From the NCBI GenBank assembly GCA_964445435.1, contig CAYUKU010000001.1:118942-182941 (forward strand): 64,000 nt of DNA. Reading direction: 5' to 3'. Shown here piece after piece: positions 1 through 64,000 of this stretch. The translations under genes were made by a program, and so were the position numbers. The DNA comes from an uncultured Gammaproteobacteria bacterium (lineage in GTDB: Bacteria; Patescibacteriota; Microgenomatia; UBA10105; UBA927). The stretch's first letter is position 1. Every line of letters begins with the position of its first letter. A model generated the notes under the pieces. The model saw nothing but the letters and a program-made list of their open reading frames with translations. It had not been told where the DNA came from and searched no databases.

Positions 1-1852
1 TAATCGATCCACCAATCGATGTATACGATGTGTTTGGTGTTCCGTCAGGGCCAACAAACGTAAAAGATGCATTTGTACAACTGCCGCCTACCGCATCTGC
101 CGCGGCAACCTGAAGGGTGACATCAGTAAGTGAGGAAGGCTCTGTGACGGACGCGCTTACCCTATTGAACGCCGCCTGCGCGCTTCCTGTTGCTATGACC
201 GACGCATCAAAAATCTGCGACAGGAAGGTCCCCGTCAGGTAATAATCGCGCCCGCTGGCACCCGGTCCGCCTTCGATAATCTTAAGTTCACTCGTTGCGT
301 CGCCCGTAACGATGTACGAATATGCCCGACCGCTTGTTGCCAGGACCGTGTCCACCCCATTCACACCGGTATTTATCTGAAGCCCGCCGCAGCGTGGGAG
401 CGGATTGGCCTGTTCATTTAAAATATCAATCACCTGGTATTCCTCACCTCCAATGCCGACCACAATAGCGCGGGGACCGGAGACGACCACCACGCCGGTC
501 GGATTCATACCGTTTGTATCATAGGAACCTAACACCTGTTTGTATCCAGGCGAGCCTGACTCTACATTGATGATGAAAAATTCTCTCAACGTGGATGACG
601 AAGCGGTCACCACATACGCCCGCGTGCCGCTCGTGTTCACAAAAATGGATGTCGCCCCCAATCCCGAAAGGCCAACCTGATCCAGAATTGTCATATTGGA
701 AGGATTACTCACGTCAACGATAACGAGCTGTGCGTTGGTTGCCGACGTCACGATAAACGCCCTGTTTCCCACGATTGCCAGCTTCTTCCCTGTGCCAGGA
801 AGCGACACGCCGTCTGCGTCCAAAATTGGCCGGGAGCCAGTTTTTGAGGATAAGTCAAATGAATAGAGCTTCGTTCCTCCGACCATATACCCTACATTCC
901 CTGACGTAACGATGCCGTCCGCGTTTCCGTTTCCGGGTGCGTTGAAGTAACCGGCCTCACTATATTTTCCGTTTGCGTCGGTGCGCGCAAGGGAGATAAT
1001 TTCTACCTCTTTGGTGTTGGTGTCGGTAGCAAGGTAGGCGTAGTCATTTTCGGTGAATACATCATTTGTTTTATATCCGTCAAACGTTCCGGATATGGAT
1101 GCCACGGGATCCGTCGGGAAGGCCGGGTCGGAAACAAGCACGTTTGCGTAAGATACACCCGACGCGTTCTCTCCAGTTCCGGCCGCGATCTTTCCCTGAA
1201 TAGCGCTAATGGCGTTGGCAACACCGCTTTTGGGCAAATCAAGCGATGCGATCGTGAGAGACGGCTGACACCAGTCGCCGTAGCCCCCGGTAGAACCCAG
1301 GACAACCTCACCGCCGGATGAATTCACGACACTCGTGTGCGTTGTCTCTCCCGCATTGAAATCTTCTTCGGTCGTGTCGACTATCAGCTGATTACTATGC
1401 CTTGTCAGATATATGACGGAGGTAACTGACGTGGGAAGGGGTGTCGCCCATGATACGGTAATTGTCGCACGTCTGGTAGACAGATCTACCGTCCCGCCGG
1501 TTGTGACGATCGCGCCGGACGCATCCCGTAAAACGGATGAAAATACGATGCTTCTGTTAAACTCCTCGACCGTTTCCGATCCGCTTGCCAGAGACCACTG
1601 CGAACCTGCTATCGTCGGATGATACGACGTGCCGTTTGCGAACTGGGAAAACTGCTCCCAACCACGCTCACGGATATTTCGAATCGCCTCCTGTGCCTGC
1701 GTGAGCAATCCAATGGCGCGTGTGCGCTCTATCTGCTGCGCCTTCCCCTCGCGCGAAAGGAAAAACATCGTAAAAAGCGCAGGGAAAAAAATAAGTGAAA
1801 ACGCCATTGCAAGCAGAAGCTCAATAATGGTTTGTCCTTTCGTATATTTCAT
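1..1852 (-). CDS. Large pseudopilin/minor pilin with prepilin-type N-terminus (MKYTKGQTIIELLLAMAF) and C-terminal LVIVD-type beta-propeller repeats; 3' end runs off window
   Basis: Manual reverse-complement translation from ATG at 1850-1852 reads open to position 1 (absent from ORF track, apparently because it is edge-truncated). Class III signal motif G-Q-T-I-I-E followed by hydrophobic helix; repeated motifs such as AQLVIVDVSNPSNMTIL and YVVTASSS typical of LVIVD beta-propeller repeats. 4 bp downstream of the next pseudopilin on the same strand. Confidence 0.6.
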   Translation of the reverse strand, partial: MKYTKGQTIIELLLAMAFSLIFFPALFTMFFLSREGKAQQIERTRAIGLLTQAQEAIRNIRERGWEQFSQFANGTSYHPTIAGSQWSLASGSETVEEFNRSIVFSSVLRDASGAIVTTGGTVDLSTRRATITVSWATPLPTSVTSVIYLTRHSNQLIVDTTEEDFNAGETTHTSVVNSSGGEVVLGSTGGYGDWCQPSLTIASLDLPKSGVANAISAIQGKIAAGTGENASGVSYANVLVSDPAFPTDPVASISGTFDGYKTNDVFTENDYAYLATDTNTKEVEIISLARTDANGKYSEAGYFNAPGNGNADGIVTSGNVGYMVGGTKLYSFDLSSKTGSRPILDADGVSLPGTGKKLAIVGNRAFIVTSATNAQLVIVDVSNPSNMTILDQVGLSGLGATSIFVNTSGTRAYVVTASSSTLREFFIINVESGSPGYKQVLGSYDTNGMNPTGVVVVSGPRAIVVGIGGEEYQVIDILNEQANPLPRCGGLQINTGVNGVDTVLATSGRAYSYIVTGDATSELKIIEGGPGASGRDYYLTGTFLSQIFDASVIATGSAQAAFNRVSASVTEPSSLTDVTLQVAAADAVGGSCTNASFTFVGPDGTPNTSYTSIGGSI

Positions 1853-1856
1853 GCGG

Positions 1857-2342
1857 TTATTGTCTCGTTGTCGATACGACTCCATACTTATTTACGCTAA
1901 TCGTCACGGAATTATTCAGCGATGTATCTTGGAGAACCACGGTGTCAGAATCAGGTGTATAACTGAGCACTTCTCCGCTTCCTCGAATAAATGTAACAGT
2001 ATTTCCGGGCACTGCAATTACTGAAAAACGCATTGACGAATCCAAAGGAACCACACGGTTTTCTGCATTTCCGCTGTCGTAGACGAGTCCCGGGAACACA
2101 ATGTACCGGTCCGACTCAAAACGTATCGACCGGTCAACGATTGATCCATCTGCCGGGGCGACTCCCTGCATCGCTTGAATCTGCGCCTCCCGCAAATCCC
2201 GCACAACCTGGCTGGATACCTCCGTAAGGGTAGCACTGCGCTGGCCGCGAAACAGCGTTTGCGTAGCCAACAGAAACATCGTTGTTACCAAAAAACCGAC
2301 AACAACAATTTCCGCGAGCGTAAAACCCCCTGTATGTTTCAT
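1857..2342 (-). CDS. Pseudopilin / type IV pilin-like protein (prepilin N-terminal methylation motif GFTLAEIVVV)
   Basis: ORF 1857..2354; N-terminus MKHTGGFTLAEIVVVGFLV is a canonical prepilin peptidase cleavage/methylation site plus hydrophobic helix; likely start at the MKHT Met. Confidence 0.65.
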   Translation of the reverse strand: MKHTGGFTLAEIVVVGFLVTTMFLLATQTLFRGQRSATLTEVSSQVVRDLREAQIQAMQGVAPADGSIVDRSIRFESDRYIVFPGLVYDSGNAENRVVPLDSSMRFSVIAVPGNTVTFIRGSGEVLSYTPDSDTVVLQDTSLNNSVTISVNKYGVVSTTRQ

Positions 2343-2350
2343 GGCGTTTG

Positions 2351-4567
2351 TCATTCAACTGCCGAGTGAACTATTCCCAACCCTTCTGATGCGTATTTTT
2401 TCTGCAGTGACTCAAGTCTCGCGGGAGTAAATACGGGCAGCGTAAAACTGAAGGTCGCACCTTTTCCTGTGCCCTCCGATTCGGCTTTGACGTGCCCTCC
2501 GTGCATTTCAATAATCGATCTGCTTATGTATAGCCCCAAGCCAGTGCTTTGGGATGCGTGCATTTTATCTGACGAGGAGAGAGTCGAAAATTTCTTAAAA
2601 AGCTTCTGCCCATCCTGTGCAGTAAACCCGATGCCGGTATCAGTAACGCTGATAACAAGAGCCTCTCCCTTGGGGTGCGCATCAAGCGTTACCGTGCCCC
2701 CTTTGGGCGTAAATTTAATCGCGTTGGTCAAGAAATTGATAAGCACTTCTTTTACTTTATCCCTATCGGCGATAACGTCAGCAAGGCCGCTTCGAACGTT
2801 TGATACAAACACCAGCCCCTGCTCTTCAAACTTGGGCTGTACTTCGGCAACTGCTTCATCCACAAGTTGGGATACGGAGGTTCTTTCAAATTGCATGGCG
2901 AGCCGTCCTGATTCTATCCTGGAAATATTGAGCATATCGTTGACAAGCGCGATGAGCCGATTCGTTGAGATGAATGACCGATCCAGATAAAATTTTTGTT
3001 TTTCAGTAAGATCTCCCCCTTTGTTGGATAGCGCCATCCATAAATACGAGCGGATGGATGTGAGTGGTGCCCGCAGCTCGTGGGATGCCAATGAGACAAA
3101 TTCATCTTTCAGCTTATCCAGTTCTTTCAGACGGATATTTGCCTGACGCAAATCTTCCGTTGCACGATCAACTTCCTTCTGAAGCGTTATGCTGAATCTG
3201 CGGATTTCTTCATACGCAAGCGCATTTTGGATGGCAACCGCAGATTCCGGTGCAAAGATCTCCAGAAGCGATACGTCTTGAAACGAGTAAATATCCCCAG
3301 AAGATTTCGGCCCAAGAATAAGAAGCCCTATGAGGACTCCTTCCGTGCGCATCGGAACGACAATTGAGGCGCCCAGGGCACCAAGCGCCTGCGTGAGCAC
3401 TCCCGTCTCGAGATCATCGACATTCAGAATCGCCCTCGCGCCCGCAAGAAGCTTCATATCTTCTTCGTCTACCGTGGGAAACGGGTGATACCCCTGACTT
3501 AGTACGTCAGTAACTACGCCATCGCGCATGAGAACAAACGCTCCCCGGCTAATGCGAAGGTCAGCAAGAAGAATATCAAGAAGGCCGTGGGAAAGATCCT
3601 CGAGTCGCAGAGTGGAGGCCATCACGTGACTGAGTGCTCCCAATACGTCATTCGTCACGTACCGTCCCTTGAAAAACACCCGATCCGTGAGACGCTCCAC
3701 CATATGCCGTATGCGCTGAAACAGAAGGCTAATAACGACGGTAAGCAGGATGAGGGTCACCTGCTCACTCCGGGTAAAACTGATATTGAGAAACAAACGG
3801 CTTGCCGCTGATATCGTCAAAGAAAAACCCACCGCGATAATCGCAATCAGAATCGTATACACGACGATCCGAACGACCAGAACGTTAATATCCAAAAACC
3901 GATGCCGCACCATGGCATAACTGATACATCCCACAAAAACGAGCGTATAGAGGGGTAGAAGCCCGACGAATGCGGTGTTGTTAAATACGACAACGAAAAC
4001 AAGATTCGTGATCAAAAGCGAGAGAAACATAAATATGGTCCCAACCAGGAAAAACCGGGTCTGCGTTTTTTCGATCCCGCGGCTTTTACGAAACCGCGAT
4101 ACGAGCCAAAGAAAACCTCCCCCCAAGTACACAATCGTGTGGAGCAAAAATGCGCCCATACCGATACCCGGCGTCGACTGGATGGCGCCGTTTTTTAGAC
4201 TCACGGAAGAAAAAATAAGATCTGTCTGGGTCATGGGAACAAGAAGCGCGCTTACTAACACTGACGCCCACAAAATGAGCGGTTTCGTGCGGATTCTCGA
4301 AGAAGGAAACGTATCCACCAGCAAATAGAAAAGCACATTAATCCCAATCGCGTTGGTCATCACAAGTCGCACCCAAAACGCGGCCCCCGCATCGGTAGTT
4401 TGATGTGTCGCCGTGTAATTAAACGCGATATATAGAGCCAACACAAAGGTGAAGGAGAAAAACAACTTCCCCGTGGCGCTCTTGGGATTCTTAAGAAGCG
4501 TGAACAATCCCAGAAATATATTGCCGAGCGTAGCAATAACAACACTCACCAATTCCAGAGCAGGCAT
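2351..4567 (-). CDS. Membrane-bound sensor histidine kinase (multi-TM N-terminal sensor, HisKA + HATPase_c)
   Basis: About 8 predicted TM helices in the N-terminal half; H-box SHELRAPLTSIRSY; ATP-binding G-boxes DTGIGF and GLGLYISRSII; same strand and abutting the pseudopilin genes. Confidence 0.85.
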   Translation of the reverse strand: MPALELVSVVIATLGNIFLGLFTLLKNPKSATGKLFFSFTFVLALYIAFNYTATHQTTDAGAAFWVRLVMTNAIGINVLFYLLVDTFPSSRIRTKPLILWASVLVSALLVPMTQTDLIFSSVSLKNGAIQSTPGIGMGAFLLHTIVYLGGGFLWLVSRFRKSRGIEKTQTRFFLVGTIFMFLSLLITNLVFVVVFNNTAFVGLLPLYTLVFVGCISYAMVRHRFLDINVLVVRIVVYTILIAIIAVGFSLTISAASRLFLNISFTRSEQVTLILLTVVISLLFQRIRHMVERLTDRVFFKGRYVTNDVLGALSHVMASTLRLEDLSHGLLDILLADLRISRGAFVLMRDGVVTDVLSQGYHPFPTVDEEDMKLLAGARAILNVDDLETGVLTQALGALGASIVVPMRTEGVLIGLLILGPKSSGDIYSFQDVSLLEIFAPESAVAIQNALAYEEIRRFSITLQKEVDRATEDLRQANIRLKELDKLKDEFVSLASHELRAPLTSIRSYLWMALSNKGGDLTEKQKFYLDRSFISTNRLIALVNDMLNISRIESGRLAMQFERTSVSQLVDEAVAEVQPKFEEQGLVFVSNVRSGLADVIADRDKVKEVLINFLTNAIKFTPKGGTVTLDAHPKGEALVISVTDTGIGFTAQDGQKLFKKFSTLSSSDKMHASQSTGLGLYISRSIIEMHGGHVKAESEGTGKGATFSFTLPVFTPARLESLQKKYASEGLGIVHSAVE

Positions 4568-4585
4568 ATACGTATAGTATCACGC

Positions 4586-5542
4586 TTACGGGAGACCTAA
4601 TTGCCTGCTGATTCTGCGACGAAGTTTTCTAACCTGCGGGTCGTCACTGATACGGCCGGAAGAAAAAAACGCGTCCATATCAAAAACATATCGCCCGCTT
4701 TTCACCGGCTCTCCCAGGATAATCCGCTTGATGGTCGTTGCGACCAATCCTCCCGCAACCGTGGCGGTTGACCCAAGCTGCGGCCAGGTGGCGATGGTCT
4801 CTCCGATAGACAGAAGCGATGAAAGCATGAGCGCACTATTATGCTCAAGTCCGACGAGCTGAATAACGAGCTTTGCTTTCTGTGCCCGCGAGAGCACGTT
4901 GAAGCGAATCGATTCAACGTGCGGCAGTCGCCCCAAAAAATATCGCGGGACGGGCTTCTGGTCATACCGTTCAACGTCAAGGAAAACATTGTCCCCAACG
5001 TCAACCGCGGAAATAAGCGGGATAGACAGCGCGTGTGCAATCCGTCTGAGCACAAGCTTTCCTTCGATGTCATCGATCTCATCGACGATGCAGGAAACCC
5101 GCGGCGCACGAAGACAGAAACGCTCCATCGAGCGAGGATCCGTCTTCGTCAGCACGAATAGCTTCGCATGCGGAAGCATGTCAGAAATCAGTTGAGTTAC
5201 GACATCTGTTTTCGCGTGCCCGATCTTGGACCAGCCGACACATATCCGGTTGAGATTCGTAGGGGCAATCGTGTCGGGATCAGCGAGCTTGATACATCGC
5301 GCACGGGAAAGGATGGCCCACGTTTCTGCCGCATGGCTGCCTACCGATAATCCGAAAAATGCAACCGTTGTATTGGCAAGACGCTGCTGCTGGCCGTCGT
5401 CTATCAACTGTCTGTTGCGGGCGGTCGATAATTCAAACAGCGGATCTCCTTTTCCTGACCCCGTGCGCCTTTGGAAGAACGGAAGTTCCGTTCCCCATTC
5501 TTGGGAGACATAAAGTCGCTGTTTCTTCGTTAACGGTTTCAT
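4586..5542 (-). CDS. ThiF/MoeB/E1-like family protein with degenerate nucleotide-binding loop
   Basis: Motif VAFFGLSVGSHAAETWAILSRARCIKLADPDTIAPTNLNRI parallels the ThiF Rossmann/SNLNRQ region (GLSVGS replaces GAGGLGS); last gene of a 3-gene overlapping operon. Confidence 0.5.
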   Translation of the reverse strand: MKPLTKKQRLYVSQEWGTELPFFQRRTGSGKGDPLFELSTARNRQLIDDGQQQRLANTTVAFFGLSVGSHAAETWAILSRARCIKLADPDTIAPTNLNRICVGWSKIGHAKTDVVTQLISDMLPHAKLFVLTKTDPRSMERFCLRAPRVSCIVDEIDDIEGKLVLRRIAHALSIPLISAVDVGDNVFLDVERYDQKPVPRYFLGRLPHVESIRFNVLSRAQKAKLVIQLVGLEHNSALMLSSLLSIGETIATWPQLGSTATVAGGLVATTIKRIILGEPVKSGRYVFDMDAFFSSGRISDDPQVRKLRRRISRQLGLP

Positions 5543-7008
5543 TAACTGGTTTTCTTCACGACTCCAAGGGGGAAATATGTCGTCTTCCCAAACTCACAGA
5601 GCTCGATTTTGGGTTCGGCTTTCTTCCCCATTGTTTTGAGAACAAACCGATACTCGCTATTTATACGGGTCACTTCGCGCATAAACGCTTCCCGTATCTG
5701 TTCCTTCAGTTTCCGGTCACGGGCATGATTCGGGGCGGTTTCAACGCGAACGATAAGAATAGGGTTTTGCTTCGCATCATATGACGTTTCCAGAAGGAAC
5801 CGTCCCGTCAGGTATCTTTGAAGTGTGGGGTGGTCAACCACCTGCTGCACGTGCTCGGTATAGATATTCGCGCCGTATATCTTTGCCATGAATTTTTCTC
5901 TCCCGAAAAGATATACAAACGGAAGCTCCCAGGGAAAAGTGATCTCTGACTGCATCAGTCTTCTGTCACCCGCCTTTTCCCATAAATGCCCGAAAGGAAG
6001 AACGCCACCTTTGTCGTGGATGTTATACCGGATAAGTGGTGCTCCACTGTCTTTCGTAACACATAATTCTTCGTCTACTGCTTCAAAATACGTATACCGG
6101 GGATCATACTGATACAGTGACGGCAACCGGTCGCTTCCGAAATAACTTCGCGCGGTGCCTTGCCGGTCGATGGTTTTCCGAATCGCTATGCTTACCGGGG
6201 TCTCATGCCCCATAAGTGACGCGTCTGCCGATCCATAGAGGTTAATAATGGTCCTCAACGGATCACGCCCTCCCACAAGAGAACTCACGTACGAACGCCA
6301 GGATTCCGTAATCCCCTGACCGGTCCCTAAAAACTTAATGATTACGCGCTTCTCGAGTCTCTTCTCATGGATTGCCTCTGCAATCTCTTTCAGAAACGGT
6401 GCATGACCGGTAATTATTGTTTGATCGAACCGAGGGGAAATATCAGCAAGAATCCGAAGAATTGCCTCCCGATCGTACCCCGGCGTCATCATGGTAAGCG
6501 GGTAGTCTTTCCAGGATACGAGTGCTATTGATGTAAAGGTAAATGTTCCTGCAATCCAATTGCCCAAGGCAAATCCGTTCACGAACAGCGTCGAGTGGTG
6601 TTTAATATCAAAAATATTCTGCAGGAAAAACTCATGTACCGCTGCGCCGTCAAGATCATGTCTGAGAGAACGCGGCCAATAATGCGGCTGTCCTGTCGTC
6701 CCGGAACTCGTGGAAATCATGTTTGCGCCGGAAAGCTTCCCCTCCCATGAACGGGAAGATGCATCATACACGGAAACATAATTCTCCTTCGTTGTTTGCG
6801 GAACGTCCCGGAAGTCAGCAAATCGCGCAATTCGAGAAGGATGCAACTTGTGCTTCTGAAGAAAATCGGCATAAGCAGGGACGCTCTTTGCAGCGCGGTG
6901 AAACAGACCAAGCGCCCTTTTCTGGCTTTCACGTTCAATATGCGCAGTGCTCCCGTTTCCACTTCGGGCAAACCACGCACGCATCAGTAATGCATGTTCC
7001 CGCTGCAT
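5542..7008 (-). CDS. Adenylate-forming enzyme, PaaK/coenzyme F390 synthetase/GH3-like (ANL superfamily)
   Basis: P-loop-like ISTSSGTTGQPHYW matches the SSGTTG(K/Q)P adenylation motif of phenylacetate-CoA ligase-like enzymes; start overlaps stop of upstream HAL-like gene by 1 bp context (7011/7008) and its stop overlaps start of ThiF-like gene (5542). Confidence 0.6.
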   Translation of the reverse strand: MQREHALLMRAWFARSGNGSTAHIERESQKRALGLFHRAAKSVPAYADFLQKHKLHPSRIARFADFRDVPQTTKENYVSVYDASSRSWEGKLSGANMISTSSGTTGQPHYWPRSLRHDLDGAAVHEFFLQNIFDIKHHSTLFVNGFALGNWIAGTFTFTSIALVSWKDYPLTMMTPGYDREAILRILADISPRFDQTIITGHAPFLKEIAEAIHEKRLEKRVIIKFLGTGQGITESWRSYVSSLVGGRDPLRTIINLYGSADASLMGHETPVSIAIRKTIDRQGTARSYFGSDRLPSLYQYDPRYTYFEAVDEELCVTKDSGAPLIRYNIHDKGGVLPFGHLWEKAGDRRLMQSEITFPWELPFVYLFGREKFMAKIYGANIYTEHVQQVVDHPTLQRYLTGRFLLETSYDAKQNPILIVRVETAPNHARDRKLKEQIREAFMREVTRINSEYRFVLKTMGKKAEPKIELCEFGKTTYFPLGVVKKTS

Positions 7009-7010
7009 AG

Positions 7011-8678
7011 TTACGGCAACCCGGAAAATACATTTGTTCGAAGAAGCGCATTTACCTCGCCAGTCGCAATAGTGGACGCGATCTTTTCTATATCCGGAGC
7101 AAGCGAACGCTCTTTACCAACATAGGCAACCCGTGACCTGACGAATTCATACACCGGACGTGTCCGCGGTGCAAGAAGGTCCGGCCCCCCGCGCAAATCG
7201 ACAGCCTGACAAACCGCAATAAGCATCATTGCAAGGGAATAGCGCAACACTTCTAAATTCTGCCATGCAAGTATTGCTGAAGTCAGCGAATGCACGGTGA
7301 TATCCTGATTGGACTCTTCATGAATTCCAAACAGCGTCGTCACCGGTTGCGCAAGAGTCATCGAATAGACATCAAACATGCCTGATTCAAGCTGTATTCC
7401 CTTAAACGCACACGATGAGATCGCCTTGGGATCAGAGAGATTCGGGGGCAAGCCGTTGTTTTCATGCGGACTGACCAGTCGATGGAGGTGTCTGTCGTTT
7501 CTTTTGATAAACCTCGTTATCATCTTGCGCATCATGTCGATTGACTCTCCCATATGTTGCGCCAAAAAATTTCCGCCGCTCACCCATTGCCATGGTTCTT
7601 CGCCGGGTGTCGTGCGCGGCGGATCTATCCATAAGGGATTGTCAGAAACTGAATTTGCGTTTGTTTCGATAGTGCTAAGGATCCATTGGAGTAATTCCCT
7701 ATTTACTCCTTCTGCCTGCGAAATGCATCGAAGACTGTATGCGTCCTGCACTTTCACTCCAGATGGTCGCAACACATGACCTTTCATCTCCTGATAGGCA
7801 AGCTTACTTCCAGAAAGAAGCATCGCGTATGTTTGAGCGACTTCTTTCTGACCCGGGTGCGCGCGCACTTGTGAAAGAAACGGGTGAAATGATCTATTCG
7901 TACCTTTGAGTACTTCAACAACCATAGCACCCACTACATCCTCAATAAGTGTATAAGCAATGACATCTGCGGCAATCAGAGCAGCGGCTGCAGTAGAAAA
8001 ATTATCTCCATTGACGAACGCCAATCCCGCTTTGGGCTCCAATACCAGTGCCGGAATCTTGTGTTTCCGAAGAAGATATCGGGCTTCATATTTCTTTCCC
8101 CTACTATCGCGTGCAGCAACACCGGGTATCTGACGGATCGCTGAAAGAACCCGAGCGTTGTGGGCAAGATCTCCTGAAGCTCCCAATCCTCCGTATGCAT
8201 GAACCACCGGAGTAATCCCGGCATTCAGCACACGCCGATAAATATCCAGATCAGAAAGCCTTACTGCAGACACGCCGTTTAAGAGCATGTTCATGCGTAT
8301 AAGCATTGCCCCGCGCGTCACTTCGGAGGCAAGCTCAGGGCCAACAGTTACGTCCGTGTGGATGATGCTCTCTGAGATTGATCTTGCTTGCGCGAGACGC
8401 TCGGCGGCCGACCCTTTGTTCAGAATCGTCTGTGCCCGCGCACCGAATCCGGTATTGCATCCGTATATCGGAATACCGCGCTTCACCTGGTCAATCATCT
8501 GAACATAACTTGCCTGCATTCGTCCCCGCACCCTCCGATCGCGGGTAAATGAAACGGGGATAACACTTCGTGCGCCCGCAACGATTTGCGAAAAGGTGAG
8601 AGACGATCCCGATAGGAGGATGTTTTGTGGCGTTTGGGCAACGAGTCGATCAACAATAAATAGTCGTGTATCGTTCAT
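7011..8678 (-). CDS. MIO-dependent aromatic amino acid ammonia-lyase/aminomutase family (HAL/PAL/TAM-like)
   Basis: GGLGASGDLAHNARVLSA contains the Ala-Ser-Gly triad that forms the MIO cofactor in its conserved context (G-x-x-ASGDL-x-x-LS-x-A); CNTGFGA motif near N-terminus typical of the family. Confidence 0.75.
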   Translation of the reverse strand: MNDTRLFIVDRLVAQTPQNILLSGSSLTFSQIVAGARSVIPVSFTRDRRVRGRMQASYVQMIDQVKRGIPIYGCNTGFGARAQTILNKGSAAERLAQARSISESIIHTDVTVGPELASEVTRGAMLIRMNMLLNGVSAVRLSDLDIYRRVLNAGITPVVHAYGGLGASGDLAHNARVLSAIRQIPGVAARDSRGKKYEARYLLRKHKIPALVLEPKAGLAFVNGDNFSTAAAALIAADVIAYTLIEDVVGAMVVEVLKGTNRSFHPFLSQVRAHPGQKEVAQTYAMLLSGSKLAYQEMKGHVLRPSGVKVQDAYSLRCISQAEGVNRELLQWILSTIETNANSVSDNPLWIDPPRTTPGEEPWQWVSGGNFLAQHMGESIDMMRKMITRFIKRNDRHLHRLVSPHENNGLPPNLSDPKAISSCAFKGIQLESGMFDVYSMTLAQPVTTLFGIHEESNQDITVHSLTSAILAWQNLEVLRYSLAMMLIAVCQAVDLRGGPDLLAPRTRPVYEFVRSRVAYVGKERSLAPDIEKIASTIATGEVNALLRTNVFSGLP

Positions 8679-8765
8679 GAAACGAATGAGTCCGCTTTCA
8701 AGGAACCTATTATAGCGCGTATGTGAAATTTGTGCTTGGGAATTTTTCGATATAATATAGGAACC

Positions 8766-9164
8766 ATGACACAGCGGCTTCTCATAGTCGATGACGATCC
8801 GTTTATCCGCGATTTGTACGAAGAAGTCTTTAAAGGAGAAGGCTTTGAGGTTACAACGGCAGAAAACGGCGAACTTGGCTTGTCACATTTGAAAAACGGA
8901 GGGTATGACGCAGTCCTTTTGGATATCATGATGCCGAAACTGGATGGCTTGGGCGTTCTCACAAGTCTTAAGGAAAATCCCCCCGATCAACCCAATGGAC
9001 CAATCATTCTTCTCACCAACCTGGATCATGATCCGATGGTAGAAAAAGCCAAATCACAGGGTGCCTATTCTTACGTACTGAAAGCGGATGTGCTTCCTCC
9101 CCAACTGGTTGCAAGCGTGAGGGAGGCAATAGAATCCTCTAAAACTCGCCAACCTGACCGATAA
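8766..9164 (+). CDS. Stand-alone response regulator receiver domain protein (CheY-like)
   Basis: LLIVDDDPFIRDLY...LLDIMMPKLDG...YVLK receiver signature (phospho-Asp in LLDIMMP, conserved K). ORF track starts at 8730; MTQRLLIVDD Met at 8766 is the more plausible start. Confidence 0.8.
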   Translation: MTQRLLIVDDDPFIRDLYEEVFKGEGFEVTTAENGELGLSHLKNGGYDAVLLDIMMPKLDGLGVLTSLKENPPDQPNGPIILLTNLDHDPMVEKAKSQGAYSYVLKADVLPPQLVASVREAIESSKTRQPDR

Positions 9165-10197
9165 GGTTATAGATAGGCGCGATGATTGCCATCATCATGC
9201 CTCCGACAACAACACCGACCATTACCAGGATGATGGGCTCAAGAAGCGTCATAAGATACTGCAGGGTCGTGGAAACCTGATAGTCGAAGTACTCCGCAAG
9301 GTCTGACATCGATTTATCCAATGATCCGCTTCGCTCGCCGACCTCGATAATTTTCACCATAAGAGATGGAATGGCCCTTTGCCCCCGCAGACCGTCTGCC
9401 AGGCGCTTGCCGCTTGCGACGTACTCGCGGGCCCGGATAATTGCCTCCCGAACCTCCCCTTTTACGGCAACGGCCTGTGTTAATTCAAGGGCGCTATACA
9501 GAGGAATCGCTGAAGCAAGAAGAAGATACATGCTTCGGGAGAATCTCGTCAAATCAATTTGCCGGGCAATCGAAGACACGTATGGAAGATTGAGCATAAC
9601 GTTCACGAACAGTTTCCGCTGCTTTCTGTAAAGCAAAATTAGGATACCAATGACAAGGAAAGAAACCACGAGTGTTGGAATTGTATAGTGAAGAATGAGA
9701 TTTGAAACGGCAATCAAAATACGTGTCGGAAGCGGAAGCGTCACTTTCAGCCGCAAAAAAACATCGGCAATCTTGGGAATCACGAACGTCAACAACAGCG
9801 CCAACACCCCAAGAAACACAACGACGATAACGGCGGGGTATGTAAGCGCGGATCGGATTTTATCGCTGAATTCGATATCTTTTTTTATGGTGTTTTTTAC
9901 GTCCTTAAGAACGACGTCTATCGTTCCGGATTCTTCGCTTGCCTTGATAATCGCCACGGTAACTGAGTCAAAGACTCTCGGAAATTTGGAAAGCGCGCTA
10001 TGAAGCGGCTTTCCTTGATTGATATCTTCGGCAATGCCCTTAAGAACTATGCGCATATTGCCGGTTGAATCCTCGAGCATCGACTCAACTGCTTCAGCAA
10101 GCGTTAAGCCCCGTTCACCATCGTTGACAGATTGGACAACAGTCCGAGCTTTTCTGAATTTGGAAGCCAGATTGACGCGGATTTCATATGGATTCAA
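9139..10197 (-). CDS. pilC: Type IV pilus / T2SS inner-membrane platform protein (PilC/GspF family)
   Basis: 352 aa, two T2SSF-type cytoplasmic domains separated by TM helices, C-terminal LIGQVG-like motif; overlaps pilB stop by 14 bp. Confidence 0.8.
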   Translation of the reverse strand: MNPYEIRVNLASKFRKARTVVQSVNDGERGLTLAEAVESMLEDSTGNMRIVLKGIAEDINQGKPLHSALSKFPRVFDSVTVAIIKASEESGTIDVVLKDVKNTIKKDIEFSDKIRSALTYPAVIVVVFLGVLALLLTFVIPKIADVFLRLKVTLPLPTRILIAVSNLILHYTIPTLVVSFLVIGILILLYRKQRKLFVNVMLNLPYVSSIARQIDLTRFSRSMYLLLASAIPLYSALELTQAVAVKGEVREAIIRAREYVASGKRLADGLRGQRAIPSLMVKIIEVGERSGSLDKSMSDLAEYFDYQVSTTLQYLMTLLEPIILVMVGVVVGGMMMAIIAPIYNLIGQVGEF

Positions 10198-11899
10198 CCT
10201 TTGTGACTCTCAAAATCTCCTCGATAGTCGTAATTCCTTTGGAAACTTTCTGAAGTCCGTCATCAAGCATGGTCATCATGCCTTCTTCTATAGCCTTTTG
10301 AGCGATCATATCGCTATCCTTTCGTTCCGTAATGAGCTTGCGGATTTCTTTGGACACTTCCAAAATTTCAAAAATTCCGACCCTTCCTGCATACCCCGTG
10401 AAATGGCAGTTTTTACATCCCTGCCCCTTATACACCCTGATTTCCTTATTGGCGCCCGAAGGAATGTAGTGTTTCGCAATGACTGCAGCAGGCAAACTTT
10501 TTTGCAGTTCTGCCTCCGTGATCGTTGTTGACACACGGCAGTAGTCGCAAATTTTCCGCACCAAACGTTGAGCGATGATAAGATTCACGCTTGAGGCCAC
10601 CAAAAACGGTTCGATATGCATGTCGGTTAGTCTGGGAAGCGAGGTGGCAGCATCGTTCGTGTGCAGCGTGGAAACGACCAGATGTCCTGTTAGTGCTGCG
10701 TTGATCGCAATTCCGGCGGTTTCCGAATCCCGAATTTCTCCTACAAAAATGATATTGGGATCCTGTCTCAAAATTGACCGCAATCCGCTTGCAAATGTGA
10801 GGTTCGTTTTCGGGTTCACCTGAATTTGATTGACTCCCTTCACACGGTACTCTACGGGATCTTCGATGGTTGTAATGTTTTTCTCCCGCACGTTAAGCGT
10901 TTTAAGCATCGCGTAAATAGATGTCGTTTTTCCGCTCCCCGTCGGACCGGTCGAAAGAATCATCCCATAGGATCTGTGAAGCGCCGCAGTCACCTTCGCC
11001 ACAGCATCTTCCTCCATGCCCAAATCTGCGAAGCTAAACACGCGGAAATGGGAAACCAATAACCGCATCACCACTTTTTCTCCTTCTACCATTGGGATTA
11101 TGGAAATGCGGATGTCCACCGATTCGTCTTCATATCTGATACGCATCTTTCCGTCCTGCGGAGCCAAGTGTTCATCGGTACGAAGATTGGCCAATACCTT
11201 AATGCGGCTGACCACCTGACTATGGAGCACCTTTGAGAAATGCAGCACGTCATGAAGGATGCCGTCGATTCGGTAGCGAACGAGTGAATCCGTTTCTCCT
11301 GGCTCGATGTGAATATCTGAGGCAGTTTCGTCAACCGCGCTATGCAAAAGCAGATCTACAATTGCCGATACCGGTGCCTCATCTTCCCGTTTATATTTCT
11401 TCAGAAGTTCGTCGAATAACGTCTGCACGTCGCGTTTATGAAGCTGCAAGGCGTTACGAATGTCGCGCTCTGTGGCGTAATACACTGCAACACGCTGCTG
11501 GGTCTTTTTCTCCATCGCGGCAACAACCTGCTTATCACTGGGATCAGCCATTGCTACCTTCACGCCTTCGGCGTCGCGGGCAAATGGAACAATCTTGTGG
11601 ATACGGGCAAACTTATCGGGAACGAGACGGTAAACCGCGTCCGAAATGCTTATATCGGCAAGGTTGACAAAGGGCACGCCCAAAGAAGATGCGATAAGTT
11701 TTCCTAAATTTCCGTCGGTGATTATGTTCTTTTGAAGAAGAGCCTCTGAAAGAGGTATCCCTGCTGACTTGGCGTATTCAACGCCCGCCTGAAGCTCAGC
11801 TTCGGTAAGCACCCGGCCGTCTGTTATGATCTGTTTCAATTCGTCATCGCTCATCCCCATAGGCAGTAAGCGCAACCACACTTGCGCTTCTTCTATCAT
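10184..11899 (-). CDS. pilB: Type IV pilus assembly ATPase (PilB/GspE family)
   Basis: N-terminal GSPII_E_N-like region, Walker A LSTGPTGSGKTT, Asp/His boxes, tetracysteine motif CDYC...CKNC typical of GspE/PilB; ORF track start 11995 includes implausible leader, MIEEAQ Met at 11899 preferred. Confidence 0.88.
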   Translation of the reverse strand: MIEEAQVWLRLLPMGMSDDELKQIITDGRVLTEAELQAGVEYAKSAGIPLSEALLQKNIITDGNLGKLIASSLGVPFVNLADISISDAVYRLVPDKFARIHKIVPFARDAEGVKVAMADPSDKQVVAAMEKKTQQRVAVYYATERDIRNALQLHKRDVQTLFDELLKKYKREDEAPVSAIVDLLLHSAVDETASDIHIEPGETDSLVRYRIDGILHDVLHFSKVLHSQVVSRIKVLANLRTDEHLAPQDGKMRIRYEDESVDIRISIIPMVEGEKVVMRLLVSHFRVFSFADLGMEEDAVAKVTAALHRSYGMILSTGPTGSGKTTSIYAMLKTLNVREKNITTIEDPVEYRVKGVNQIQVNPKTNLTFASGLRSILRQDPNIIFVGEIRDSETAGIAINAALTGHLVVSTLHTNDAATSLPRLTDMHIEPFLVASSVNLIIAQRLVRKICDYCRVSTTITEAELQKSLPAAVIAKHYIPSGANKEIRVYKGQGCKNCHFTGYAGRVGIFEILEVSKEIRKLITERKDSDMIAQKAIEEGMMTMLDDGLQKVSKGITTIEEILRVTKVESI

Positions 11900-11975
11900 A
11901 AGGGAAATCACACAACTGAAACAATACGATTGACAAGTTTCACCCGGTTTCTTTATGCTAGAAGAAGGAGGAAGT

Positions 11976-12119
11976 ATGAAAAAATCTGCCCGCAAACATC
12001 ATCACGCAAAAAAAGCGAAACACCCGAGTGAAAGCGTGATTATTCAGTTTGGAGTCGCATTTATCGTGGTTGCCGGATTTGCGCTCCTCATGTATACGGT
12101 GAAGTATTTCCTCCCGTAA
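11976..12119 (+). CDS. Small (47 aa) tail-anchored membrane protein, hypothetical
   Basis: Strong SD (GAAGGAGGAAGT) 5 nt upstream of ATG; basic His/Lys-rich N-terminus then single TM helix (VIIQFGVAFIVVAGFALLMY); below ORF-track size cut-off; sits in gap between pilB and rpoD. Confidence 0.35.
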   Translation: MKKSARKHHHAKKAKHPSESVIIQFGVAFIVVAGFALLMYTVKYFLP

Positions 12120-12129
12120 CGACCACAAT

Positions 12130-13254
12130 CTATTCAAGATAGTCTTTCAGCTTCTTACTGCGCGAGGGGTGGCGCAATTTCCGAAGTGCTTTGGCCTCTA
12201 TCTGGCGTATACGCTCGCGGGTAACCCCAAACTGGGCTCCGACTTCTTCGAGCGTCCGCGGCCGGCCGTCCTCCAGGCCAAAACGAAGGATAAGTACCTT
12301 TTTCTCCCGATCGGATAGTGTTGTGAGCACTTCTTCCATGTGTTCTTTCAGAAGTTGACGGCTCGTCTGCTCATATGGTGTGGGGCCGGGGTCGGAAATG
12401 AAGTCTCCCAAGTGACTATCTTCTTCATCCCCAACCGGCGTCTCCAAGCTCGTTGGCTCCTGGGAGACCTTCATGATCTCACGCACTTTCGTCACATCAA
12501 CCTCCATGACCCTGGCTATCTCTTCAGGCGTCGGTTCGCGGCCTAAATCCTGCATGAGACGTCGCGAGGCTCGAACAAACCGGTTAATGGTTTCCACCAT
12601 GTGAACCGGGATACGGATGGTACGCGCCTGATCGGCAATGGCCCGGGTAATAGCCTGACGGATCCACCACGTGGCGTAGGTGCTGAACTTAAATCCCTTG
12701 CGCCAATCGTATTTTTCAACAGCTCTGATAAGTCCCTGATTCCCTTCCTGAATAAGATCCAAAAGGCTCATACCCCGGCCGATATACTTTTTCGCGATGG
12801 AGACCACAAGACGCAGATTGCTTTCGATGAGTTTCTTTTTTGCCTTCCGGTCGCCTTTTTCATAGCGCTTGGCAAGATACATCTCATCGGCGAATGTCAG
12901 AAGAGGAATTCGCCCAATTTCTTTGAGGTACATGCGCACCGGATCAGATACGCCTTCGCTACTAGCTTTGGCGAGCGCTTCAATCTCCCTTTCGAGATCC
13001 TGGATGCTTTTGCTTCCTTCGCGCTCCGTATCCTGGGACGTGGTTTCAAAAACGTCAATACCCGCTCGGATAAGCTTGTCGCACAACCCGTCAAGCTCCT
13101 TGATGTGGTCTTCCGGCTTAGGGAATAAAAAAAGGATATCTTCCTGGGTGACGAAGCCGTTTTCTTTTCCTTCTCTAACTAGGTCAGCAACTGATGCGGG
13201 AGTACGAGTTTTTGCCATAATGGTACCGAAAGTCTTTGCAGGAAATCCTATCAC
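12130..13254 (-). CDS. rpoD: RNA polymerase primary sigma factor (sigma-70 family)
   Basis: Regions 2-4 conserved: [54 protein letters not shown]; C-terminal region 4 HTH; downstream of dnaG in the classic arrangement. Confidence 0.9.
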
Positions 13255-13319
13255 AAAAGCCTACACTTCGGTGACGGATCCAACAAACGACTTCGCTTGA
13301 TACGGGTAGTATACCAGGT

Positions 13320-15128
13320 TTAGCCTGATTTTTCCAGGCTTTTAAGACTCGCTGACAATGTCTGGAGTTGTTTTTGTATGAGCGATGCTTTCGATTGAGT
13401 GGATTCTTCTTGCGCTGTGCGGGTAAGATCATAAATTTTCCTGCGGATAACCACCTTCTTAAATTCACGCAGTGCATTTACCCACTCGCGGGCGAAACGC
13501 TCTTCATCAGCGAGAAGGTCCTCAATATCCCACAAAAACGCCTCATCGAGCGTTGTGAGAAGCTCCGGAGCGAGACTATCAGCAAAATCCTTTATAAGGA
13601 ATATCTTCTTTGCCGGCGGCGAATCTTCAGGCGGAGTCAAAAATCGTGCGAGCTGATCGATAATCTTGTGAACTACCGGATGAACGAACTCCGGAAGGAG
13701 ATTGGCTTCCTGCAGTTCTTCAAATAAATCGACGGTCTTCCCTTGCAATAAAAGGGCAAGAATGTATATTTCCAGCTTTTCCGGCCGGGTAAACGCACTT
13801 ACCTCAGTCTCCTTCACGTCCCTCGGGCGATCCTGTCCGCGCGCCACTCGTCTCATGCTCTCGGCGACGATATCCTCTGATGACCCGATCGTTTGCGCTA
13901 ACTTCTTCACGTAGTGATGTTGGACTATGGGGTTTTCAATCCGGGCAAGAACCGGCAGGAGCTCTTCACTAATTTTCTTCTTACCATAGGCAGAAGCCGG
14001 ATCAAACCGTCCGACCGCCGAGTCAAGGAAATAATCGTACACAGGAGCTGCGTCTTTGATCGCTTTTTTCAGAAGCGGCGCATTCTCTCTGGCCGCCTCG
14101 TCAGGATCTTTCCCCGAAGGAAGTGCAACGACGCGCATGTCAAATCCTTCCCGATCAGCAATCTCAATGCCGCGTCGCGCGGCAGCGTCTCCGGCCATAT
14201 CACTGTCCAGCGCAAACACGAGCCGATCGGTAAACCGCTTCAGTAGCCGCACATGTCCCTCAGTTAACGCGGTTCCTTTGATAGCAACTGCATTTCCGAT
14301 TCCTGCCTGGAAGGATGAAATAACGTCAAGCTCTCCCTCCATAAGGATCGCCGATCCTTCTTTCACGATTGCGTTTTTCGTCACCTCTAGTCCGTACAGC
14401 ACGTTACTCTTCACATACACGGGCGTCTCTGACGTATTGATGTATTTGGCTTCCTTTGCGGTCGGATCAAGCACGCGTCCGGCAAACCCAACGACGTTCC
14501 CCCGATGATCCTTGAGCGTAAACATAATTCTGCCTCGGAACCGATCGTAATACCGCGCCGTCCCCGAACTCGATCTTTGACTTCGAATAACGAGACCTGC
14601 CTTTTCCATAAGCTCATCGTCAAACCCTTTTTTGCGCAAAAACCGGTATAACCCCTCCCAACTGTTCGGGCTGTACCCGAGTAAGAATGTGGCAATCGAT
14701 TTATCCGATATGCCTCTTCCTTTCAGATAGAGAAGCCCTTTTTCCCCAAGCGCGTGTTTCGTGAGGATATAATGATAAAACTCGCTCGCCAGATGATTCA
14801 CTGCATATAATTTTTCCTTCAGCCCTGCCTCTTTCGACCCCTCAAACCGCTTAGTCAGGGTGACGCCCGCCTCTGCTGCCAAATCTTCAAGTGCTTCCGC
14901 GAAATCCACATGGTGGTACTCCATGACGAAATCAAATATCGTTCCTCCCTTACCGCAGCCGAAACAGTGGAAAATCTGGCGATCTGGAGACACGACAAAT
15001 GAAGGACTTTTTTCGGAATGAAACGGACACAATCCCTTGAAGTTCCGACCTGCCTTTTTCAGTTTTACACGCTTGCCGACAATGTCGACGATGTTCAGCC
15101 GGGATTTGATTTCCTCTATGTCATTCAT
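13320..15128 (-). CDS. dnaG: DNA primase
   Basis: CHC2 zinc finger CPFHSEKSPSF...FHCFGCGKGG, TOPRIM region (EGELDVIS, LDSDMAGD); ORF-track start 15170 likely too early, MNDIEEIKSRL at 15128 preferred. Confidence 0.9.
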   Translation of the reverse strand: MNDIEEIKSRLNIVDIVGKRVKLKKAGRNFKGLCPFHSEKSPSFVVSPDRQIFHCFGCGKGGTIFDFVMEYHHVDFAEALEDLAAEAGVTLTKRFEGSKEAGLKEKLYAVNHLASEFYHYILTKHALGEKGLLYLKGRGISDKSIATFLLGYSPNSWEGLYRFLRKKGFDDELMEKAGLVIRSQRSSSGTARYYDRFRGRIMFTLKDHRGNVVGFAGRVLDPTAKEAKYINTSETPVYVKSNVLYGLEVTKNAIVKEGSAILMEGELDVISSFQAGIGNAVAIKGTALTEGHVRLLKRFTDRLVFALDSDMAGDAAARRGIEIADREGFDMRVVALPSGKDPDEAARENAPLLKKAIKDAAPVYDYFLDSAVGRFDPASAYGKKKISEELLPVLARIENPIVQHHYVKKLAQTIGSSEDIVAESMRRVARGQDRPRDVKETEVSAFTRPEKLEIYILALLLQGKTVDLFEELQEANLLPEFVHPVVHKIIDQLARFLTPPEDSPPAKKIFLIKDFADSLAPELLTTLDEAFLWDIEDLLADEERFAREWVNALREFKKVVIRRKIYDLTRTAQEESTQSKASLIQKQLQTLSASLKSLEKSG

Positions 15129-15170
15129 GGCAGGCGAAGGATAGCATGAAACACAGCGAAGGTCTAACAA

Positions 15171-15791
15171 TTAGCGGATACGGGCAACCACCCGCACGGG
15201 TGCTGCGTCTGCGCGAAGCTTCATGGGAAATGCAAGAATTTCGAAATCGTCCGCCCCGACAAGCGATTCAAGATTCGTCATATTTTCGATAATACAAACG
15301 TCATGAGACAAAAGAATCTTATGGATGGGGTACGACTCCTCGGTATCGGGATTGAGAATGTCCATGCCAAGTATATGAGCACCTGCAGATACGACACCTT
15401 TCGCGAAGGCTTCGGTAATGCGCGGATACGTCTTAGTATACGTATCACTCCCATACACATCCGCCATACCGGTGAGAAGAAGGACAACGGCTCCCTTCGG
15501 CATAACGACGCCAGAAAGGACATCGGCCTCTATGACATTCTTCCCTCGCACGTCCAAAAGAACGCCCTGGCCGGCAAACCGTTCGACGGGCATCTCGGAC
15601 ATGTATTTCCCGCCCTCAATCATGTGAAGCGGCGCATCCATATGCGTGCCGACGTGCATGACCGTTGTCAGCTTATGATCGGTATACCCTTCTTTTGCAA
15701 CCGACGTTACCTGGGTGAGGCTCGTCTCAGGATCGCCGGGAAACACCGGCATCTTGTCAATAAATGTATGAGTCAGATCAACGTATTTCAT
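15171..15791 (-). CDS. Putative cyclase family protein (kynurenine formamidase-like)
   Basis: HVGTHMDAPLH metal-binding motif characteristic of PF04199 cyclase/arylformamidase family. Confidence 0.7.
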   Translation of the reverse strand: MKYVDLTHTFIDKMPVFPGDPETSLTQVTSVAKEGYTDHKLTTVMHVGTHMDAPLHMIEGGKYMSEMPVERFAGQGVLLDVRGKNVIEADVLSGVVMPKGAVVLLLTGMADVYGSDTYTKTYPRITEAFAKGVVSAGAHILGMDILNPDTEESYPIHKILLSHDVCIIENMTNLESLVGADDFEILAFPMKLRADAAPVRVVARIR

Positions 15792-15792
15792 G

Positions 15793-16263
15793 TCAGTCGA
15801 TTATGGGCAGCGGAAATTTCACTTTCCGGTACTTCAGATAGTATTGGATTGTTTCCCCGTGATCAAATGCAAACTCGGAAAACGGGAGGAGATCGGCTAT
15901 ATCGATCCACTCAATGTTCGAATTCTCCCCGTCCGGAACTCCCGTCATTCGGATAGGACGCACGAGAAAATCAAGCGACACATTCTGGCGGTCTTCATGG
16001 GGTCTTGTGGGCTGAGTGTTCACGCGGAAAAGCGTAAGAATTTCTCCGTCCCATCCCGTTTCTTCTTTAAGCTCCCGTAGCGCCCCTTGGCCGGCCGTTT
16101 CGTCGCGATCAAGAAAACCGCTGGGGAGACTCCATTTGCCGGTCTCTAAAATGTCGCCTGCACGCTTCACCAGAAGAATCTGGCCGTCCTTCTCAACGAC
16201 CATATGGACGACCACATGACGAAGGCGAGCCTGATTTCCGTTCTCAAACGTACAGGTAATCAT
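15793..16263 (-). CDS. NUDIX hydrolase
   Basis: Nudix box GGFLDRDETAGQGALRELKEETG (G-x5-E-x7-REUxEExGU). Confidence 0.8.
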   Translation of the reverse strand: MITCTFENGNQARLRHVVVHMVVEKDGQILLVKRAGDILETGKWSLPSGFLDRDETAGQGALRELKEETGWDGEILTLFRVNTQPTRPHEDRQNVSLDFLVRPIRMTGVPDGENSNIEWIDIADLLPFSEFAFDHGETIQYYLKYRKVKFPLPIID

Positions 16264-17108
16264 GCTTTCTTTTTGGAATCGATGTATTTCTTCGCGACCT
16301 TCACTGCTATGCTTCCGCCGGGGATCAGGAGTCCCGCTGCGTCCGCTCCGACATCAAATAAGAAATTCGGGTCAAGCACGTTGCCAATATACTCCGAAAA
16401 CACACGCGAACCTGTCGACACTTCACCGGTTAATCCGTCCACCTCGACAATAGCGTCTTTCCCTTTTGGTACCCATGTGTATTGGAATGCGTACACGGGG
16501 TGATAGTACAAATCGACGCAAGTAACTTCGACATGCTCTTCTAAAATTGTATCCGCCTGAATACCTTTTATCATTTTTGATAGCGAATCACGCATAAGAG
16601 CCGACACGCGCGATTGCGGAGGAACCACGATAGACTTTGGCGGCACCTCTTTCTCTATGGCCCGCTTTACGATTTTTGGAGAATGGGAAAGGTACGTGTG
16701 AAGCAATGGGTTTGCCTTACCATTCACGCCATCCACAAAGACTTCCTCCGATTCCTCCTGCTTACAGTGCTCGGTAACGGGAATATGGAAGTGACCGTTG
16801 GTGACCTCGAATCGTGTACCGTTATGGGTCACCGCCCCAACCTCAGCGCCGCTTGCGGGGACCTGATACTGGGCGTTTCTTTCGTACACATACCGCGCGT
16901 TGACAGCAACATGCCAAAACGGCTGATACCTGTGTTCGCTATATTTAAGACGGAAGTCTTCATCTTTCGGACGGGAAAGAAAACTCGTAATATGAGTTAG
17001 CGCTCCGAATGCGGTAATTTTCTTCTCCCACGAAATTTTTTTTGCTTGCTCGAACGACAACGCATCGGGGATAAATAACATTCGCTGTGGAGCCACCCGT
17101 ATTTCCAT
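16260..17108 (-). CDS. Hypothetical protein (282 aa), no family recognised
   Basis: Long ORF overlapping NUDIX start by 4 bp; contains HFHIP motif; no confident assignment. Confidence 0.5.
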   Translation of the reverse strand: MEIRVAPQRMLFIPDALSFEQAKKISWEKKITAFGALTHITSFLSRPKDEDFRLKYSEHRYQPFWHVAVNARYVYERNAQYQVPASGAEVGAVTHNGTRFEVTNGHFHIPVTEHCKQEESEEVFVDGVNGKANPLLHTYLSHSPKIVKRAIEKEVPPKSIVVPPQSRVSALMRDSLSKMIKGIQADTILEEHVEVTCVDLYYHPVYAFQYTWVPKGKDAIVEVDGLTGEVSTGSRVFSEYIGNVLDPNFLFDVGADAAGLLIPGGSIAVKVAKKYIDSKKKA

Positions 17109-17135
17109 TGTCTGTATTATACAGGAGTCGTTCGC

Positions 17136-17414
17136 TTACGACCGATCGATATACGCCTCCCATAAAGCTCGAAAAAGCGGGAGCGTCAGTGTCGAGAGGA
17201 AAAATCCGATCGCAGGAACTATCGCATTCACCCACGGACGGTCAACGGAAATAGCCCGAAGATATATCGCAATCGCAAGGTAGGTGAAAACCGTAAGAAG
17301 AATTTTCCTCGTAGCACTGGTCTCCCACCGCTTGTCTCGTTCTACTTTTGCGTTTCGACTTTTTATTGCGCGCACTTCTTGTTCAAGCTGAGCCAACGTC
17401 ATCATGGTACGCAC
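17136..17414 (-). CDS. Small two-TM membrane protein, hypothetical
   Basis: 92 aa, coiled N-terminus then two hydrophobic helices. Confidence 0.4.
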   Translation of the reverse strand: MRTMMTLAQLEQEVRAIKSRNAKVERDKRWETSATRKILLTVFTYLAIAIYLRAISVDRPWVNAIVPAIGFFLSTLTLPLFRALWEAYIDRS

Positions 17415-17437
17415 ATCTTATCACACGGGCTTTCTTG

Positions 17438-17695
17438 TTATGACAATCCCAACATGTAGGAGAGCTGCGGCGGGTTAAAGCCGATGATAAACTCCGGATT
17501 TCTATCCGCATACTGAATCTCTGTCACCGGCACGCCCATCTGGCCCGTCTTTCGAACCATGTGGATGGCGGCTTCCTCGTTTCGGTCAACGAGTATTTTT
17601 TCAAACGCCACTTTCTTATCGGTCAGCCACTGGGCAATCATCGTACAGTATGGGCACGTGGTCGTTGCATACACGATTACCTTCGAATAATTCAT
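17438..17695 (-). CDS. Glutaredoxin-like / NrdH-type redoxin
   Basis: 85 aa, CPYC active-site motif (TTCPYCTM) near N-terminus, thioredoxin-fold length. Confidence 0.7.
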   Translation of the reverse strand: MNYSKVIVYATTTCPYCTMIAQWLTDKKVAFEKILVDRNEEAAIHMVRKTGQMGVPVTEIQYADRNPEFIIGFNPPQLSYMLGLS

Positions 17696-17958
17696 AGAAC
17701 CTCCTTCTCAAGGGTATGTAAAAGCCGACTAATTTCTGCTGCTTTCTGGGACCGGAGCGAATAATGCACCTCCAAACCGACTTTCTGGGTTTTTACGATT
17801 CTTGCCTTTTTCAGTTTCGACAAGTGCTGGGATACCGCCGACTGCGACAATCCGCAGGTTTGAATAAGCTCCGTGACGTTTTTGGATTTACGGGACAGGC
17901 ACAAAATAAGTTTTGCCCGCACTTTATTTCCAAAAGCACCGTACAAATCTATCGTCAT
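17692..17958 (-). CDS. ArsR/SmtB family transcriptional regulator
   Basis: Winged HTH LILCLSRKSKNVTELIQTCGLSQSAVSQHLSKLKKARIV; overlaps downstream glutaredoxin gene by 4 bp (operon). Confidence 0.75.
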   Translation of the reverse strand: MTIDLYGAFGNKVRAKLILCLSRKSKNVTELIQTCGLSQSAVSQHLSKLKKARIVKTQKVGLEVHYSLRSQKAAEISRLLHTLEKEVL

Positions 17959-18007
17959 GGATATATATTAGCATATGCTAATATAATGTCAAGGGGAGCG
18001 TGCTTCC

Positions 18008-19570
18008 TCACGGCGCATATCGGTACATGCGATAGGTGTGACCGTTTTGTCCGTAAAGCGGCGGCAACTGTGATAGAAAACGATTGCCAAGTTGCTGGGA
18101 AAACTGGGAAACAAACGGATCAATGCATTTAACCCTATATGACATTTCGTTCTCCCACTGACTCCCCAGATTGTTGATGCACGTCAAATAGATTACTGCG
18201 TCTGGTTCTATGGGTGGCAACGAAAAACTATTGGCCCCCTCCTCTATCGCTACGATCTTCGTTTTGCGTATATCCTCAAGGAATAACCACTGCGGTGATG
18301 CATTTCCGATATACCGCCACGAGTCAGGGCGATCACTTAAATAATTTGCGTAAAATTTCGTGGGAGCATCCTCAAGCGCACGCACGGTTACCTGATAATG
18401 ATCTTTATAATTGCCGCCTGCTGGTCCGAAATACCTCATATTACCCGCTCCTAACAATATTCCTGTCACGCCGACGAAACCCAGAAGAATCGCTCTATTC
18501 CGAACGAACACAGCACTGTAATAACTAAGAATAAAAAGAAAAACGACAGACGCAACCTTGAGATAGTGCGCGGGCAACGGCGCTCCCCCCTCCTGCCGAT
18601 AGACGCCATACATCAAAATGACGGCAAACAAAGCGAGCATGTCTGGAGTCCATTTCTTCCCGGTGCGGGTGCGAAACGCCAGAAGAAAGAGCGCAATGAC
18701 GACACCAAGATATACCCAAGAAACGCTGCCGGGAAACTGCGGGATCAGTGTATACACGCTTTGCCATGCACGAAGGGGAAACGTGAGAAAGGAAAACGTG
18801 CCCCCCTGCACCGCTACAAGATCAAAATACCGCCGAACTACATGTATATCATTCTTCGTAACAAGCGCCCAAAGGAATACATGCACCGAGATGATTGTGA
18901 AAAAAATAATTGCTCTTCTGGGGCTCCGGATATAGCGCCATGCAACCCACACCAAACCTACGACGAAAAACGGTAAGAAAGACTGGTGAATGTGCACACC
19001 GAAAAATAACGACGTGACAAACGCGATCATCGACCAGTGACTGCTCTTCAGCGCAAAAAGCGCCATAAAAAACAAAGAGATGAGGGTATTAACTGGCATA
19101 AAACACGTCTGACAAATGCCATGCGCGTCCCGGATCAACAACGAACTGATGCCTATGAAAAACGAAAATATCAATCCCGTTCGTATCCCTCCCATCAGTA
19201 ATCCTGCGCCATACGCAAGTCCTATGGCGGCTGCATTGGTCAAAGCAAAAAACATGCCCATACCAAGTGCGGATCGGGAAACAAGCCACATTCCTGCCAA
19301 AATCCAGTAAAACACCGGCGAATTGTTTATCAAACCTCCTGCGCCGAACGCGTACGGAGCCGTCCGGAATCCTTCATCGAATTCAACAATATGCTTCGCC
19401 ACCAAAATGTCCCGGGCGTGATCCCCGTCTATTTCCATGAAATCAGAAAACCGATACACCCGAAGAAACAAACCGACCAAAAGAATAACGACTAACCACA
19501 CACGAGACGCGCGTCTTGCGGTTGGCATGAAGGAATCCGGCTTCAACACATTATTACTGACAGACATGTT
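18008..19570 (-). CDS. GT39/ArnT-like membrane glycosyltransferase (dolichyl/undecaprenyl-phosphate sugar dependent family)
   Basis: Polytopic (more than 10 TM) with N-terminal RVYRF...DGDHARD...AGGLINNSP region resembling GT-C PMT/ArnT family; ORF track start 19666 would overlap upstream gene by 112 bp, so an internal Met (about 19570 or 19528) is likelier. Confidence 0.6.
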   Translation of the reverse strand, partial: NMSVSNNVLKPDSFMPTARRASRVWLVVILLVGLFLRVYRFSDFMEIDGDHARDILVAKHIVEFDEGFRTAPYAFGAGGLINNSPVFYWILAGMWLVSRSALGMGMFFALTNAAAIGLAYGAGLLMGGIRTGLIFSFFIGISSLLIRDAHGICQTCFMPVNTLISLFFMALFALKSSHWSMIAFVTSLFFGVHIHQSFLPFFVVGLVWVAWRYIRSPRRAIIFFTIISVHVFLWALVTKNDIHVVRRYFDLVAVQGGTFSFLTFPLRAWQSVYTLIPQFPGSVSWVYLGVVIALFLLAFRTRTGKKWTPDMLALFAVILMYGVYRQEGGAPLPAHYLKVASVVFLFILSYYSAVFVRNRAILLGFVGVTGILLGAGNMRYFGPAGGNYKDHYQVTVRALEDAPTKFYANYLSDRPDSWRYIGNASPQWLFLEDIRKTKIVAIEEGANSFSLPPIEPDAVIYLTCINNLGSQWENEMSYRVKCIDPFVSQFSQQLGNRFLSQLPPLYGQNGHTYRMYRYAP

Positions 19571-20627
19571 TTCCTGTTTCGTTCGCAGCACAGATAGCAT
19601 CAAGCGCTTGTCCGACCACTTGGGCAACGAACGCATTGCCCTTCTCGGAATAATGACCGGCTGCACCGAAATACGGCACGGCTCCTTCTGCGATGAAATA
19701 TGCGTCTATGTCACTTTTCTTGATGTCAAATAAAGAACTCCCCACGTCTATAACCTCAAATCCCTTCTCTTTCCCCACTGCCTCGACGAAAGACCGCATG
19801 TTTTCATAATTCGTGTGGTCGTAATAATCTTCTAAGGTAGGAAGCATAACAGCTATAAACCGGGCGCCTCGTTCGCGGGTCAAATCAGCCATGGCAGTAG
19901 TAATCGCGACAACAAGGGGCGCCTCCTCAGATCCCAAAAAAACCGCGTCTCTTCCTGCTTTCTTGCCAAACGTTCTAAATAATCGCACGGTCGCAAGCTT
20001 CATCATCGACTTCTCATGAATGAGAGCAAATCGTTTGAGTTCATTCGGACGGGGTGCCGGGATATTCGTTTCCACAAGCTTTCCGTCAACCACTTTTAGT
20101 ATGGGCTTGCCGTACCCGATGAAATCTGTGAGAGACGCGCGATATAAACCTCCTGTGAAAAACGCTGCCAGGTGTACGTCATGCTGTATCTTCGCAGCGC
20201 CGATTTTGTACCAGAGGTAGCTCTGATCCAGGCCATACCCTCCCTGACCCATGTTGACGGTATGCCACCCAAACGAAGTGAGGCCGGCGCACCACGCATC
20301 AAGATCATCGACTCCGTACCCGAGCGTTAAGGAATCACCCGAACAAATAAGGCCTGGTTTGGCATCCCTGGTTCGGGAGGTAAGACGCGTTCCGTCATCG
20401 AGAATGGTCATATTCTTCCCCGGACCGTACACATCTTTTATAACTGCGCCCGGACGGTTCACCCACCCGATAATCGGATCGTATTTTGTGTGCCTGTTTT
20501 CCGCAACCACTCCTTCTTTTACGAAAGCACGAAAAAAAGCCGCCCAACTCATCGTTCCCTCAAAAACGAGAAGCAGAAAGGCAGCAATGACAATATTTGC
20601 TATAACAAGAGATAGAAAACGAATCAT
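19554..20627 (-). CDS. SGNH/GDSL-type hydrolase with N-terminal TM anchor
   Basis: GDSL block LICSGDSLTLGYG; single N-terminal TM; family commonly does O-acetylation/deacetylation of cell-wall glycans. Confidence 0.6.
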   Translation of the reverse strand: MIRFLSLVIANIVIAAFLLLVFEGTMSWAAFFRAFVKEGVVAENRHTKYDPIIGWVNRPGAVIKDVYGPGKNMTILDDGTRLTSRTRDAKPGLICSGDSLTLGYGVDDLDAWCAGLTSFGWHTVNMGQGGYGLDQSYLWYKIGAAKIQHDVHLAAFFTGGLYRASLTDFIGYGKPILKVVDGKLVETNIPAPRPNELKRFALIHEKSMMKLATVRLFRTFGKKAGRDAVFLGSEEAPLVVAITTAMADLTRERGARFIAVMLPTLEDYYDHTNYENMRSFVEAVGKEKGFEVIDVGSSLFDIKKSDIDAYFIAEGAVPYFGAAGHYSEKGNAFVAQVVGQALDAICAANETGKHVCQ

Positions 20628-20696
20628 CTTCCGATGTTAGGCCCAAGTATACACGCACAGATGAGCGCCAACAACATGATCCCGCCTGGCGATACG

Positions 20697-21977
20697 TCAA
20701 TGAAAAATACTTATATTCTTTTCCTTGGCGAACTCGAGGGTACGCTGTATATTTGCCTGCTCGCTTAAGTTTCCGGGACAGTCAAGCATATTGCCATTGG
20801 CGGTATAGCAACGGCGAAACTCTTCACGGGCTTCATATTCGTCTTTGGCAAATCGCAATACATCACCGTAGTGCGCTACCGAAACAAACACGTAAAGAGT
20901 AATCGTTACTCCCACAGCTGCATTCCTTAGTCTGAGAGGCATGGAATACAGCAGCATATAGAGCCCGAAATAGAAAGGAATAAATAACGTTGCGTATCTG
21001 GAATTTTTCGCCAAGTCAAATCCTAAAGGAATGCGGTTGTAAGACAGGGCGGCCGTCAATAATACTGAAAACAACACTAAGGAAAAAACAACGTAGCCCT
21101 GTATTTTCGCTTTGAAGAATAATAAGATCGTAGACGCTCCGAGAGAAAAAAGCATGAGGGAAGGTAAAATGCCACTCCACAATGCAACATCCTGATACCC
21201 GACAGTCGCATTGATCAAATGCGCAGCAAATGCGATGTAGTCACCAATTGTCAGCAAAACTCTATCCTTGTCCTGAAGGGGAGAAAAATCATATCCCCAG
21301 AAATACGTCACTGCAAGCATAAAACTCACTCCTGCGAGGACCAGAGAGAGGATACGACGTGACCCATGCGTAAACGCTTCAAACAGAAAAAATCCCATAA
21401 TGAAAAAGCTCACGAGGAGTCCTTGAGCAGAGGAGACAGTGCCCAGAAAACACAAAAGAAGCAATGCACCATCTCTAAACATGCCAGGTTGAACGGTAAA
21501 AAGATATAAAGCGGCCAAAAAAATGGGTAAAAATATCGTGAAGGTAATCTGATACCCCCACGTCAAATTTTCCCATTGGTATACAGAAAAGAATATAAAA
21601 GGAATAATAAGATCCCACACCACGAGTGACCCTCTCAGCCGTTCCATGACCATCAGCGCAAGTACACACGAAACGGCAAGTGTGAGCCAAACCAAATACG
21701 CCCCAATCCTCAGATCCCAATGAAAGAAAGGACCAATGGTATCCAGCATTAGCAATCCCAGCCCGACCCGATGTTCGTTCTGCTGCGCGCGGAATATCGC
21801 CCACACGGGCCAATTTTCCATCTTCATCTCAATGATCTGCCATGAGTCATACCAGGGCACGGAAGACGTATAAGAAAGCGTAACGTATAAACTCAAGAAA
21901 CCAAAAAGAAGAAACGAGACGAATATGGCTACCTGCTTCCATTTATCAATCCCGACCTGTAAAAAGAAGCTCCTCAT
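20697..21977 (-). CDS. Polytopic membrane protein (about 12 TM), hypothetical; possibly glycan polymerase/GT-C-like
   Basis: 426 aa almost entirely hydrophobic helices; located with the GT39-like and SGNH genes. Confidence 0.5.
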   Translation of the reverse strand: MRSFFLQVGIDKWKQVAIFVSFLLFGFLSLYVTLSYTSSVPWYDSWQIIEMKMENWPVWAIFRAQQNEHRVGLGLLMLDTIGPFFHWDLRIGAYLVWLTLAVSCVLALMVMERLRGSLVVWDLIIPFIFFSVYQWENLTWGYQITFTIFLPIFLAALYLFTVQPGMFRDGALLLLCFLGTVSSAQGLLVSFFIMGFFLFEAFTHGSRRILSLVLAGVSFMLAVTYFWGYDFSPLQDKDRVLLTIGDYIAFAAHLINATVGYQDVALWSGILPSLMLFSLGASTILLFFKAKIQGYVVFSLVLFSVLLTAALSYNRIPLGFDLAKNSRYATLFIPFYFGLYMLLYSMPLRLRNAAVGVTITLYVFVSVAHYGDVLRFAKDEYEAREEFRRCYTANGNMLDCPGNLSEQANIQRTLEFAKEKNISIFH

Positions 21978-22111
21978 AATACGTTTACCTCACCACGCTT
22001 GAATCACAATACCATGTTCGCCGACTCTGTGACAAACGAGGTGAAGGGTTGGACAGGTGAGTGATTACTACCGTCGGGGAAAAAGGCAGGATTGAAAAAC
22101 TCAAACCTTCT

Positions 22112-22202
22112 TGGCGGAGAGGGAGGGATTCGAACCCTCGATCACCTTGCGGCGATACGCGCTCTCCAAGCGCGCGCACTAGACCAACTATGCGACCTCT
22201 CC
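22112..22202 (-). tRNA. tRNA-Ser (anticodon GGA), type II with long variable arm, CCA encoded
   Basis: Hand-folded: GGAGAGG acceptor, anticodon loop TTGGAGA (GGA), long variable arm, T-arm GGTTCGAATCC, 3' GCCA. Confidence 0.85.
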
Positions 22203-22284
22203 TGCCTTATCGGTAGGCCGCCAATGAGGCGGCCCGTGTTCGTCATTATACCATCCGGATGGTCACTCGGTGCTATACTAAACT

Positions 22285-23196
22285 ATGTCGTCTCGGAAAA
22301 TAGCCCTCATTACTCTTGTTCTTGCGTCGGCCTTCTGGTCTTCAGGCGGAGTGGCGGCCAAAGCGCTTCTTAAAACATTTGACCCTCTATCCGTCGGTGC
22401 CATCCGGCTTACCCTGGCATCTATCCTCATTCTTCCTCTCTTTCTTCACGTCACGCCGAAAATCACAAAAAAACTTGTTCTGGACATTCTCCCGGTTTCT
22501 CTTTTTAGCACCGGCAATTTCATCCTCTTCCTTTTCGGAATCAACAAAACCACGGCCAATGCGTCTGCCATCATCTATACCGCTACCCCCATCACCGTTG
22601 CCATTCTCTCTCGCGCATTTATCGGAGAAGGAATCTCCCGGCAAAAAATCGGTGGTATTCTTCTGGGATTAACAGGCATTCTAACTATTCTTCTTCTTCC
22701 GCTTCTTGAGAAGGGTCAGATCGTCATTGGTGACGTTGGAGGAAATTTTACTATCGTGGGTGCCATGATTATGTTTGCGCTCTACAATGTCGGCACACGT
22801 CACCTTATCGCGGCCAAATCCTATGACCCTATTACCATCACCGGTATATCCGTGTTTGTTTCCGCGCTCTTTTTCAACCTTCTTCTTTTGGTTTTCCCAC
22901 ACAGGGGGACTATCGACTTACTTTTCGCTCCGTACAATCTCCTTTTTGCGTTCTATTTTGCAATCTTCGTGACCGTGGTGCCGTATGTCCTCCATCAGTG
23001 GGCGATTAAACACTCCTCGGCAACGACAGGCGCGCTTACCACGTATATCCAGCCCATCTTCGGCTTCGTCATCAACGGCATTCTTTTGGGCGAAGTGATA
23101 ACTGGGGGATTTTTGCTTGGAAGCATCCTGGTATTCGCCGGCACGTTTATGGCAACAGGCGCGCAAATGATGCGGATGCTACGGAAGAAAAACTAA
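22285..23196 (+). CDS. EamA/DMT superfamily transporter
   Basis: 303 aa, 10 TM helices in two repeated EamA-like halves. Confidence 0.8.
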   Translation: MSSRKIALITLVLASAFWSSGGVAAKALLKTFDPLSVGAIRLTLASILILPLFLHVTPKITKKLVLDILPVSLFSTGNFILFLFGINKTTANASAIIYTATPITVAILSRAFIGEGISRQKIGGILLGLTGILTILLLPLLEKGQIVIGDVGGNFTIVGAMIMFALYNVGTRHLIAAKSYDPITITGISVFVSALFFNLLLLVFPHRGTIDLLFAPYNLLFAFYFAIFVTVVPYVLHQWAIKHSSATTGALTTYIQPIFGFVINGILLGEVITGGFLLGSILVFAGTFMATGAQMMRMLRKKN

Positions 23197-23198
23197 CC

Positions 23199-23810
23199 TT
23201 ACCGGGCAAATTCTTCGTGAAGCGTTTTTCGAATACTCTCCCACCACCCTTGGGAACTGGACCGGGCGAGACTTTGTGCTAACTCTACGGCTTCAGGAAT
23301 GCGAATACGTTTGATGTTTGCATCTATCCACTCCTTCGCGTGAACGTTTCCTTTTTCGATGAGGAGCTTGAGTTCAACAGCAAACGCTATAACGTTTGCC
23401 TCATACACAATCCGTGCTTCGAGCGTTTGCTTCTGCTCGTATATATCAAGAGTGCGCAACAGTTCGTCATCAATCCCCTGGAAGATGTCACGGTTTGCCT
23501 TATCCTGGTCGCGGGTCATATAGAACTTGGCGATCTTATCGAGGTCTCCCGTACGCGCTTCGTGGAAATCATGAAACACGCTCATGACGAGAACCGTTTC
23601 CATATTTGCGTTAAGCTTCTTTGCCAGGAAATACGCAATCACGCAGGTCATGAAGGTGTGCTCTCCCACGCCCTCGTCATTGTCGCCCAAGATCATCCAA
23701 CCGGTACGTCGCATGCGCTTGACTGCGGCGGCTTCATAGATAAGGTTCGTGATGTCGGTAAGCTGTTTTTTGTCCATATGCGCCCCCAGGCGGACTTGAA
23801 CTGCCATCAC
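23199..23810 (-). CDS. HD-domain phosphohydrolase (YfbR-like 5'-deoxynucleotidase family)
   Basis: H...HD...D motif: HTFMTCVIAY ... SVFHDFHEARTGD. Confidence 0.75.
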   Translation of the reverse strand: MMAVQVRLGAHMDKKQLTDITNLIYEAAAVKRMRRTGWMILGDNDEGVGEHTFMTCVIAYFLAKKLNANMETVLVMSVFHDFHEARTGDLDKIAKFYMTRDQDKANRDIFQGIDDELLRTLDIYEQKQTLEARIVYEANVIAFAVELKLLIEKGNVHAKEWIDANIKRIRIPEAVELAQSLARSSSQGWWESIRKTLHEEFAR

Positions 23811-23907
23811 AGCCTCCGGAGGGCCGTGCTCTATCCAATTAAGCTATGGGGGCATTTACCCTATTATACCCCGAAAGGCCGGTGTGGTGCTACAATTTGA
23901 AGTAAAC

Positions 23908-26001
23908 ATGAAATGGATATCGTGGATTCTTGGTATGCTTCTTGTGGGGTATCTCGGGCTTGTGGTGTACCTCAACCGCGCGGTTTTTTTCTCATCGTTC
24001 GATGCAGTGTATTGGAAGGACAAATACGAACACTCACAGTGGAAACTTCCGCTTTCTGAGAGAACACTTGGCGACGACGGGCTCTATTTGTATGAAGGGT
24101 GGCGCCTCATTCAGGGGGACGACCCGACCACTCTCAACGCTGAGGTTCCCCCGCTTGCGAAATACCTCATCGGTGCCAGCATAAAAACATTCGGCAACGG
24201 CTACTTGTATGGACTCCTTACGACAAGTACCGCTCTGCTTCTTCTTTTTATCTTGACATACCTCCTTACGAAGAACGTACCGATGAGCTTTGCCGCGACG
24301 CTCCTTGTTGCCCTTGATCCTCTTATCGCGCGGCAGTTTACGCTCACCATGCTCGACGGACTCCAGCTCGTGTTTCTGCTTCTTGCCATAATCGCCACAA
24401 TCCTATCCGTGAGAACGAAACGAAAGTGGTCATCGTGGGCGTGGGCAGCAGCAGCCGGCGCGGGGCTCGGATTGTTTGCCGAGGTGAAATTTCCGCTTTT
24501 TGCCCCCGTGGTCGGAATCATTCTACTTATAAATCTCTGGAGGGCAAAAAGACGTGCCGAGCTTCTTGTCCTCTTTCTTCTGGCAGCCGGGATCGCGTAC
24601 CTTCTGCCGTATATTCCGTATTTTCGTATGGGACACACGTTTGCCCAATGGCTATCCGTCCAAAAATGGATTGTTATGTTTTTCGCCCGAAGCGGACTTG
24701 CCCCCACCTTCGGCAGCGCGCTTACGACGCTCCTTTTCAATCGCAATCAGAACCTCTTTTCACGGGAATATCTTCCCGTCCCTGAATGGAGCCCCCTCTG
24801 GCCTTTTATCACGATCATTGGCATTTCGGGACTCATCAAAGCAAGAGGGGATAGACACATACAGTCGCTCTTTTTTCCGGTTGGAATCATCGCATTGTCT
24901 ATCCTCGGATTTAATCTCCTTATTCCGTTCTGGACGCGGTATCTGGTAAGCATTCTGCCGTTTCTGTACCTTGGCACGATCGTTCTCCTCGGAAAATTGC
25001 CTGGACGCATGCGTGTCTTTTTTATGAGCGCCCTCCTTCTGGTAAACATGCTTGCCGTTTCCCGGATTATTCTCCCGTCGCCCCAAACGACCGTTGCCCA
25101 ATTTATTTCCGACTGGGAACACGGATTTTTCCAGGATATGTATGAAGCAACAGATGAGACGACACGCCGTTCCATATCCAGAACCGATTTTCATCGGCTG
25201 GGCCGGACATTGTGGTATGACGCAGAGATAGAAGAAGCAGAAATCACACCAGTTCCGTTTACATATAGTCTATTTACCTCTCCTCAAATGATCCCCATAA
25301 CCGTTACCTACAAAACCAGAAATCTCGGAGCGTTTTGGGTATCCCGAACGCTTCCGATCGTGCGTGAAAAGGGAGCATGGAAAATCGCATGGAACTGGGA
25401 TACCCTTCTCCCGGGATACACTGCGGGCGCGTATCTGGAAACGGCGCTAGAGCCGGCCCGACGTGGCGGATTGTTTGCGCCCGACGGCATTCCCCTCATC
25501 CAAGACCGGGAAAGCGTCCTCATATGGCTCGACCCAAAACGGTTAGACTCCTCAACGGAGGAAATTCTCTTTCTCACGCTTGAAACGCTTTTTGATAAAA
25601 ACATTAAGGCGGTCCACTTCCACGAACGCTATGTCCGGCTGGCAGACTTGGGACGGCCCATTCCCATGGGCGTTCTGATGCATCCGATTGATCAAAAAAC
25701 CGCGTCCTTGCTGGGTGGCGCACCGGCACTGTTCACCACGCCTGCCTTCGGACGCTTCCGCACCAGTCAAAGTAGGTATGAAGTGGGGTCGATAAAAAAC
25801 ACCCTTTTTAGTGAATGCTGTTCACTTCTCTACACCACCACAACCTATGACGGCGCTGACGGGTTGGAGCATATCTATAACACGACGCTCAAAGGACAAA
25901 ACGGCGGCACGCTTATTCTCAAGAATGCTAATGGTGAAATTATACACACCTTCCTGCGCCGGACGAAACGGGATGGGGAAAATGTGAGGCTGACTGAATA
26001 A
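23908..26001 (+). CDS. GT39/PMT-ArnT-like membrane glycosyltransferase with large C-terminal extracytoplasmic domain
   Basis: N-terminal half polytopic with DDG/YEGW region (LGDDGLYLYEGWRLIQGDDP) typical of GT-C glycosyltransferases; C-terminal about 300 aa soluble domain. Confidence 0.6.
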   Translation: MKWISWILGMLLVGYLGLVVYLNRAVFFSSFDAVYWKDKYEHSQWKLPLSERTLGDDGLYLYEGWRLIQGDDPTTLNAEVPPLAKYLIGASIKTFGNGYLYGLLTTSTALLLLFILTYLLTKNVPMSFAATLLVALDPLIARQFTLTMLDGLQLVFLLLAIIATILSVRTKRKWSSWAWAAAAGAGLGLFAEVKFPLFAPVVGIILLINLWRAKRRAELLVLFLLAAGIAYLLPYIPYFRMGHTFAQWLSVQKWIVMFFARSGLAPTFGSALTTLLFNRNQNLFSREYLPVPEWSPLWPFITIIGISGLIKARGDRHIQSLFFPVGIIALSILGFNLLIPFWTRYLVSILPFLYLGTIVLLGKLPGRMRVFFMSALLLVNMLAVSRIILPSPQTTVAQFISDWEHGFFQDMYEATDETTRRSISRTDFHRLGRTLWYDAEIEEAEITPVPFTYSLFTSPQMIPITVTYKTRNLGAFWVSRTLPIVREKGAWKIAWNWDTLLPGYTAGAYLETALEPARRGGLFAPDGIPLIQDRESVLIWLDPKRLDSSTEEILFLTLETLFDKNIKAVHFHERYVRLADLGRPIPMGVLMHPIDQKTASLLGGAPALFTTPAFGRFRTSQSRYEVGSIKNTLFSECCSLLYTTTTYDGADGLEHIYNTTLKGQNGGTLILKNANGEIIHTFLRRTKRDGENVRLTE

Positions 26002-26003
26002 TC

Positions 26004-26091
26004 CGGCGGAAGGAGCGAGATTTGAACTCGCGTGAGCCTTGCGGCTCCCAAGGTTTTCGAGACCTGGCCGTTTAACCGCTCCGGCATCCTT
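26004..26091 (-). tRNA. tRNA-Ser (anticodon CGA), type II
   Basis: Hand-folded: acceptor GGAAGGA, anticodon loop CTCGAAA (CGA), long variable arm, T-arm GAGTTCAAATCTC. Confidence 0.8.
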
Positions 26092-26131
26092 CCTGCCTCT
26101 TGGGGCAGGTCGCCGATGAGGCGACCTTTTG

Positions 26132-26203
26132 TACGCCCAACAGGAGTCGAACCTGTATCAGAAGCTCCGCAAGCTCCTATTCTATCCATTGAACTATGGG
26201 CGC
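26132..26203 (-). tRNA. tRNA-Arg (anticodon GCG)
   Basis: Hand-folded: acceptor GCGCCCA (G1-U72 wobble), anticodon loop TTGCGGA, T-arm ACAGGTTCGACTCCTGT; less certain than the Ser tRNAs. Confidence 0.65.
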
Positions 26204-26241
26204 GTGGCCCTATTATACCCTGAATCGGGAGATTAGAAAAA

Positions 26242-26760
26242 TTAACTTACTTGTTTCTCCAGGGGAACTTTTTCAGACAACCATGTGGCTGCGTTATCCA
26301 CCCACGTTTTTTCGGGCTCTTCGCGGAAGGGGATATGCTCTGCCAGGAGTTCACGTACCTTTTTGGCATCTGAGTGCCCGAGTAAAACCGTAATACGTGC
26401 TCCCATGCGGGGCTTGATAACGAGAAGCCCCTGTCCCCACTGCTGCTCAAACCAAAATTCGAAAAGCTCTTCCCATCGGTAGAAATGCCCTGCGCTTTCC
26501 AGCCCGAGATTCGTAATGGCATGCTCGACCTCCTCAGGCGGCACGGTTGATAAGACATAGATAAGAAATACAATCGACACAACCGCAGCAATGAGTAAAA
26601 ATTCCCGGGCAAACACCAGAATGACAATCAAAAGAAATACGATCGCGCCGACATTCGTGAAGTATTCTTTGTCCCGTTTTTTAAATAAACGGGAAGGAGA
26701 GGTCCAGGAATAGAGGACTTCCCGCCTTTTTCCCCCAACTATACCTTTGGCAGACTCCAT
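26242..26760 (-). CDS. Hypothetical membrane protein (two TM helices)
   Basis: ORF 26242..26832; probable start at MESAKGIVGG. Confidence 0.45.
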   Translation of the reverse strand: MESAKGIVGGKRREVLYSWTSPSRLFKKRDKEYFTNVGAIVFLLIVILVFAREFLLIAAVVSIVFLIYVLSTVPPEEVEHAITNLGLESAGHFYRWEELFEFWFEQQWGQGLLVIKPRMGARITVLLGHSDAKKVRELLAEHIPFREEPEKTWVDNAATWLSEKVPLEKQVS

Positions 26761-26806
26761 AGTTCCAGTATATAACCCAGGCACCAAAAACGCCACACGA
26801 AAAACG

Positions 26807-27385
26807 CTATTCAAATCCCGGAAAACCAGCAAGCGAAATGAGTGTTACGGCAAGAACCACCATCACAACGCCGCCTGCCACATCAACGACATAATGCTGC
26901 TTCGTAAAAACTGTCGAGAGGGTGATAAGAGAACCGGTGACCCAACTCACCACCGCGTACGCAGGGTGTGCAAGGGCAAGAAAATAGGACGAGAGAAGTG
27001 AAAGAAACACGTGGGAACTCGGGAACGCATTCGTATCCTTATCATGCCGGTAAAACAAAAGAAGCAGCTTGTGAAGCCAGCTCTCTGCGGCAATCTGCGG
27101 ACGGACGGCGCCGTTGGGATAAAAGTACCAGAAAAGCATCGCCAGGCTCTTGGCTATGATAAGCGCGGAAAGAAACGCAGTTTCATACGGCGTATTCCAC
27201 AATGCAAGCACGGCAAGCACCACGAAGGGGAAAAAGGAAATATACGGAAGCACGAAAAGCGGAATAAGCGGAATGTGCGAATCGTACCGGCTTACCCAAT
27301 AGTACCGTGACTGCCTCCGATTCAGAGGAAAATAAAGCGAACTAACGCCCAAAAATACCAAAACAAGGAAGAGATTGAGCCCCAT
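26807..27385 (-). CDS. PAP2-superfamily phosphatase (phosphatidic acid/undecaprenyl-PP phosphatase-like)
   Basis: PAP2 motifs PSSH and TKQHYVVDVAGG; ORF-track N-terminus (to 27559) overlaps two tRNAs, so start taken at MGLNLFLVLVF (27385), which abuts the tRNA-Ser 3' end. Confidence 0.65.
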   Translation of the reverse strand: MGLNLFLVLVFLGVSSLYFPLNRRQSRYYWVSRYDSHIPLIPLFVLPYISFFPFVVLAVLALWNTPYETAFLSALIIAKSLAMLFWYFYPNGAVRPQIAAESWLHKLLLLFYRHDKDTNAFPSSHVFLSLLSSYFLALAHPAYAVVSWVTGSLITLSTVFTKQHYVVDVAGGVVMVVLAVTLISLAGFPGFE

Positions 27386-27475
27386 GGGCGGAAGGGGTGG
27401 GATTCGAACCCACGAAGAGCTTGCGCCCTTACTAGTTTTCAAGACTAGCCTGATCGACCACTCCAGCACCCTTCC
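27386..27475 (-). tRNA. tRNA-Ser (anticodon TGA), type II
   Basis: Hand-folded: acceptor GGAAGGG, anticodon loop CTTGAAA (TGA), long variable arm, T-arm GGTTCGAATCC. Confidence 0.8.
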
Positions 27476-27476
27476 G

Positions 27477-27564
27477 TGGCGGAGAGTGTGGGAGTTGAAC
27501 CCACTCATCGCTATTCGCGATGCAGGTTTAGCAAACCTGTGCCTTACCGTCCGGCCCACTCTCC
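27477..27564 (-). tRNA. tRNA-Ser (anticodon GCT), type II, CCA encoded
   Basis: Hand-folded: acceptor GGAGAGT, anticodon loop TTGCTAA (GCT), long variable arm, T-arm GGTTCAACTCC, 3' GCCA. Confidence 0.85.
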
Positions 27565-27594
27565 AATGGGTGTATTATATCAGCTGATCGAAGC

Positions 27595-28242
27595 TTAGTC
27601 TCTGCTTTGGACCACAAGCGCCATCCCTTTATGTACGGAAATGAAACCAACCTCGGCAAGTACTTCGTTGCTGACGCCTAATGTTGAACCAGTCGCAAAC
27701 CGCCGCCTTGTCACAGGATACTTGAAGCCTTTTAAGGAAATAATCGCATCTCCACCGAATGGAAATACGGATACGTATGCGTACCGTGGATCCTTCTCCA
27801 CCCTCTCGACACGTCGCACAACAATAGAAATTTTGCAAAAGTTATCCACAATATATCCTTTTATATTGTACGACGCTAACATGCGAAGCACGTGGACTCC
27901 CGCGTGCCCGTGATCAAATCGACTTCCTAAGGCCCCGTATATTTTCACTTTCCGCGCATGATTGTCAGCGGCGTATCGCGCTGCCAGCTCAAGATCAGTC
28001 TCATCCTTTTCCGGAGGGTGACGAACAATCGCGTGAACTCGTTTCTCAATACGCGCAAATTCCTCCGGCGTCACGGAATCGAAATCGCCAACCGCTGCAT
28101 CTGGTACAACGCCGTGCTGAAGAAGCCACCACGCTCCCCGATCCACCCCGATAACAAAGTCTGCTTTGCGAATTTCAGAAAGCAGCACAACGTCAAGCGT
28201 TCCGCCTGCGACGATGGCAATCGTTGATTGAGTCTTTTTCAT
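27595..28242 (-). CDS. Thiamine pyrophosphokinase (thiamine diphosphokinase)
   Basis: TPK catalytic motifs GDFDS and DETDLELA, C-terminal thiamine-binding beta domain length (215 aa). Confidence 0.7.
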   Translation of the reverse strand: MKKTQSTIAIVAGGTLDVVLLSEIRKADFVIGVDRGAWWLLQHGVVPDAAVGDFDSVTPEEFARIEKRVHAIVRHPPEKDETDLELAARYAADNHARKVKIYGALGSRFDHGHAGVHVLRMLASYNIKGYIVDNFCKISIVVRRVERVEKDPRYAYVSVFPFGGDAIISLKGFKYPVTRRRFATGSTLGVSNEVLAEVGFISVHKGMALVVQSRD

Positions 28243-28392
28243 ACCGGGTTGCGAAATTTTGACCTTTGCCTTTGCGCGTTATCGAAATCTCGATATCTTC
28301 CACCTTTGCAATGTCACATTATATTGGTGTCGGGAGCGGATACGCGCGCAGGCAAAGAAAAAACGCGCGTCGAAATTCTACTACCCGGCATA

Positions 28393-29064
28393 CTACCGGG
28401 CCATCGTAATGGCCCAAACGCTCCCTGCTCCCACCCGCTTTAAGGCTTTGCACGCGGATCGAATTGTCGCGCCCGTCGTAAACACATCATCAAACAACAG
28501 AACGTTCCTGCCGCGGACGGCTGATTCGTGCGCAGTGAATATATCCTCAACGTTCTGCAGTCGCTGTCTCCTGTTTGCTATTTCGGCCTGTGGTGACGTT
28601 CCCCGTGTGCGTCTGAGTATATCCACGGTTATAGGAATATGCAATTTCTCCGACACAAACCTGCCCAAAACTTCCGCTTGGTTAAACCCACGGTACCGCA
28701 ATCGGGAAGAATGAAGTGCAATAGGAACAAGGCTGTCACTGAGAGGAATTCCATCAAATGCGCTGCTGTCGACAAGAGCGACAAACTCACGCGCGAGATC
28801 TGAAACGAAACGGTATTTGAGCACTTTCACCGCCTCCCGCACTGCGCCATCATAATGAAAGAAGCTCGTAAGACCATCAGGGGCATACCGTGTCCGACAC
28901 CGGGGATGAGTCATGCCCGCGATCGCCGGGTGCTCACACACCGGACAAATGGATTCATTGAGCGTGATGCTGCGAATCTTCTTCCGGCAGTCGCCACAGA
29001 AATACTGACCCACCCGACCGCACCCGAGACACCGCCTGGGGAAAATATAATCAACAAGGCCCAT
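28393..29064 (-). CDS. comF: ComF-family protein (double zinc ribbon + phosphoribosyltransferase domain)
   Basis: N-terminal CxxC...CxxC pairs (CLGCG...CGDC, CPVC...), C-terminal PRTase motif VLLFDDVFTTGAT. Confidence 0.8.
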   Translation of the reverse strand: MGLVDYIFPRRCLGCGRVGQYFCGDCRKKIRSITLNESICPVCEHPAIAGMTHPRCRTRYAPDGLTSFFHYDGAVREAVKVLKYRFVSDLAREFVALVDSSAFDGIPLSDSLVPIALHSSRLRYRGFNQAEVLGRFVSEKLHIPITVDILRRTRGTSPQAEIANRRQRLQNVEDIFTAHESAVRGRNVLLFDDVFTTGATIRSACKALKRVGAGSVWAITMAR

Positions 29065-29076
29065 GCCCCTATTATA

Positions 29077-29485
29077 GGTGGAGATGCCGAGTAATGAGCT
29101 CGGGTCCGAAAGCGTGCATCGTCAACATCTACAAGCGTAGTCCGTTTGGTTTCCCGCATTCAATACGAACGGACAAAAATGACGCGGGAGGTTGATCGGA
29201 TAGAGTCTCTGATATGCGCCGATCAACGCATACCTGACGGTCCGGCTAGGTTTCCACCCCGAATGCCTCACCGAACGAAGAACAAACGGGATGATTCCTT
29301 ATGCTCGCGCGAATGCGTAAGCTCGGGAATACTTGAGGGCCAGCTTCTGCTCAAGAAGAGCGAGCTTTGCTTCAAGTGCTTCTACTGTGTTATCAGCAGA
29401 TAGTGTTTGATACAGTTTTGCGGCTCGTGTATCATCGCCGGCTTGCAGTTGTAAATGTACATCTCTCGTCGAATCAATCATCCCC
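29077..29485 (-). ncRNA. ssrA: tmRNA (ssrA), about 409 nt, immediately downstream of smpB
   Basis: Minus-strand 5' end GGGGATGATTGATTCGACG resembles the conserved tmRNA 5' (GGGGCTGATTCTGGATTCGACGGG). 3' end GGAC-CCGAG-CTCATTA-CTCGG-CATCTCC-ACC gives a T-arm plus 7-nt strand complementary to the 5' GGGGATG. An internal reading frame ends ...LALKYSRAYAFARA-TAA (candidate tag). No covariance search possible here. Confidence 0.65.
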
Positions 29486-29486
29486 T

Positions 29487-29930
29487 TTATTTCACTTTCC
29501 CCCGAAACTCACGATCAAGCTCGCGCTTCTGGTCCTCCCGCCTCTTGGCTTCTCGTTTCTCAAATTGCTTCTTGCCGCGGGCAAGGCCGATCTCAAGCTT
29601 AATATGGGAACCCTTAGTATACCAAGCCAGAGGAACAAGGGTCAAACCGGCGCCCTCTATCCTTCCTTTGAGACTTGTGAGCTCTTTTCTGTGGAGAAGT
29701 AGCTTGCGAGTTCGCCGGGGATCATATCCTTCGGGGCGGGCATAGAGAAACGGGAAAATCTGAGATCCAACCAGGTATGCCTCAGATCCAATAATCCTCA
29801 CAAATGCGCCATCCAGCTGCGCGTGTCCGCCCCGCAGAGACTTCACTTCCGCTCCGGTCAGCTGGATACCCGCTTCTAACTTCTCGAGAATGGTATAGTC
29901 ATGAAACGCTTTCTTGTTTGCGATGTGCAT
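29487..29930 (-). CDS. smpB: SsrA-binding protein
   Basis: Canonical SmpB sequence (HDYTILEKLEAGIQLTGAEVKSLR...LLLHRKEL), 147 aa. Confidence 0.9.
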   Translation of the reverse strand: MHIANKKAFHDYTILEKLEAGIQLTGAEVKSLRGGHAQLDGAFVRIIGSEAYLVGSQIFPFLYARPEGYDPRRTRKLLLHRKELTSLKGRIEGAGLTLVPLAWYTKGSHIKLEIGLARGKKQFEKREAKRREDQKRELDREFRGKVK

Positions 29931-29944
29931 GGCCCCATTGTACG

Positions 29945-31762
29945 CTATTTCATCTCAAGAGCGTACACCTTGCCACCGGAAAGAAGGAGTATTTTTTTCT
30001 CTTTTTCGGAAACCGCAAACTGCTGTACTGCAAATTCACTGGACCAGCGGTACTGGGCCAGATATGTCCCGTCGGGATCCAGAACAACCACACGGCTGAG
30101 TTTCCGATCCAAAAGATAGATATTTTTCGCCTCATCGCTCGTAAACACAAGCAAATCCGCCTCAAGCGGAGGTTCTATCCCCTTGGGCACAAACGTTTCT
30201 TCTTTCCCCTGAACAAACCGGAATACCTTCCCGACTTTTGTTGCCACCCATACCCGGCTGTCAATCGTCATGTTGGTGGCGGCAGAAAAATCAGGGAATG
30301 TGTCAGGATTAAGATATTCACGAATCGGCGAAAAGCCGGATTCCACGGCGACATATTTCCAGATTCTGTTTTTCCCGGTATCCAAAACGTACAGATTGCC
30401 GCCAAACGAAACCAATTCCGTCGCCTCTCCCCACGCATCATCCCGCTTTATGATAAGGGAGGACTTCTTGTCCCCGGTTCGCACCTCAACAATTCCTTCT
30501 GGCGTCAGCGCATATACTTTGTCGCCGTGCATATCAACATCCCGTACTCCGGCCATCATTTCCCCGCCCCCAACAATCACTGCGTTTTTCGTAGGAAGAT
30601 CAAGCGTATAAAGCGTCTGTCCTGCCTGATCGGCAACAGCAAGCGTGTCTCCCACAAGAGCAAAAGAACTGGCCACGGCACCCTGTTTCACAAGACTCAT
30701 ATCAAAAAACAGCACCGGTGGTGCTTCTACAATCTGCATTGCCTGGGTCAGATTGTCGTTAATCTGCTGATACAGCGTTATCACATCTCTGCCCTGGCGG
30801 GTCCGGTCATTTATGGTTTCGATAAACGGCGCAAGTGCGTCTCTGGCTGCACCCAGTCGCTCTCTTCCTTTCACGGGATTCAGCTCAAGGAGTGCCACTC
30901 CTTCTTCAAACGCATGACGGGCTTCGGTAAGAGCGTTTTGGACTTCCGTGTTCGTCTGCGTATTCATTTGCCTCACAATGCCCAACCCGACACTCACTAA
31001 AAATACGAGAGTCGAGATAACAGCCGCAACCTTAGGGATACGCTCAGGACGCTCCCTTATGTGTACCATGTCACCTACAAACGTCTGAATGTGGTGCTTC
31101 ACTTTGGAAACTACCCTCCGAAGGGGTATGGGCGACCGTGCAGCGGCCTGCCGCGGCGTTTCAGCGGGAGCGACCTCAGGCTCAGACGGAGGCGGAGAGT
31201 CAATTTCTTCAAATTGTTCAACGGTATACACAAGGGCGACACTGCCCTCACCTCCCTGCCGTTCGTGAAGAAGCATGGTGAGTTTTTCTGCCACCTCCTG
31301 TGCGGTGAGATGGTCAAAAAGTTTCACGATTTCTGAAGCCGGCAGCGCCCGGGCAAATCCTTTCGACGCAAGAAGAAGCGTGTCTCCTTTGCGTATCTCA
31401 CCTGAGAGTCCACCATCCTGATGGATAAGCTTGGCTAGCTCATCTCCCCGTTTGATATACACGAGACCTTCGCCACGAAGGACGAGGTAAACGATGCGTC
31501 CAACAGGAACCAGAAGAATAAGACTCACGATCGCAGGATCACTGATGCCGTCGGCAATCCGTTCGATCGCCCGAAGCCCTGCAGGCTCCCCTGCCAACCC
31601 CTCACCAAGTTGTGACAGAACCCGCACGCCTTTCTGCTGGGCGCCGCCGTATTCATCGAAAATTTCAACAATCCCGTATCCGCCGGGCTGCACAAGGACC
31701 TGCCCCCACCTTTTCCCGTCTGCCGGGCCGACGGCAAGTCCGATCTGTGATTTCACACGCAT
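29945..31762 (-). CDS. Hypothetical membrane protein: N-terminal cytoplasmic domain, one TM, C-terminal beta-propeller-like extracytoplasmic domain
   Basis: 605 aa; TM helix VAAVISTLVFLVSVGLGIV; C-terminal repeats (VYALTPEGIVEV, LYVLDTGKNRIWKY, IYLLDRKLSRVVVLDPDG) suggest a beta-propeller; the 398-aa plus-strand ORF 29804..31000 is its shadow. Confidence 0.55.
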   Translation of the reverse strand: MRVKSQIGLAVGPADGKRWGQVLVQPGGYGIVEIFDEYGGAQQKGVRVLSQLGEGLAGEPAGLRAIERIADGISDPAIVSLILLVPVGRIVYLVLRGEGLVYIKRGDELAKLIHQDGGLSGEIRKGDTLLLASKGFARALPASEIVKLFDHLTAQEVAEKLTMLLHERQGGEGSVALVYTVEQFEEIDSPPPSEPEVAPAETPRQAAARSPIPLRRVVSKVKHHIQTFVGDMVHIRERPERIPKVAAVISTLVFLVSVGLGIVRQMNTQTNTEVQNALTEARHAFEEGVALLELNPVKGRERLGAARDALAPFIETINDRTRQGRDVITLYQQINDNLTQAMQIVEAPPVLFFDMSLVKQGAVASSFALVGDTLAVADQAGQTLYTLDLPTKNAVIVGGGEMMAGVRDVDMHGDKVYALTPEGIVEVRTGDKKSSLIIKRDDAWGEATELVSFGGNLYVLDTGKNRIWKYVAVESGFSPIREYLNPDTFPDFSAATNMTIDSRVWVATKVGKVFRFVQGKEETFVPKGIEPPLEADLLVFTSDEAKNIYLLDRKLSRVVVLDPDGTYLAQYRWSSEFAVQQFAVSEKEKKILLLSGGKVYALEMK

Positions 31763-31790
31763 ATCTCTATCTTAGCAGAGATATGAAGGT

Positions 31791-32009
31791 CTAAAGAAGC
31801 ATCACCGCAAGAAGAAATGTTCCTATCGCCGCAAACAGATGAATGTACATCAGAAGCCGCAAAACAGGCTCAAACCCTTCCTCCAAAACGTCAGCCATCA
31901 GATGCTCCTGGCGCACCATGACGACCGCAAATATGCCATAGAGCCCAAGTCCTAAAAGCACGAAAGATTTAAGAATAAGTCCGGTTATGAATGCGATATC
32001 GATATTCAT
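31791..32009 (-). CDS. Small two-TM membrane protein, hypothetical
   Basis: 72 aa, two hydrophobic helices; 4-bp overlap with upstream gene. Confidence 0.4.
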   Translation of the reverse strand: MNIDIAFITGLILKSFVLLGLGLYGIFAVVMVRQEHLMADVLEEGFEPVLRLLMYIHLFAAIGTFLLAVMLL

Positions 32010-32659
32010 GGCGTTCCGAATATCTGCTCGGTAAGCGTTCGAATCGTTTCTACGACTTTTTCCGGATTGGGCACCTTGTCAAACTCAAGATTGGGCATTT
32101 CCCCTGCCGTCTCCACCCGGACATTCCCGTAATTGAAGAATGACGCGAAAATTCCGCCCGAGGAATACGAAATATCCTGAATCTTGTTGAGCTCTGCCTG
32201 TGAAAACTCCTTGTAGAGAAGATAGTAAAAATCGATATCGATAACCCGCTCGTTTGTGACGATGTAGATGTTAAAAAACCACCCCAAGAATTTCGCGAGA
32301 ATAAACCCGAACGTGCCCACATACCAAAACAAGGTCCCCACGATAACATATCCCATGGGTATGGAAACCGTCAGACCCAAGGCGCTCCTGATAATCGGAA
32401 ACACAATGCCTGGCGAGAGGATGAGAATAATCGCAAAAAGAACCCACGGGAGATTGACAATAATATGCTGACGCAAAAAAAGTATAACCGTTTCCCCCGC
32501 TTCCTGCGTCTCAAACCGGATGCCATCCGGGTTAACGGCAAAACTCGTGAGGGGACCCATTTTCGTGTGACTGCTTGAGAGAACGCCGTGGGCTTTCGGG
32601 GAAGGGCTCTGTCCCTTTTTCTTGGCGGCAGAATGCGGAGATTGAAATATCGTCGGCAC
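32006..32659 (-). CDS. Membrane protein with bacterial PH-like (YdbS/YdbT-type) domain
   Basis: Two TM helices followed by YIVTNERVIDIDF... motif characteristic of bPH_2 domains. Confidence 0.5.
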   Translation of the reverse strand: MPTIFQSPHSAAKKKGQSPSPKAHGVLSSSHTKMGPLTSFAVNPDGIRFETQEAGETVILFLRQHIIVNLPWVLFAIILILSPGIVFPIIRSALGLTVSIPMGYVIVGTLFWYVGTFGFILAKFLGWFFNIYIVTNERVIDIDFYYLLYKEFSQAELNKIQDISYSSGGIFASFFNYGNVRVETAGEMPNLEFDKVPNPEKVVETIRTLTEQIFGTP

Positions 32660-32681
32660 GGCTCTATTGTACTACACAAGC

Positions 32682-34385
32682 CTATTTTTTCTCAATGTTG
32701 AAAAGACCGGACTTAAGGGAAATTTTCCCGGGAGCACGCAGATTAAATGCTTTATAGAAATCATTCCCGTTTATGGACACACTGCCTTTGTTCGTCTGGA
32801 ACGTGACCGTGGCGGTCGTGCCTCCGTCTGAATACGTCACGCTTGCCCCTGACACACTGGTGTAGCCGCCAATACTCCGAAGATCACTTACGCTATAGGG
32901 GTTGCCGCTCCAGCAGGGTCCCAGCGGGGTGACCCGTGAACTATCCCCGCCACCCTGAAACAAAACCTGCCACCCGTTTAAAATGTCTGCCATCTCCTCG
33001 CTTGTGAGCCACGGATGACTTCTGCCGCAACTATCCCCTGAACGGTCCTTATACCACCCCTTATAAAACCACGGGCTGCCGGCAATCTTCTCATATGCCT
33101 GGCTTGTCCAGCCGCTTCTTCCGTTTGACGTGTCCCAAAACCCCGGCGTCGCATAGCCGTTACTTGAGTATGACTCCTGATATCCGCCGCTTGTTGAGGC
33201 ATACCACGTCGAAAACGGTGAACCGTTGGCATAGACCACCTTCCCCCGTGTTGCATTGACCGCCTCCTCCCATTTACCACCCTTGGGGTTGGGCTTAAAG
33301 ACCTGACAACTCTCGGTGGCACAAATCGTCCCGCCGCGGGCAAGAGCGTAACTTCGGGCCGCAATCGCCTGCGCCTTGAGCGCCTCCATGCCGCCTTCAT
33401 CTCCCCAGCTTCCCGGCATTTCATAGATACGCTTGGCGTATTCTTCCAGAGAATACGTGCCGTATCCTGTCACAGTGATCTGAGCGTCGGGATTATGATC
33501 CCGAATCTCAATACCGGACCCGTAATACGCCTTCAGAATCTGCTCATAATTCTGCCCACTTTTTGCCCGTCCAAATGCGCCATATTGACTCATGCCCTTA
33601 AAGTGCGGTGCTCCGAAGCTGAATGCGGCAAACGCAGGTGAAAATCCAGGATTATAGTCGGGCCTGCTTGCCGCATCATCCGCAAGCGGCACATCACCAA
33701 CGGTTGTCTGAAATGTGCCGGTTTTCGCGTTTAAGATAGACTGCTGAAGCGTGGTAAGATTGGCAATAAACCCGGAGAGTTTCGTCTGATAGGCTTCCGC
33801 GTCGTTCACCAGCTTGCGAACGGAGGCGGCCCGCTTATCTGTTTCTTCTTTAAGATACGCGAGCGATGAGCGCTCGGCTTCCAAATTTTTCTTCTTATCT
33901 TCCAGATCCTTGACCGAGAGCGCGGTCTGCGTGATGACCTTCTTGTCCTCGTTGATAACCGCCTGCTGGTACGCAAATACGCGGAAAAAGCTCCCGATAT
34001 TCGATTCGGACAAAAACGTCACCAGCGGATTATTAAGCGTATTTCGTATATAGAATTCGCGGATCCGACGGCTTGCGACTCCCAGAAATCCGGACAATTC
34101 ACGTTCTCCCTGGGCGATAGCTACCGCCTTCTTGGCGACATCCGCTTCTATGGTTTTGATGCGTGCCTGGAAAGCGGCGATGTCTGACTCCATTTTCTTC
34201 AAAGCCGTAATATGGGGCTGCTTGGCTGCTTCCATCTGATTCCACGCTTCCTGGCATTTGGCGATTTTTTCGCGACATTCTATTGCGTTACTGCACGTCG
34301 GATCACACGACTGGGCAGCTACCGAAGACGCGCCGAATCCCACAAGAACCAGGCATGCAAAAAGAAAAGATAGGATATGTCTCAT
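32682..34385 (-). CDS. Secreted SpoIID/LytB-domain protein with N-terminal coiled-coil region
   Basis: Signal peptide MRHILSFLFACLVLVGFGASSVAAQ; long coiled coil; SpoIID/LytB signature EALKAQAIAARSYALARGG...YASTSGG. Confidence 0.7.
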   Translation of the reverse strand: MRHILSFLFACLVLVGFGASSVAAQSCDPTCSNAIECREKIAKCQEAWNQMEAAKQPHITALKKMESDIAAFQARIKTIEADVAKKAVAIAQGERELSGFLGVASRRIREFYIRNTLNNPLVTFLSESNIGSFFRVFAYQQAVINEDKKVITQTALSVKDLEDKKKNLEAERSSLAYLKEETDKRAASVRKLVNDAEAYQTKLSGFIANLTTLQQSILNAKTGTFQTTVGDVPLADDAASRPDYNPGFSPAFAAFSFGAPHFKGMSQYGAFGRAKSGQNYEQILKAYYGSGIEIRDHNPDAQITVTGYGTYSLEEYAKRIYEMPGSWGDEGGMEALKAQAIAARSYALARGGTICATESCQVFKPNPKGGKWEEAVNATRGKVVYANGSPFSTWYASTSGGYQESYSSNGYATPGFWDTSNGRSGWTSQAYEKIAGSPWFYKGWYKDRSGDSCGRSHPWLTSEEMADILNGWQVLFQGGGDSSRVTPLGPCWSGNPYSVSDLRSIGGYTSVSGASVTYSDGGTTATVTFQTNKGSVSINGNDFYKAFNLRAPGKISLKSGLFNIEKK

Positions 34386-34489
34386 ATCAGATCCGGATAT
34401 TCACGCACATGGGGCCAGCGATGATTGCTTCGTTCATTGTAGCATCCGCAAAGCTTTATTTTCAAAACGGTATTTGATAGACTAAACGT

Positions 34490-34954
34490 ATGCGCAAATT
34501 TGGCCTTCTTATCGGGCTATTTCTCGTATTGGGAATCGTTGTCCCACGGCCTACCTTTGCACAAACGCCACCCCCGCTTATCCAAAACTCTATCTGCGAA
34601 ACCCTTCCTGACGCAAAGAGGGGAGACTGCGACACATGCATGGGAGACAACTCCGGGGTATGGACAGCGCTTGGCTGCATTAATATAGCAAACATGGATA
34701 ATCCGGACCCGAGCGATTTTCTGGAAACTCTCTTGAGCTTGGGTATCGGCATAGGCGGAGGTATCTCGTTTTTGCTTATCCTTTTTGGGGGCCTTCAGAT
34801 TATGACCAGCGCCGGCAACCCGGAACAGCTTCACGCGGGCCGCGAACTCATAAGCGCAGCCGTCACAGGCCTTTTGCTTGTTATTTTCTCCATATTCCTC
34901 CTCAAGTTTATCGGGGTAAATATCATCGGTATTCCGGGATTCACGGGAGTGTAA
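34490..34954 (+). CDS. VirB2/TrbC-like T4SS pilin paralog (signal peptide + two hydrophobic helices)
   Basis: Signal peptide ending AQT; C-terminal LGIGIGGGISFLLILFGGLQIMTSAGNPEQL...GLLLVIFSIFLLKFIG matches the two-helix TrbC/VirB2 architecture and the motif shared with the six-gene array at 44061..46249. Confidence 0.6.
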   Translation: MRKFGLLIGLFLVLGIVVPRPTFAQTPPPLIQNSICETLPDAKRGDCDTCMGDNSGVWTALGCINIANMDNPDPSDFLETLLSLGIGIGGGISFLLILFGGLQIMTSAGNPEQLHAGRELISAAVTGLLLVIFSIFLLKFIGVNIIGIPGFTGV

Positions 34955-34955
34955 T

Positions 34956-35324
34956 ATGACTCATCAATTGCTCGCCCAAACACTCAATCTCCCCTGGGGA
35001 TCAGGAGGAGAAACCAAAATCCAAGGCCCCTTGAAAGGAAGTGCGTTTGGGCTGGGCGGCGGAGAAAATTTTACCCTCGGCACCATCATAAGCCGTTCTA
35101 TGGACTACATCTTTATCTTCGCGGGCGTGGGGCTGCTTCTGATGCTTCTTGCCGGTGGATTTACGTTCCTCACAAGCGCGGGCGACTCCAAAAAACTGGA
35201 ACAGGGCAAACAGCAGCTGACCAATGCACTTCTGGGATTTGTGATCATCTTTGTTTCCTTCTGGCTCGTGCAGGCTTTGGGGTATATCTTCGGGCTTGAA
35301 TCAATCGAGAATATTTTCCAGTAG
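34956..35324 (+). CDS. VirB2/TrbC-like T4SS pilin paralog
   Basis: Leader MTHQLLAQTLNLP resembles leader of the 45101 paralog (MEHTLLAQLRNPV); core IFIFAGVGLLLMLLAGGFTFLTSAGDSKKLEQGKQQLTNALLGFVIIFVSFWLV. Confidence 0.6.
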   Translation: MTHQLLAQTLNLPWGSGGETKIQGPLKGSAFGLGGGENFTLGTIISRSMDYIFIFAGVGLLLMLLAGGFTFLTSAGDSKKLEQGKQQLTNALLGFVIIFVSFWLVQALGYIFGLESIENIFQ

Positions 35325-35325
35325 A

Positions 35326-36030
35326 TTACGCGCCAAATCTCCGCTTTCTTCCGGCAAATTCTTTCAAAATCTCATCCAGTTTTTCCGGCGCAAACTCCGG
35401 CATATACCAGTCGGCAAACAGAAGCTCGCTATACTGACTCTGCCAGAGCAAAAATCCGCTTAAGCGCTTCTCGCCGCCCGGTCGTATGATCAAATCCGGA
35501 TCCGGAATATCAGCCGTATCCAAATACTGATGAAACGTCTCTTCCGTCAAAGAGACACTTGCGCCGGATGGCACCTTTGCGATTGCCCGGATAATCTCAT
35601 CTCTACCGCCGTAGTTAAGCGCGAAAATAACCGTGATGCGGGTGTTGTGTTTCGTAAGCTCGATAAGTTTCCGCAGGGATTCTTGGATATCGGCATCAAG
35701 CTTCGATATATCGCCGATAACTTTCACTCTCATTCCCTTTTTGTGCATCCTTTGGCCGTAGGCACCAAATCCCCACCGAAGAAGCTTCATGATTCCTCCC
35801 ACTTCGTCTTTTGTACGCTTCCAGTTCTCGGTAGACCACGCCCAGAGGGTGAGATACTCGATACCCGCATCAGCCGCGCGCTCGATAAGCGGTTCGAGAA
35901 TATGGGTTGCCACCCTGCGGTGACCCTCAACTGCTGGAAGATTGTGTTCCCGCGCCCACCGGCGATTTCCATCCATAATGATAGCCACGTGTTTTGGAAT
36001 GTCTATCGTCTTTTCCGTTTTCATACGCAT
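35326..36030 (-). CDS. uppS: Undecaprenyl diphosphate synthase (cis-isoprenyl transferase)
   Basis: HVAIIMDGNRRWA and YELLFADWYMPEF-type C-terminal motifs; last gene of mevalonate operon. Confidence 0.85.
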   Translation of the reverse strand: MRMKTEKTIDIPKHVAIIMDGNRRWAREHNLPAVEGHRRVATHILEPLIERAADAGIEYLTLWAWSTENWKRTKDEVGGIMKLLRWGFGAYGQRMHKKGMRVKVIGDISKLDADIQESLRKLIELTKHNTRITVIFALNYGGRDEIIRAIAKVPSGASVSLTEETFHQYLDTADIPDPDLIIRPGGEKRLSGFLLWQSQYSELLFADWYMPEFAPEKLDEILKEFAGRKRRFGA

Positions 36031-36047
36031 GTTAGCGTGTTATCACA

Positions 36048-37028
36048 TTAAAATAGATGCTCTGATATCTTCTTCGCCCCAGCAGACGGCCTGTTTGCGA
36101 TGATGGATTCGATTCCGTCCAGTTTTCGTAATTTTTCCATAACCAGTGACTCATGTTTCCCTTCGCACAGCACGTGCACGTTGGGTCCCGCGTCAATGGT
36201 AAAGTATACCGGTACGCCTTCTTTTCTCCAAAGGCGTACCGCATCCATAAGGATGCGCGTCGTATCATTCCAGTACAGAAGCGGCGGGACTTGTGTCTGC
36301 ATGACGGCATGCATATCAAAACAGTCTTCCTCTACTACCTGCCCAAACTCGGAAAAATTCTTTTCTCCCAATGCACGCACCAGACGCTCCATTCTTCCGG
36401 GTATCGAAGAGAGCCGCGACGTAAGTTTCGGGCTCGTGGCGACATTCTTCATGCCGTCGGTTGTTGAAATTTTCTTCATTCCCGAATCGACAATCACAAG
36501 AAGGTCACGGATATCCCAATACTCGCTTGGATGCAAAGACCGTGCATACGAGGTATCCGAAGAATACCCCTTTTCCCATATAACAAATCCGTCGGGAATA
36601 CTTCTGCATGCTGATCCCGAGCCCAGCCTAGCAAATATCGTCAGCTCTTTTTCCGATGCCGATATCCCCGCTGCGGCAAACGCGGCAACGGTGAGAGCGG
36701 CAAACCCCGACGCGGATGCCGCGGCCCCCGCACCTTTGGGAAACGTGTTTTTCGTGACCACGCGTGCAGGCATGTCTAAACCACCTTTTTCCCGAATCAG
36801 ATTAAGACTCCCGATGACGCGATCCTTTTCACTCGGGGAAAATATTCCACCCAGAAGTTCAACCGAATCGTTGTTGTATCCCCGGGAAAACTCCACAGTC
36901 GTTGTCGTATACGCGCCACTCAAATTCATGGAAAGCGAATCATTAAGAGGAATGCGAAGCGTCTCATCAGCCTTTCCCCAGTATTTGATAAACGCGATAT
37001 TTGCCGGTGCTTGTGCAGTTGCTTTCAT
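36048..37028 (-). CDS. mvaD: Diphosphomevalonate decarboxylase (or phosphomevalonate decarboxylase)
   Basis: N-terminal signature APANIAFIKYWGK; GHMP-fold length 326 aa. Confidence 0.85.
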   Translation of the reverse strand: MKATAQAPANIAFIKYWGKADETLRIPLNDSLSMNLSGAYTTTTVEFSRGYNNDSVELLGGIFSPSEKDRVIGSLNLIREKGGLDMPARVVTKNTFPKGAGAAASASGFAALTVAAFAAAGISASEKELTIFARLGSGSACRSIPDGFVIWEKGYSSDTSYARSLHPSEYWDIRDLLVIVDSGMKKISTTDGMKNVATSPKLTSRLSSIPGRMERLVRALGEKNFSEFGQVVEEDCFDMHAVMQTQVPPLLYWNDTTRILMDAVRLWRKEGVPVYFTIDAGPNVHVLCEGKHESLVMEKLRKLDGIESIIANRPSAGAKKISEHLF

Positions 37029-37939
37029 GCATCCCTCCGTACTCCTTCTGCGTTCAACGAAAACCTAAGCACTTCTCCGCCGGCGGCAACGATGGCCTTC
37101 TCAACTGCTTGCCTTCTGTCCTGAGGGGTAATTGCGATCATGCAGTCTGAGCCTCCGGCGCCCGATAGTTTGGCTCCCCATGCGCCCGCGTTTTTGGCGG
37201 CAAGGATAAGCGCTTCAAGCTTCTCGGAGCTTACCCCCAAATCCCGAAGATATTCCTGATTGAAGTCAAAAAGTTTTCCCACGCGCTCCCAGTCTCCCTC
37301 GCCCATGTGCATGCGGGCTTCTTCGACCAATTTTCCAATCGCGTCAAAGATTCTCTCAACCTTTTGCGGCTCGGAATCGCGTTTTTTTCCCACGTCACGG
37401 ACAATGGTCATGGTGTCCGCTTTCACACCGGTGTAGCCGATAATGATAGGGGGAGGCGGTACTGCCATAGGTTCAACGACCTCCCCTTCATTCTTATAGT
37501 ACAGTGCGCCACCCCACGTTGCCGCCGCGACATCAAACCCTGATCCGCCCCTTTGCACTTCTTTCGTGGTTTTATACGAAAGCTCAAATATCTCCCCGGG
37601 TGTACCTTTCTTCCCCAAGAATTCCCGAAGCGCAAACACCATCGCGACGGTTACTGCCGCCGATGACCCAAAGCCGAAGCTGGAGCTAAATTCGCTTTTC
37701 GTATGTACCGTGATGCCCGAAACCTCCTCTTTCCAGCGTGCCCTCACTGTTTCGATTGCCCGGGAAACAAACTTGGTATCGGAAACCTGCGGAGCATCAA
37801 TAACAACGCCGCTATCCCTTCTTTTTTCTACCGACACCGACAATCTCGCGTTTACGGCCGTTACGATACACGGGCGCCCATACACCACTGCGTGTTCGCC
37901 CATAAGAAGAAGTTTGCCCGGCGCTGAGACGGTTATCAT
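37025..37939 (-). CDS. GHMP kinase, mevalonate kinase/phosphomevalonate kinase paralog
   Basis: MITVSAPGKLLLMGEHAVVYG N-terminal motif and GFGSSAAVTVA ATP-binding motif; which of the two GHMP paralogs is MVK vs PMK cannot be resolved by eye. Confidence 0.75.
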   Translation of the reverse strand: MITVSAPGKLLLMGEHAVVYGRPCIVTAVNARLSVSVEKRRDSGVVIDAPQVSDTKFVSRAIETVRARWKEEVSGITVHTKSEFSSSFGFGSSAAVTVAMVFALREFLGKKGTPGEIFELSYKTTKEVQRGGSGFDVAAATWGGALYYKNEGEVVEPMAVPPPPIIIGYTGVKADTMTIVRDVGKKRDSEPQKVERIFDAIGKLVEEARMHMGEGDWERVGKLFDFNQEYLRDLGVSSEKLEALILAAKNAGAWGAKLSGAGGSDCMIAITPQDRRQAVEKAIVAAGGEVLRFSLNAEGVRRDA

Positions 37940-38838
37940 GATTTGCTCTCCAATCGTATACCTTCCTCGCCAAGCGTAATTGGTACTGCCCCCTTTGGCG
38001 GATGCTCGGAATAACAAAGGAGGAACCCAACGCCGTCTGTTTTCCCGCCTCCTCCAAGTATTTTGGCGGCTCCCCCCTCACCCTCCACCTGTCGAATGAT
38101 TGACATAGCCTTTTTGCTCACCACTCCCATGCCCTCCAAACTCCGCTGCCCGTTTCGTATCGCTGATAAAAGCATTTTTCTGTCACCTGTTTTAAGCGCA
38201 ATCGCTACTCTTTTCGTCTCACGTTCATTATCATCGAAAAGTCTTGTCATCTTTGAGGGCTGACTGCCGAAACGGTCTTTCACATACGCGACCATGTCGC
38301 CTGTCGTCTCCTGGGGTCTGCCTGTATCTATCAGAAAAAACCCGGACAACGTTGTTTTGATAGGCATCTGCCAAATACTTCGCAAAAACTCAAGCTCCTT
38401 TCGGAACCAAATAAATCCTCCCATCGTGACTGCCGTGTTGTCTCCTCCTGAGGGGTTCCCGTGCTTGTACTTTTCAATCTCATACGCGAGCTGATTTATT
38501 GCCATGGGATTCCACGTTTTTTTAACGTAATAGGTAAACGCTCCCGCAACCCCTACCGCAACCGCTGCGGATGATCCGAGGTGGTATCCTGCCGGAATCT
38601 GTGAATCGATAACGATGCGGATGTCGGGAACCTCAGAGAGTTTATACGTTTTGGCTAAAAACGAAACCGCCTGCTCAACATAGGATTGAGGCTCAGCGCA
38701 AACTATCTCAAATCGGTCGTGTTGTTCGATGGAAACAGACAGACGAAGATCAATCGCAGCGAGAAGCGCAGGCTTCCCGTACACAACGGCGTGTTCTCCC
38801 ATCAGATGAACCTTCCCCGGAACTGAAACGGTAATCAT
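37936..38838 (-). CDS. GHMP kinase, probable mevalonate kinase
   Basis: MITVSVPGKVHLMGEHAVVYG and HLGSSAAVAVGVAGA motifs; 4-bp ATGA overlap with downstream paralog. Confidence 0.75.
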   Translation of the reverse strand: MITVSVPGKVHLMGEHAVVYGKPALLAAIDLRLSVSIEQHDRFEIVCAEPQSYVEQAVSFLAKTYKLSEVPDIRIVIDSQIPAGYHLGSSAAVAVGVAGAFTYYVKKTWNPMAINQLAYEIEKYKHGNPSGGDNTAVTMGGFIWFRKELEFLRSIWQMPIKTTLSGFFLIDTGRPQETTGDMVAYVKDRFGSQPSKMTRLFDDNERETKRVAIALKTGDRKMLLSAIRNGQRSLEGMGVVSKKAMSIIRQVEGEGGAAKILGGGGKTDGVGFLLCYSEHPPKGAVPITLGEEGIRLESKS

Positions 38839-39134
38839 AGAGGTTTTACTTTTATACCGTACGGAATGACCGCATCTATTGCGGATTGGATCGTCCGGCG
38901 CACAACCGTCACTACCCGTTGTCCCACGACTAAGTGAGAAGGGGCATAATCCACAAGTTGTGCGGTAATGCGCTCCCCGCCTTCTAGCTCAACGAGCACA
39001 ACGGGATACGGCGCCTGGTACCCGAAATCCGCGGGTGGAACGCGAATAACCGTAAAGGAACGGATAACGCCCGTTTTCCCGATCATGCGGGCGACGTATT
39101 TCTGATTTCTCCACACTTTGACCGGACTTAACAT
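38835..39134 (-). CDS. DUF35-type OB-fold protein (partner of archaeal-type HMG-CoA synthase/thiolase complex)
   Basis: 99 aa, position between thiolase and GHMP kinase exactly as in archaeal/CPR mevalonate operons; OB-fold-sized. Confidence 0.6.
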   Translation of the reverse strand: MLSPVKVWRNQKYVARMIGKTGVIRSFTVIRVPPADFGYQAPYPVVLVELEGGERITAQLVDYAPSHLVVGQRVVTVVRRTIQSAIDAVIPYGIKVKPL

Positions 39135-39135
39135 A

Positions 39136-40287
39136 TTATCGTTTCAAAATATGAACAACTGCGGTTGCGCCACTGCCGCCGACATTATGTGCAAGGCCTA
39201 TTGATGCCCCTTCTCTCTGCCGGGTTTTGTTTTTCCCTCTCAACTGGTCGACCAGCTCGACAACCTGCTTGACGCCCGTTGCACCGACTGGATGTCCGCA
39301 TCCTTTGAGCCCTCCTGAGGGATTGACGACCAACCGCTTGGCTTTCCCGAGCGTCGTTTCGCCCTGTGCGATTTTACCTGCTGCGTCACCCTTGGGAAAA
39401 AATCCAAGATCTTCCATGGCGAGAATTTCGGCGATAGTAAAACAGTCATGAACCTCCGCGATATCGATATCGCGGGGCGCAACTGCCGCTTTTTCGTATG
39501 CTTCGGCTCCGGCCCTTCGGGTGGCTTCAAGCGCCGTTAAATTTTTCCTTTGGGCGACTCCCAACGTATCGGTTGCGACACAGGAGGCGGCGATTTCGAT
39601 CGAATGCACCCTCTTGATGTTTCGGCGCTTGTTCGTCAGTACGACCGCTGCGGCGCCATCCGATATCGGCGAGCAGTCAAGAAGCTTGAGAGGATCGGCC
39701 ACCTTACTGCTTTTCATGACCTTCTCAACCGTCAGAAGCGAGTGGAATTGCGCGTTAGGATTAAGACTCGCGTGATAATGATTCTTAACAGCAACGGCAG
39801 CCATTTCTTCTTCGGTCGTATGGTACTGCTCCATATGTGCCCGGGCCAAAATCGCATACAATCCCGGAAACGTCGCTCCAGAAAGACGCTCACCCTCGCT
39901 TCCGGCTCCCATGAGCGCCGTGGCGACATCGTCCGGCTTGTGATCCGTCATTTTCTCCACTCCTAACACAACGACGGTGTCATACTGACCGGACAAAACG
40001 GCATTCACCCCGTTATGAAGCGCGAGTCCGCCTGAGGCGCATGCACCCTCGATCTTAAACGCCGGAATCGACCAGCCCAACTCTTCTGCAAAAAACGCCC
40101 CCAGGTGTTCCTGCCCTCCGAGCATGCCGGAAAGCATATTGCCCACAAACAATGCCTCAACGCGCCGGGCTTCAATGTCCGCATCCGCCAAAGCTCCCTC
40201 AACCGCCTGCTTGGCAAGCGTTCGCGGAGAAACTCCCCACAGTTCTCCAAATTTAGTAGTCGCAGCGCCGGTAATAAAGACGTTCAT
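39136..40287 (-). CDS. Acetyl-CoA C-acetyltransferase (thiolase, archaeal-type)
   Basis: Thiolase active-site context FKIEGACASGGLALHNG and C-terminal GHPVGATG motifs. Confidence 0.85.
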   Translation of the reverse strand: MNVFITGAATTKFGELWGVSPRTLAKQAVEGALADADIEARRVEALFVGNMLSGMLGGQEHLGAFFAEELGWSIPAFKIEGACASGGLALHNGVNAVLSGQYDTVVVLGVEKMTDHKPDDVATALMGAGSEGERLSGATFPGLYAILARAHMEQYHTTEEEMAAVAVKNHYHASLNPNAQFHSLLTVEKVMKSSKVADPLKLLDCSPISDGAAAVVLTNKRRNIKRVHSIEIAASCVATDTLGVAQRKNLTALEATRRAGAEAYEKAAVAPRDIDIAEVHDCFTIAEILAMEDLGFFPKGDAAGKIAQGETTLGKAKRLVVNPSGGLKGCGHPVGATGVKQVVELVDQLRGKNKTRQREGASIGLAHNVGGSGATAVVHILKR

Positions 40288-41327
40288 ATTTTATGGGTCT
40301 GTTTCAGATACCCCACGTAATCGATATGTGTTTTATTGGCAATCAAGTCAGAGACAGTAGTTTTCATGCGTTTGCGCACCTTTTGGATTGTTGTAATATT
40401 CTTGGTCACCCGCCAGAGAAATGCGTCGGAACCTGCTCCCGACCCGTATGAAGCCATAAAAATCGTGTCGCCCGGCCTGGCCATGTCAAGTGTCGCCGCA
40501 AAGCCGAGCAATGCAGAGGCAGAGTATGGATTTCCGATATGGTCGACGGTAAGGGAAGGCGCTATCTGATGGGGCACAAATCCCAAGCGCCTGGCTGCAT
40601 CTCTGGGGAATCGGGCATTCGGCATATGGAAAACGCCGTATGTTATATCTTTCGGGTCCATATCAAGCCCCCCGAGAAGTTTCTTGGATGCTCCCAATAC
40701 ATGGGTGAAATACGCAGGCTCTCCGGTAAATCGTCCGGCATGCGTGGGGTAACGGATTCCATCCCGTCGCCAGAAATCCGGCGTGTCGGAAGAAAATGAG
40801 GTATACGAAACAAGCTCGGCAATCGGATTGGTGTTTCCCAAAAGAAGCGCCACTCCTGCAGCCGCCGACGTGTATTCAAGAGCATCGTGCGGCTTGCTTT
40901 GCGCCGTATCTGATCCGATCGCAAGGCCATAGGCAATGTGTCCGGAATCGACGAGCCCTGCTATCGCCTGCACGGCGGCGGTTGCGGCCTTGCAGGCAAA
41001 TTCCAAATCCGCGGCAAGATACCCATTGCCCACCCCTAACAATTCTCCTACAATCGTTGACGTGGGATTCACCGCATACGGATGACTTTCGCTCCCCACA
41101 AACAGCGTTTCAATCTTCTGAGGATCAATCGCACCCGACACTAACGCATCATGCGCCGATTCCAGTGCGATAGTGACGGCATCCTCGTCAACACCAGGCA
41201 CGGATTTCTCAGAAATCCCCAAAGACGCGACGACTTCGTCGCCCTCTTTCTTCCACGCCCTGGCAATATCACCCAAAGTGACACGGTATATAGGAACATA
41301 TGTCCCGTAACTTACTATGCCTGCCAT
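40284..41327 (-). CDS. Hydroxymethylglutaryl-CoA synthase (archaeal-type, short)
   Basis: 347 aa; IVSYGTYVPIYRV ... LEFACKAATAA catalytic Cys context typical of archaeal HMGCS. Confidence 0.85.
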   Translation of the reverse strand: MAGIVSYGTYVPIYRVTLGDIARAWKKEGDEVVASLGISEKSVPGVDEDAVTIALESAHDALVSGAIDPQKIETLFVGSESHPYAVNPTSTIVGELLGVGNGYLAADLEFACKAATAAVQAIAGLVDSGHIAYGLAIGSDTAQSKPHDALEYTSAAAGVALLLGNTNPIAELVSYTSFSSDTPDFWRRDGIRYPTHAGRFTGEPAYFTHVLGASKKLLGGLDMDPKDITYGVFHMPNARFPRDAARRLGFVPHQIAPSLTVDHIGNPYSASALLGFAATLDMARPGDTIFMASYGSGAGSDAFLWRVTKNITTIQKVRKRMKTTVSDLIANKTHIDYVGYLKQTHKI

Positions 41328-42482
41328 TTATTTCCCTCCCCGTGCAAGCGTTTTGTGCGCTTTCACCAACGATCCTTCTTCAAGAGATGAAAGAAGCGAC
41401 ACTTCCCCGGCAAGGACACTGGCTGCCACTATTTCTGCAAACTGCCGACTATGCTCTCCGTCGTTACCCCCTGCTACACCCAATATCGTAAGGGCTTCCG
41501 TTTGTGTGGCAAGACCAGTCCCTCCACCCACCGTGCCTACCATCAGATCGGGCATACAAACATTGATATACAGGGCATCACCGTCTACCTCACAGGTGGT
41601 TATCCCGCAGCTCGCCTCGCTTATGTGGCCCGGGTCTTGCCCGGTTGCCAGAAACAGCGCGGCAACCACGTTAGCGTACTGGGCATTAAATCCCATGCTG
41701 CCGCTTATGGCGCTTCCGATCATGCACTTGGCGAGCCAGACGTCATAGACTTTTTTTGCAGATGTTTTCAAAACGCTTGAAAGTATCGGTGCGGGAATGA
41801 CTGCCTCTGCCCACACTTTGGTTCCCCGGTTTTCAAGTATATTGAGCCACGCCGGTTTCTTATCGATGTCGAAATTTCCTGCGACCGCCACGCACGAAAC
41901 ACCCGTTTTTTCTTCGATATACGAAGCGATAGCCTGGGAAGCAATCGTCACCATATTCATACCCATCGCGTCCCCGGTGTGGAATACAAACCGGACATAG
42001 CGATAGCGCCCGACACCGCGGGTGAAAAGCTTCTCAAGCGTCAGGTGCCGCGATATGTTCCCTGCGACTTCCCGTAGCTCGTCCAGGTGCTCCTTAAGAA
42101 ACCGGTATAACCGGTCACTTTCTTCCAGATTTTTCACACGGAATACCGGACCGCGCGTCGCACCCACCCGGTGGCTGTCCACCGAGGCGCCGCCGGATAG
42201 GGTGATTGCTTTGCACCCCCGGTTGACTGACGCCACGAGCGCGCCTTCAGTCGTCGCAAGAGGAATGTAATACTGCCTCCCGTCCCCCTTTGGGGATTGG
42301 ACCTTTAAAGGTCCGGCAATTCCCAAAGGAATCTGCGCTATCCCGATCATATTTTCACAATTGCGGGCTGCCGCCACTTGCTCGTCCAGGGTGAACGAGC
42401 CTATATGGGGCATCGTGACACCGAGCTCTTTCTCAAGGGCCTTCCGTCGGTCTGCCACTTTTGTATATGTACGAAGGTTCAT
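41328..42482 (-). CDS. HMG-CoA reductase, class I catalytic domain only
   Basis: ENMIGIAQIPLGIAGPL, ATTEGALVASVNRGCKA motifs; ORF-track N-terminal extension to 42833 overlaps the upstream gene in another frame, so start taken at MNLRTY (42482). Confidence 0.8.
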   Translation of the reverse strand: MNLRTYTKVADRRKALEKELGVTMPHIGSFTLDEQVAAARNCENMIGIAQIPLGIAGPLKVQSPKGDGRQYYIPLATTEGALVASVNRGCKAITLSGGASVDSHRVGATRGPVFRVKNLEESDRLYRFLKEHLDELREVAGNISRHLTLEKLFTRGVGRYRYVRFVFHTGDAMGMNMVTIASQAIASYIEEKTGVSCVAVAGNFDIDKKPAWLNILENRGTKVWAEAVIPAPILSSVLKTSAKKVYDVWLAKCMIGSAISGSMGFNAQYANVVAALFLATGQDPGHISEASCGITTCEVDGDALYINVCMPDLMVGTVGGGTGLATQTEALTILGVAGGNDGEHSRQFAEIVAASVLAGEVSLLSSLEEGSLVKAHKTLARGGK

Positions 42483-43096
42483 AGAAACGGAATGCGAAAA
42501 ATTCCCAGCCGATACATCAAAACGCTGTATGCGCCAAGAAGCGGAAGCACGACCACACACACGATCGTAATTTTCCCCAAATCCAGCTTCAGACCAAACC
42601 GCAATGCCAAGTACCCCAAAATGACTTTCCAAAACAAAAGCGTCGATGAAAAGAGGAGATACAGAGCGCTGAAAAGGACGCCATAAACGCTGGTCGTTCT
42701 GGGGGGAGGAAGAAGAACGTACAAAAGCGAGGTTGACAAAAACCACAGAAGCGTGGGGATAAGCGTATATCCCCATCCGAGAAGAAGCCCCCTGAGAGTC
42801 CCTTTCGCGCCAACCAGCCTCCCCGCGGTCCAAAAAAGAAACACCGTCAAAAGATACGTAACAAGCACGGCGACGGCTAATACCACAAAGTGACGGGTGA
42901 GCAAAAACGGCCGAAACGATGCTGTTTTCACGAGCGCAGCGCTTGCGAAATAGGTCGACAACAGGAGGGCTATCCCCACCAGTTCCCAGAGATTCCCCTC
43001 GCGCTCAATCCGCCGGTATGTTTCATACGGGCGGGAAAGAATCCCGACAATCGTTCGGCCAAACGATACCGCAATAGTAATTGCCTTCTCATCCAT
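42479..43096 (-). CDS. Polytopic membrane protein (Yip1-domain-like), hypothetical
   Basis: 205 aa, 5 TM helices; 4-bp overlap with HMGR start suggests co-transcription. Confidence 0.5.
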   Translation of the reverse strand: MDEKAITIAVSFGRTIVGILSRPYETYRRIEREGNLWELVGIALLLSTYFASAALVKTASFRPFLLTRHFVVLAVAVLVTYLLTVFLFWTAGRLVGAKGTLRGLLLGWGYTLIPTLLWFLSTSLLYVLLPPPRTTSVYGVLFSALYLLFSSTLLFWKVILGYLALRFGLKLDLGKITIVCVVVLPLLGAYSVLMYRLGIFRIPFL

Positions 43097-43097
43097 A

Positions 43098-43166
43098 AAA
43101 AGGGGGGCACCCCCTAGAAGGTTAGTCGGAGATTTCGGCTAAAACCCGCGCCCGCCTCTTGGGCGG
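43098..43166 (-). terminator. Tandem rho-independent terminator hairpins downstream of sigma/anti-sigma pair
   Basis: Minus-strand RNA: GCCCGCC-CAAGA-GGCGGGC followed by GGGUUUU, then GGGGG-UGC-CCCCC followed by UUUU. Confidence 0.4.
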
Positions 43167-43185
43167 GCGCCGATGAGGCGACTGA

Positions 43186-43416
43186 CTAAAATCCTCTTTG
43201 AAGTATGCTTGTGAGGATCACGACTGCCGAACCGATGAGGAAATAGATACCCGAAACCAGAAGAGTCGCAGCCAACACGAGAGCTGGCCAGGGCATGACC
43301 TTCAGCCGTCTGACAATCGCCTTATAATACGGCGTCAGAGGGCCCACGGTTTGAGGAGGCAACTCGGTGACCTCCTCCCAGCGTTTCACAAACTTGTTAT
43401 AGAGTGCGTCTGTCAT
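43186..43416 (-). CDS. Small membrane-anchored protein, putative anti-sigma factor
   Basis: Directly follows the ECF sigma gene (5-bp gap if start at MTDALYNKF); C-terminal TM helix ALVLAATLLVSGIYFLIGSAVVIL; ORF-track start would overlap the sigma gene by 116 bp. Confidence 0.4.
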   Translation of the reverse strand: MTDALYNKFVKRWEEVTELPPQTVGPLTPYYKAIVRRLKVMPWPALVLAATLLVSGIYFLIGSAVVILTSILQRGF

Positions 43417-43420
43417 ATCG

Positions 43421-43972
43421 TCAGATGGATATAAAAAGTTCCACGAATGCTTTCCGGGCACGGAATAATTGCGATTCCGCGCTTTTGAATGAAAGGGCAA
43501 ATTTGCGGGCAATCTCGGCAACCGAAAGATCGTCAACGTATTTGGACACCAGAAGCATCCGGTATCGTGGCATCATACGACCCAAGACTGCTTGAATTTT
43601 CTCTTTCAGAAACACCACATCAAGCTCCTCTTCGGGATTAAGCATCGGCGAAACGATCGCCTCAAGCCCCGGCATTTGGGAAAACACGAGCTGTTTAAGC
43701 TTCTTGCGGCGGTAATAATCGATGATCTTGTGATGGCAAATAGAGAAAAGGAAGGTTTTCACGCTTGATTTCCCGTGAAAGTCGCGGATAGCCTCAAGAA
43801 ACGCAAACAGCGTGTCCTGCAAAATTTCCTCAGCATCAAGCGTGTTGCCGACCTTCCCATGGATAAATGCAGAAAGTTTCGGCGTATATCTGCGGTAAAA
43901 TACCGAGAGTGCGCGCCGGTCGCGGGCAAGAATGTGCCGGATCAGCTGCTGATCTTCTTCGAGGTGTTCCAT
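43421..43972 (-). CDS. ECF-type RNA polymerase sigma factor (sigma-70 regions 2 and 4)
   Basis: Region 2 DAEEILQDTLFAFLEAIRDF and region 4 HTH LSVAEIARKFALSFKSAESQLFRARK. Confidence 0.8.
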   Translation of the reverse strand: MEHLEEDQQLIRHILARDRRALSVFYRRYTPKLSAFIHGKVGNTLDAEEILQDTLFAFLEAIRDFHGKSSVKTFLFSICHHKIIDYYRRKKLKQLVFSQMPGLEAIVSPMLNPEEELDVVFLKEKIQAVLGRMMPRYRMLLVSKYVDDLSVAEIARKFALSFKSAESQLFRARKAFVELFISI

Positions 43973-44025
43973 ACCAGGAATGCTTCAAAGCATATCATAT
44001 CACCCAGCAGGATCGCAAAGCAGAA

Positions 44026-44054
44026 TTGACACTCCCCACCTCTTGCCATACACT
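44026..44054 (+). promoter_or_regulatory. Putative sigma-70-like promoter for pilin array (TTGACA-17 bp-TACACT)
   Basis: Perfect -35 hexamer at 44026-44031, 17-bp spacer, -10-like TACACT at 44049-44054, ending 6 bp before the first pilin ATG (possible leaderless or very short leader). Confidence 0.3.
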
Positions 44055-44060
44055 TATGGT

Positions 44061-44369
44061 ATGGAGCGTGTTTACGCGGCAGTTAATATCGAGGAGGTTT
44101 TCCCGCCCGCCGAAAATTTCAACCAAATAGGGCCCCTGGTGTCCGTTATCGTAAAAAACGCCTTTATGCTTGCCGGCGTCATTACGCTTGTATTGATCGT
44201 TTTGGGGGGATTTGGGATAATAGCTTCTGCCGGAGGAGATACCAAGAGGCTTGACCAGGGTAAAAAAACAATTACCGGCGCAGTGGTCGGTCTTCTGGTC
44301 ATTGTAGGATCTTTCTGGATCGTCCAGATAATCGAAACGCTCACCGGATTGACACTTATTCCGAAATAA
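44061..44369 (+). CDS. VirB2/TrbC-like pilin paralog 1 of tandem array
   Basis: Core LAGVITLVLIVLGGFGIIASAGGDTKRLDQGKKTITGAVVGLLVIVGSFWIV; start taken at MERVYAAV (ORF track 43980). Confidence 0.6.
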   Translation: MERVYAAVNIEEVFPPAENFNQIGPLVSVIVKNAFMLAGVITLVLIVLGGFGIIASAGGDTKRLDQGKKTITGAVVGLLVIVGSFWIVQIIETLTGLTLIPK

Positions 44370-44370
44370 T

Positions 44371-44721
44371 ATGGACGACATCGTCGGCAAAATAGATAAC
44401 CCGCTTCCCTCAGCCTACAAAAACCTGGCCGGATCGGCCGGACAGGCGGGGGGACTTATTCTTTTCTTCTCCAACGTCCTTCGGCTGGTGTTTGTGATCG
44501 CGGGCATTTACGCATTCATCAACTTCATTATCGCAGGCTACACCTACATGAGCGCGGGCGGAGACTCCAAATCCATCGCAAGTGCGTGGGCGCGCATCTG
44601 GCAGACGCTTCTTGGACTCGTCGTTGTTGTTGGATCATTTGCCATCGCGTCTCTTATGGGACAGCTTATTTTCGGTGACCCGCAGTATATTCTCAATCCG
44701 ACACTATACGGACCCAAATAA
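44371..44721 (+). CDS. VirB2/TrbC-like pilin paralog 2
   Basis: Core IAGIYAFINFIIAGYTYMSAGGDSKSIASAWARIWQTLLGLVVVVGSFAIA; 1-bp spacing from previous gene. Confidence 0.6.
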   Translation: MDDIVGKIDNPLPSAYKNLAGSAGQAGGLILFFSNVLRLVFVIAGIYAFINFIIAGYTYMSAGGDSKSIASAWARIWQTLLGLVVVVGSFAIASLMGQLIFGDPQYILNPTLYGPK

Positions 44722-44724
44722 TCT

Positions 44725-45096
44725 ATGGCAACAGGGGGACAACCATTAGGACCAATTGGCGGCGAGGGGCTTGGCCCGTTTGGCAATATCGGGAAGTCGT
44801 CCGATAAATATGCAGGTATTACCAGCGCCCTTGACACTGTCAGCTCTATTGTCGGATTTATGACTATCGTTGCCGGCATCTGGTTTCTGTTTATGCTTCT
44901 TTTTGCCGGATACGAGTGGATTTCCGCAGGCGGCGATACGAAAAAAATCGGAAGTGCGCGAGACCGCATCACCCATGCGTTTACCGGACTGGTTATCGTC
45001 GTAGGCGCCTGGAGCTTGCTTGCGGTTGCCGGACAATTTTTCGGCTACGATATTCTCGTCAACCCGAGAGACGTCATTAATAATTTAGGGCTCTAA
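44725..45096 (+). CDS. VirB2/TrbC-like pilin paralog 3
   Basis: Core VAGIWFLFMLLFAGYEWISAGGDTKKIGSARDRITHAFTGLVIVVGAWSLL. Confidence 0.6.
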   Translation: MATGGQPLGPIGGEGLGPFGNIGKSSDKYAGITSALDTVSSIVGFMTIVAGIWFLFMLLFAGYEWISAGGDTKKIGSARDRITHAFTGLVIVVGAWSLLAVAGQFFGYDILVNPRDVINNLGL

Positions 45097-45100
45097 ACTT

Positions 45101-45457
45101 ATGGAACACACGCTTTTGGCACAACTAAGAAACCCGGTCCTCCCTAACATCATCGGCGGAGGGAACACGCCAGATTACAAAACCGGCGGCACCGCCCTGG
45201 GAAGCCTTGTAAGCAGCATCATAGGAGCACTTTTTATCGCAGGTTTTTTGCTTGCGTTTTTCATGCTTCTGCAGGGCGGCCTTAAATGGATTACCGCCGG
45301 AAGCGACAAAACCAAACTTGAGGGCGCGCGTGATGCAATCACAAATTCTATCATCGGCATTATCGTCGTGGGGGCTGCATACGGAGTCACTGTGGTTGTG
45401 GCGAGATTTTTCGGACTGGAACTCGAGTCGCTTCCTATCCCGTCCATAACGCAGTAA
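45101..45457 (+). CDS. VirB2/TrbC-like pilin paralog 4
   Basis: Core IAGFLLAFFMLLQGGLKWITAGSDKTKLEGARDAITNSIIGIIVVGAAYGV. Confidence 0.6.
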   Translation: MEHTLLAQLRNPVLPNIIGGGNTPDYKTGGTALGSLVSSIIGALFIAGFLLAFFMLLQGGLKWITAGSDKTKLEGARDAITNSIIGIIVVGAAYGVTVVVARFFGLELESLPIPSITQ

Positions 45458-45494
45458 CGCTTGTGAAACGTCGGGGTTGACAATGCCGACAAAA

Positions 45495-45523
45495 TTGCGC
45501 AACAATGAGAAGTAAGCTATAAT
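45495..45523 (+). promoter_or_regulatory. Putative internal promoter within pilin array (TTGCGC-17 bp-TATAAT) followed by consensus SD AAGGAGG
   Basis: Perfect -10 TATAAT at 45518-45523 with 17-bp spacer from TTGCGC; the intergenic gap before paralog 5 is the only long one in the array; SD AAGGAGG at 45538-45544, ATG at 45551. Confidence 0.45.
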
Positions 45524-45550
45524 ACGCGGTGTAGCGTAAGGAGGATTCAT

Positions 45551-45880
45551 ATGAAGGTTTTCGCAGCAGATCCGCAAATCACCATCAAGCAGCCGACAAA
45601 CATCAAAATCGGCGACGTCGGACAGCTTATTTCTGCAGTGGTCGGAACCCTCCTTATTATCGCGGCACTCCTTGCGTTCTTCTACCTTATTCTCGGTGGT
45701 ATCCAATGGATAACCTCCGGCGGTGATAAGGCAGGCATGGAAGCCGCCCGCAATAAGATTACCCACGCGATCGTCGGACTGATCATCGTGGGAGCAGCTT
45801 GGGCCATCATGCTTCTCGTCCAGAACTTCCTGGGCGTGACGATCATCGGCGGGCAGCTCAACTTCCCGACGCCGTTTTAG
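45551..45880 (+). CDS. VirB2/TrbC-like pilin paralog 5
   Basis: Core IAALLAFFYLILGGIQWITSGGDKAGMEAARNKITHAIVGLIIVGAAWAIM; strongest RBS of the array. Confidence 0.65.
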   Translation: MKVFAADPQITIKQPTNIKIGDVGQLISAVVGTLLIIAALLAFFYLILGGIQWITSGGDKAGMEAARNKITHAIVGLIIVGAAWAIMLLVQNFLGVTIIGGQLNFPTPF

Positions 45881-45904
45881 CAAGAGTCGTGCTACAATAG
45901 GCTC

Positions 45905-46249
45905 ATGAACTTCTTGTCGAAATTCCCTTCTTTTTTCGTGCACGCGTCGCAATTGGGGAACCTCGAAGACACGGACGTGGCGACCATTCAGTCCCTTGAG
46001 ACATTGTTTGCCAATTTCGTCAAAACGATTGTCGCGCTTGCGGGAGTAGCGCTATTTATCATGTTTGTCGTTGCAGGATTCACGTATCTGTTTGCCGGAG
46101 GGGATGCCAAGAAATCAGAACAAGCCCGCGGAACGCTCTCAAATGCCGTCATCGGTCTCGTCGTCGTCGTTGCCGCGTATCTTATCGTCAGAATCATCAG
46201 CGTCTTTACCGGTGTCCCTGAGGTCTTGCAGTTTGCCATACCAAAGTAA
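45905..46249 (+). CDS. VirB2/TrbC-like pilin paralog 6
   Basis: Core LAGVALFIMFVVAGFTYLFAGGDAKKSEQARGTLSNAVIGLVVVVAAYLIV. Confidence 0.6.
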   Translation: MNFLSKFPSFFVHASQLGNLEDTDVATIQSLETLFANFVKTIVALAGVALFIMFVVAGFTYLFAGGDAKKSEQARGTLSNAVIGLVVVVAAYLIVRIISVFTGVPEVLQFAIPK

Positions 46250-46264
46250 GATAATACGAATGTC

Positions 46265-47794
46265 ATGAAAAAGATCGTCCGCTTCGGCCTTATACTTCTT
46301 TTTGCGCTCATTACTCTTCCTTCGCTGTGGCCAATATTCGCCCAAACACCCACTCCTGCTGCCAGCAGTTCGTGGAAGCACCCAAGTGAACAGGCGGTCG
46401 GAGACGCTATTTACGGCGGAGACGATGTAAATCTCGAATCTTCCTGGAGTATCGGTAATACGGTCGGCATGCTCGATGTCGCGGATAAAATCGGCGGCAT
46501 TCTGTGCTCTTCAAGTACCGGCGATGCCACCAAGTGCGTCGGTGAAAGCACCGTCGGCACGCTGGGGAGAGTCATTGCCAAGACGTTCATCGAGAAACCG
46601 GCAGACACCGGCATGTGGATTGCCGATGTGGGTCACACGCTCGGGTTTGCCCCCAAGCCCGTCTATGCTCAGGGTGTCGGGTTCTCCGGACTGGCTCCGC
46701 TTCTTCCTATCTGGAAGGCATTCCGAAATATCGCATATCTTCTCATGGCGCTTGTGATGATTGTGCTTGGATTTATGATCATGTTTCGGAAAAAAATTGA
46801 TCCCAAGACCGTCGTAACTGCCCAAAATGCAATTCCCCGCGTTGTCATCGCCCTTATCCTCATCACGTTCTCGTACGCGATCGTAGGACTTGCCATAGAT
46901 GCCATGTACATCGTTTTATACTTCGCAATCGCGCTGTTTAAGTCCACCGGGTATCTGCCTGCTCCCGATCCTGCCACACTCACCGGGTTTTTTGCGGAAA
47001 AAACAGGACTGACGACAGCCGAAAAGTTGTATTCACAGGGGGGGCTCTGGTGGAATTTCGGCGCTATTGAGTGGGATCCGTATAAAATTCTCTTCGGCTT
47101 CAACACCCAGGGGTGGAGTCCGGCCATAACCATAGGCTCGAGCGTTCTGGCGCTCCTTTCTGCTATATTCGTCATCCCCGCGACATTTTTCGCAGCACCC
47201 GTCGTCGGAGGCATTCTCACCATCGGCTTTGCCGCGATGCCCCTTATCCATCTTCTTCTGAGTATCGCTATGCTGTACTTGTTTATCCGGCTTGCGTTTT
47301 TCTTTATTTCCGCGTATATCCAGATTATCATCTCGCTTCTGATGTCTCCGCTTCAGCTTCTTGCCGAAGCCTTCCCCGGCAGCAACGCATTCAGCTCATG
47401 GTTTAAGAATCTGATCGCCAACTTAGCCGTCTTCCCCATCGGGGGGGCGATGTTTATGCTCTCGGCAATATTCACGCAGTTTACGAGAGACCCTTCCGTG
47501 CTTCCGCAACAGTCCATCTGGACACCGCCATACACCAGTATAGGCTTCGTCAATAACACCACGTCCATAGCATCAATCGTTGCGCTTGGCATCCTCTTTG
47601 CCATTCCGCAGGTGGCAGGATCAGTGAAGGAGTCCCTGAAAGCCAAGCCTGCTGTACCGATGATGGACTTCGGACAGGCGGGCGGCACTGCCATGAACCT
47701 CTTGTCTACTGCGTACTACTTCAAGATGCTCGCCCCGAGCGGTCTGTGGGACAAAATCACTGGTGGCGGCGGGAAGAAAGATGCGCACGGGTAA
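46265..47794 (+). CDS. VirB6/TrbL-like polytopic T4SS membrane protein (signal peptide, extracytoplasmic N-domain, 6 or more TM helices)
   Basis: 509 aa; signal peptide; about 120-aa N-terminal soluble domain then a multi-TM core and Gly-rich C-terminal tail; directly follows the pilin array on the same strand, as VirB6-like genes do in other T4SS loci. Confidence 0.5.
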   Translation: MKKIVRFGLILLFALITLPSLWPIFAQTPTPAASSSWKHPSEQAVGDAIYGGDDVNLESSWSIGNTVGMLDVADKIGGILCSSSTGDATKCVGESTVGTLGRVIAKTFIEKPADTGMWIADVGHTLGFAPKPVYAQGVGFSGLAPLLPIWKAFRNIAYLLMALVMIVLGFMIMFRKKIDPKTVVTAQNAIPRVVIALILITFSYAIVGLAIDAMYIVLYFAIALFKSTGYLPAPDPATLTGFFAEKTGLTTAEKLYSQGGLWWNFGAIEWDPYKILFGFNTQGWSPAITIGSSVLALLSAIFVIPATFFAAPVVGGILTIGFAAMPLIHLLLSIAMLYLFIRLAFFFISAYIQIIISLLMSPLQLLAEAFPGSNAFSSWFKNLIANLAVFPIGGAMFMLSAIFTQFTRDPSVLPQQSIWTPPYTSIGFVNNTTSIASIVALGILFAIPQVAGSVKESLKAKPAVPMMDFGQAGGTAMNLLSTAYYFKMLAPSGLWDKITGGGGKKDAHG

Positions 47795-47806
47795 ACAATT
47801 CGCCAA

Positions 47807-50800
47807 TCACGAATGACCGCCACCGCCACCCGCGCCTGAAGCATCCTGCACGCCCTTCTTTGCACTTCCAAATGCACCCATAGCAAGAAGCGCGCCTCCG
47901 ATAAGCACGAACGCATACGCATTATATAAGCGCACGGTCTTGAATCCTGCAATCTGAATCCCGAACTTCCGGTGCATTTTGTGGGTAAAGTCAGGCATGT
48001 GAGTATGAAACTTCGTCTCCAATGCCGCCTCTACCTCGTGCTCGAGATGGTCCAAATCCACCCGACCCATGGCCGGTGCTCCTTGCCCTACCGCGCGCTG
48101 AGCCGCAGAAAGATCCATCGTCGTTCGATCATCACTAATACCTGATAAGTCGGCCCACAAATCTTTCACAACGGCCTGACGCCAACCATAGAACAACGTC
48201 TGCCCGACCGGTGCCTTGGCGCCCTCATAGCCACCGCTGAAGAGAATCGTGTCCACAAACGGCTTGAAATGCTGCATGAATGTCTTGCCATCCTTGGCGC
48301 CCAGTATGCCGATAAGGTCCTTCGCCATGGCATTCACTGAGTTTTGCGTATCTCCGGCCCAGCGCGGTAATCCGCCACCCGCACCGTGACCGCCCCGCAC
48401 TGAACTGATACGACCGGACCATTTGAGTTCCTTGCGTTGATGATCGGGATTATTGTCCTTAATGCCGTCCAGAAATTTGATACGCGGGTCGATCGTGTTC
48501 ACGGTCGTGAAATGAGCGGCGTACGCGGGATTTGCAAGATCTTCGATAATATGGGGATTGAGAGCAAAATCCGATGCGGCCTTCATCACATCCAGGTACG
48601 CTTTTACGTTTTCTTCTGGCGTAAGACTGCTGTCGCCCGTGGCGACACAAACTTTTTTAAGTGCGGCCTGTTCATGCGGCGAATAGACGCTCATATCTCC
48701 ATTCCACTTGGAGTAGTCAATCGGCCCTTGCGGCGTTTCTATCAGTTTTCCCCCGCTCCATTCGCGGGTAAGCGCAAGCTCAGTGTCTACCATCGCCCGT
48801 CGCATTTCGGCAGCCTTGATGGCTCCCCGCACAAACTGTTCCGGATTATTCGCGTTATAGACAAGATTCTCGCCCATTGCCGCATCGTGGAACCGGCTGA
48901 ACAGTGCGGAATTTGTGGAAAACCATTCAAACGTCTTCTCATGCATCTTTTGAGCAAGCGCATCGATGCTTGCGATGGGATCAAACTTCCCCATTAAGAC
49001 GAATGTCTTGGTTTTGAGTGTCACCTCTGCATCATGAAACTTCTTATGATCTCCCGCAGTATCAAACAGGCCGCCTGCGTCCAGACGAGCCGTCTCGTGG
49101 AGCAGAACTCCATTCGTCATGCCGGTATCTGCGTCAACGACTTTATAGAGACCAAAGTCCTTGAGAGCATCGATCTGCGACCCTATTTGCCAACCGGAAT
49201 CTATGTAATGATACGCTCCTGAGAACCGGGCGTCCAAGAGCCGTCGCCCTTCCCGATAGATAATCTGCTCCTCCAAATCAGCCTTCGTCAGCTCTGAAAG
49301 CGTCTGGGGAGTTTGTCGTTGCAATCCCTCCCGAGTTCCGCCAAAGAGCTGACGCAGAAAACTGTCCTCTCTTCGTATGCGCAATGAGCCAAACGCTCGT
49401 GCGACTGTCGCCTGATCATCCAGATCGTTGATGTTGAAAGCCATTTTCACCAGACGGTTCCATTCCGCCTGCGCCGCCCGCCCCTCGGGTGTAGGCAAAT
49501 TCCGTATTTTGTCAAGCTGACCTAACCGCGCGCGCCAATACGTATCGAGACCCACCCGTGATGCTTCCACGGCAAACATCTTTCGCATGACGAGGGCACC
49601 GAAATCGCTCTTAATCGCCCACCGATCTACCAGCCATTTAAACGGGTTCATCGAGAAAATGATTTTTCCCTCTGCCGGTTGGCCAGCAAACTCAAGCGGA
49701 TTTCCACTCTGGTGCATCATCTCAATCGGGGTAGCGGCTTTGCCGAAGATCTGTGCGCGCTGACCAGTGGCTTCGATAAGCATCGAAACTTCTCTCACGG
49801 CCATCTCTATGTCCGTCTTCTCAATTCTACGCCGTATGATGCGTCCGTTTTCATCTTTTCTCACGTCTCCATTTGTGTCGTATTCAACGCTTCCTTCCCA
49901 CTCCTGAAACCGGTCATTATACATCCCCTTTTGAGTTTGAGCGTGTGCCCACATTTGATCGACTATTGCGTCTTCCATCACTTCAATTCTCCCTGCTGTT
50001 AACGCACGGATGTATCCGTTCTCATCCCAAATTTCTGCCGCAAAGCGCTGTTTAAACACGCCAAACACCTCAAGATTGAGTCCGTTACGCTCATTTAACG
50101 TGCGCGGATACCCCTCGTCGCCGAAAATCGCGTAAACGCTCTTAAGCTTGTCCATCTCCGTATCAAGCTCAAGGCCTCCTTTTAAACGCAATAGCGCGCC
50201 GCGGATAGAAATAGTTCTGGAGATCTCTTTATTCCATTCAAGATACCCCTCGTTCATTTCCCTGTACCACTTATGATTAGTGTTGAGGACGCGGTTGCCA
50301 TCGCTGTCCAAAACCGGACTTCCATCAGGACGGACTTGGTAGATCGACTCTCCGCTTATTTGCGTAATCTCATCCCAGTTTCTCGGATCCCTCAAGTAAG
50401 CGAGGCGATTTTTGCGGTAATCATCGCTTGCGGCGTATTGAATAAGCTGAGAGTAATTGCGGTCAGCGGCCTCTTCCCACTTTCCTTCAAAAACGTTCAC
50501 AGTGGCGTTTATGAAATCCTGCTTGCTTCTGGCAAACACATCCACCCCGCGCCATGACCGCTTCATTTCTTCCAGAGAAAGGTATAAGCTGCTCCATCCC
50601 CGCTCAAGCTCACGCTCGGTGTACCGTTCCCTTCCAACACTAAGCGCCGTCTCCCGGAATGTTTCATACTTTTGGGCCAACTCCGGCTGGTCCGCCATGA
50701 GCCGTCTCCATGTATAGCTATCAGTATTGTGGTCCTGCATGGCAGTCATAAAATCAAAAATCTCATTTCGTACCCGCGGATCGTTCATGTTCCCGTGAGC

Positions 50801-52078
50801 ATCATGAAGGATTTTGTTGAAATGCTCCAGGCGGGATTTGAGATTTCGTGCCGCTACCCGCTCGGCAGGAATTGCCCTTGGACCTGCCACTTTATCCAGA
50901 TACTTTAACGCACCCGCGCTAAATTCATCGCCTCCGGGCGCTCTGCGCCTCGCACCACGCGCTCTTCCGCGCCCCCGACTCGTCCCAGCGGTGCCGATTG
51001 CCTCAAGCGCATCCTCAGCCCGATCGCCAAACTCGGGACTCACCTCATCGTGGTACATCTGGGCGACCTTCTCGGCGAAGCGTTTACGGAACGTATCACG
51101 CTCGCGCACCTGCTCATCAGTTGATCCCTGCCCGAGCGCCTTAATCTGAGAGCCCTTGGCAAGCAAAAACTCCTTGGTCCACGCATCTTCGCCGGCCTGT
51201 GCAATGTCATACACAACCTGCGCAATATCGGGATCTTTTATCAGCTCGCCATCAGAAACCAACCAGGATAATTCATTCGTCGTTCGTATTGTTTCTTGTA
51301 TCTTCCGATTCGCTTCGGCAGGTTCAACCGTACGCGTAATTTCCGGTCCCAACTTAAAGTCATCTAGAATCTGCGTCTCCAGATCCTCCGCCCACGCTTG
51401 GGTGTTCTCGGGATGCGCGCTGTGTGCGTGGTAATACACTGCCTGCTCGTCTTTCGTAATGCGCTCCACGCTTGCGCCCTTAAACGCCGGGTCATTTTTC
51501 ACGACTTCATCAAACCTCTTTCCTGAAGAGCCCTTAATCGCATCCCAATTGCGATATCCCCATTCGTACGCCGCCTGCCGCACTTCTCGCAAAACCATCT
51601 GATCCGACTCGCTTAGAGTCGTCATCTGCGGCATGTCTTTGAGGATGGTGCGCACCTTCGTCCATTCCTCTGCGCTGGGCGTGCTCCAGTTAATTTCCGG
51701 CGGCTGTTTATTCGGCGAAAGGCGGCTGATGCCGCCCAAAAGCCGCTGGTTATCTATAGGAACCGACGCGCGGAACTGATCTGACACGAGTACCGTCATC
51801 TTCTGCTCCGCAGAAAGCGGAGATCCCGCCTCTTGTCCGGCACGGATCATGGCTTTGCGGACAACTTCCGTATCCTGAACTTTGGGCTGGGTTTCTCCTT
51901 TGGTTTGAGGCGAGACATCAGGAGCTTTTTTTGGTTCTACTTTCTTCCCTCGTTCTTTCGCCTTTGCCTGGGTATTTGCGGTTGCAGCTTCCGCCTGCAC
52001 GACCATCGGAAGCGGTTTGTTTTTCCCCGCGTTTTCAAAAAGCGATTTCAGTGCATCGAAGAGTTCTTTTGACGCCAT
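47807..52078 (-). CDS. Giant (1423 aa) tail-anchored hypothetical protein, no recognisable domains
   Basis: Single uninterrupted 4.27 kb ORF; Arg/Gly-rich patch SRGRGRARGARRRAPGG; single C-terminal TM helix LYNAYAFVLIGGALLAMGAF followed by a Gly-run; downstream of T4CP-like gene and nadD on the same strand. Confidence 0.6.
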   Translation of the reverse strand: MASKELFDALKSLFENAGKNKPLPMVVQAEAATANTQAKAKERGKKVEPKKAPDVSPQTKGETQPKVQDTEVVRKAMIRAGQEAGSPLSAEQKMTVLVSDQFRASVPIDNQRLLGGISRLSPNKQPPEINWSTPSAEEWTKVRTILKDMPQMTTLSESDQMVLREVRQAAYEWGYRNWDAIKGSSGKRFDEVVKNDPAFKGASVERITKDEQAVYYHAHSAHPENTQAWAEDLETQILDDFKLGPEITRTVEPAEANRKIQETIRTTNELSWLVSDGELIKDPDIAQVVYDIAQAGEDAWTKEFLLAKGSQIKALGQGSTDEQVRERDTFRKRFAEKVAQMYHDEVSPEFGDRAEDALEAIGTAGTSRGRGRARGARRRAPGGDEFSAGALKYLDKVAGPRAIPAERVAARNLKSRLEHFNKILHDAHGNMNDPRVRNEIFDFMTAMQDHNTDSYTWRRLMADQPELAQKYETFRETALSVGRERYTERELERGWSSLYLSLEEMKRSWRGVDVFARSKQDFINATVNVFEGKWEEAADRNYSQLIQYAASDDYRKNRLAYLRDPRNWDEITQISGESIYQVRPDGSPVLDSDGNRVLNTNHKWYREMNEGYLEWNKEISRTISIRGALLRLKGGLELDTEMDKLKSVYAIFGDEGYPRTLNERNGLNLEVFGVFKQRFAAEIWDENGYIRALTAGRIEVMEDAIVDQMWAHAQTQKGMYNDRFQEWEGSVEYDTNGDVRKDENGRIIRRRIEKTDIEMAVREVSMLIEATGQRAQIFGKAATPIEMMHQSGNPLEFAGQPAEGKIIFSMNPFKWLVDRWAIKSDFGALVMRKMFAVEASRVGLDTYWRARLGQLDKIRNLPTPEGRAAQAEWNRLVKMAFNINDLDDQATVARAFGSLRIRREDSFLRQLFGGTREGLQRQTPQTLSELTKADLEEQIIYREGRRLLDARFSGAYHYIDSGWQIGSQIDALKDFGLYKVVDADTGMTNGVLLHETARLDAGGLFDTAGDHKKFHDAEVTLKTKTFVLMGKFDPIASIDALAQKMHEKTFEWFSTNSALFSRFHDAAMGENLVYNANNPEQFVRGAIKAAEMRRAMVDTELALTREWSGGKLIETPQGPIDYSKWNGDMSVYSPHEQAALKKVCVATGDSSLTPEENVKAYLDVMKAASDFALNPHIIEDLANPAYAAHFTTVNTIDPRIKFLDGIKDNNPDHQRKELKWSGRISSVRGGHGAGGGLPRWAGDTQNSVNAMAKDLIGILGAKDGKTFMQHFKPFVDTILFSGGYEGAKAPVGQTLFYGWRQAVVKDLWADLSGISDDRTTMDLSAAQRAVGQGAPAMGRVDLDHLEHEVEAALETKFHTHMPDFTHKMHRKFGIQIAGFKTVRLYNAYAFVLIGGALLAMGAFGSAKKGVQDASGAGGGGGHS

Positions 52079-52147
52079 ACAAGCAAGTAAGTAGCGTTCT
52101 CGTACATTTATTCTACCCCGCCGCCTCTCTCATCGCAAGGGCACGCG

Positions 52148-52702
52148 CTATTTGTAAAGTCCGCGTGTTTCGAGGTATTCCACTATAGCCTTGGGCACGA
52201 ACTGGTCAATCGGCAAACCCCTTGCCACACGCTCCCGGATTTTTGTGGAAGAAATATTGCTGCCGATGAGAAGCTTATCTGTGATCACCTTCATTCCCTC
52301 ATAAAGTGGCTCATTGGGAAACCCATACCGGGGAAACACAAAAAACGGCATCTTTGAAAGTAATTTTTCCCAATCCAGCCACAAATGAAACGTCGGAAGC
52401 TGATCAGAGCCGATTATAAATGAAAATTCGTGTTCGTTGGGAAGATGCGGAAGAATATGTACCGTTTCTCCATCAAGCTTGTTATCAATCTCTATCGTCG
52501 ACACGCGCGTCCGCGGAGCGGTTAAGAGTCTCGTCATGGCAAGGCGGTCCTCAACCGGTGCAACCGGCTTGGGCGGCGACTGGGCGAAATTCGGCAGAAA
52601 CCACACCTCATCCATATCAGTAAAATCTAAAACCTGCTGGGCAATCATAAGATGCCCCAAGTGAGGAGGATTGAATGCACCGCCGAGAAGTGCCACTCGC
52701 AT
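52148..52702 (-). CDS. nadD: Nicotinate-nucleotide adenylyltransferase
   Basis: GGAFNPPHLGHL (HxGH) nucleotidyltransferase motif and C-terminal ISSTKIR motif. Confidence 0.85.
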   Translation of the reverse strand: MRVALLGGAFNPPHLGHLMIAQQVLDFTDMDEVWFLPNFAQSPPKPVAPVEDRLAMTRLLTAPRTRVSTIEIDNKLDGETVHILPHLPNEHEFSFIIGSDQLPTFHLWLDWEKLLSKMPFFVFPRYGFPNEPLYEGMKVITDKLLIGSNISSTKIRERVARGLPIDQFVPKAIVEYLETRGLYK

Positions 52703-52705
52703 AGA

Positions 52706-54892
52706 TTATTTATTCACCTTCTTGGCATACCGCTCGCGGGAGGAGCGGATGACTTTTTCTCTATTCTGGTTTCTGCTTCTGGGAAGGGGCAATGTCTTCG
52801 CAGAAAACGGCGAACTCGTGTGATTGTCAATTGACAGCTTCATGACGACCTCATAGTTACCCATCGCCACGAGCTCGTTTTCCTCATACTTCTCGCCGAA
52901 TTCCCGCGACAGAATCCGTGCGTCTGCCGCGCCCACCCCAAAGGAAACAATGGATCCCGCGTTGCCGAATATCGCCTTCTGGACATCTTCGTCAATCTGA
53001 CCAATATACTGGTTTGCAAGCGTCAAATCCAGGCGGTATTTACGCGCCTCGGAGAGAATTTTTATAAATGATGTGGTGGCGAAATTCTGAAACTCGTCAA
53101 CGTACAGATAAAAGTCGCGCCGCTCCCCTTCTGCCAGATATACGCGGTTCATAGCGGCAAGCTGCATTTTCGTGATGATCATGGCCCCCAGAAGCGCACT
53201 GCTGTCTTCTCCGAGCTTGCCTTGAGACAAGTTTACGAGAACTATCTTCCCCTGGTTCATCATGCTCTCAAGATCAACTGTTGACGTGGGGCTTCCGACG
53301 ATATTTCTGATTGTTTGTGATGAGAGAAACTGCCCGACCTTGTTGAGAATCGGCGACACTGCTTCTGAGCGCATTTGTGGCGACATTTTCGCAAACTCAT
53401 TGAGCCAGAAATTTTTGAGAACCTGGTCTGCCATCTTCTCAACGACCTTGCCGCGGTATTTTTCGTTGGTGAGAAGCTCGGGCACCTGAAGAAGCGTCGA
53501 ATTGGGAACATTCGTAAGGGTCAGAATGGTATTTCTCAGAATATATTCGAGCCGCGGCCCCCAGCTTAGGTGGTACAGTTTGTAAAAAATCGAAACGATG
53601 CCGCTACTGACCAGCTCGCGATAGGCCGTGTTTCTTACTTCCAGCGGATTCAGGTGAAATGGATACTCAATATCTGATGGGTCCAAATACGCAACGTCGT
53701 TAATGCGGTGCGATGGCACGTAATCCAAGAGGATATCCGTTAAGTCACCGTGAGGGTCGACGACGGCCACCCCTTCGCCGTTTTTCATGTCATTGATCGC
53801 CATATTGGCGATCATCGTTGATTTACCGGTACCCGTCTTTCCGACGATATACACATGTTTCCTGCGGTCTGCCTTCTTGATGCCAAATGTGGCGAGCTTG
53901 TTTTTGTATTCCGTGCGTCCGAAGAAGTTAATCTGCTTTTTCTCTTCCTCATTGTCCGTTGCCACGGGCAGATTCTCCGGAGCCTCACCGGTCAACTGGG
54001 AACCCCAGGAGATATTTTTAATCATGGAAAGCGCAAGTCCCGGCGGATGCCAGAGGGAGGCAAGCTCACTGGCGTTGAGAACCTGGAATCGGGGCGCAAC
54101 TGAACCGTTTCTCTCCACAAAGCCCTGTTCGAGTTTTTTCTTCTGCCAGAACGCGGGCTCGCTGATCACCAATCCGTTTCCCTCTCCCAACGTGTACACC
54201 CCAAACGTCCCACCCACTCCGTGAAGCAGCTCGTTTGCACGCGCGTCGGAGGCGGCCACCGACACGAGCCGAATTGCCGTTCCAAAACCAACCTGGGCGA
54301 TTTTGGTCTCAATGAGGCGCGCATGGGGATGGGCCTTCATGCGACCCGTCGTTGATGACGTGTCGGGAACTCCCCTTGCAACAATCGCGGAAGCCGAATG
54401 CTGCCAATTGGTTCCTGCCGGAGTAATGCGAAACTGGATAGCGACCGCCTCCCCAACCGGAAGCTTGGCCAGCTGTCCCAGAAGGCTTGCCAGAATATCC
54501 AAGTCTTTTACGTCTTTGTACGTTTTGAGAGGATAGTAGTACGCATTGGATAAGACGACCTGTGCAATCTTATGCGGAAGGGCGAGAAAGTGCGGCGCGT
54601 AATCCTCAACCGGCGCCAAAAGCACTTTCGGGTATTGCGCGGTCAGTTGACTCTCCACATACGTCTGGAGTGACGAAGGTACGCCGACGAAAAAATGAAT
54701 CCGCGAGTTGACGGCAACCAGCTCAAAACTGAAATACTTCGGCGCATGACGGGGACGAAACAACATGGAAAGAAACCCGCCATGGCCACCTCCGGCGCCT
54801 AGCGCGGCAAAAATCTGCTCCATTGCGGCAGGCGTTTCTTCTGAGTCGCGGCTATTTTTTACTTCCAGAAGCACAAACGGAGATTCCGTCAT
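52706..54892 (-). CDS. VirD4/TraD/TrwB-like type IV coupling protein-like ATPase (FtsK/HerA superfamily)
   Basis: Walker A IVGKTGTGKST...VVDPHGD; C-terminal block ILSEARKYRLDLTLANQYIGQIDEDVQKAIFGNAGSIVSFGV resembles the TrwB_AAD/T4CP DNA-binding ATPase motif; no obvious N-terminal TM (atypical for T4CP). Confidence 0.55.
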   Translation of the reverse strand: MTESPFVLLEVKNSRDSEETPAAMEQIFAALGAGGGHGGFLSMLFRPRHAPKYFSFELVAVNSRIHFFVGVPSSLQTYVESQLTAQYPKVLLAPVEDYAPHFLALPHKIAQVVLSNAYYYPLKTYKDVKDLDILASLLGQLAKLPVGEAVAIQFRITPAGTNWQHSASAIVARGVPDTSSTTGRMKAHPHARLIETKIAQVGFGTAIRLVSVAASDARANELLHGVGGTFGVYTLGEGNGLVISEPAFWQKKKLEQGFVERNGSVAPRFQVLNASELASLWHPPGLALSMIKNISWGSQLTGEAPENLPVATDNEEEKKQINFFGRTEYKNKLATFGIKKADRRKHVYIVGKTGTGKSTMIANMAINDMKNGEGVAVVDPHGDLTDILLDYVPSHRINDVAYLDPSDIEYPFHLNPLEVRNTAYRELVSSGIVSIFYKLYHLSWGPRLEYILRNTILTLTNVPNSTLLQVPELLTNEKYRGKVVEKMADQVLKNFWLNEFAKMSPQMRSEAVSPILNKVGQFLSSQTIRNIVGSPTSTVDLESMMNQGKIVLVNLSQGKLGEDSSALLGAMIITKMQLAAMNRVYLAEGERRDFYLYVDEFQNFATTSFIKILSEARKYRLDLTLANQYIGQIDEDVQKAIFGNAGSIVSFGVGAADARILSREFGEKYEENELVAMGNYEVVMKLSIDNHTSSPFSAKTLPLPRSRNQNREKVIRSSRERYAKKVNK

Positions 54893-55106
54893 GAGGCTAT
54901 AGTATCACAAAAATCGCAGGCTACGAGCTGCGTAAATAAGGGGCGAGAGAATAATTTGAAAGGCAACTGCGCGTTTGCGTGGCTTATCTTATGTTGCCCG
55001 TATATGAAACGCGCATTTAACGAGGATGGGATAGGCTTCCGCGATAAAACGAGGTCGCCAAGTGGGTCTTTGCAAATTCTTTCGCTCGCCCCTTTTAAAA
55101 ACCTTT

Positions 55107-55135
55107 CGTGAAAACTGAAAATGAGAGTTTTCACG
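55107..55135. promoter_or_regulatory. Perfect 10-bp inverted repeat (CGTGAAAACT-n9-AGTTTTCACG) in divergent T4SS promoter region
   Basis: Located in the 325-bp gap between the divergently transcribed T4CP-like gene and the PrgI-like gene, about 85 bp upstream of the PrgI-like ATG; candidate operator. Confidence 0.3.
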
Positions 55136-55218
55136 ATTCTGATGCGCTTTGTGCTATTGCGCTCGCGTCAAAATTACCCCAAAATAGTACTACCAGCCGA
55201 TAGTGCGGAGTTCTGTCT

Positions 55219-56631
55219 ATGGAACAACATCCGGTACCACAAAACGTCACCACATTTCAGTTTCGACTGATCGGCGACATGACCATTAAACAGTTCGGCT
55301 ATCTGGCCGGAGGAGCAATCTTGGCGTATATCTGCTATAAGCTCCCGCTGCCGTTTTTCTTCACCTGGCCCATGGCAACGATAGCAGCTCTCGCAGGTGT
55401 TGGATTTGCGTTCGTTCCGGTCGAGGAACGCCCAATGGACATCTGGGTCATGTCGTTCATAAAAAACGTCTACAACCCGACGCAATTTGTGTGGGAAAAA
55501 ACAGCCGAACCTCCAAAGCCCGCCCCCGCGGCTCCCCCAGCACCTCGACCTGTTGTTGCGCCGCATCCAAAACCAACCATGGGAACACCCGCACCCTCTG
55601 CGGTTTCCCACGCACAGCCTCAAGCTCCAGCCGCGCAAACAGGGCGCCAAGTCTCAGACGTCGTGGCGGGGATATTTACACAGCCAAAACCGACCCAGCC
55701 AATGCCAGCGCCCGTCGGGCAGACCGTGCCGACCCCTGCATATCATCCAAGCCAAACGGCAGGGAAAAAAGTTGGCCCCTTTGACTGGCTAGTCCGGCTA
55801 TTTGCACCAGCTGCGCGGCCCGCGACGAGCCCGCAACACGTGGTGCCCTATCAAAGCGCACCAACGTCGTTATCGGCTGCACCCTCAATTTCTGCTCCCT
55901 CGGTAACGGGCCGACATCTGGATCTCACGCCGCCGCCAAAAGTCGTTCCTACGGAAACGCAAATGGCAACGGTCCAAAAAAAGGAAACTGAGTTGGAAAC
56001 GAAACTTCAGGAACTGAAGGTAGAATTGGAAACCAAAACACAAACACAGGCGCGGGTGCTGGAACTGCAAAAACAGCTGACCGATATGCTCTCTGAGCGA
56101 GATCGCATGAGAAAAGAGCTCGAAGCGCTTCGCGCCAAAGCGGCGCCTCCCCCTGCGCCAACCGCCGTCGTACCGCCGAAGCCGGCAGACACAAATACGG
56201 TTGTCTCGACACCCCCTCCGCAAACTGCCGCAGCGCCCCAACGACCACAGGGTCCGACGGTCAAAATAATTACGCCTCAGGAGGCGGTGAAAGCAGGGCT
56301 TCCGCGGCTCACCACATTTCCCAACGTTGTCACGGGCATCACGCGCGATTCGGACAACAACCTCCTCCCCGGCGTTCTTGTCACCGTCAAGGACCACGAC
56401 GGCGTGCCGGTGCGCGCCCTGAAAACAAACCGACTGGGACAATTTGCTGCTTCAACACCGCTGGGGAACGGGGTATATTTCGTGGAGATCGAAGACCCGC
56501 GAGGCCGCTACACATTTGACCGCGTGCAGATCACGCTCAATGGATCCATTGTGCCCGCTCTCGAAATCATCGCAAAAAGCCAAAAGGAAGTCGCCCGCGA
56601 AAGGCTCGCCAAGGAAATTTTCGGAAGCTAA
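55219..56631 (+). CDS. PrgI-like T4SS membrane protein with long Pro-rich linker, coiled coil and C-terminal beta-sandwich-like domain
   Basis: N-terminus FQFRLIGDMTIKQFGYLAGGAILAYICYKLPLP matches the PrgI-family motif and two-TM topology; then about 150 aa Pro/Ala-rich low complexity, a coiled coil (about 250-300) and a C-terminal about 110-aa domain. Confidence 0.55.
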   Translation: MEQHPVPQNVTTFQFRLIGDMTIKQFGYLAGGAILAYICYKLPLPFFFTWPMATIAALAGVGFAFVPVEERPMDIWVMSFIKNVYNPTQFVWEKTAEPPKPAPAAPPAPRPVVAPHPKPTMGTPAPSAVSHAQPQAPAAQTGRQVSDVVAGIFTQPKPTQPMPAPVGQTVPTPAYHPSQTAGKKVGPFDWLVRLFAPAARPATSPQHVVPYQSAPTSLSAAPSISAPSVTGRHLDLTPPPKVVPTETQMATVQKKETELETKLQELKVELETKTQTQARVLELQKQLTDMLSERDRMRKELEALRAKAAPPPAPTAVVPPKPADTNTVVSTPPPQTAAAPQRPQGPTVKIITPQEAVKAGLPRLTTFPNVVTGITRDSDNNLLPGVLVTVKDHDGVPVRALKTNRLGQFAASTPLGNGVYFVEIEDPRGRYTFDRVQITLNGSIVPALEIIAKSQKEVARERLAKEIFGS

Positions 56632-56632
56632 T

Positions 56633-57292
56633 ATGGTACAAAAAATTATTCCCATAAGATCGACAACCCAACTGTTCGTTGAAATTGAAACGATCGACCA
56701 CGACATAGTCGTATATCAGGATGGCTCGGCCAGCCTCGTCATCACCACAACAGCGGTTAACTTTGGCCTTCTGTCTGAGCGGGAACAGGACGCAATCATT
56801 ACCGCATACGCGGGACTTCTTAATTCGCTGTCCTTCCCCATTGAGATTCTTATACGCACGCAGCATAAAGACGTGACTGCATACCTGCGGCTTCTGGAAG
56901 AACAGGAACGCAAACAGAAAAACCCCAAGCTCCAAAAAAGTATCCATGACTACCGGCTGTTCGTGGCAGCAACTGTCAAGGAGAAGGATGTACTAGATAA
57001 GAAATTCTATATCATCATTCCGTTTTCGAACCTGGAGCTGGGAGCTTCCCCAACTGTATTGTTCGGCAGCAAGAAGAAAGGCCTGCCATATCCACTCTCA
57101 TATATTTTCGAACGCGCATTGACCGTCCTCAACCCGAAACGCGACCATATCCTACGACTTCTTAACCGCGTCGGACTTCAAGCAAGTCAATTGACAAACC
57201 AACAGCTGGTAAAGCTCTTTTTTACAACCTATAACGCGGGGGTTCCATTGCCCGATGACGAAACAGTAACCCACGCGCTTACCCGTACATGA
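56633..57292 (+). CDS. Hypothetical T4SS-associated protein (220 aa), possibly VirB4 N-terminal-domain-like
   Basis: Starts 1 nt after PrgI-like stop and ends 1 nt before VirB4 ATG; no ATPase motifs; ORF-track N-terminal extension (from 56444) overlaps the PrgI-like gene and is rejected. Confidence 0.45.
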   Translation: MVQKIIPIRSTTQLFVEIETIDHDIVVYQDGSASLVITTTAVNFGLLSEREQDAIITAYAGLLNSLSFPIEILIRTQHKDVTAYLRLLEEQERKQKNPKLQKSIHDYRLFVAATVKEKDVLDKKFYIIIPFSNLELGASPTVLFGSKKKGLPYPLSYIFERALTVLNPKRDHILRLLNRVGLQASQLTNQQLVKLFFTTYNAGVPLPDDETVTHALTRT

Positions 57293-57293
57293 T

Positions 57294-59216
57294 ATGAGCA
57301 TAAAAGCAGCACTCAGAAAAATCATTGACCCGATGCCGGAAGAGAAACCGGTCAATCAGACGGTACATACCGAAAACTTGACTGTGAAGGATATTATAGC
57401 CCCTCCCTCAATTGATGTAGACTTTGACCATCTGAAAATAGGCAATTACTACTACCGCACGCTCTTTGTGGCAGGGTACCCGCGGTTTGTAAGTGCCAAC
57501 TGGCTTGAGCCGCTTATCTCCTTCAACCATACGCTTGATATCGCCATGTATGTGTACCCAACCAGAAGTGAAGAGGTGTTGGAAAATCTGAAGCGTAAAG
57601 TGGGAGAAATGGAGGCGACCATCCAGTCCGACATGAAGCGCGGCAGAGTAATCGAACCGTCCATCCAGGTAGCCCTTGAAGACGCCCTTGCGCTTCAACA
57701 AGAGCTCGCCAAAGGAGCACAACGGTTCTTCCAGTTCGGACTCTATGTCACTATTCCCGCAAAAAGCCTGGACGACCTCAATAAGGCAACCAAGCAGGTC
57801 GAGGCAACGCTCGCCTCGCTTCTTATCGTCACCAAACGGGCAACGCTCCAGATGGAGGAGGGTCTCAAGACTACGCTTCCGATGGGCCAGGACCGTATCG
57901 TTATCACGCGAAACATGGACACCACGTCCCTGGCAACCACCTTCCCTTTCACGACAAGCGAGTTGACCGCAAACGAAGGAATCCTCTACGGGATCAACTC
58001 GCACAACGATAGCCTGGTGGTATTTGACCGGTTTACGCTCGAAAATGCCAACACCGTCGTCTTCGGAAAATCGGGCTCGGGAAAAAGCTACATGGTGAAA
58101 CTGGAAATCCTGCGAAGTCTCATGTTTGATACCGAAGTGATCGTCATCGACCCCGAGAACGAATACGAAACGCTTACGCGAGCGCTCGGCGGCGAGTATA
58201 TCCGGTTCCACTTCGGTACGAATACGAAAATCAACCCTTTCGACATCGCCCTTTTGCATCAAACCGGGTCGGGTCAGGGAGACAGCGAGCTGAATCAAAA
58301 AATACTTTCGCTTCATGGGTTTTTTCGTGTCGTTATGGGAAAACTGACACCCACGGAAGACGCGCTTCTTGATCGTGCGCTTATCCTTGCGTACAAACAA
58401 AAGGGCATAACGCCCGACCCCACCACACAAAGCAAAGAGCCTCCCCTGATGGAAGATCTTTATAAAACGCTCGTTGGCATGGAGGATTCGATTGCGCGGG
58501 GGCTTGCCGATCGCATTGAAAAATTCGTAAAAGGAAGCCTGGTTGGAATCTTCGATCAACAAACCAATGTGGCCATCAGAAACCAGCTCACCGTGTTCTC
58601 CATACGGGATCTCGAAGACGAACTTCGCCCGATTGCCATGTATCTTATCCTCGATTTCATCTGGACCAAGGTGCGCCGCGATACGAAACGCCGAATTCTC
58701 ATCGTTGACGAGGCGTGGTACATGATGAAATTCCCGGATTCCGGCGCCTTCCTCAACTCCATCGCCAAACGTGCACGCAAGTATTATCTTGGCCTTACGA
58801 CGATCACCCAGGACGTCGAAGACTTCCTTTCAGTCGAGCTTGGGAAAACAATCATCCAAAACAGCAGCTTGCAAATCCTCCTTAAGCAATCAACGGCGGC
58901 CATAGACCGCGTCGGAGAGGTGTTCTTCCTGTCTGAAGGGGAAAAACAACTTCTCCTGTCGGCAAACGTAGGGGAGGGGCTGTTTTTCGCAGGGCCCTCA
59001 CACGCCGCAATTCGCGTGATTGCCTCCCCACAGGAGCACGCCATTATAACAACCAAGCCGCAGGATTTGGCAGCACAGAGGGCCGCACAGAACGCACCCC
59101 GGTCTCCCGCGCCTTCCGGCACCATCGTGCCGGGCGCCGTCAAACCAACACCGCCAGCCTCTGGAACAACAAATAGACCCATCTTTACGGTAGAATCAGT
59201 AAACGGAGCGCAATAA
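57294..59216 (+). CDS. VirB4-family T4SS ATPase (Gram-positive TraE/PrgJ-like length)
   Basis: Walker A VVFGKSGSGKSYM, Walker B RILIVDEAWYMM, N-terminal YYRTLFVAGYPRFV...WLEPL block typical of VirB4/TraE; 640 aa. Confidence 0.8.
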   Translation: MSIKAALRKIIDPMPEEKPVNQTVHTENLTVKDIIAPPSIDVDFDHLKIGNYYYRTLFVAGYPRFVSANWLEPLISFNHTLDIAMYVYPTRSEEVLENLKRKVGEMEATIQSDMKRGRVIEPSIQVALEDALALQQELAKGAQRFFQFGLYVTIPAKSLDDLNKATKQVEATLASLLIVTKRATLQMEEGLKTTLPMGQDRIVITRNMDTTSLATTFPFTTSELTANEGILYGINSHNDSLVVFDRFTLENANTVVFGKSGSGKSYMVKLEILRSLMFDTEVIVIDPENEYETLTRALGGEYIRFHFGTNTKINPFDIALLHQTGSGQGDSELNQKILSLHGFFRVVMGKLTPTEDALLDRALILAYKQKGITPDPTTQSKEPPLMEDLYKTLVGMEDSIARGLADRIEKFVKGSLVGIFDQQTNVAIRNQLTVFSIRDLEDELRPIAMYLILDFIWTKVRRDTKRRILIVDEAWYMMKFPDSGAFLNSIAKRARKYYLGLTTITQDVEDFLSVELGKTIIQNSSLQILLKQSTAAIDRVGEVFFLSEGEKQLLLSANVGEGLFFAGPSHAAIRVIASPQEHAIITTKPQDLAAQRAAQNAPRSPAPSGTIVPGAVKPTPPASGTTNRPIFTVESVNGAQ

Positions 59217-59219
59217 TCC

Positions 59220-61535
59220 ATGGCCACACAACAACAGTCTCCCCTGCCGCTTTCGGACTTTCTTTCAGAGGTAGTCCGGGCAATTGACGATCACCAGGAA
59301 GTATCTCTTGCCGCCATACTTGCTCACGCGGAAGAATATCAGGAACTACGGGATTTCATGCTTAAGAATCCCGAATGGGTGGCAGGGGTTATGATCGAGG
59401 AGCCGAAGGATGGGCTTGCAAAAATTCGGGAACTTTTTTCCGACCCGAAAGAAATTCTTGCTCAAATCGCCCCCCGCGGCGCTGAGGGACTCTCCCAATT
59501 CGTCGAACCAGAAGCACGGTTTGCGCAGAGCCTTCCGATCGGAGAGGTAACGCCAGCACGGGAAAAAGCATGGGAAGACCTTATCACGCACGATCGGGCA
59601 CTTTTGGCAAAAAAGGTCGCCAAAACGAGAAAAACCACCCAGGAATTCTTTCATAAGATCCACACCATCCGCGCGTATGGCACCCCGGAGGCCGCAGAAG
59701 AAATGAAGAAAGTGGAGCATGAAGTACATCTCAAAAACTTCGAAGAAATACGTAAAGAGCTTATAGAAATCGCGCGAAAACGCGGCAACAAAGAGGATGT
59801 AAAAGAAGCGGAAGAAATTATCGAACGTTTCGTGCCGCAAATAACATCAGAGGACCTCACGGAACCAATTCGTCTGGCTACCGCCACCTCCAAAACAGTA
59901 CTTGAACACCCGGATGTGGAAAACACCGTTATCATCGCTGAATCCATCGAGCGCGGAGACGCCGCGCGTGATGCCGTACGACTTTCCCGTATCGCCACGG
60001 CCATTGAGCACCCGGTGCAAAACGTGCGCGAGATTCCTCTGAGGGCAGCGTTTGAAGACGTGGCGGGAACCGTACTTCCGAACACTCAAGACGTAGTAGA
60101 CCGGATCTTTTCCAATACGTGGCGCGCCACGACAACAGCCGAGTCCTTCGTCGGCAACATGACGCAGCGTCTCGGAGAAGAAGCGGTAAACAGTCCTGAA
60201 TTTAAAGGCCTTATAGAACGGGGAAACGCATATGCAAGACAACGGTCAGCGTCTGGTGGAAATGTGCTAAGCGGATTGTTTTCCATACCCAAGGAGCCGG
60301 ATCCGGATATGGAGGCCTACCTTGAGGCCGTCTATAAAAAAGTCGGCGGAGGGGAATTCGGCAGCAATGATTTCTTTGCGGGCAAAGCCTACGCCAATCA
60401 TCCGGATCATTTCCACTTCGAATTCGAATCACCCTTCAATATACTATTCCGATTCGGCGCAAGGGAAGAAGCGGCCACGGTTGCGCGCGGCACTGCCGGA
60501 GCAGTAACCCGGACCGGTCTGGGTGCATGGACAAAAGAGTCTATCAAAAAACTCGGAGCGAATTTTCTCGCTAAATTCGGAATACAGGCTGGCGGCAAAC
60601 TCGCGGCTGTTCTCAGCGGACCGGTTGGATGGGTTATTTTCGCCGTTACCATCGTATTGCCGTACGTATGGGACTGGGTAAAACGCGCCGGCGGCAAGAT
60701 CATGAGCGCAGTCGGCGGAGGCATCATCGGTGGCGTGAGAGCGGCAAGCGAAGGGTTTGCAGCGAGCTGGGCGGCGTTTCTGCAAACATACGCAAAATAC
60801 AAGGACCCGGTGCCAACCTGGGTTGTCATTGCTGCCATGGTAGCCTCCCCTGTTTTGATTGCACTTCCGATAACATCGCTTTTTCCTTCAACCGCAAGCC
60901 AAACACAAGTCAGAAGAGCAGCAGTGCTCTCGGTTGGGGGCGGCGGGGTTGTGCCCGTCCCCCAGGCGTGTGACCCGGCAACAGATCCCACGTGTGTGCC
61001 GCTATTCTGCGACCCGTCCAAACAAAGCTGTGAGTGGCCCACGCCGTGCGGGTGCATCACTCAGGGGCCCAATTCTGGGGGGTCACACTCGGGACTCAAT
61101 GCAATCGACATCGGAACAAACGGCGGCGCGTGCAGCCAATCGTATGATGGAAACCCGCCAAGTAGTCCTCCAGTATACGCCGCGTGTGCGGGAACGATCA
61201 CCCGCGCGTATTTCGGACTCGGAGACGGAGAAATTTGTAAAGACTTCCGAAGTGCGAAGTGCGGATACGGATATGGCAACAACGTATATCTCAATTGCAC
61301 CGACGGGAAAACACAATTTATCTATGGCCATCTCCTCAAACCCGGCCCCGGAATTTCACAGGGGGCATCCGTACAGCAAGGGCAAGTCCTCGGGTATGTT
61401 GATAACAACGGCAACTCTACCGGACCTCACCTTCATTTCGAATATCGCGGAGTAAACGGCGCCAGCGTACAGGATATTACAAAAATTCTCCCGCCCGAAT
61501 ACGCACTCGGGTATTGCTGGTCGGGAGGAAGATAA
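59220..61535 (+). CDS. T4SS-associated cell-wall hydrolase: large protein with two TM helices and C-terminal M23 (LytM-type) peptidase domain
   Basis: C-terminal HSGLNAIDIG (H-x-x-x-D) and GPHLHFEYR (HxH) M23 zinc-binding motifs; central TM helices; 771 aa; functional analog of VirB1/PrgK/TcpG-type hydrolases. Confidence 0.7.
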   Translation: MATQQQSPLPLSDFLSEVVRAIDDHQEVSLAAILAHAEEYQELRDFMLKNPEWVAGVMIEEPKDGLAKIRELFSDPKEILAQIAPRGAEGLSQFVEPEARFAQSLPIGEVTPAREKAWEDLITHDRALLAKKVAKTRKTTQEFFHKIHTIRAYGTPEAAEEMKKVEHEVHLKNFEEIRKELIEIARKRGNKEDVKEAEEIIERFVPQITSEDLTEPIRLATATSKTVLEHPDVENTVIIAESIERGDAARDAVRLSRIATAIEHPVQNVREIPLRAAFEDVAGTVLPNTQDVVDRIFSNTWRATTTAESFVGNMTQRLGEEAVNSPEFKGLIERGNAYARQRSASGGNVLSGLFSIPKEPDPDMEAYLEAVYKKVGGGEFGSNDFFAGKAYANHPDHFHFEFESPFNILFRFGAREEAATVARGTAGAVTRTGLGAWTKESIKKLGANFLAKFGIQAGGKLAAVLSGPVGWVIFAVTIVLPYVWDWVKRAGGKIMSAVGGGIIGGVRAASEGFAASWAAFLQTYAKYKDPVPTWVVIAAMVASPVLIALPITSLFPSTASQTQVRRAAVLSVGGGGVVPVPQACDPATDPTCVPLFCDPSKQSCEWPTPCGCITQGPNSGGSHSGLNAIDIGTNGGACSQSYDGNPPSSPPVYAACAGTITRAYFGLGDGEICKDFRSAKCGYGYGNNVYLNCTDGKTQFIYGHLLKPGPGISQGASVQQGQVLGYVDNNGNSTGPHLHFEYRGVNGASVQDITKILPPEYALGYCWSGGR

Positions 61536-61550
61536 GGCTATACTGATACT

Positions 61551-62564
61551 ATGCGACTGTCCACAAAAACGATAACGATCATTGGAATATTCGTCGTCAC
61601 GCTTTTGGTGGCTTTTTGGCTTGCAGCTCGACAAGAAAAACCGACTACAAAAACACCCTCTCCCTCCCCCAACACAGGGACAGCGCCCAGAGAAATTCCT
61701 GCGCTTATTTCCGGTCCTATCCAAAATAAGCAGCCGTCGGTCCGATTTGTCTTGTCATTCCCACCAATATCCGTCCCGGAAACGCTTCCTGTTTACTCAA
61801 CAAAGGAGCCAGACATGACCGCGTCGTGGACTACCATTGCCCAAAATCTCGGTTTCTCGGGGCCCGGCACGAGCCCGAAAGACCAGCCAACCATGCGCTG
61901 GTGGATAAATTCCGCCGGCACTCTAAAAGTATATTCATCTCCCCCCAGTGTCGCGTTTACCGCGCAACGGGATCTTGTCGGCCCTCCAACAGAGATTGAG
62001 GCCAATGGTGCCCTTTCAGCGTTTGTTTCCAAAACGGGCATTCTTGGCGGAGCAGTAAGCTTCGTCCCGACCCCGGTCCAATATGTGACAGTGGAAGGGT
62101 CAAGCTATCTTCCCGCTGCTGACAAAACGAAAGCGTCTATGGCAATCGCGTCGCTCGACTATCGAATCAACAACATGCCGCTGTATGCCGCATCAGGACT
62201 TCCGTATGAGGCTGTGGGACAGGTGCATGCGGGCGGAACGCTTCGCTCTGCCATGGTCCCTGCGCCGCCAATTATCCTGTCCTCCGCAGAAAAGCAAACC
62301 ATTGCTCTTTCTGCAGCCGCAACGCACTTATCAAACAACAGGGGAACCCTTGTCAGTATCCGCGCTTCGACGCCGGGAGAAACCTCGATAAGTGAAATCA
62401 ATTTCTCGACCGTACTTATCACGAAGGCGTCACTTGTATATCTTTATGTGAACAGGGCGGAACAAATCCTTCCGGTCTATCTTTTTGAGGGAAGCGTTAC
62501 AAGCGGAGAGGGAGACTCCCGCGGGGCCGTTGCCGCATTCTTCGTGCCTGCAACGTATAATTAA
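61551..62564 (+). CDS. Membrane-anchored extracytoplasmic protein, hypothetical (last gene of T4SS-like operon; VirB8-like topology)
   Basis: N-terminal TM IGIFVVTLLVAFWLAA, Pro/Thr/Ser-rich linker, about 270-aa soluble domain. Confidence 0.45.
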   Translation: MRLSTKTITIIGIFVVTLLVAFWLAARQEKPTTKTPSPSPNTGTAPREIPALISGPIQNKQPSVRFVLSFPPISVPETLPVYSTKEPDMTASWTTIAQNLGFSGPGTSPKDQPTMRWWINSAGTLKVYSSPPSVAFTAQRDLVGPPTEIEANGALSAFVSKTGILGGAVSFVPTPVQYVTVEGSSYLPAADKTKASMAIASLDYRINNMPLYAASGLPYEAVGQVHAGGTLRSAMVPAPPIILSSAEKQTIALSAAATHLSNNRGTLVSIRASTPGETSISEINFSTVLITKASLVYLYVNRAEQILPVYLFEGSVTSGEGDSRGAVAAFFVPATYN

Positions 62565-62568
62565 AGCG

Positions 62569-63672
62569 CTAGTTCTGCACCCGAACCGGCATGATGATAT
62601 GAAGGTAAGAATCGTCTTTTGCCGGGCGAAACACGCCCGGATTAAGTGATCCGGTCATTTCAAACAACACCTCGTCTGAGGGGAAATTTGAAAGACACTC
62701 GAGAAGAAAACGGCTATTTATCGCCATGTCTCCACCATCTCCGTCCACCTTCGCATCTACGGCGACCTCATTTTCTCCAATCTGCGGCGCATTTGCCGAA
62801 ACGGTAACCGTCTGGTTTTCTACATGAAGCTTTATGATGTTTGCATTGTCCCGCGCAAAAATTGCGGCTGACTTCACAGCACGGAATAGGGCGTCCCTTT
62901 CAAATAATATCCGCGTGTTCCACTTGGTGGGAATTATTTTTTCAAAGTTGGGATAATCCCCTTCTATGAGGCGCGCGTGAAGGTCCGTATCTCCGATAAC
63001 AAACACAAGCTGTCCGGCCGCAGGACTATTCATATAGATTTCTTTTACGTCTTTTTCTTCCTGGCTTATTTTCGTAACCTCAGCAAGCGCGCGAGCGGGA
63101 ACAAGAAGATCCAACGGTTCTTTTGTGGCAAGGTTGATTCTCTTTAAGGAAAGCCGGTATCCGTCTGTAGCCGCAAAAAGCGTTTCCCCGTCCCTTTGAA
63201 GAACCCGAACGCCCGTCAGAAGCGGGCGCCCCTCGTCTGTGGCAGCAGAAAATATCACTTGCGCCACCGCGGTTACGAATTCGTCTTTCGCAAGCTCCGA
63301 TCCTTTCTTCTCCGACACGGAAGCCTGGGGAAATTCGCTCTCCGGGACGCCTGGAATAATCGCCTTCACACCCTGGGTTTTCACCGTTAGGCTCCCCTCT
63401 TTCACCGCAAGACTCACGGGCGTCTGAGGAAGTGATGCGACAAGCTCAAGAAGAAGTCGGGAAGAAACACATATGCCGCCCTCTTTCTCCACTTTTGCGC
63501 CAAGCCAAACTGTTTCTGTAGTTTCAAGGTTTGTAACAGTTATGCGAAGTCTTCCCTCTTTGGCAGACAGAAGAATGTTTGAGAGGATGGGTAGTTGCGG
63601 CTTAGAAGAAACGATCCTCCCCGTTCTAATAAGTGCTCGCAGCAGGTTTTCTTGTAAAAGAGAAACAATCAT
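62569..63672 (-). CDS. dnaN: DNA polymerase III beta subunit (sliding clamp)
   Basis: 367 aa; three-domain clamp length; N-terminal LLRALIRTGRIVSSKPQLPILSNILL typical of DnaN; immediately downstream of dnaA. Confidence 0.9.
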   Translation of the reverse strand: MIVSLLQENLLRALIRTGRIVSSKPQLPILSNILLSAKEGRLRITVTNLETTETVWLGAKVEKEGGICVSSRLLLELVASLPQTPVSLAVKEGSLTVKTQGVKAIIPGVPESEFPQASVSEKKGSELAKDEFVTAVAQVIFSAATDEGRPLLTGVRVLQRDGETLFAATDGYRLSLKRINLATKEPLDLLVPARALAEVTKISQEEKDVKEIYMNSPAAGQLVFVIGDTDLHARLIEGDYPNFEKIIPTKWNTRILFERDALFRAVKSAAIFARDNANIIKLHVENQTVTVSANAPQIGENEVAVDAKVDGDGGDMAINSRFLLECLSNFPSDEVLFEMTGSLNPGVFRPAKDDSYLHIIMPVRVQN

Positions 63673-63873
63673 ACAAATCTGTTATGTGTTATTAGTAGTA
63701 ATAATAAGAAAGCGGTGTGGAAAAGTGTATGGTAATTTGCGCTGGCTGTCAACGGGTTGTTGTGACGCCTAGTTTTTGAATTTTTTGCAGGGACAAAAAG
63801 GTGTTGATTACCGGTGGATATCTGTGTGGATAAATTTGGAATTTTTGTGGAAAAGTGGAAAACCGAGAACGGG
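63673..63873. other. oriC: Putative chromosomal replication origin (oriC) segment: dnaA-dnaN intergenic region with DnaA boxes and AT-rich DUE-like stretch
   Basis: Perfect DnaA box TGTGGATAA (63825-63833, revcomp TTATCCACA), two TGTGGAAAA boxes (63716-63724, 63846-63854) and an adjacent AGTGGAAAA; AT-rich run TTATGTGTTATTAGTAGTAATAATAAGAAAG at 63675-63705. Confidence 0.55.
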
Positions 63874-64000
63874 TTATGCCCACACATTTTGTTTTATCCC
63901 CGAAACCGCCTCCCTGAGACGTTCGTTTGTGGACAACTCGCGCGTTATGGTTTCCACGCCATGCATGATCGTGGTATGATCGCGGCCACCGAGCGCACCG
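63874..64000 (-). CDS. dnaA: Chromosomal replication initiator protein DnaA, C-terminal 41 codons (5' part beyond window)
   Basis: Minus-strand frame from 63999 reads GALGGRDHTTIMHGVETITRELSTNERLREAVSGIKQNVWA-stop; GGRDHTT(V/I)xH is the DnaA domain IV signature; stop TAA at 63874-63876. Confidence 0.75.
   Translation of the reverse strand, partial: GALGGRDHTTIMHGVETITRELSTNERLREAVSGIKQNVWA

Follow-up and report, generated by a model that had tools for sequence, protein, structure and literature searches.

An array of VirB2-like hairpin genes and its divergent VirB6-like neighbour at a T4SS locus of Candidatus Gottesmanbacteria

A previous study reported 441 VirB2 arrays of 2-11 genes in 383 Patescibacteria assemblies, and Microgenomatia are said to be particularly rich in VirB2-like arrays (PMC12102498). 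In the Saccharibacterium S. epibionticum, an array of six pilin genes is essential (PMC10633639, PMC12857230) and sits inside an essential T4SS cluster (PMC10633639). Such arrays (S. epibionticum ML1 SEML1_0006-0019; N. lyticus TM7x; PMC12102498) are made up of tandem, divergent PF18895/VirB2-like genes with ~25-30% identity inside one array, and lie in or near a chromosomal, relaxase-less, MPF-FATA-like T4SS close to the replication origin. An analogy with the VirB2 paralogues of Bartonella and Anaplasma was raised for them (PMC12102498). Monoderm MPF-FATA systems are generally without a pilus (PMC12102498, PMC10633639), whereas a pilus-like structure is favoured in reviews (PMC12857230).

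Canonical VirB2/TrbC/TraA proteins (PF04956 and relatives) are small two-helix hairpins with a short positive loop, co-encoded with VirB4 and VirB6. The VirB2 families of Bartonella, Anaplasma and Rickettsia provide several VirB2-like genes per T4SS and are thought to be strain-variable, serving immune evasion or host range. In type II pseudopili and type IV pili, one abundant subunit stands beside conserved low-copy paralogues; those pilins are an unrelated family with another fold and assembly ATPase, and serve here as a working analogy that implies no homology. To our knowledge, no T4SS pilus has yet been seen in any Patescibacterium.

The array described herein is an ordinary member of this published but functionally unsolved kind. 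The window (the whole stretch analysed, 64,000 nucleotides, to which all coordinates refer) is chromosomal DNA of Candidatus Gottesmanbacteria (Microgenomates, Patescibacteria/CPR), the source of the homologues; an earlier note on this DNA had rightly guessed a Patescibacterium. The array shares with its published counterparts the tandem, divergent PF18895/VirB2-like genes, the level of identity and the setting, and with S. epibionticum the gene count of six (PMC12857230). It differs in its Gottesmanbacteria host and in having two extra conserved copies 9 kb off. What it adds to the known kind is a fixed orthologous set, one member (p5) with outstanding conservation and its own control region, and natural fusions of 2-17 hairpins among relatives. 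The number of pilin-like genes, which the earlier note had called unusual, is not so in view of the 2-11-gene arrays already published (PMC12102498).

Hairpin proteins and the VirB6-like gene

34490..34954, + strand: P7, distal hairpin protein (predicted), 154 aa; PF18895 E = 8.6e-5, 23 bits
34956..35324, + strand: P8, distal hairpin protein (predicted), 122 aa, 1 bp 3' of P7; E = 1.4e-8, 35.1 bits
44061..44369, + strand: p1, VirB2-like hairpin protein (predicted, as are p2-p6), 102 aa; E = 4e-5, 24 bits, below the 26.6 cut-off
44371..44721, + strand: p2, hairpin protein, 116 aa; E = 2.8e-4, 21.3 bits
44725..45096, + strand: p3, hairpin protein, 123 aa, Gly-rich N-tail; E = 1.9e-8, 34.7 bits, above the cut-off
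45101..45457, + strand: p4, hairpin protein, 118 aa; E = 4.4e-7, 30.3 bits
45551..45880, + strand: p5, hairpin protein, 109 aa; 36.1 bits
45905..46249, + strand: p6, hairpin protein, 114 aa; E = 3e-13, 50.1 bits
46265..47794, + strand: polytopic membrane protein, 509 aa, divergent VirB6-like by predicted fold, N-terminal signal peptide

All eight proteins match PF18895 T4SS_pilin (E 3e-13 to 2.8e-4), as do 24 of 25 clade members; five of the eight exceed the gathering cut-off and three narrowly miss it. A clade HMM run over the 64-kb window found exactly these eight genes (E = 7e-31 for p1, 2e-31 for p2 and 6e-21 for P7). Since the same genes are present in more than 50 other genomes, the array is far beyond chance. 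The six tandem paralogues at 44061-46249 with a common two-helix core, and the two more about 9 kb away (34490-35324), are thus as real as the earlier note had supposed. The gaps from p1 to p6 are 1, 3, 4, 93 and 24 bp, with 15 bp between p6 and the VirB6-like gene; the tight packing that had been claimed for five genes (1-4 bp apart) applies to four only, p1-p4. Although the maximal ORF of p1 begins at 43980, a start at 44061 is better placed, because in several relatives the orthologues are called at 102-104 aa, and because that ATG follows ~7 nt after the end of a conserved TTGAC(A/T)-17-TACACT.

A hydrophobic helix, a (S/A)(G/A)G(D/N/S)xK-type loop and a second hydrophobic helix are common to all eight. 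This core is constant at 71-72 residues (29 + 19-20 + 19-23) and free of internal indels, save for p1, with one additional loop residue, and P7, whose second helix is shorter; the tails vary in length (N, 23-74 aa; C, 7-17 aa). Pairwise identity is 26-46%, p4 being the closest paralogue of p5 (46%), and by part it falls to 19% in the N-tail against 25-33% elsewhere. Seven of the eight loops carry 2-4 K/R, and the tails are neutral or acidic. The proteins are predicted to be two-helix membrane hairpins, probably with both termini outside and the short K/R-bearing loop inside. Structure prediction, which the earlier note had proposed as a check on the helical hairpin, bears it out for p5, with an AF2 model of helix 20-55, an SGGD turn and helix 60-94 (pLDDT ~76-94 over residues 21-90). 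Among family relatives, 2-17 hairpins occur as natural fusions in single ORFs, one of them verified in DNA, and therefore different hairpins would be neighbours in one assembly.

To canonical TrbC/VirB2 the hairpins are weakly linked. Against PF04956 (cut-off 27.9 bits), p6 scored highest with 22.6 bits (E = 1.2e-4), and hhalign gave P = 0.008; the profile alignment puts TM1, loop and TM2 in a sensible register. What the earlier note labelled VirB2/TrbC-like belongs to the T4SS_pilin family PF18895. No significant match of the hairpins to solved pilins was found. Small two-helix hairpins with a short positive loop, encoded with VirB4 and a VirB6-like protein, are shared with the canonical systems; on the other hand, the host is a monoderm with neither VirB5 nor an outer-membrane complex, the paralogues are many where canonical systems have one, and seven of the eight are without a long cleavable signal peptide. 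The exception, P7, combines a Sec-type signal peptide with a four-Cys N-domain, and a full signal peptide is present in the p6 orthologues of two relatives (L006 and L007). The Mycoplasma ICE Mbov_0395 family of pilin-like conjugal transfer proteins (NF045849), also a small hairpin of a monoderm MPF-FATA-type element, gave sub-threshold matches to seven of the eight (at most 25.2 bits; cut-off 40), and a relationship with it is only a lead. P7 keeps its position between a SpoIID-like gene and uppS in relatives, and P8 adjoins uppS in L008, L024, L047, L051, L052, L055, L061, L062, L066 and L074.

The 509-aa protein had no HMM match, the TrbL/VirB6 and PrgH models included; VirB6 is described as scarce in Microgenomatia by HMM (PMC12102498). 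In two structure searches, TrwI/VirB6 was the best match to its predicted fold. VirB6/TrwI (R388) and DotA (Legionella), likewise polytopic and encoded in T4SS clusters, are its closest PDB fold matches at 9-17% identity. It differs from TrwI in being ~2x as long, in the signal peptide at its N-terminus and in an additional extracytoplasmic domain. Judged by predicted fold, it is a very divergent VirB6-like protein, as the earlier note had it.

The T4SS neighbourhood

43186-43416: 76-aa single-TM ORF, after the ECF sigma factor, together with a Yip1 gene
43421..43972, - strand: ECF-type sigma factor, divergent from p1; Sigma70_r2 and r4_2 domains
47807..52078, - strand: conserved 1423-aa protein, convergent on the VirB6-like gene
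52706..54892, - strand: VirD4/T4CP-like ATPase, 728 aa; DUF87, TrwB_AAD_bind and TraG-D_C domains; synteny kept in relatives
55219..56631, + strand: PrgI/VirB3-like protein with a long Pro-rich extension; PF12666 PrgI E = 1.2e-7
56633..57292, + strand: 219-aa gene, flanked by the PrgI-like gene and VirB4
57294..59216, + strand: VirB4-type ATPase; P-loop_TraG E = 9e-26, AAA_10 E = 9e-16
59220..61535, + strand: M23 peptidase-domain protein; Peptidase_M23 E = 1.4e-14

Genes for VirD4-like/T4CP, PrgI/VirB3-like, VirB4 and M23 hydrolase proteins, together with dnaN, lie within 17 kb, in agreement with the secretion apparatus that had been proposed. The T4SS is the clade's own monoderm-type, MPF-FATA-like system near dnaN. 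The M23 protein is likely its cell-wall hydrolase, a role suggested by position. The 219-aa gene itself had no match in our own Pfam scan, and its orthologues carry a precomputed PF26593 TraC-like match. Searches of Pfam, NCBIfam and PDB gave no match for the 1423-aa protein; an ORF of 1208-1433 aa occupies its position in every relative examined. The trio of ECF sigma factor, 76-aa ORF and Yip1 gene adjoins the array in all relatives. The window yielded neither a VirB5-like tip protein nor a relaxase gene, the latter in agreement with PMC12102498.

Conservation of the array and control of p5

Across 54 genomes, the orthologues of p1-p6 correspond 1:1 by position, the best cross-genome match lying at the same place in 16493 of 17172 cases (96%), and in 52 of 62 loci six hairpin genes stand directly 5' of the VirB6-like gene. 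All six, tails included, are under purifying selection: dN/dS is 0.00-0.09, with tails (0.07-0.09) about 2x the core (0.035-0.05), values that are approximate since dS is saturated (>1) in most comparisons. Thus the comparison among related genomes that the earlier note had suggested for diversifying selection points the other way. Within a genome, paralogue identity averages 30% (maximum 58%), and nothing points to recent duplication or gene conversion.

By far the best conserved of the six is p5, whose mean identity over 54 genomes is 77% against 52-60% for the other five, and whose dS is the lowest. It is 100, 100, 98, 91, 90 and 75% identical to orthologues in genomes where the VirB6-like protein is 86, 80, 81, 52, 52 and 44% identical; orthologues of p2 are 51-98% identical. 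Promoters are given below as consensus matches with conservation, not as mapped transcription starts.

44026..44054, + strand: p1 promoter-like site TTGACA-17-TACACT, ending 7 nt 5' of the ATG at 44061
45458..45550, + strand: p4-p5 intergenic conserved control region (sequence and consensus scan)
45477-45482, 45495-45500 and 45501-06, + strand: TTGACA, TTGCGC and AACAAT of this region
45518-45523, + strand: TATAAT, 17 nt 3' of TTGCGC
45538-45544, + strand: SD AAGGAGG, 5' of the p5 ATG at 45551

The promoter-like and SD elements noted earlier in front of p5 are present, and all are kept in seven genomes whose VirB6-like proteins are just 44-87% identical. RGGAGG precedes p5 in 36 of 54 genomes, accompanied by TTGACA in 32 of the 36 and by TATAAT in 27. 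No other array gene has a strong ribosome-binding site, and p5's is one of about three in the window, where an SD of at least 5 bases was seen in 2 of 45 long ORFs scanned. The p1 site has 10 of 12 consensus matches (consensus scan); TTGAC(A/T)-17-TACACT is kept in L001, L003, L004 and L007, and TACACT in L008. Its -10 box, ending 7 nt from the ATG, implies a leaderless transcript; a -10 box immediately 5' of the start codon is the usual pattern in the window, and a conserved TACAAT lies 6-7 nt 5' of the p6 ATG.

A mixed-subunit structure and its alternatives

We favour, at a probability of roughly 0.55, a fixed mixed-subunit T4SS structure, that is, a heteromeric conduit or filament on a VirB6-like platform with p5 as its major component. 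The eight hairpins would be anciently diverged, specialised subunits, not interchangeable variants, kept as an intact set clade-wide. Most probably they assemble jointly on the divergent VirB6-like platform, with VirB4 and the T4CP supplying the power, into one product across the envelope; we infer this co-assembly, as we do the transcription units and any extracellular pilus. Because of its top conservation, strong ribosome-binding site and conserved promoter region, p5 is the candidate for the abundant, major subunit, and p1-p4, p6, P7 and P8 may be low-copy or position-specific, much like the minor pilins that prime or cap pili of type II/IV. Expression would fit this division: p1 may be leaderless, with p2-p4 coupled to it through the 1-4-bp junctions, p5 would be driven by its own conserved promoter region and ribosome-binding site, and p6 and the VirB6-like gene each have a -10 box just 5' of the start codon. 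The conservation of p5 could instead come from tight contact with the machine, not abundance. Of the three options in the earlier note, mixed-subunit assembly is the only one that fits.

The hairpins may instead stay in the membrane as a fixed hetero-oligomeric ring or sheet, part of the translocon or a lipid-facing collar, with no extracellular pilus; we regard this as possible, though as the minority view. Pili are generally absent from monoderm MPF-FATA systems (PMC12102498, PMC10633639), the window has no VirB5-like tip protein, seven of the eight hairpins are without a signal peptide, and covalent chains of up to 17 tandem hairpins fit a membrane array more readily than a helical pilus of free subunits. 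Nonetheless, the family carries a pilin name and a pilin model, its topology and loop charge agree with those of VirB2-type pilins, prediction places the variable tails outside the membrane, where a filament would expose them, and reviews favour a pilus-like structure (PMC12857230). Extraction of hairpins from the membrane is compatible with the present results.

It is rather unlikely that the genes encode interchangeable major pilins with separate promoters, changing the surface for different hosts or to evade recognition, a reading suggested in the literature and in the earlier note. At least three promoter-like sites do lie in the array (5' of p1, p5 and p6), paralogue tails are more diverged than cores (N-tail 19% versus 25-33%), and the Bartonella/Anaplasma analogy is at hand (PMC12102498). 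However, 1:1 orthology over 54 genomes and purifying selection, even in the tails, argue against antigenic or host-range variation, as do the steady copy number of six (52/62 loci), the lack of any trace of recent duplication or gene conversion among paralogues and the essential pilin series of S. epibionticum (PMC10633639). In contrast to the Bartonella, Anaplasma and Rickettsia families, both copy number and sequence are stable here.

That these are generic small two-TM membrane proteins with a misleading Pfam name and no T4SS link is most improbable, for although three of the eight fall under the gathering score, solved pilins gave no significant match and P7 and P8 lie 9 kb off near cell-wall and isoprenoid genes, the S. 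epibionticum pilin genes are within an essential T4SS cluster (PMC10633639), and in 52 of 62 genomes the present array stays joined to the VirB6-like gene; it lies in a conserved block with T4CP, PrgI and VirB4 genes.

The hairpin genes and their family

The array comprises six small tandem genes (p1 to p6) directly 5' of a gene for a 509-aa protein, and a distal pair (P7 and P8). All lie on the + strand, with coordinates from the ORF listing.

34490-34954, +, P7
34956-35324, +, P8
44061-44369, +, p1 (maximal ORF start at 43980)
44371-44721, +, p2
44725-45096, +, p3
45101-45457, +, p4
45551-45880, +, p5
45905-46249, +, p6
46265-47794, +, VirB6-like gene (509 aa)

An earlier note had described six consecutive small genes with a common two-helix core and two distal paralogs, and both the ORFs and the sequence comparison agree with it. 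The same note placed five of the six 1-4 bp apart; the intergenic spacings from p1 to p6 are 1, 3, 4, 93 and 24 bp, with 15 bp between p6 and the 509-aa ORF, so that only p1 to p4 abut tightly. From this layout, p2 to p4 are probably translationally coupled. A p1 start at 43980 was rejected: it would put the divergent sigma-factor gene just 7 bp away, and the called length of several of its orthologues is 102-104 aa.

Common to all eight proteins are a hydrophobic helix, a loop of the (S/A)(G/A)G(D/N/S)xK type and a second hydrophobic helix. The core is of constant length in all eight (29 + 19-20 + 19-23 residues), flanked by N-tails of 23-74 and C-tails of 7-17 residues, and pairwise identity among the paralogues is 26-46%. 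The two hydrophobic segments in each protein correspond to a helical hairpin of the PF18895 type, and the AF2 model of p5 consists of a helix (residues 20-55), a turn and a second helix (60-94).

Five of these proteins score above the gathering cut-off of PF18895 (T4SS_pilin; 26.6 bits), namely p3 (34.7), p4 (30.3), p5 (36.1), p6 (50.1) and P8 (35.1), and three fall just under it (p1 24.0, p2 21.3 and P7 23.0 bits; E = 4e-5 to 2.8e-4). A clade HMM matches all eight at E <= 6e-21, scores that are no independent test because the HMM was built from an alignment (A3) that includes these sequences. The cut-off of PF04956 (TrbC/VirB2; 27.9 bits) is reached by none of the eight: p6 comes closest (22.6 bits, E = 1.2e-4), followed by p2 (15.6) and p3 (12.1), and the others have no match; one of 25 clade members matches PF04956 at E <= 0.01. 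When the hairpin profile was aligned by hhalign with six authentic VirB2/TrbC plasmid proteins, the TM1-loop-TM2 register was correct, with P = 0.008, which is not significant. In NCBIfam the matches all stayed below threshold and were to a Mycoplasma ICE pilin-like family, and a search of PDB chains with the pilin sequence profile found nothing useful. Against the Gram-positive models, no hairpin matched PrgI; the window's PrgI match is a separate 470-aa gene. Membership of all eight in PF18895 is established by sequence comparison. The earlier note had proposed to search TrbC/VirB2 and Gram-positive PrgI/pilin models; the T4SS-pilin family that was matched is PF18895, with no score at the PF04956 cut-off and no PrgI match. 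A VirB2-like mode of working is plausible for the hairpins; homology to canonical VirB2 itself is unproven by these comparisons.

The loop carries 2-4 K/R residues in seven of the eight hairpins and the tails are neutral or acidic, so that by the positive-inside rule both termini are predicted to lie outside, as in VirB2-type pilins. By inspection, P7 alone has a signal-peptide-like N-terminus. A long VirB2-type signal peptide was not found in the other seven, whose maximal ORFs permit no longer N-terminus; they open with a stub of 5-8 residues, M-x-x-(V/L)-(F/L/Y)-A-(A/Q) (14 residues in p6), which may be the remnant of a signal peptide or else a short leader that is processed. The N-termini of p1, p4, p5, p6, P7, P8 and the 509-aa protein were compared by inspection (for example 44061-44081, 45551-45571, 34490-34564 and 46265-46345, + strand). 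The stub resembles the A-x-A↓Q cleavage site that closes the full signal peptides of P7 (..PTFA↓QTPP) and the VirB6-like protein (..PIFA↓QTPT), and in the p6 orthologues of two related loci (L006 and L007), as in real VirB2 (..PAAA↓Q), the signal peptide ends in a similar site.

The VirB6-like gene and the secretion neighbourhood

The 509-aa protein, one of a family with 922 homologues, had no Pfam or NCBIfam match, whether to the TrbL/VirB6 and PrgH models or to any other, apart from a 15-bit trace of pLS20_p028. Its profile had no match among PDB sequences, and a precomputed Pfam domain is on record in none of its 120 best homologues. Its AF2 model (pLDDT 77) has a polytopic helical fold like that of VirB6, and the PDB folds nearest to it are those of T4SS proteins: of 350,542 chains compared by Foldseek, the nine best all come from the R388 TrwJ-TrwI/VirB6 stalk entries (best E = 0.01, probability 1.00). 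The fold-match scores are modest; two structure-search methods agree, and the gene context fits: the gene starts 15 bp past p6 and keeps its place after the array in 52 of 62 related loci. The earlier VirB6-like call for the gene after the array is therefore right on predicted fold and context, the sequence HMMs giving no VirB6 match. In an HMM survey, VirB6 homologues were described as 'scarce' among Microgenomatia, 'suggesting extreme sequence divergence' (PMC12102498), and the modelled fold suggests that this gene family is probably the VirB6 missing from such surveys.

Other genes of the secretion locus, its flank and the divergent regulatory trio are as follows, with the basis of the assignment in parentheses where one applies.

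42479-43096, -, Yip1-domain membrane protein gene
43186-43416, -, 76-aa single-TM ORF, anti-sigma-like
43421-43972, -, ECF sigma factor, divergent from p1
52706-54892, -, VirD4/T4CP-like ATPase (Pfam)
55219-56631, +, PrgI/VirB3-like gene (Pfam)
56633-57292, +, 219-aa gene, orthologues tagged TraC-like (orthologue annotation)
57294-59216, +, VirB4 (Pfam)
59220-61535, +, M23 peptidase gene (Pfam)
62569-63672, dnaN

By their Pfam matches, VirB4, the PrgI/VirB3-like gene and a TrsD/T4CP-like ATPase make up an MPF-FATA-like, chromosomal T4SS. The presence of dnaN, tRNAs, tmRNA, rpoD and dnaG in the window identifies it as chromosome; PilB/PilC genes also lie in the rest of the window, and a mevalonate-pathway operon and uppS separate the p1-p6 set from the P7/P8 pair. 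No relaxase domain was found among 42 window ORFs scanned, several ORFs of at least 100 aa being outside the scan. The named homologues belong to Candidatus Gottesmanbacteria, of the Microgenomates group of Patescibacteria. A VirB2 array has been defined as at least two pilin genes in tandem or one non-pilin gene apart, in a genome with a Patescibacteria-type VirB4 (PMC12102498); the six tandem PF18895 genes plus the pair, VirB4 at 57294-59216 and the Gottesmanbacteria homologues place the present array under that definition. Quinonero-Coronel et al. 2025 reported 441 such arrays, of 2-11 genes, from 383 Patescibacteria assemblies (PMC12102498). The array is thus an instance of a published kind, the locus adds no new kind of system, and the word 'unusual' in the earlier note has to be withdrawn.

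The trio of ECF sigma factor, 76-aa ORF and Yip1 gene adjoins p1 divergently in all relatives; a regulatory link is not evident, since the pilin promoters look sigma-70-like. The HMG-CoA reductase maximal ORF (41328-42833, -; 501 aa, TTG start) overlaps the Yip1 gene, and its true start is probably internal, because its orthologues have 332-388 aa. Convergent on the VirB6-like gene is a 1423-aa ORF (47807-52078, -) with a C-terminal TM segment and a Gly-rich tail, and an ORF of 1208-1433 aa occupies that position in all relatives examined; it had no match in Pfam, NCBIfam or PDB sequences, and its product may be a T4SS substrate, an adhesin or a structural part. Elsewhere, PilC-like (T2SSF) and PilB-like (T2SSE) type IV pilus genes lie at 9139-11995 (-), and six tRNA genes (four Ser, two Arg) and the tmRNA gene, which are core-chromosome markers, at 22112-27564 (-) and 29076-29485 (-). 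At 18008-21977 (-), in the window's only strongly AT-skewed stretch (AT skew 0.17-0.20), are three ORFs (552, 357 and 426 aa) that have no Pfam match. Many records of metagenome-assembled genomes with the Gottesmanbacteria-type locus (L009-L087) are titled 'uncultured Gammaproteobacteria bacterium' or 'uncultured Pseudomonadales bacterium', which look like placeholder or wrong taxonomy labels.

Conservation of the array and of p5

A scan with the p5 alignment, keeping one genome per species, gave 80 loci. A block conserved among relatives runs from the divergent sigma-factor gene through p1-p6 and the VirB6-like gene to the oppositely oriented ~1400-aa ORF, CTP-transferase and T4CP genes, and then to the forward PrgI, TraC-like and VirB4 genes; it is kept in contigs over a range of VirB6-like protein identity from 87% to 41%. 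By our own HMM, exactly six hairpin genes stand directly 5' of the VirB6-like gene in 52 of the 62 loci that could be evaluated. Across the 54 genomes that have a six-gene chain, 16493 of 17172 best cross-genome matches (96%) join genes of equal position, and paralogues within a genome average 30% identity. Wherever the flank of a locus extends far enough, the P7-P8 pair lies between a SpoIID-like gene and uppS. In pairwise comparison with three close relatives, dN/dS is 0.00-0.09 for each of the six genes, similar to the 0.04-0.06 of the VirB6-like gene, values that are rough because dS mostly exceeds 1 (distant relatives, with saturated dS, were left out); dN/dS in the tails (0.07-0.09) is no more than about double that in the cores (0.035-0.05).

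Positional orthology, stable copy number and low dN/dS argue against copy-number churn, gene conversion and diversifying selection, and these comparisons support an old, fixed set of specialised subunits rather than variants. The earlier note had offered antigenic variation and proposed a test for diversifying selection among relatives; these counts and rough ratios speak against both, and the features of Anaplasma- or Bartonella-like variation (content or sequence varying between close relatives, diversifying selection) were not seen in the pairwise comparisons. Adaptation to different host strains is a speculation of the VirB2-array authors (PMC12102498). In one related locus (L008, 7422-8142), p6 and the VirB6-like gene are separated by an inserted nucleotidyltransferase/HepT-like toxin-antitoxin pair.

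Within the set, p5 is outstanding. It is 100, 100, 98, 91, 90 and 75% identical to orthologues where the VirB6-like protein is 86, 80, 81, 52, 52 and 44% identical; over 54 genomes it averages 77% identity and the other five 52-60%, and its dS is the lowest among the array genes. In the 93-bp region 5' of p5 stand, in this order, TTGACA, TTGCGC-17-TATAAT and AAGGAGG, the last of them 6 nt from the ATG. The internal promoter and consensus Shine-Dalgarno (SD) sequence noticed earlier are thus present, and all the elements are kept in seven genomes (VirB6-like identity 44-87%) and are common in the wider set. A strong SD is rare in the window: a match of at least five bases precedes 2 of 45 long ORFs scanned, and the 4-mer core 8 of 45. 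Instead, many window genes have a -10-like hexamer (TATAAT, TATACT, TACAAT or GATAAT) ending 6-9 nt before the start codon; the window scan gave, for example, 2351-4567 (-), 16260-17108 (-), 22285-23196 (+), 28393-29064 (-), 32006-32659 (-), 52706-54892 (-) and 61551-62564 (+). Together with the rarity of SD sequences, this suggests mostly leaderless mRNAs in the window. The pattern is also found at p1, p6, P7 and the VirB6-like gene, to which p5 is a marked exception. Its conservation, its conserved upstream region and the rarity of a strong SD lead us to propose p5 as the abundant, major subunit.

Fused hairpins and the proposed assembly

A profile search over 1.84 billion representatives returned 87,115 of them at E <= 1e-3. 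Among the best 150, in a ranking that favours multi-domain proteins, 134 have at least two hairpin domains per polypeptide, and fused proteins contain up to 11 hairpins by our own HMM and up to 17 stretches by HMMER. One of them, P0241, combines six hairpins with a signal peptide and a Cys motif, and is a single uninterrupted ORF on its contig (L095, 1777-3435) with four more PF18895 genes as neighbours; read-through in gene calling is thereby ruled out for P0241, the one fusion checked at the DNA level. Fusions are topologically possible with both hairpin ends on one membrane side, and their natural occurrence indicates that different hairpins stand side by side in one assembly. They also offer a handle on subunit packing.

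A fixed heteromeric T4SS structure in which p5 is the major subunit explains the findings best (probability about 0.55). A more detailed proposal is tentative and less likely than not: the eight hairpins, with p5 as major and seven position-specific minor subunits, would assemble on the highly divergent VirB6 into a heteropolymeric 'conjugative-type' pilus or envelope conduit of defined mixed composition in a monoderm, and the natural poly-hairpin fusions found in other Patescibacteria would be its covalent counterparts. If it is true, the architecture would be unseen in any characterised T4SS, and the structure a probable host-contact or uptake device of these epibionts. The main rival, a purely membrane-embedded hetero-oligomer that forms no pilus, appears unlikely; polymerisation into an extracellular conjugative pilus has not yet been shown for any Patescibacterium (PMC12857230).

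Among the ways of pilus diversification listed in the earlier note, the mixed-subunit option is the one that fits, and it stands with the pilin family (as PF18895) and the VirB6-like call, the claims of unusualness and antigenic variation having fallen. The role of the T4SS was called 'completely unknown' for Saccharibacteria (PMC11665869), and in the only species tested, the T4SS and its pilin series proved essential to epibiotic growth (PMC10633639). The comparative results sharpen the question of what the arrays do: the paralogues appear to act as fixed specialised parts, not variants, and p5 stands out among them as the probable main building block. The fixed set, p5, the VirB6 candidate and the fusions are leads suited to structural and expression work.

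Many of the fused proteins (P0241-P0390) open with a P7-like unit that bears the sole signal peptide of the polyprotein, and in another Patescibacterium (L088, 4168-11501) 11 separate hairpin genes form one chain by our own HMM.

Follow-up and report, generated by a model that had tools for sequence, protein, structure and literature searches.

A lineage-specific family of giant, putatively tail-anchored proteins with a fixed place beside the VirB6-like gene of a Patescibacteria type IV secretion cluster

[quoted passage not shown] The T4SS is of the Patescibacteria type, i.e., monoderm, MPF-FATA-like and piliated. Tentatively, and with less than even confidence, the giant protein is read here as a tail-anchored, cytoplasm-facing accessory subunit of this T4SS, specific to a Microgenomatia/Gottesmanbacteria-related clade; judged from sequence, its function is putative, and it would be an undescribed part or cargo of the machine. 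The T4SSs of the ultrasmall Patescibacteria are chromosomal, piliated and mostly devoid of relaxase, and in the single lineage tested, the cultivated Saccharibacteria, the system is essential for epibiotic growth (PMC10633639, PMC12102498, PMC12857230). Conserved, undescribed before, Pfam-less and fixed in one slot of the T4SS cluster of one large clade, the family is a handle on the transport and organisation of these systems, whether it is subunit or cargo, and its 59 members and HMM are usable for the annotation of CPR genomes.

Table 1. The giant gene, segments of its product and the surrounding T4SS cluster (positions in the window; residues of the giant protein).
Feature	Position	Strand	Remarks
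Giant ORF, 1423 aa	47807..52078 (stop codon included)	-	ATG start, no internal stop, relatives align end to end
Low-complexity Lys/Ala/Pro/Glu-rich segment, residues 16-69	51872..52033	-	AlphaFold pLDDT <50, predicted disordered; poorly conserved
N-terminal all-helical domain, residues 70-362	50993..51871	-	
Arg/Gly-rich linker, residues 365-385 (patch AGTSRGRGRARGARRRAPGG, residues 364-385)	50924..50986	-	AlphaFold pLDDT <50, predicted disordered
Conserved family core, residues 400-1380	47939..50881	-	Mostly alpha-helical with few short beta hairpins
Gly-rich loop GHGAGGGLPRWAGD, residues 1230-1243, with R1239 and D1243	48350..48391	-	Alignment
C-terminal hydrophobic helix (putative tail anchor), residues 1383-1405	47864..47932	-	Kyte-Doolittle (KD) and structure model
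Polar tail, 18 residues 1406-1423 (AKKG..GGGGGHS), SAKKGVQDASGAGGGGGHS	47810..47863	-	Probably extracytoplasmic
Six VirB2-type T4SS_pilin genes (array)	43980..46249	+	
VirB6-like polytopic membrane protein, 509 aa	46265..47794	+	Signal peptide, at least 6 hydrophobic segments; convergent with giant gene
nadD (nicotinate-nucleotide adenylyltransferase)	52148..52702	-	69 nt upstream of giant gene
T4CP (VirD4-like coupling ATPase)	52706..54892	-	Upstream of nadD, same strand as giant gene
Other T4SS genes, whole span	55219..61535	+	
PrgI/VirB3-like fusion	55219-56631	+	
TraC/TrsD-like	about 56633-57292	+	
VirB4	57294-59216	+	
M23 peptidase (VirB1-like)	59220-61535	+	

The preliminary description had recognised an uninterrupted reading frame whose product has no recognisable catalytic motif, a single C-terminal transmembrane (TM) helix and no signal peptide, and all of this holds. 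The ATG start is backed by relatives that begin at the same methionine in the alignment. In comparison with one 98%-identical relative, the gene has an NG86 dN/dS of 0.118, i.e., it is under purifying selection, which indicates a real gene with functional constraint rather than a chance ORF; no overall sign of positive selection was seen in it (dN/dS 0.12). Its evolution is fast yet constrained: the giant gene and the M23 peptidase gene are the fastest-evolving of the locus, with a dN for the former of 0.170 vs. 0.030-0.033 for the ATPases (about 5-fold) and 0.096 for VirB6 (about 2-fold), and where T4CP identity is 80%, that of the giant protein is about 25%. A promoter-like TTGCGA-17-TAGAAT lies upstream of the gene at 52138-52110; since such sites are no commoner in the region than in shuffled sequence, a promoter of its own was dropped.

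No known family, housekeeping or other, was found for the giant protein in profile, PDB and fold searches. Pfam, NCBIfam, PHROGs and PADLOC returned nothing for it or for 27+8+10 relatives and slot proteins, PDB sequence searches with the single sequence and with the profile of the family yielded no meaningful match (the best, to a ribosomal protein, had an E of 0.026), and no PDB fold matched. Homology to any T4SS subunit was likewise not found. The protein has one hydrophobic segment, as against the at least 5 TM helices of VirB6/TrbL/PrgH, a role filled by the adjacent 509-aa gene, and it lacks the N-terminal TM helix and NTF2-like domain of VirB8/PrgL/TcpC. Neither it nor the 27 aligned members match a MOB relaxase domain (HUH or other) in Pfam or NCBIfam; self-BLAST showed no tandem repeats of the Rhs/YD type; and, as regards LPXTG-type PrgB-like adhesins, a signal peptide (59 members) and an LPXTG before the helix are both missing. 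The single C-terminal TM helix typical of DotU/IcmH/TssL is present and conserved, with an orientation suggested by charge distribution only, while neither the DotU/TssL cytoplasmic fold nor the Pfam DotU family was recovered.

The family comprises 59 members of 890-1430 aa, 27 of which entered the alignment. It surfaced only in an exhaustive HMM search, as a word-indexed protein search, even when given a profile of 27 sequences, recovered only 3-4 relatives. Homologues conserve length and architecture from end to end, including the C-terminal hydrophobic helix and the short tail. Conservation peaks between about residues 650 and 1400, rising toward the membrane anchor, and about residues 1-230 are largely absent in some two thirds of the aligned members. 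The Arg/Gly patch singled out previously is present, but only the window protein and its nearest relatives, P0002-P0004 and P0030, carry it. It is a disordered linker of one lineage, not a trait of the family, and was rejected on these grounds as a nucleic-acid-binding feature of the family. R1239 and D1243 are invariant (27/27 aligned members), in a loop whose beginning (residues 1228-1233) has low pLDDT in the AlphaFold model; together with G1283 and P1034, these anchor-proximal conserved residues are suited to mutagenesis. C1144, the sole cysteine, is kept in 22 of 27 members, and no enzyme class was put forward for it as a catalytic residue, no histidine being conserved in at least 70% of the 27 aligned members. 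The structure model confidently predicts a new, mostly helical fold without a solved relative. This fold is globular and helical almost throughout. It shows neither Ig-like nor beta-solenoid nor repeat architecture, and its few DxNG-type hairpins are visible only in the model; self-BLAST of 200-aa segments found no internal repeats at E below 0.08.

Residues 1387-1405 are the sole strongly hydrophobic segment (KD 19-aa mean 1.73) and sit within a long predicted helix, residues 1381-1413. At a strict threshold, a C-terminal hydrophobic segment is found in 45 of the 59 members, and it is weaker yet visible in most others; because it is only moderately hydrophobic in 14/59 (KD 0.9-1.7), stable membrane anchoring is uncertain. 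An N-terminal signal peptide or hydrophobic N-terminus is absent from all 59 members, as is an internal hydrophobic segment, and the sequence preceding the helix of the giant protein (...KFGIQIAGFKTVRLYN) contains no LPXTG or other sorting motif. The tail has a histidine among its last 6 residues in 37/59 members and a glycine run in 16/59. Lysine and arginine residues lie ahead of the helix and a neutral or acidic tail follows it, which under the established positive-inside rule is consistent with an N-in topology; an N-in/C-out orientation is thus suggested by charge distribution alone.

As had been proposed, the gene lies within a CPR/Patescibacteria T4SS locus and converges with the pilin/VirB6 array. 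One relative is annotated as Candidatus Gottesmanbacteria, and dnaN nearby points to a chromosomal, oriC-proximal context, in agreement with the chromosomal Patescibacteria T4SS of PMC12102498; a plasmid or phage origin was ruled out, as tblastn gave no match in either collection. The stop codons of the giant and VirB6-like genes are 12 nt apart. Two poly-Gly codon runs at these convergent 3' ends form an 11-nt inverted repeat, which was rejected as a bidirectional terminator because its folding energy resembles that of shuffles (z -0.55 and +0.22). All 8 contigs retrieved with the giant protein have its gene tail-to-tail with the VirB6-like gene, and so do 37 of the 48 loci retrieved independently through VirB6 (33 by phmmer linkage and 4 by hhalign, 96.5-97.9% probability). 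Absence of the gene from close T4SS-bearing relatives, which the preliminary description would have counted against its reading, was therefore not observed. The VirB6-like gene is its invariant neighbor in relatives, the family HMM has no second match anywhere in the VirB6-found loci, and HMM searches never placed the family outside the VirB6 slot. In most loci the giant-VirB6 junction measures about -4 to +40 nt, and insertions build up on the nadD side, never between giant and virB6. The link to T4CP-nadD emphasized earlier stands as to position and strand but is looser than supposed, since unrelated genes intervene between nadD and the giant gene in relatives. In distant loci, T4CP-nadD is missing, an extra gene precedes VirB6 and the surroundings are changed; despite this, the homologues L043, L059, L071 and L083 still adjoin VirB6 within a pilin-VirB6-PrgI-VirB4 block. 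An unrelated gene of 560-1536 aa occupies the slot in 11 of the 48 VirB6-type loci, and the slot proteins of these distant loci (560-750 aa; longer in L066, L078 and L091) show no detectable homology to the family (hhalign probability <2%). Synteny in the clade reaches past the T4SS genes, to a sigma factor, Yip1 and mevalonate pathway genes on the same contigs.

From these data we infer the membrane topology, a physical association with the T4SS and a scaffold or adaptor role. Lacking a signal peptide, the giant protein would be synthesised in the cytoplasm and inserted post-translationally, N-in/C-out, by its single C-terminal helix, with some 1,380 mostly helical residues at the cytoplasmic membrane face and only about 18 Gly/His-rich residues outside. 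Its membrane-proximal conserved two thirds (about residues 650-1400) could dock onto the VirB6-like protein, PrgI/VirB3, VirB4 and the T4CP, and the variable, sometimes missing N-terminal region may reach into the cytoplasm and act as a scaffold or adaptor in assembly, in positioning or in the recruitment of substrates. Conservation that rises toward the anchor, combined with an N-terminal region that is often missing, is the pattern expected of a membrane-docked subunit. The fixed single-copy slot abutting VirB6 (8/8; 37/48), the end-to-end conserved architecture with its C-terminal helix, and the dN/dS of 0.118 in a chromosomal context free of plasmid or phage relatives argue for the same reading, and tail-anchored accessory subunits recur in secretion machines, for instance TssL (T6SS) and DotU/IcmH (T4BSS). 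On the other hand, adjacency is weaker evidence than it appears because the sigma factor, Yip1 and mevalonate genes are syntenic too, giant and virB6 are not co-transcribed because they converge, and an unrelated gene fills the slot in 11/48 loci. The fast rate also weakens the subunit reading, since core cytoplasmic subunits do not usually evolve so fast and host-facing proteins more typically do.

Such a rate, shared with the M23 peptidase, is expected of host-interaction proteins, and the giant protein could instead be a T4SS effector, the chief rival reading, which we consider somewhat unlikely: the T4CP would recognize its C-terminal region, and upon translocation into a host bacterium the helix would insert in the host membrane. 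The place of the gene downstream of the T4CP is one often taken by relaxases or effectors, and its product has a large new fold without enzymatic signature. The moderate C-terminal hydrophobicity (KD 0.9-1.7 in 14/59 members) and the Glu/Lys- or Gly/His-rich tails of the family (e.g., ...EGLEEEKKR) recall T4SS transmembrane effectors, which have moderate hydrophobicity and Glu-rich C-terminal signals (PMC12981334, PMC11602083), and neither a relaxase nor a cargo is known for Patescibacteria T4SSs (PMC12102498, PMC10633639). A preceding stop in the membrane of the epibiont is conceivable, by analogy with the two-step route described for Legionella transmembrane effectors. That it is cargo passed by the adjacent T4CP to the piliated T4SS, injected into the host bacterium and anchored in the host membrane, where its body remodels or taps the host, is doubtful; if true, it would be the first substrate identified for the secretion system on which cultivated Saccharibacteria depend for epibiotic life. 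Against an effector, this gene is strictly single-copy in one fixed position with its length kept over deep divergence, whereas repertoires of effectors tend to be patchy, and related slot genes persist in loci without an adjacent T4CP. An N-in/C-out anchor would also put the C-terminal signal outside the cell, hidden from the T4CP, while most of the transmembrane effectors known to date are N-in/C-in (PMC12981334); and the dN/dS of 0.12, with no overall sign of positive selection, argues against an effector as well.

The extended gene order, which runs well past the T4SS to the sigma factor, Yip1 and mevalonate pathway genes, would suit a protein unconnected to secretion, i.e., a clade-specific membrane-anchored cytoplasmic protein (e.g., cytoskeletal, envelope- or division-related) placed there by conserved oriC-proximal order. 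Housekeeping nadD lies inside the cluster too, and convergence with virB6 leaves no operon link. Such an account is unlikely, as L043, L059, L071 and L083 stay beside VirB6 though their surrounding genes change, insertions fall on the nadD side only, and the family was not seen outside the VirB6 slot. The preliminary description also offered an adhesin, although it called the topology odd for one. An adhesin would display its large domain on the cell surface, with the C-terminal helix as its anchor. The size and the fast evolution of the protein would fit, and giant surface proteins are frequent in CPR genomes. Surface adhesins are used by Gram-positive T4SSs (PMC12102498). This proposal is highly improbable given 0/59 signal peptides or hydrophobic N-termini, no LPXTG or sorting motif ahead of the helix, basic residues on its N-side, and a near-purely helical globular fold rather than an Ig-like, beta-solenoid or repeat architecture. 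Moreover, apart from the T4SS itself, no route is known by which 1,380 residues lacking a signal peptide could leave the cell, and export by the T4SS would make the protein an effector.

As an accessory subunit, the giant protein would resemble TssL of the T6SS and DotU/IcmH of the Dot/Icm T4BSS in its single C-terminal TM helix, cytoplasmic bulk (the giant topology being that suggested by sequence), encoding within the cluster and lack of enzymatic motif. In contrast, those proteins are tail-anchored at about 200-260 aa with the known DotU/TssL fold, whereas the giant family spans 890-1430 aa and belongs to a monoderm MPF-FATA-like T4SS rather than a T4BSS or T6SS. The monoderm subunits VirB6/PrgH, VirB8/PrgL, VirB3/PrgI and VirB1/PrgK are similarly membrane-associated and encoded beside virB4, virB6 and virD4 homologues, but VirB6 crosses the membrane several times, VirB8 combines an N-terminal helix with an NTF2-like fold, VirB3 is a small protein and VirB1 hydrolyses peptidoglycan. 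VirB6-, VirB3- and VirB1-like (M23) proteins are already encoded in the locus, and the giant protein matches none of these subunits by sequence or fold. With the transmembrane effectors of Legionella, Coxiella and Brucella (PMC12981334, PMC11602083) it shares large size, lack of signal peptide, a moderately hydrophobic segment, a polar or Glu-rich C-terminus, a T4CP-dependent T4SS in the genome and fast evolution. Those effectors belong to diderm pathogens of eukaryotes, mostly have 1-2 helices with both ends cytoplasmic, and are numerous and patchy, whereas the giant protein has one copy, a fixed position, its helix in the last 40 residues, a presumed bacterial target and a translocation that is only hypothetical. 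In Southlakia epibionticum, a member of the Saccharibacteria, an essential T4SS cluster with a pilin array encodes the hypothetical proteins SEML1_0007, 0011 and 0013, which are about 1000-1100 aa long (PMC10633639 supplement). None is described as tail-anchored, and it is by these descriptions, not by sequences, that they are set apart from the giant protein. By structure-based annotation, SEML1_0013 and SEML1_0011 have VirB6/TrbL-like and 'type IV secretion system protein' matches (PMC10633639), and SEML1_0007 adjoins virB4, a place taken in the window by the M23 peptidase.

As the preliminary description had it, the large tail-anchored protein (referred to here as the giant protein) is encoded by one uninterrupted ORF, and alignment places the same start methionine in the protein and its relatives. 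Comparison with a 98% identical relative (locus L092) gives 24.8 non-synonymous and 58.2 synonymous differences (dN/dS 0.118), which suggests, at the level of sequence, an expressed and constrained gene. The protein is ordinary in composition, with 10% Ala, 8% Gly, a single Cys, and a net charge of -15, and no internal repeats were found. An Arg/Gly-rich patch is indeed present (residues 364-385) and is limited to the closest relatives. The sole strongly hydrophobic stretch, residues 1387-1405 (Kyte-Doolittle 1.73), is followed by SAKKGVQDASGAGGGGGHS, and the N-terminus (MASKELFDALK...) is not signal-like, in agreement with the single C-terminal helix without signal peptide read earlier. This tail-anchor architecture is conserved in the family. 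None of 59 members has an N-terminal or internal hydrophobic segment; in the final 60 residues, 45 carry a clear hydrophobic segment, and in most of the remaining 14 a weaker C-terminal one is seen (e.g., ...RKYWWVVLAATVAIAI...). The tail past this segment has a median length of 15 residues, with a His in the last six residues in 37/59 members and a Gly-run end in 16/59. Because there is no signal peptide, basic residues precede the helix and the tail is short, the predicted topology would be N-in/C-out.

The giant protein founds a rare family, so far found only in CPR/Microgenomatia-like contigs. It has no match in Pfam, NCBIfam, PHROGs, PADLOC, PDB sequences, or plasmid and phage records. 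A word-indexed search of 5.8 billion proteins returned three relatives (98, 75, and 45% identity), and an HMM of residues 230-1423, run exhaustively against 1.84 billion cluster representatives, returned 30, most of which are 1040-1430 aa long and match end to end. One of these, MBI5449632.1, is annotated as "Candidatus Gottesmanbacteria bacterium"; the clade taxonomy is based on one annotated relative and on features of the locus. Pfam domains occur in 0 of 27 aligned members, and the family profile has no match in the PDB. Among GTDB species-representative genomes, the only match, an N-terminal fragment of 667 aa, lies at the end of a contig (L005, CAYHEJ010000047.1, 4211-6214); the label of this MAG, "uncultured Gammaproteobacteria," probably reflects an error of binning or labeling of a contig of CPR type. 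A giant tail-anchored protein is not mentioned in section 13 of the T4SS paper, nor did a keyword search find one described in the Southlakia Tn-seq paper or the 2025 T4SS review.

AlphaFold2 with family alignments was used to build two models. The model of residues 1-420 (pLDDT 77) contains a confident helical domain (70-362), with residues 16-69 and the Arg/Gly patch disordered. The model of residues 396-1423 (pLDDT 82.4, pTM 0.81) consists almost wholly of helices, plus a few short hairpins, and closes with a long helix containing the anchor. Foldseek against 350,542 chains found nothing below E 0.06, and the predicted fold, a confident new one as modeled, thus has no solved relative. Residues 1-650 show little conservation, which peaks at about 650-1400, and the N-terminal region (about residues 1-230) is largely absent from about two thirds of aligned members. 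P1034, R1239, D1243, and G1283 are invariant; near-invariant residues include W820, Y956, W963, D1197, R1199, and S1221, with a Gly-rich loop at 1230-1236.

The gene sits within a complete Patescibacteria-type T4SS cluster, and its neighbors are those named beforehand: the VirD4-type coupling ATPase (T4CP) and nadD upstream on the same strand, and the array of pilin and VirB6-like genes convergent with it. The 509-aa product is termed VirB6-like on account of a signal peptide and six or more hydrophobic segments. With dnaN so near, the cluster probably lies close to oriC, a location reported for many Patescibacteria.

Features of the window, with protein identity to relatives' loci L010/L012 (one divergence level) and dN against the relative L001
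Feature	Position	Strand	Identity (L010/L012)	dN (L001)	Remark
Six tRNA genes	22115-27564	-			Clustered with tmRNA (22115-29485)
tmRNA	29076-29485	-			
Undecaprenyl-diphosphate synthase	35326-36030				With mevalonate cluster
Mevalonate cluster	36048-42833	-			
Six T4SS_pilin (VirB2-like) genes	43980-46249	+	58-78%		
VirB6-like, 509 aa	46265-47794	+	53%	0.096	Convergent with giant
Giant	47807-52078	-	about 25%	0.170	Single ORF, ATG start, 1423 codons
nadD	52148-52702	-			Upstream of giant
T4CP, VirD4-type	52706-54892	-	80%	0.033	Upstream of nadD
PrgI/VirB3-like fusion, TraC/TrsD-like, VirB4, M23 peptidase	55219-61535				Divergent from T4CP
PrgI/VirB3-like fusion, 470 aa	55219-56631	+			PrgI domain, residues 5-88
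VirB4			84%	0.030	
M23 peptidase, 771 aa	59220-61535	+	24%	0.166	
337-aa ORF, no Pfam match	61551-62564	+			Directly 3' of M23 peptidase
dnaN	62569-63672	-			About 1 kb from T4SS cluster end
Non-T4SS neighbors (nadD, sigma, Yip1, mevalonate)			57-76%		

Beyond its PrgI domain, the fusion protein has a region resembling a coiled coil, along with a weak CarboxypepD_reg-like domain at residues 371-427. The 337-aa ORF is syntenic in relatives. The stop codons of the VirB6-like and giant genes are 12 nt apart, and each protein closes with a Gly run and a His (...TGGGGKKDAHG and ...GAGGGGGHS, respectively). Between them, the two runs of Gly codons give an inverted repeat of 11 nt (47762-47772/47820-47830), the predicted folding energy of which is not better than that of shuffles. 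Several distant loci (L039, L046, L055, and L087) have similar Gly/His tails on the two proteins.

Gene order is constant in those relatives' contigs long enough to judge. PrgI, TraC-like, VirB4, and M23 genes run one way; T4CP, nadD, variable inserts, and the giant gene run the other; the giant gene then meets the VirB6-like gene, which follows the pilins in the opposing direction, and beyond these lie the sigma factor, Yip1, and mevalonate genes, oriented like the giant gene. nadD, an NAD-salvage housekeeping gene stably embedded in the T4SS cluster, lies between T4CP and the giant gene in all relatives examined, and in one it adjoins an NAD synthase gene (L009, 7196-7945). Relatives show a hot spot for insertions in the nadD-giant spacer, which is only 69 nt in the window; among the insertions are NAD synthase, HTH, AbiEii-like, PaaX-like, AAA_14/DUF4143, and 23S_rRNA_IVP genes (L009, 7988-9609; L010, 7649-9550; L011, 8676-9836; and the JGI 3300075153 contig). 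Unlike this spacer, the giant-virB6 junction never holds inserts.

Co-occurrence with T4SS genes, proposed earlier as a check, was followed up in a reciprocal census, in which JGI metagenomes were searched with the VirB6-like alignment; it covers loci sharing two short peptide patterns, 48 of them with at least 3.3 kb downstream. In 33, a directly convergent ORF of 980-1430 aa was joined to the family by phmmer single linkage; four more loci (L043, L059, L071, and L083) were added by profile-profile comparison (hhalign, 96.5-97.9% probability over 724-983 columns). In the remaining 11, Pfam-less ORFs of 560-1536 aa, unrelated to the family, occupy this slot. The family HMM matches the slot gene alone, once per locus, and in most loci the spacing of the stop codons ranges from -4 to about +40 nt. 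The most distant loci lack an adjacent T4CP-nadD pair and have another large gene before VirB6; a minus-strand gene still abuts VirB6. In the more distant loci L066, L070, L071, L078, L079, L085, and L088, an additional plus-strand gene (650-1240 aa, between the last pilin and VirB6) matches no window gene, and nothing equivalent exists in the window lineage. In L067, L068, L070, L079, L084, L085, L088, and L089, the slot is filled by Pfam-less proteins unrelated to the family, 560-720 aa long and without a clear C-terminal anchor; those of L067, L084, and L085 form one group and those of L068 and L070 another.

The giant gene is single-copy and strictly placed against virB6 inside the T4SS cluster. 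It and the M23 peptidase gene are the fastest-evolving genes of the locus (table); the giant gene is nonetheless under purifying selection. When compared with VirB6, VirB8, relaxases, LPXTG adhesins, and repeat proteins, the protein lacks those defining features of each that were tested. Its predicted tail-anchor topology is all that it would have in common with DotU/TssL, whose fold it does not have, and it is thus not assigned to any known family. The description that fits it best is that of a new component, or possibly cargo, specific to this lineage and belonging to a known kind of system, the Patescibacteria monoderm-type T4SS.

Tail-anchored accessory subunits have precedents in TssL and DotU/IcmH. 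On this precedent, and because position and copy number are fixed, the architecture is conserved end to end and conservation rises toward the anchor, we tentatively favor an accessory subunit of the clade's T4SS, tail-anchored and facing the cytoplasm as a scaffold or adaptor, presumably in physical association with the machine. The main rival, a T4SS-translocated effector that inserts into membranes, would suit the fast evolution, the position downstream of T4CP, and the moderately hydrophobic C-terminal segment with its Glu/Lys- or Gly/His-rich tail, features that recall T4SS transmembrane effectors (PMC12981334; PMC11602083). One copy in a fixed slot is not the distribution expected of such a protein, however, and a C-out tail would conceal a C-terminal signal from T4CP, which leaves translocation somewhat doubtful. 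Synteny of the entire region within the clade leaves some room for a role unrelated to the T4SS, although we consider this unlikely. The preliminary description had listed adhesins among the candidate roles; no family member has an export signal, and a surface adhesin is highly improbable.

The rest of the window is housekeeping, with rpoD, dnaG, PilB/PilC, tmRNA, tRNA, and mevalonate pathway genes. The mevalonate cluster, in a small CPR-type genome, encodes HMG-CoA reductase, an HMG-CoA synthase-like protein, thiolase, and GHMP kinases. The 501-aa reductase ORF begins at a TTG and overlaps with Yip1, so that its real start is probably about 115 codons later. Further large ORFs without Pfam match (552, 357, 426, 605, and 337 aa) lie at 18008-21977 (-), 29945-31762 (-), and in the 3' flank of the M23 peptidase gene. 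On the minus strand at 4586-8678, genes for an aromatic amino acid lyase (7011-8678), a Pfam-less 488-aa ORF (5542-7008), and a ThiF-family protein (4586-5542) may form a small modification or biosynthetic cassette.

Follow-up and report, generated by a model that had tools for sequence, protein, structure and literature searches.

A probable vertically inherited type IV secretion locus beside dnaN in Candidatus Gottesmanbacteria

A cluster of genes resembling a conjugation machine that lies directly beside dnaN raises the question of what such a machine would do there, and whether it belongs to the chromosome or to a mobile element. The cluster occupies positions 52706-62564 of a 64,000-nucleotide stretch of DNA (the window), the source genome of which is a Candidatus Gottesmanbacteria (class Microgenomatia, Patescibacteria/CPR). 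It is a divergent unit, with a T4CP-like ATPase on the minus strand and a five-gene operon on the plus strand, in the order PrgI/VirB3-like protein, TrsD-like protein, VirB4, M23 peptidase and membrane-anchored 337-aa protein, separated by gaps of 1, 1, 3 and 15 nt. Six VirB2-like pilin genes and the gene of a polytopic membrane protein lie upstream of this core (Table 1). The divergent unit and the ORFs named in a preliminary description were all present where it had placed them, and its VirB4 and T4CP-type assignments held up in profile searches (Pfam, NCBIfam). The locus is very probably the Gottesmanbacteria copy of the chromosomal, relaxase-free type IV secretion system (T4SS) of the Patescibacteria clade, derived from the MPF_FATA type, situated beside oriC, as it is in most of these ultra-small bacteria, and vertically inherited. 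This kind of system is not new, having been described between 2023 and 2025 (Wang 2023 Cell; Quinonero-Coronel 2025; 2025 FEMS review), and its reading as chromosomally domesticated is already the main conclusion of PMC12102498. The points refined here are the TrsD split, the YycI/PepSY-like last gene, the anchor-less T4CP-like ATPase and the operon with nadD and a 1423-aa protein.

Table 1. Features of the locus and its surroundings, with positions counted from the first nucleotide of the window.
Feature	Position	Strand	Evidence or remark
Pair of additional VirB2-like pilin genes (154 aa, 122 aa)	34490-35324	+	PF18895, 8.6e-5 and 1.4e-8; away from main cluster
Six tandem VirB2-like pilin genes	43980-44369, 44371-44721, 44725-45096, 45101-45457, 45551-45880, 45905-46249	+	PF18895 T4SS_pilin
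Candidate VirB6 equivalent, polytopic, 509 aa	46265-47794	+	Signal-like N-terminus, at least 5 hydrophobic segments (hydropathy scan)
Orphan protein, 1423 aa	47807-52078	-	Convergent with VirB6-like gene
nadD-like nicotinate-nucleotide adenylyltransferase	52148-52702	-	Pfam CTP_transf_like, 1e-20
T4CP-like (VirD4-family) P-loop ATPase, 728 aa	52706-54892	-	TrwB_AAD_bind, TraG-D_C and DUF87 above Pfam gathering cut-offs
Divergent intergenic region, 326 bp	54893-55218	.	Between T4CP-like and PrgI-like genes
PrgI/VirB3-like membrane protein, 470 aa	55219-56631	+	PF12666 PrgI, 32.6 bits (cut-off 27), 1.2e-7
TrsD-like protein, 219 aa	56633-57292	+	NCBIfam VirB4_plasma, TrsD NF041427, PF26593
VirB4 ATPase, monoderm MPF_FATA/CD1110 type, 640 aa	57294-59216	+	NCBIfam conju_CD1110, PDB 4ag5
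M23 cell-wall hydrolase, 771 aa	59220-61535	+	PF01551, 1.4e-14, residues 647-749
Membrane-anchored protein, 337 aa	61551-62564	+	One N-terminal TM helix, Pro-rich linker, YycI/YycH/PepSY-like ectodomain
dnaN (DNA polymerase III beta clamp)	62569-63672	-	All three beta-clamp Pfam domains, 1e-24 to 1e-27
dnaA-dnaN spacer and dnaA 3' end	63673-64000	-	DnaA-box cluster

The core was compared with its relatives in other genomes, for which a genome scan yielded 549 tblastn-confirmed cases; the best 80 of the 549, from Gottesmanbacteria and other Microgenomatia/Patescibacteria MAGs, were inspected. The gene order PrgI-TrsD-VirB4 is kept in 77-80 of these 80 loci. The PrgI-like protein opens with the PrgI domain (about two TM helices), continues through a Pro-rich linker into a coiled coil and ends in a conserved domain of about 115 aa; residues 371-427 gave a weak CarboxypepD_reg match. 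The N- and C-terminal domains share one ORF in 74 of 75 related loci. The ATG of the next gene lies 1 nt past the PrgI stop codon. Its product had been listed as a 220-aa unknown; the ORF stands, its length is corrected to 219 aa, and it can now be assigned as TrsD-like and as a VirB4 N-domain. It matched NCBIfam VirB4_plasma over profile positions 102-234 (2.6e-6) and, below the cut-off, TrsD NF041427 (2e-4), and a protein identical to it carries the precomputed Pfam match PF26593 'TraC-like'. Judged by these matches, it is homologous to the N-terminal part of full-length VirB4/TraC and is encoded on its own (TrsD). VirB4 itself scored 403.6 bits against NCBIfam conju_CD1110 (cut-off 325) and 9e-26 against Pfam P-loop_TraG, with its Walker A motif at residue 258 and its Walker B motif at residue 468; among solved structures the nearest is 4ag5, a Firmicute VirB4 (2.6e-47), with TrwK at 1e-8. 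The conju_CD1110 match covers profile positions 178-729 of 752, so that on this alignment VirB4 is without the first ~177 positions, which TrsD supplies, and the motor is split in two genes. In 79 of the 80 loci TrsD immediately precedes VirB4. The VirB4 proteins of the 80 nearest species-level relatives, all of them CPR MAGs (Microgenomatia), show 58-93% identity, and these neighbours, together with the best-scoring family model, suggest a place in the Patescibacteria clade.

The 771-aa protein has a large N-terminal domain, then 2-3 TM segments between residues 460 and 557 and, past a Cys-rich linker, the C-terminal M23 metallopeptidase domain, with an HLH motif at residue 737, and it is the predicted functional stand-in for VirB1; in an iterative search its family was found after VirB4 in 32 of the 80 loci. 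The 337-aa protein gave no Pfam or NCBIfam match. Its modelled fold resembles those of the YycI/YycH and PepSY regulators (the B. subtilis WalK regulators, YpeB-SleB and the propeptides of M4 proteases), at a sequence identity of only 8-14% to the top six structural matches. It probably partners or regulates the M23 hydrolase, with which it co-occurs in 19 of 19 loci; unlike in the YycI/YycH setting, no histidine kinase adjoins the gene, and the regulatory role is suggested by likeness. A VirB8-like identity of this protein (a TM helix followed by an NTF2-like fold) was considered and is ruled out by the YycI/PepSY-like fold, and consequently no VirB8-like component was found.

All six pilins of the array matched PF18895, four of them above the 26.6-bit cut-off (best 3e-13); they are mutually 23-46% identical, and the two further pilins are 24-42% identical to them. 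An array of this kind precedes VirB6-like genes in 21 of the 80 related loci. The 509-aa protein that follows the array is a candidate VirB6-like protein by topology and position; the earlier 'VirB6-like' label obtained no significant profile support, with NCBIfam pLS20_p028 at 0.0087, Pfam TrbL at 0.013 in 1 of 18 family members, and no PDB match. Its family is present in 34 of the 80 loci, and where the loci were inspected (e.g. L008, L019, L026) it comes right after the best pilin matches. In the window the gene of the 1423-aa protein is positioned directly after the VirB6-like gene. The claim of a near-complete minimal Gram-positive T4SS is overstated, there being no VirB8-like protein, a VirB6 that is inferred only, and a T4CP-like ATPase that has no membrane anchor.

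This ATPase shares the nucleotide-binding-domain signatures of canonical coupling proteins (VirD4/TrwB/PcfC), including a Walker B of the DEF type, and TrwB and DotL rank first in a PDB sequence search, but it is without their N-terminal TM domain: a hydropathy scan found no hydrophobic segment, and hence no TM helix, in its 728 aa. Its score lies below the NCBIfam equivalog cut-offs (40 bits vs 250). The N-terminal 330 aa form a soluble alpha/beta domain, PF26449 being precomputed on homologues, and a low-confidence structure model has full-length VirB4 as its best match. T4CP-like matches occur in 28 of the 80 loci, 26 of them within L001-L030, the Gottesmanbacteria clade, where 25 are divergent as in the window; in L073 and L076 there are distant copies (~37%) about 7 kb upstream. 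The 326-bp spacer presumably holds promoters in both directions, as its position suggests; a sigma-70 consensus scan of 44001-64000 returned sites at chance level overall and none in the spacer. The housekeeping gene nadD lies 3 nt from the T4CP stop codon, between the T4CP-like and 1423-aa genes, and the three form an apparent operon; nadD was found in 23 of the 80 loci, all within L001-L030, and its adjacency to the T4CP-like gene is kept in 23 loci. The 1423-aa protein has a single C-terminal TM helix (1387-1406), a Gly-rich tail and no signal peptide. Only 20 relatives were found among 1.84 billion representatives, and the protein and 17 relatives gave no Pfam, NCBIfam or PDB match. It is hypervariable, being 46% identical in L001, vs 93% for VirB4, and in most related loci its position is taken by a large minus-strand ORF.

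The closest known likeness is the Patescibacteria-clade T4SS, for which a survey reported the same architecture, the lack of a relaxase, arrays of pilin genes, abundant TrsD and a site near dnaA/dnaN in 2417 of 3035 CPR genomes (PMC12102498), and whose homologous cluster SEML1_0006-0019 is essential for the epibiotic growth of Southlakia epibionticum, a Saccharibacterium (PMC10633639; PMC12857230). Shared with the window are the monoderm VirB4 with adjacent TrsD and PrgI/VirB3, the VirB2-like array, a peptidase downstream of virB4 that replaces classical VirB1, the absence of a relaxase and the dnaA/dnaN site (PMC12102498; S. epibionticum, PMC10633639). The S. epibionticum system is the experimental prototype. 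One difference concerns the ATPase: in the window a VirD4-family ATPase directly and divergently adjoins the operon, whereas in the survey a position near virB4 was seen for only 148 of 5713 T4CP homologues (PMC12102498), and the S. epibionticum cluster is without a recognisable coupling protein (PMC12102498; PMC10633639); nor does the prototype share its apparent operon with nadD and the lineage-specific 1423-aa protein. Moreover, VirB3 was rarely linked to virB4 in the surveyed Microgenomatia and VirB6 was scarce (PMC12102498), whereas here the PrgI-like gene stands beside TrsD-VirB4 in 77 of 80 loci and the polytopic candidate is present in 34. With the Firmicutes MPF_FATA systems (pGO1 Trs, pCF10 Prg/Pcf, CTn2 CD1110/CD1115, pIP501 Tra) the locus shares the CD1110-family VirB4, PrgI and TrsD homologues, a CD1115-type VirD4-like ATPase, a membrane-bound hydrolase and the lack of outer-membrane core proteins. 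Unlike them, the locus is vertically inherited on the chromosome, its T4CP-like ATPase is without a TM domain at the N-terminus, and it includes VirB2-like pilins, which the Gram-positive systems do not have; no relaxase/oriT, PrgB-type adhesin or VirB8-like (PrgL/TraM) protein was found in the window.

The function of the Saccharibacteria T4SS has been called 'completely unknown' (PMC11665869). In the mechanism proposed here, hexamers of VirB4/TrsD would bind to PrgI and to the VirB6-like protein at the cytoplasmic membrane and extract pilins, which would be assembled into a pilus or channel that runs through an opening made by the M23 enzyme, the activity of which the PepSY-like partner may temper. 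This pilus or channel would touch the host cell that carries the epibiont, and the machine would most likely carry proteins, or macromolecules of another kind, between the epibiont and its host, possibly with the T4CP-like ATPase as the substrate-feeding motor. Because no relaxase was found, the cargo would not be a conjugative plasmid. The link of the ATPase to the channel is uncertain, since it has no membrane anchor and its S. epibionticum homologue is dispensable. It is conceivable though improbable that the Gottesmanbacteria T4SS gained a lineage-specific substrate module, in which the anchor-less ATPase, with its T4CP motifs and VirB4-like two-domain architecture, is apparently co-transcribed with the 1423-aa protein as a dedicated cargo or host-contact component; if true, the latter would be the first concrete candidate substrate of a Patescibacteria T4SS.

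The idea that the machine works in the opposite sense, as a Ced- or ComB-like importer that brings host DNA or nucleotides into a cell unable to make nucleotides, with the T4CP-like ATPase as the translocating motor, is unlikely. In its favour, the dispensability of comEC in S. epibionticum has led reviews to propose that nucleotides are acquired via the T4SS (PMC11665869; PMC12857230). The crenarchaeal Ced import system and H. pylori ComB likewise derive from T4SSs, have no relaxase and centre on an ATPase of the VirB4 family, and NCBIfam gave secondary matches to archaeal CedB (VirB4, 9.5e-15) and CedD (T4CP-like, 2.8e-9), but these lie far below the cut-off and over generic ATPase regions. 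No CedA-like or ComB-specific component was found, the VirB2-type pilins and PrgI/TrsD point to a bacterial monoderm ancestry, and in S. epibionticum t4cp is non-essential while the channel genes are essential (PMC12102498). Somewhat less probable still is that the machine is mainly an attachment organelle, in which VirB4 assembles VirB2-type pili that are antigenically or receptor-variable and serve to recognise the host, without substrate translocation. The eight divergent pilin paralogues (23-46% identity) would fit this, as would the pilin arrays that are typical of Microgenomatia and essential in S. epibionticum (PMC12102498; PMC12857230) and the fact that the majority of other Microgenomatia have no T4CP-like ATPase at the locus. 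However, genes of a type IV pilus (pilB, pilC and that of a ComGD-like pilin) also occur in the window, type IV pili already give adhesion in Saccharibacteria (PMC12857230), and the 67-95% identity of the T4CP-like ATPase across 27 loci of the Gottesmanbacteria clade in L001-L030 (42% in L028, the sole plus-strand copy) argues for a working substrate-side motor.

That the locus is an integrated conjugative element (ICE), or the decaying remnant of one, by chance beside the origin is scarcely credible: its parts do descend from monoderm conjugation systems (CD1110/CTn2-type VirB4, VirD4-like ATPase) and the 5-kb segment over the 1423-aa gene (47001-52000) is a mild tetranucleotide outlier (z = 2.1), but Pfam and NCBIfam scans of ~55 ORFs (64 kb plus 5 kb covered) found no relaxase or integrase, flanking repeats were only short, imperfect and at chance level, none of them att-like, no tRNA lies beside the cluster (nearest >16 kb away), tetranucleotide z-scores are -0.2 to 1.2 across the core with GC3 like that of housekeeping genes, the housekeeping gene nadD sits inside the unit, the same order and site recur in dozens of species with VirB4 conserved like core genes, and relaxases occur in just 103 of 3035 CPR genomes, only 15 of those genes being near virB4 (PMC12102498). 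From the absence of relaxase, integrase, repeats and compositional anomaly, the PrgI-TrsD-VirB4 synteny and the presence of dnaN downstream of the core in 62 of the 80 loci, it follows that the locus is vertically inherited and not an ICE. The preliminary description had likewise seen no relaxase or integrase and had argued for a domesticated chromosomal machine; the scans of the 64-kb window, the native composition measured against housekeeping genes and the recurrence of gene order and dnaN-side site in most of the 80 related species all bear this out.

Its placing of the cluster next to dnaN/dnaA also proved accurate: dnaN is convergent with the T4SS operon at a gap of 4 nt, and beyond it lies the dnaA 3' end at 63877-64000 on the minus strand (C-terminus GGRDHTTIMHG...). 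Four DnaA-box-like sites, one of them perfect, were located at 63716-63936, and the sign of the GC skew switches at ~62.7-63.7 kb; the region 63673-64000 is the probable replication origin region. In the longer contig L081, dnaA is full-length and two more DnaA-box-like sites lie upstream of it.

The cluster was resolved by ORF listing and translation, and every gene that the preliminary description had placed in it proved to be present (see the table). The T4CP-like ATPase (the "coupling protein" of that description), the nadD-like gene and the gene for a 1423-aa, tail-anchored giant protein share the minus orientation, and a 326-bp spacer separates this three-gene unit from five tightly packed plus-strand genes, with gaps of 1, 1, 3 and 15 nt. 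A promoter/terminator consensus scan was uninformative, with 18 promoter-like sites versus 15.6 expected. In the published record, the Patescibacteria VirB4 clade is nested in the monoderm conjugation class MPF_FATA and was found in 2417 of 3035 CPR genomes, with TrsD, PrgI/VirB3, VirB6, VirB2-like pilin arrays (especially in Microgenomatia and Saccharimonadia) and peptidases near virB4, with relaxases nearly always absent, and often close to dnaA/dnaN (Quinonero-Coronel et al. 2025, PMC12102498). The locus of the window is this system; it is real and well conserved, and the match means that its preliminary reading as a domesticated machine for host interaction, not an integrated conjugative element (ICE), was correct and had already been published. 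Less common is that a VirD4-family gene lies directly and divergently beside virB4, an arrangement recorded for 148 of 5713 such genes in that survey (PMC12102498); divergent T4CP-like/virB4 linkage is typical of the Gottesmanbacteria clade.

Genes of the T4SS cluster and its surroundings (window positions)
Feature	Position	Strand	Remark
Two extra VirB2-like T4SS pilin genes	34490-35324		9 kb from main array, between SpoIID-domain gene and uppS
Six tandem T4SS_pilin-family genes	43980-46249		
Giant protein ORF, 1423 aa	47807-52078	-	further 69 nt downstream of nadD-like gene
nadD-like gene	52148-52702	-	3 nt downstream of 728-aa ATPase gene
T4CP-like ATPase, 728 aa	52706-54892	-	ORF call
PrgI-like protein, 470 aa	55219-56631	+	
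TrsD-like protein, 219 aa	56633-57292	+	true ATG 56633, not 56630
VirB4, 640 aa	57294-59216	+	
M23 protein, 771 aa	59220-61535	+	
337-aa protein	61551-62564	+	last operon gene
dnaN	62569-63672	-	4 nt between T4SS operon end and dnaN stop codon

The identity of VirB4 held up in profile searches and can be considered secure on that basis: NCBIfam conju_CD1110 was matched with 403.6 bits (cut-off 325) and Pfam P-loop_TraG at 9e-26, and the best solved relative was the Firmicute VirB4 4ag5 (2.6e-47), with the Gram-negative TrwK at 1e-8. The conju_CD1110 match begins at profile position 178 of 752, i.e., the sequence lacks the N-terminal portion of a full-length VirB4. This missing part is provided by the protein encoded directly upstream, which matched a full-length mycoplasma VirB4 model over positions 102-234 (2.6e-6) and also the TrsD family (2e-4), and which carries PF26593 ("TraC-like") in the precomputed Pfam annotation of the identical public contig. 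From these matches, the former "220-aa unknown", correctly seen as an ORF, is 219 aa long and is a TrsD-type stand-alone VirB4 N-domain. The PrgI-like protein, also named as such before, passed the Pfam cut-off for PF12666; the PrgI part is followed by a long extension (Pro-rich, coiled-coil) and then by a C-terminal domain of ~115 aa, which lies in the same ORF as PrgI in 74 of 75 Microgenomatia relatives. The whole protein is four to five times as long as a classical VirB3, and its C-terminal domain gave a weak CarboxypepD_reg-like match.

The T4CP-like ATPase groups by its sequence with VirD4-type proteins, having TrwB_AAD_bind, TraG-D_C and DUF87 all above the Pfam cut-offs, a match to the VirD4-like CD1115 model (1.7e-10), a Walker B of the DEF type, and TrwB and DotL as top PDB sequence matches. 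No transmembrane segment was found in it, and residues 1-330 form a soluble alpha/beta domain, on which PF26449 is precomputed in the homologues; a literature search on PF26449 found nothing. Because the sequence is of VirD4 type but lacks a transmembrane segment, the protein was filed as "T4CP-like by sequence, not a canonical T4CP": the coupling-protein-like sequence stands, the membrane anchor of a canonical T4CP does not. Homology of the N-terminal domain to the TrsD/VirB4 N-domain by sequence was rejected, with hhalign probabilities below 1%. A VirB4-like N-domain was suggested only by a low-confidence fold comparison, using a poor model (pLDDT 53.7, below 50 in the ATPase core) built from a low-diversity alignment (74-92% identity). 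The ATPase may thus be VirB4-like in architecture, which is a lead and not a result.

The pilin paralogues are mutually only 23-46% identical, and the main array together with the two extra genes brings their number in the genome to at least eight. Downstream of the array, a 509-aa polytopic protein was compared with VirB6/TrbL/PrgH-type models and with solved structures, also as a family (family profile against PDB sequences, and Pfam on 18 members), and nothing significant was matched. The label "VirB6-like" is therefore an inference drawn from the protein's topology and the place of its gene. The M23 protein has the HLH motif of M23 hydrolases, as expected from its earlier designation, with two or three transmembrane segments before the catalytic domain.

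For the 337-aa protein, homology searches gave only 4 sequences, and the structural model was made on a 5-row alignment. Its identification as VirB8 was rejected, as no NTF2/VirB8 structure was among the top 60 matches. The family occurs in 19 of the 80 related loci, in each between the M23 gene and dnaN. Where their context is known (YpeB-SleB, M4 propeptides), PepSY-type domains occur together with lytic enzymes and hold them in check, and by analogy the 337-aa protein, with its PepSY/YycI-like ectodomain, would be the partner of the M23 hydrolase. The slot where a VirB8-like protein might be expected would then be taken by this proposed M23 partner.

A scan of one genome per species yielded 549 relatives, the best 80 of which were inspected by tblastn with the proteins of the window. 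These 80 come from MAGs of Gottesmanbacteria and other Microgenomatia, their VirB4 being 58-93% identical, and contain PrgI (77/80), TrsD (79/80) and VirB4 (80/80) in unchanged order; dnaN follows a few kb downstream in 62 of the 80, convergent as in the window in all but a few. T4CP-like matches were present in 28 of the 80 loci and nadD in 23. All but two of the T4CP-like matches (26 of 28) fell among the 30 closest relatives, where the gene is divergent as in the window in 25 and lies on the plus strand in L028; the copies in the more distant L073 and L076 are ~37% identical and located ~7 kb upstream. Across 27 of these 30 closest loci, the ATPase is 67-95% identical (42% in L028), a conservation equal to that of VirB4. 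Fast evolution was seen in the M23 protein, the 337-aa protein and the giant protein. Many of the 80 records are titled "uncultured Gammaproteobacteria", Nevskiaceae or Alphaproteobacteria; since the loci are of the Gottesmanbacteria/Microgenomatia type, these public titles are evidently wrong.

The giant protein matched nothing in Pfam, NCBIfam or PDB profile searches. Among 1.84 billion representatives, an exhaustive HMMER scan recovered only 20 relatives, all lineage-restricted, and none of them has a Pfam domain or PDB match. Immediately behind the VirB6-like gene, a large ORF on the minus strand is conserved in position and hypervariable in sequence; in the relative L001 the giant protein is 46% identical versus 93% for VirB4. 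This fast-evolving protein, positionally coupled to the T4SS in Gottesmanbacteria, is a candidate host-interaction factor.

The possibility that the cluster is an ICE was rejected. Pfam and NCBIfam scans of ~55 ORFs throughout the window found no relaxase or integrase, in line with the preliminary description; what they did find was ordinary chromosomal genes, including dnaG, rpoD, pilB/pilC, smpB, uppS and a mevalonate pathway. Flanking repeats, which had been named as a sign of an ICE, were looked for around the cluster, and only short, imperfect ones at chance level were found; the nearest tRNA genes lie at window position 22-27.6 kb. The proposed comparison of composition put the core, in 5-kb windows, at a tetranucleotide distance of -0.2 to 1.2 sd from the window mean, and the GC3 of the cluster genes resembles that of dnaG, rpoD and dnaN, i.e., the composition is core-like; the giant gene is the only, mild, outlier at the cluster (z = 2.1).

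The position beside dnaN/dnaA was likewise borne out. The window breaks off within the 3′ end of dnaA, and the identical public contig (L081) continues 5 kb farther and contains full-length dnaA. Nine DnaA-box-like sites (2.1 expected) were found, concentrated in the dnaA-dnaN spacer and in the stretch immediately upstream of dnaA, and the GC skew turns from negative to positive at ~62.7-63.7 kb, so that the T4SS operon is read in the direction of the probable origin and ends ~1 kb short of it. Relative to the replication fork, the five-gene operon (55219-62564) runs head-on, and the T4CP-like/nadD/giant unit, like most other genes of the window, is co-directional.

Southlakia epibionticum cannot grow epibiotically without its homologous cluster, in which neither a coupling protein nor a relaxase is recognisable (PMC10633639); the Patescibacteria T4SS is one of the few machines on which the epibiotic life of a cultivated CPR bacterium is known to depend. 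Reviews give its function as unknown and speculate on effector delivery or the uptake of host molecules (PMC11665869, PMC12857230). By analogy with known T4SS families, the motor formed by VirB4/TrsD would dock on PrgI and the VirB6-like channel and would assemble variable VirB2-type pilins through a breach cut by the M23 enzyme, presumably under the control of the PepSY-like partner, and the cargo would be non-conjugative. The locus offers no new principle; as a Microgenomatia example it is clean and complete, with a role or fold assignable to each gene of the unit, and it provides three leads, namely the PepSY/YycI-like M23 partner, the anchor-less, possibly VirB4-like "coupling protein" and the giant tail-anchored protein.

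Elsewhere in the window, the region 17000-22000 has the lowest GC (0.46-0.48), a strongly positive AT skew and the largest tetranucleotide deviation (z = 2.4). Three or four large ORFs lie in it, including 18008-19666, 19554-20627 and 20697-21977; two of these three had no family match, and 19554-20627 had only a sub-threshold SGNH/GDSL esterase match. A tRNA-Ser at 22112 follows, the first of six tRNA genes (four tRNA-Ser and two tRNA-Arg) within 22112-27564. Two tRNA-Ser genes abut (27385-27476 and 27477-27564), and a mechanically called PAP2-like ORF (26807-27559) overlaps them, so its true start must be further downstream. A cluster at 35326-42833 (thiolase, HMG-CoA-synthase-like, HMG-CoA reductase, two GHMP kinases, diphosphomevalonate decarboxylase and uppS) resembles a complete mevalonate pathway in a CPR genome. 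Type IV pilus genes (pilC-like T2SSF, pilB-like T2SSE with an MshEN domain, and a ComGD-like minor pilin) occur at 1857-2354 and 9139-11995, with a response regulator and a 7TM histidine kinase nearby. Three genes in a row at 4586-8678 may constitute a small-molecule modification cluster; they encode a ThiF-family protein, a 488-aa product weakly similar to acyl-CoA ligases and an aromatic amino acid ammonia-lyase.
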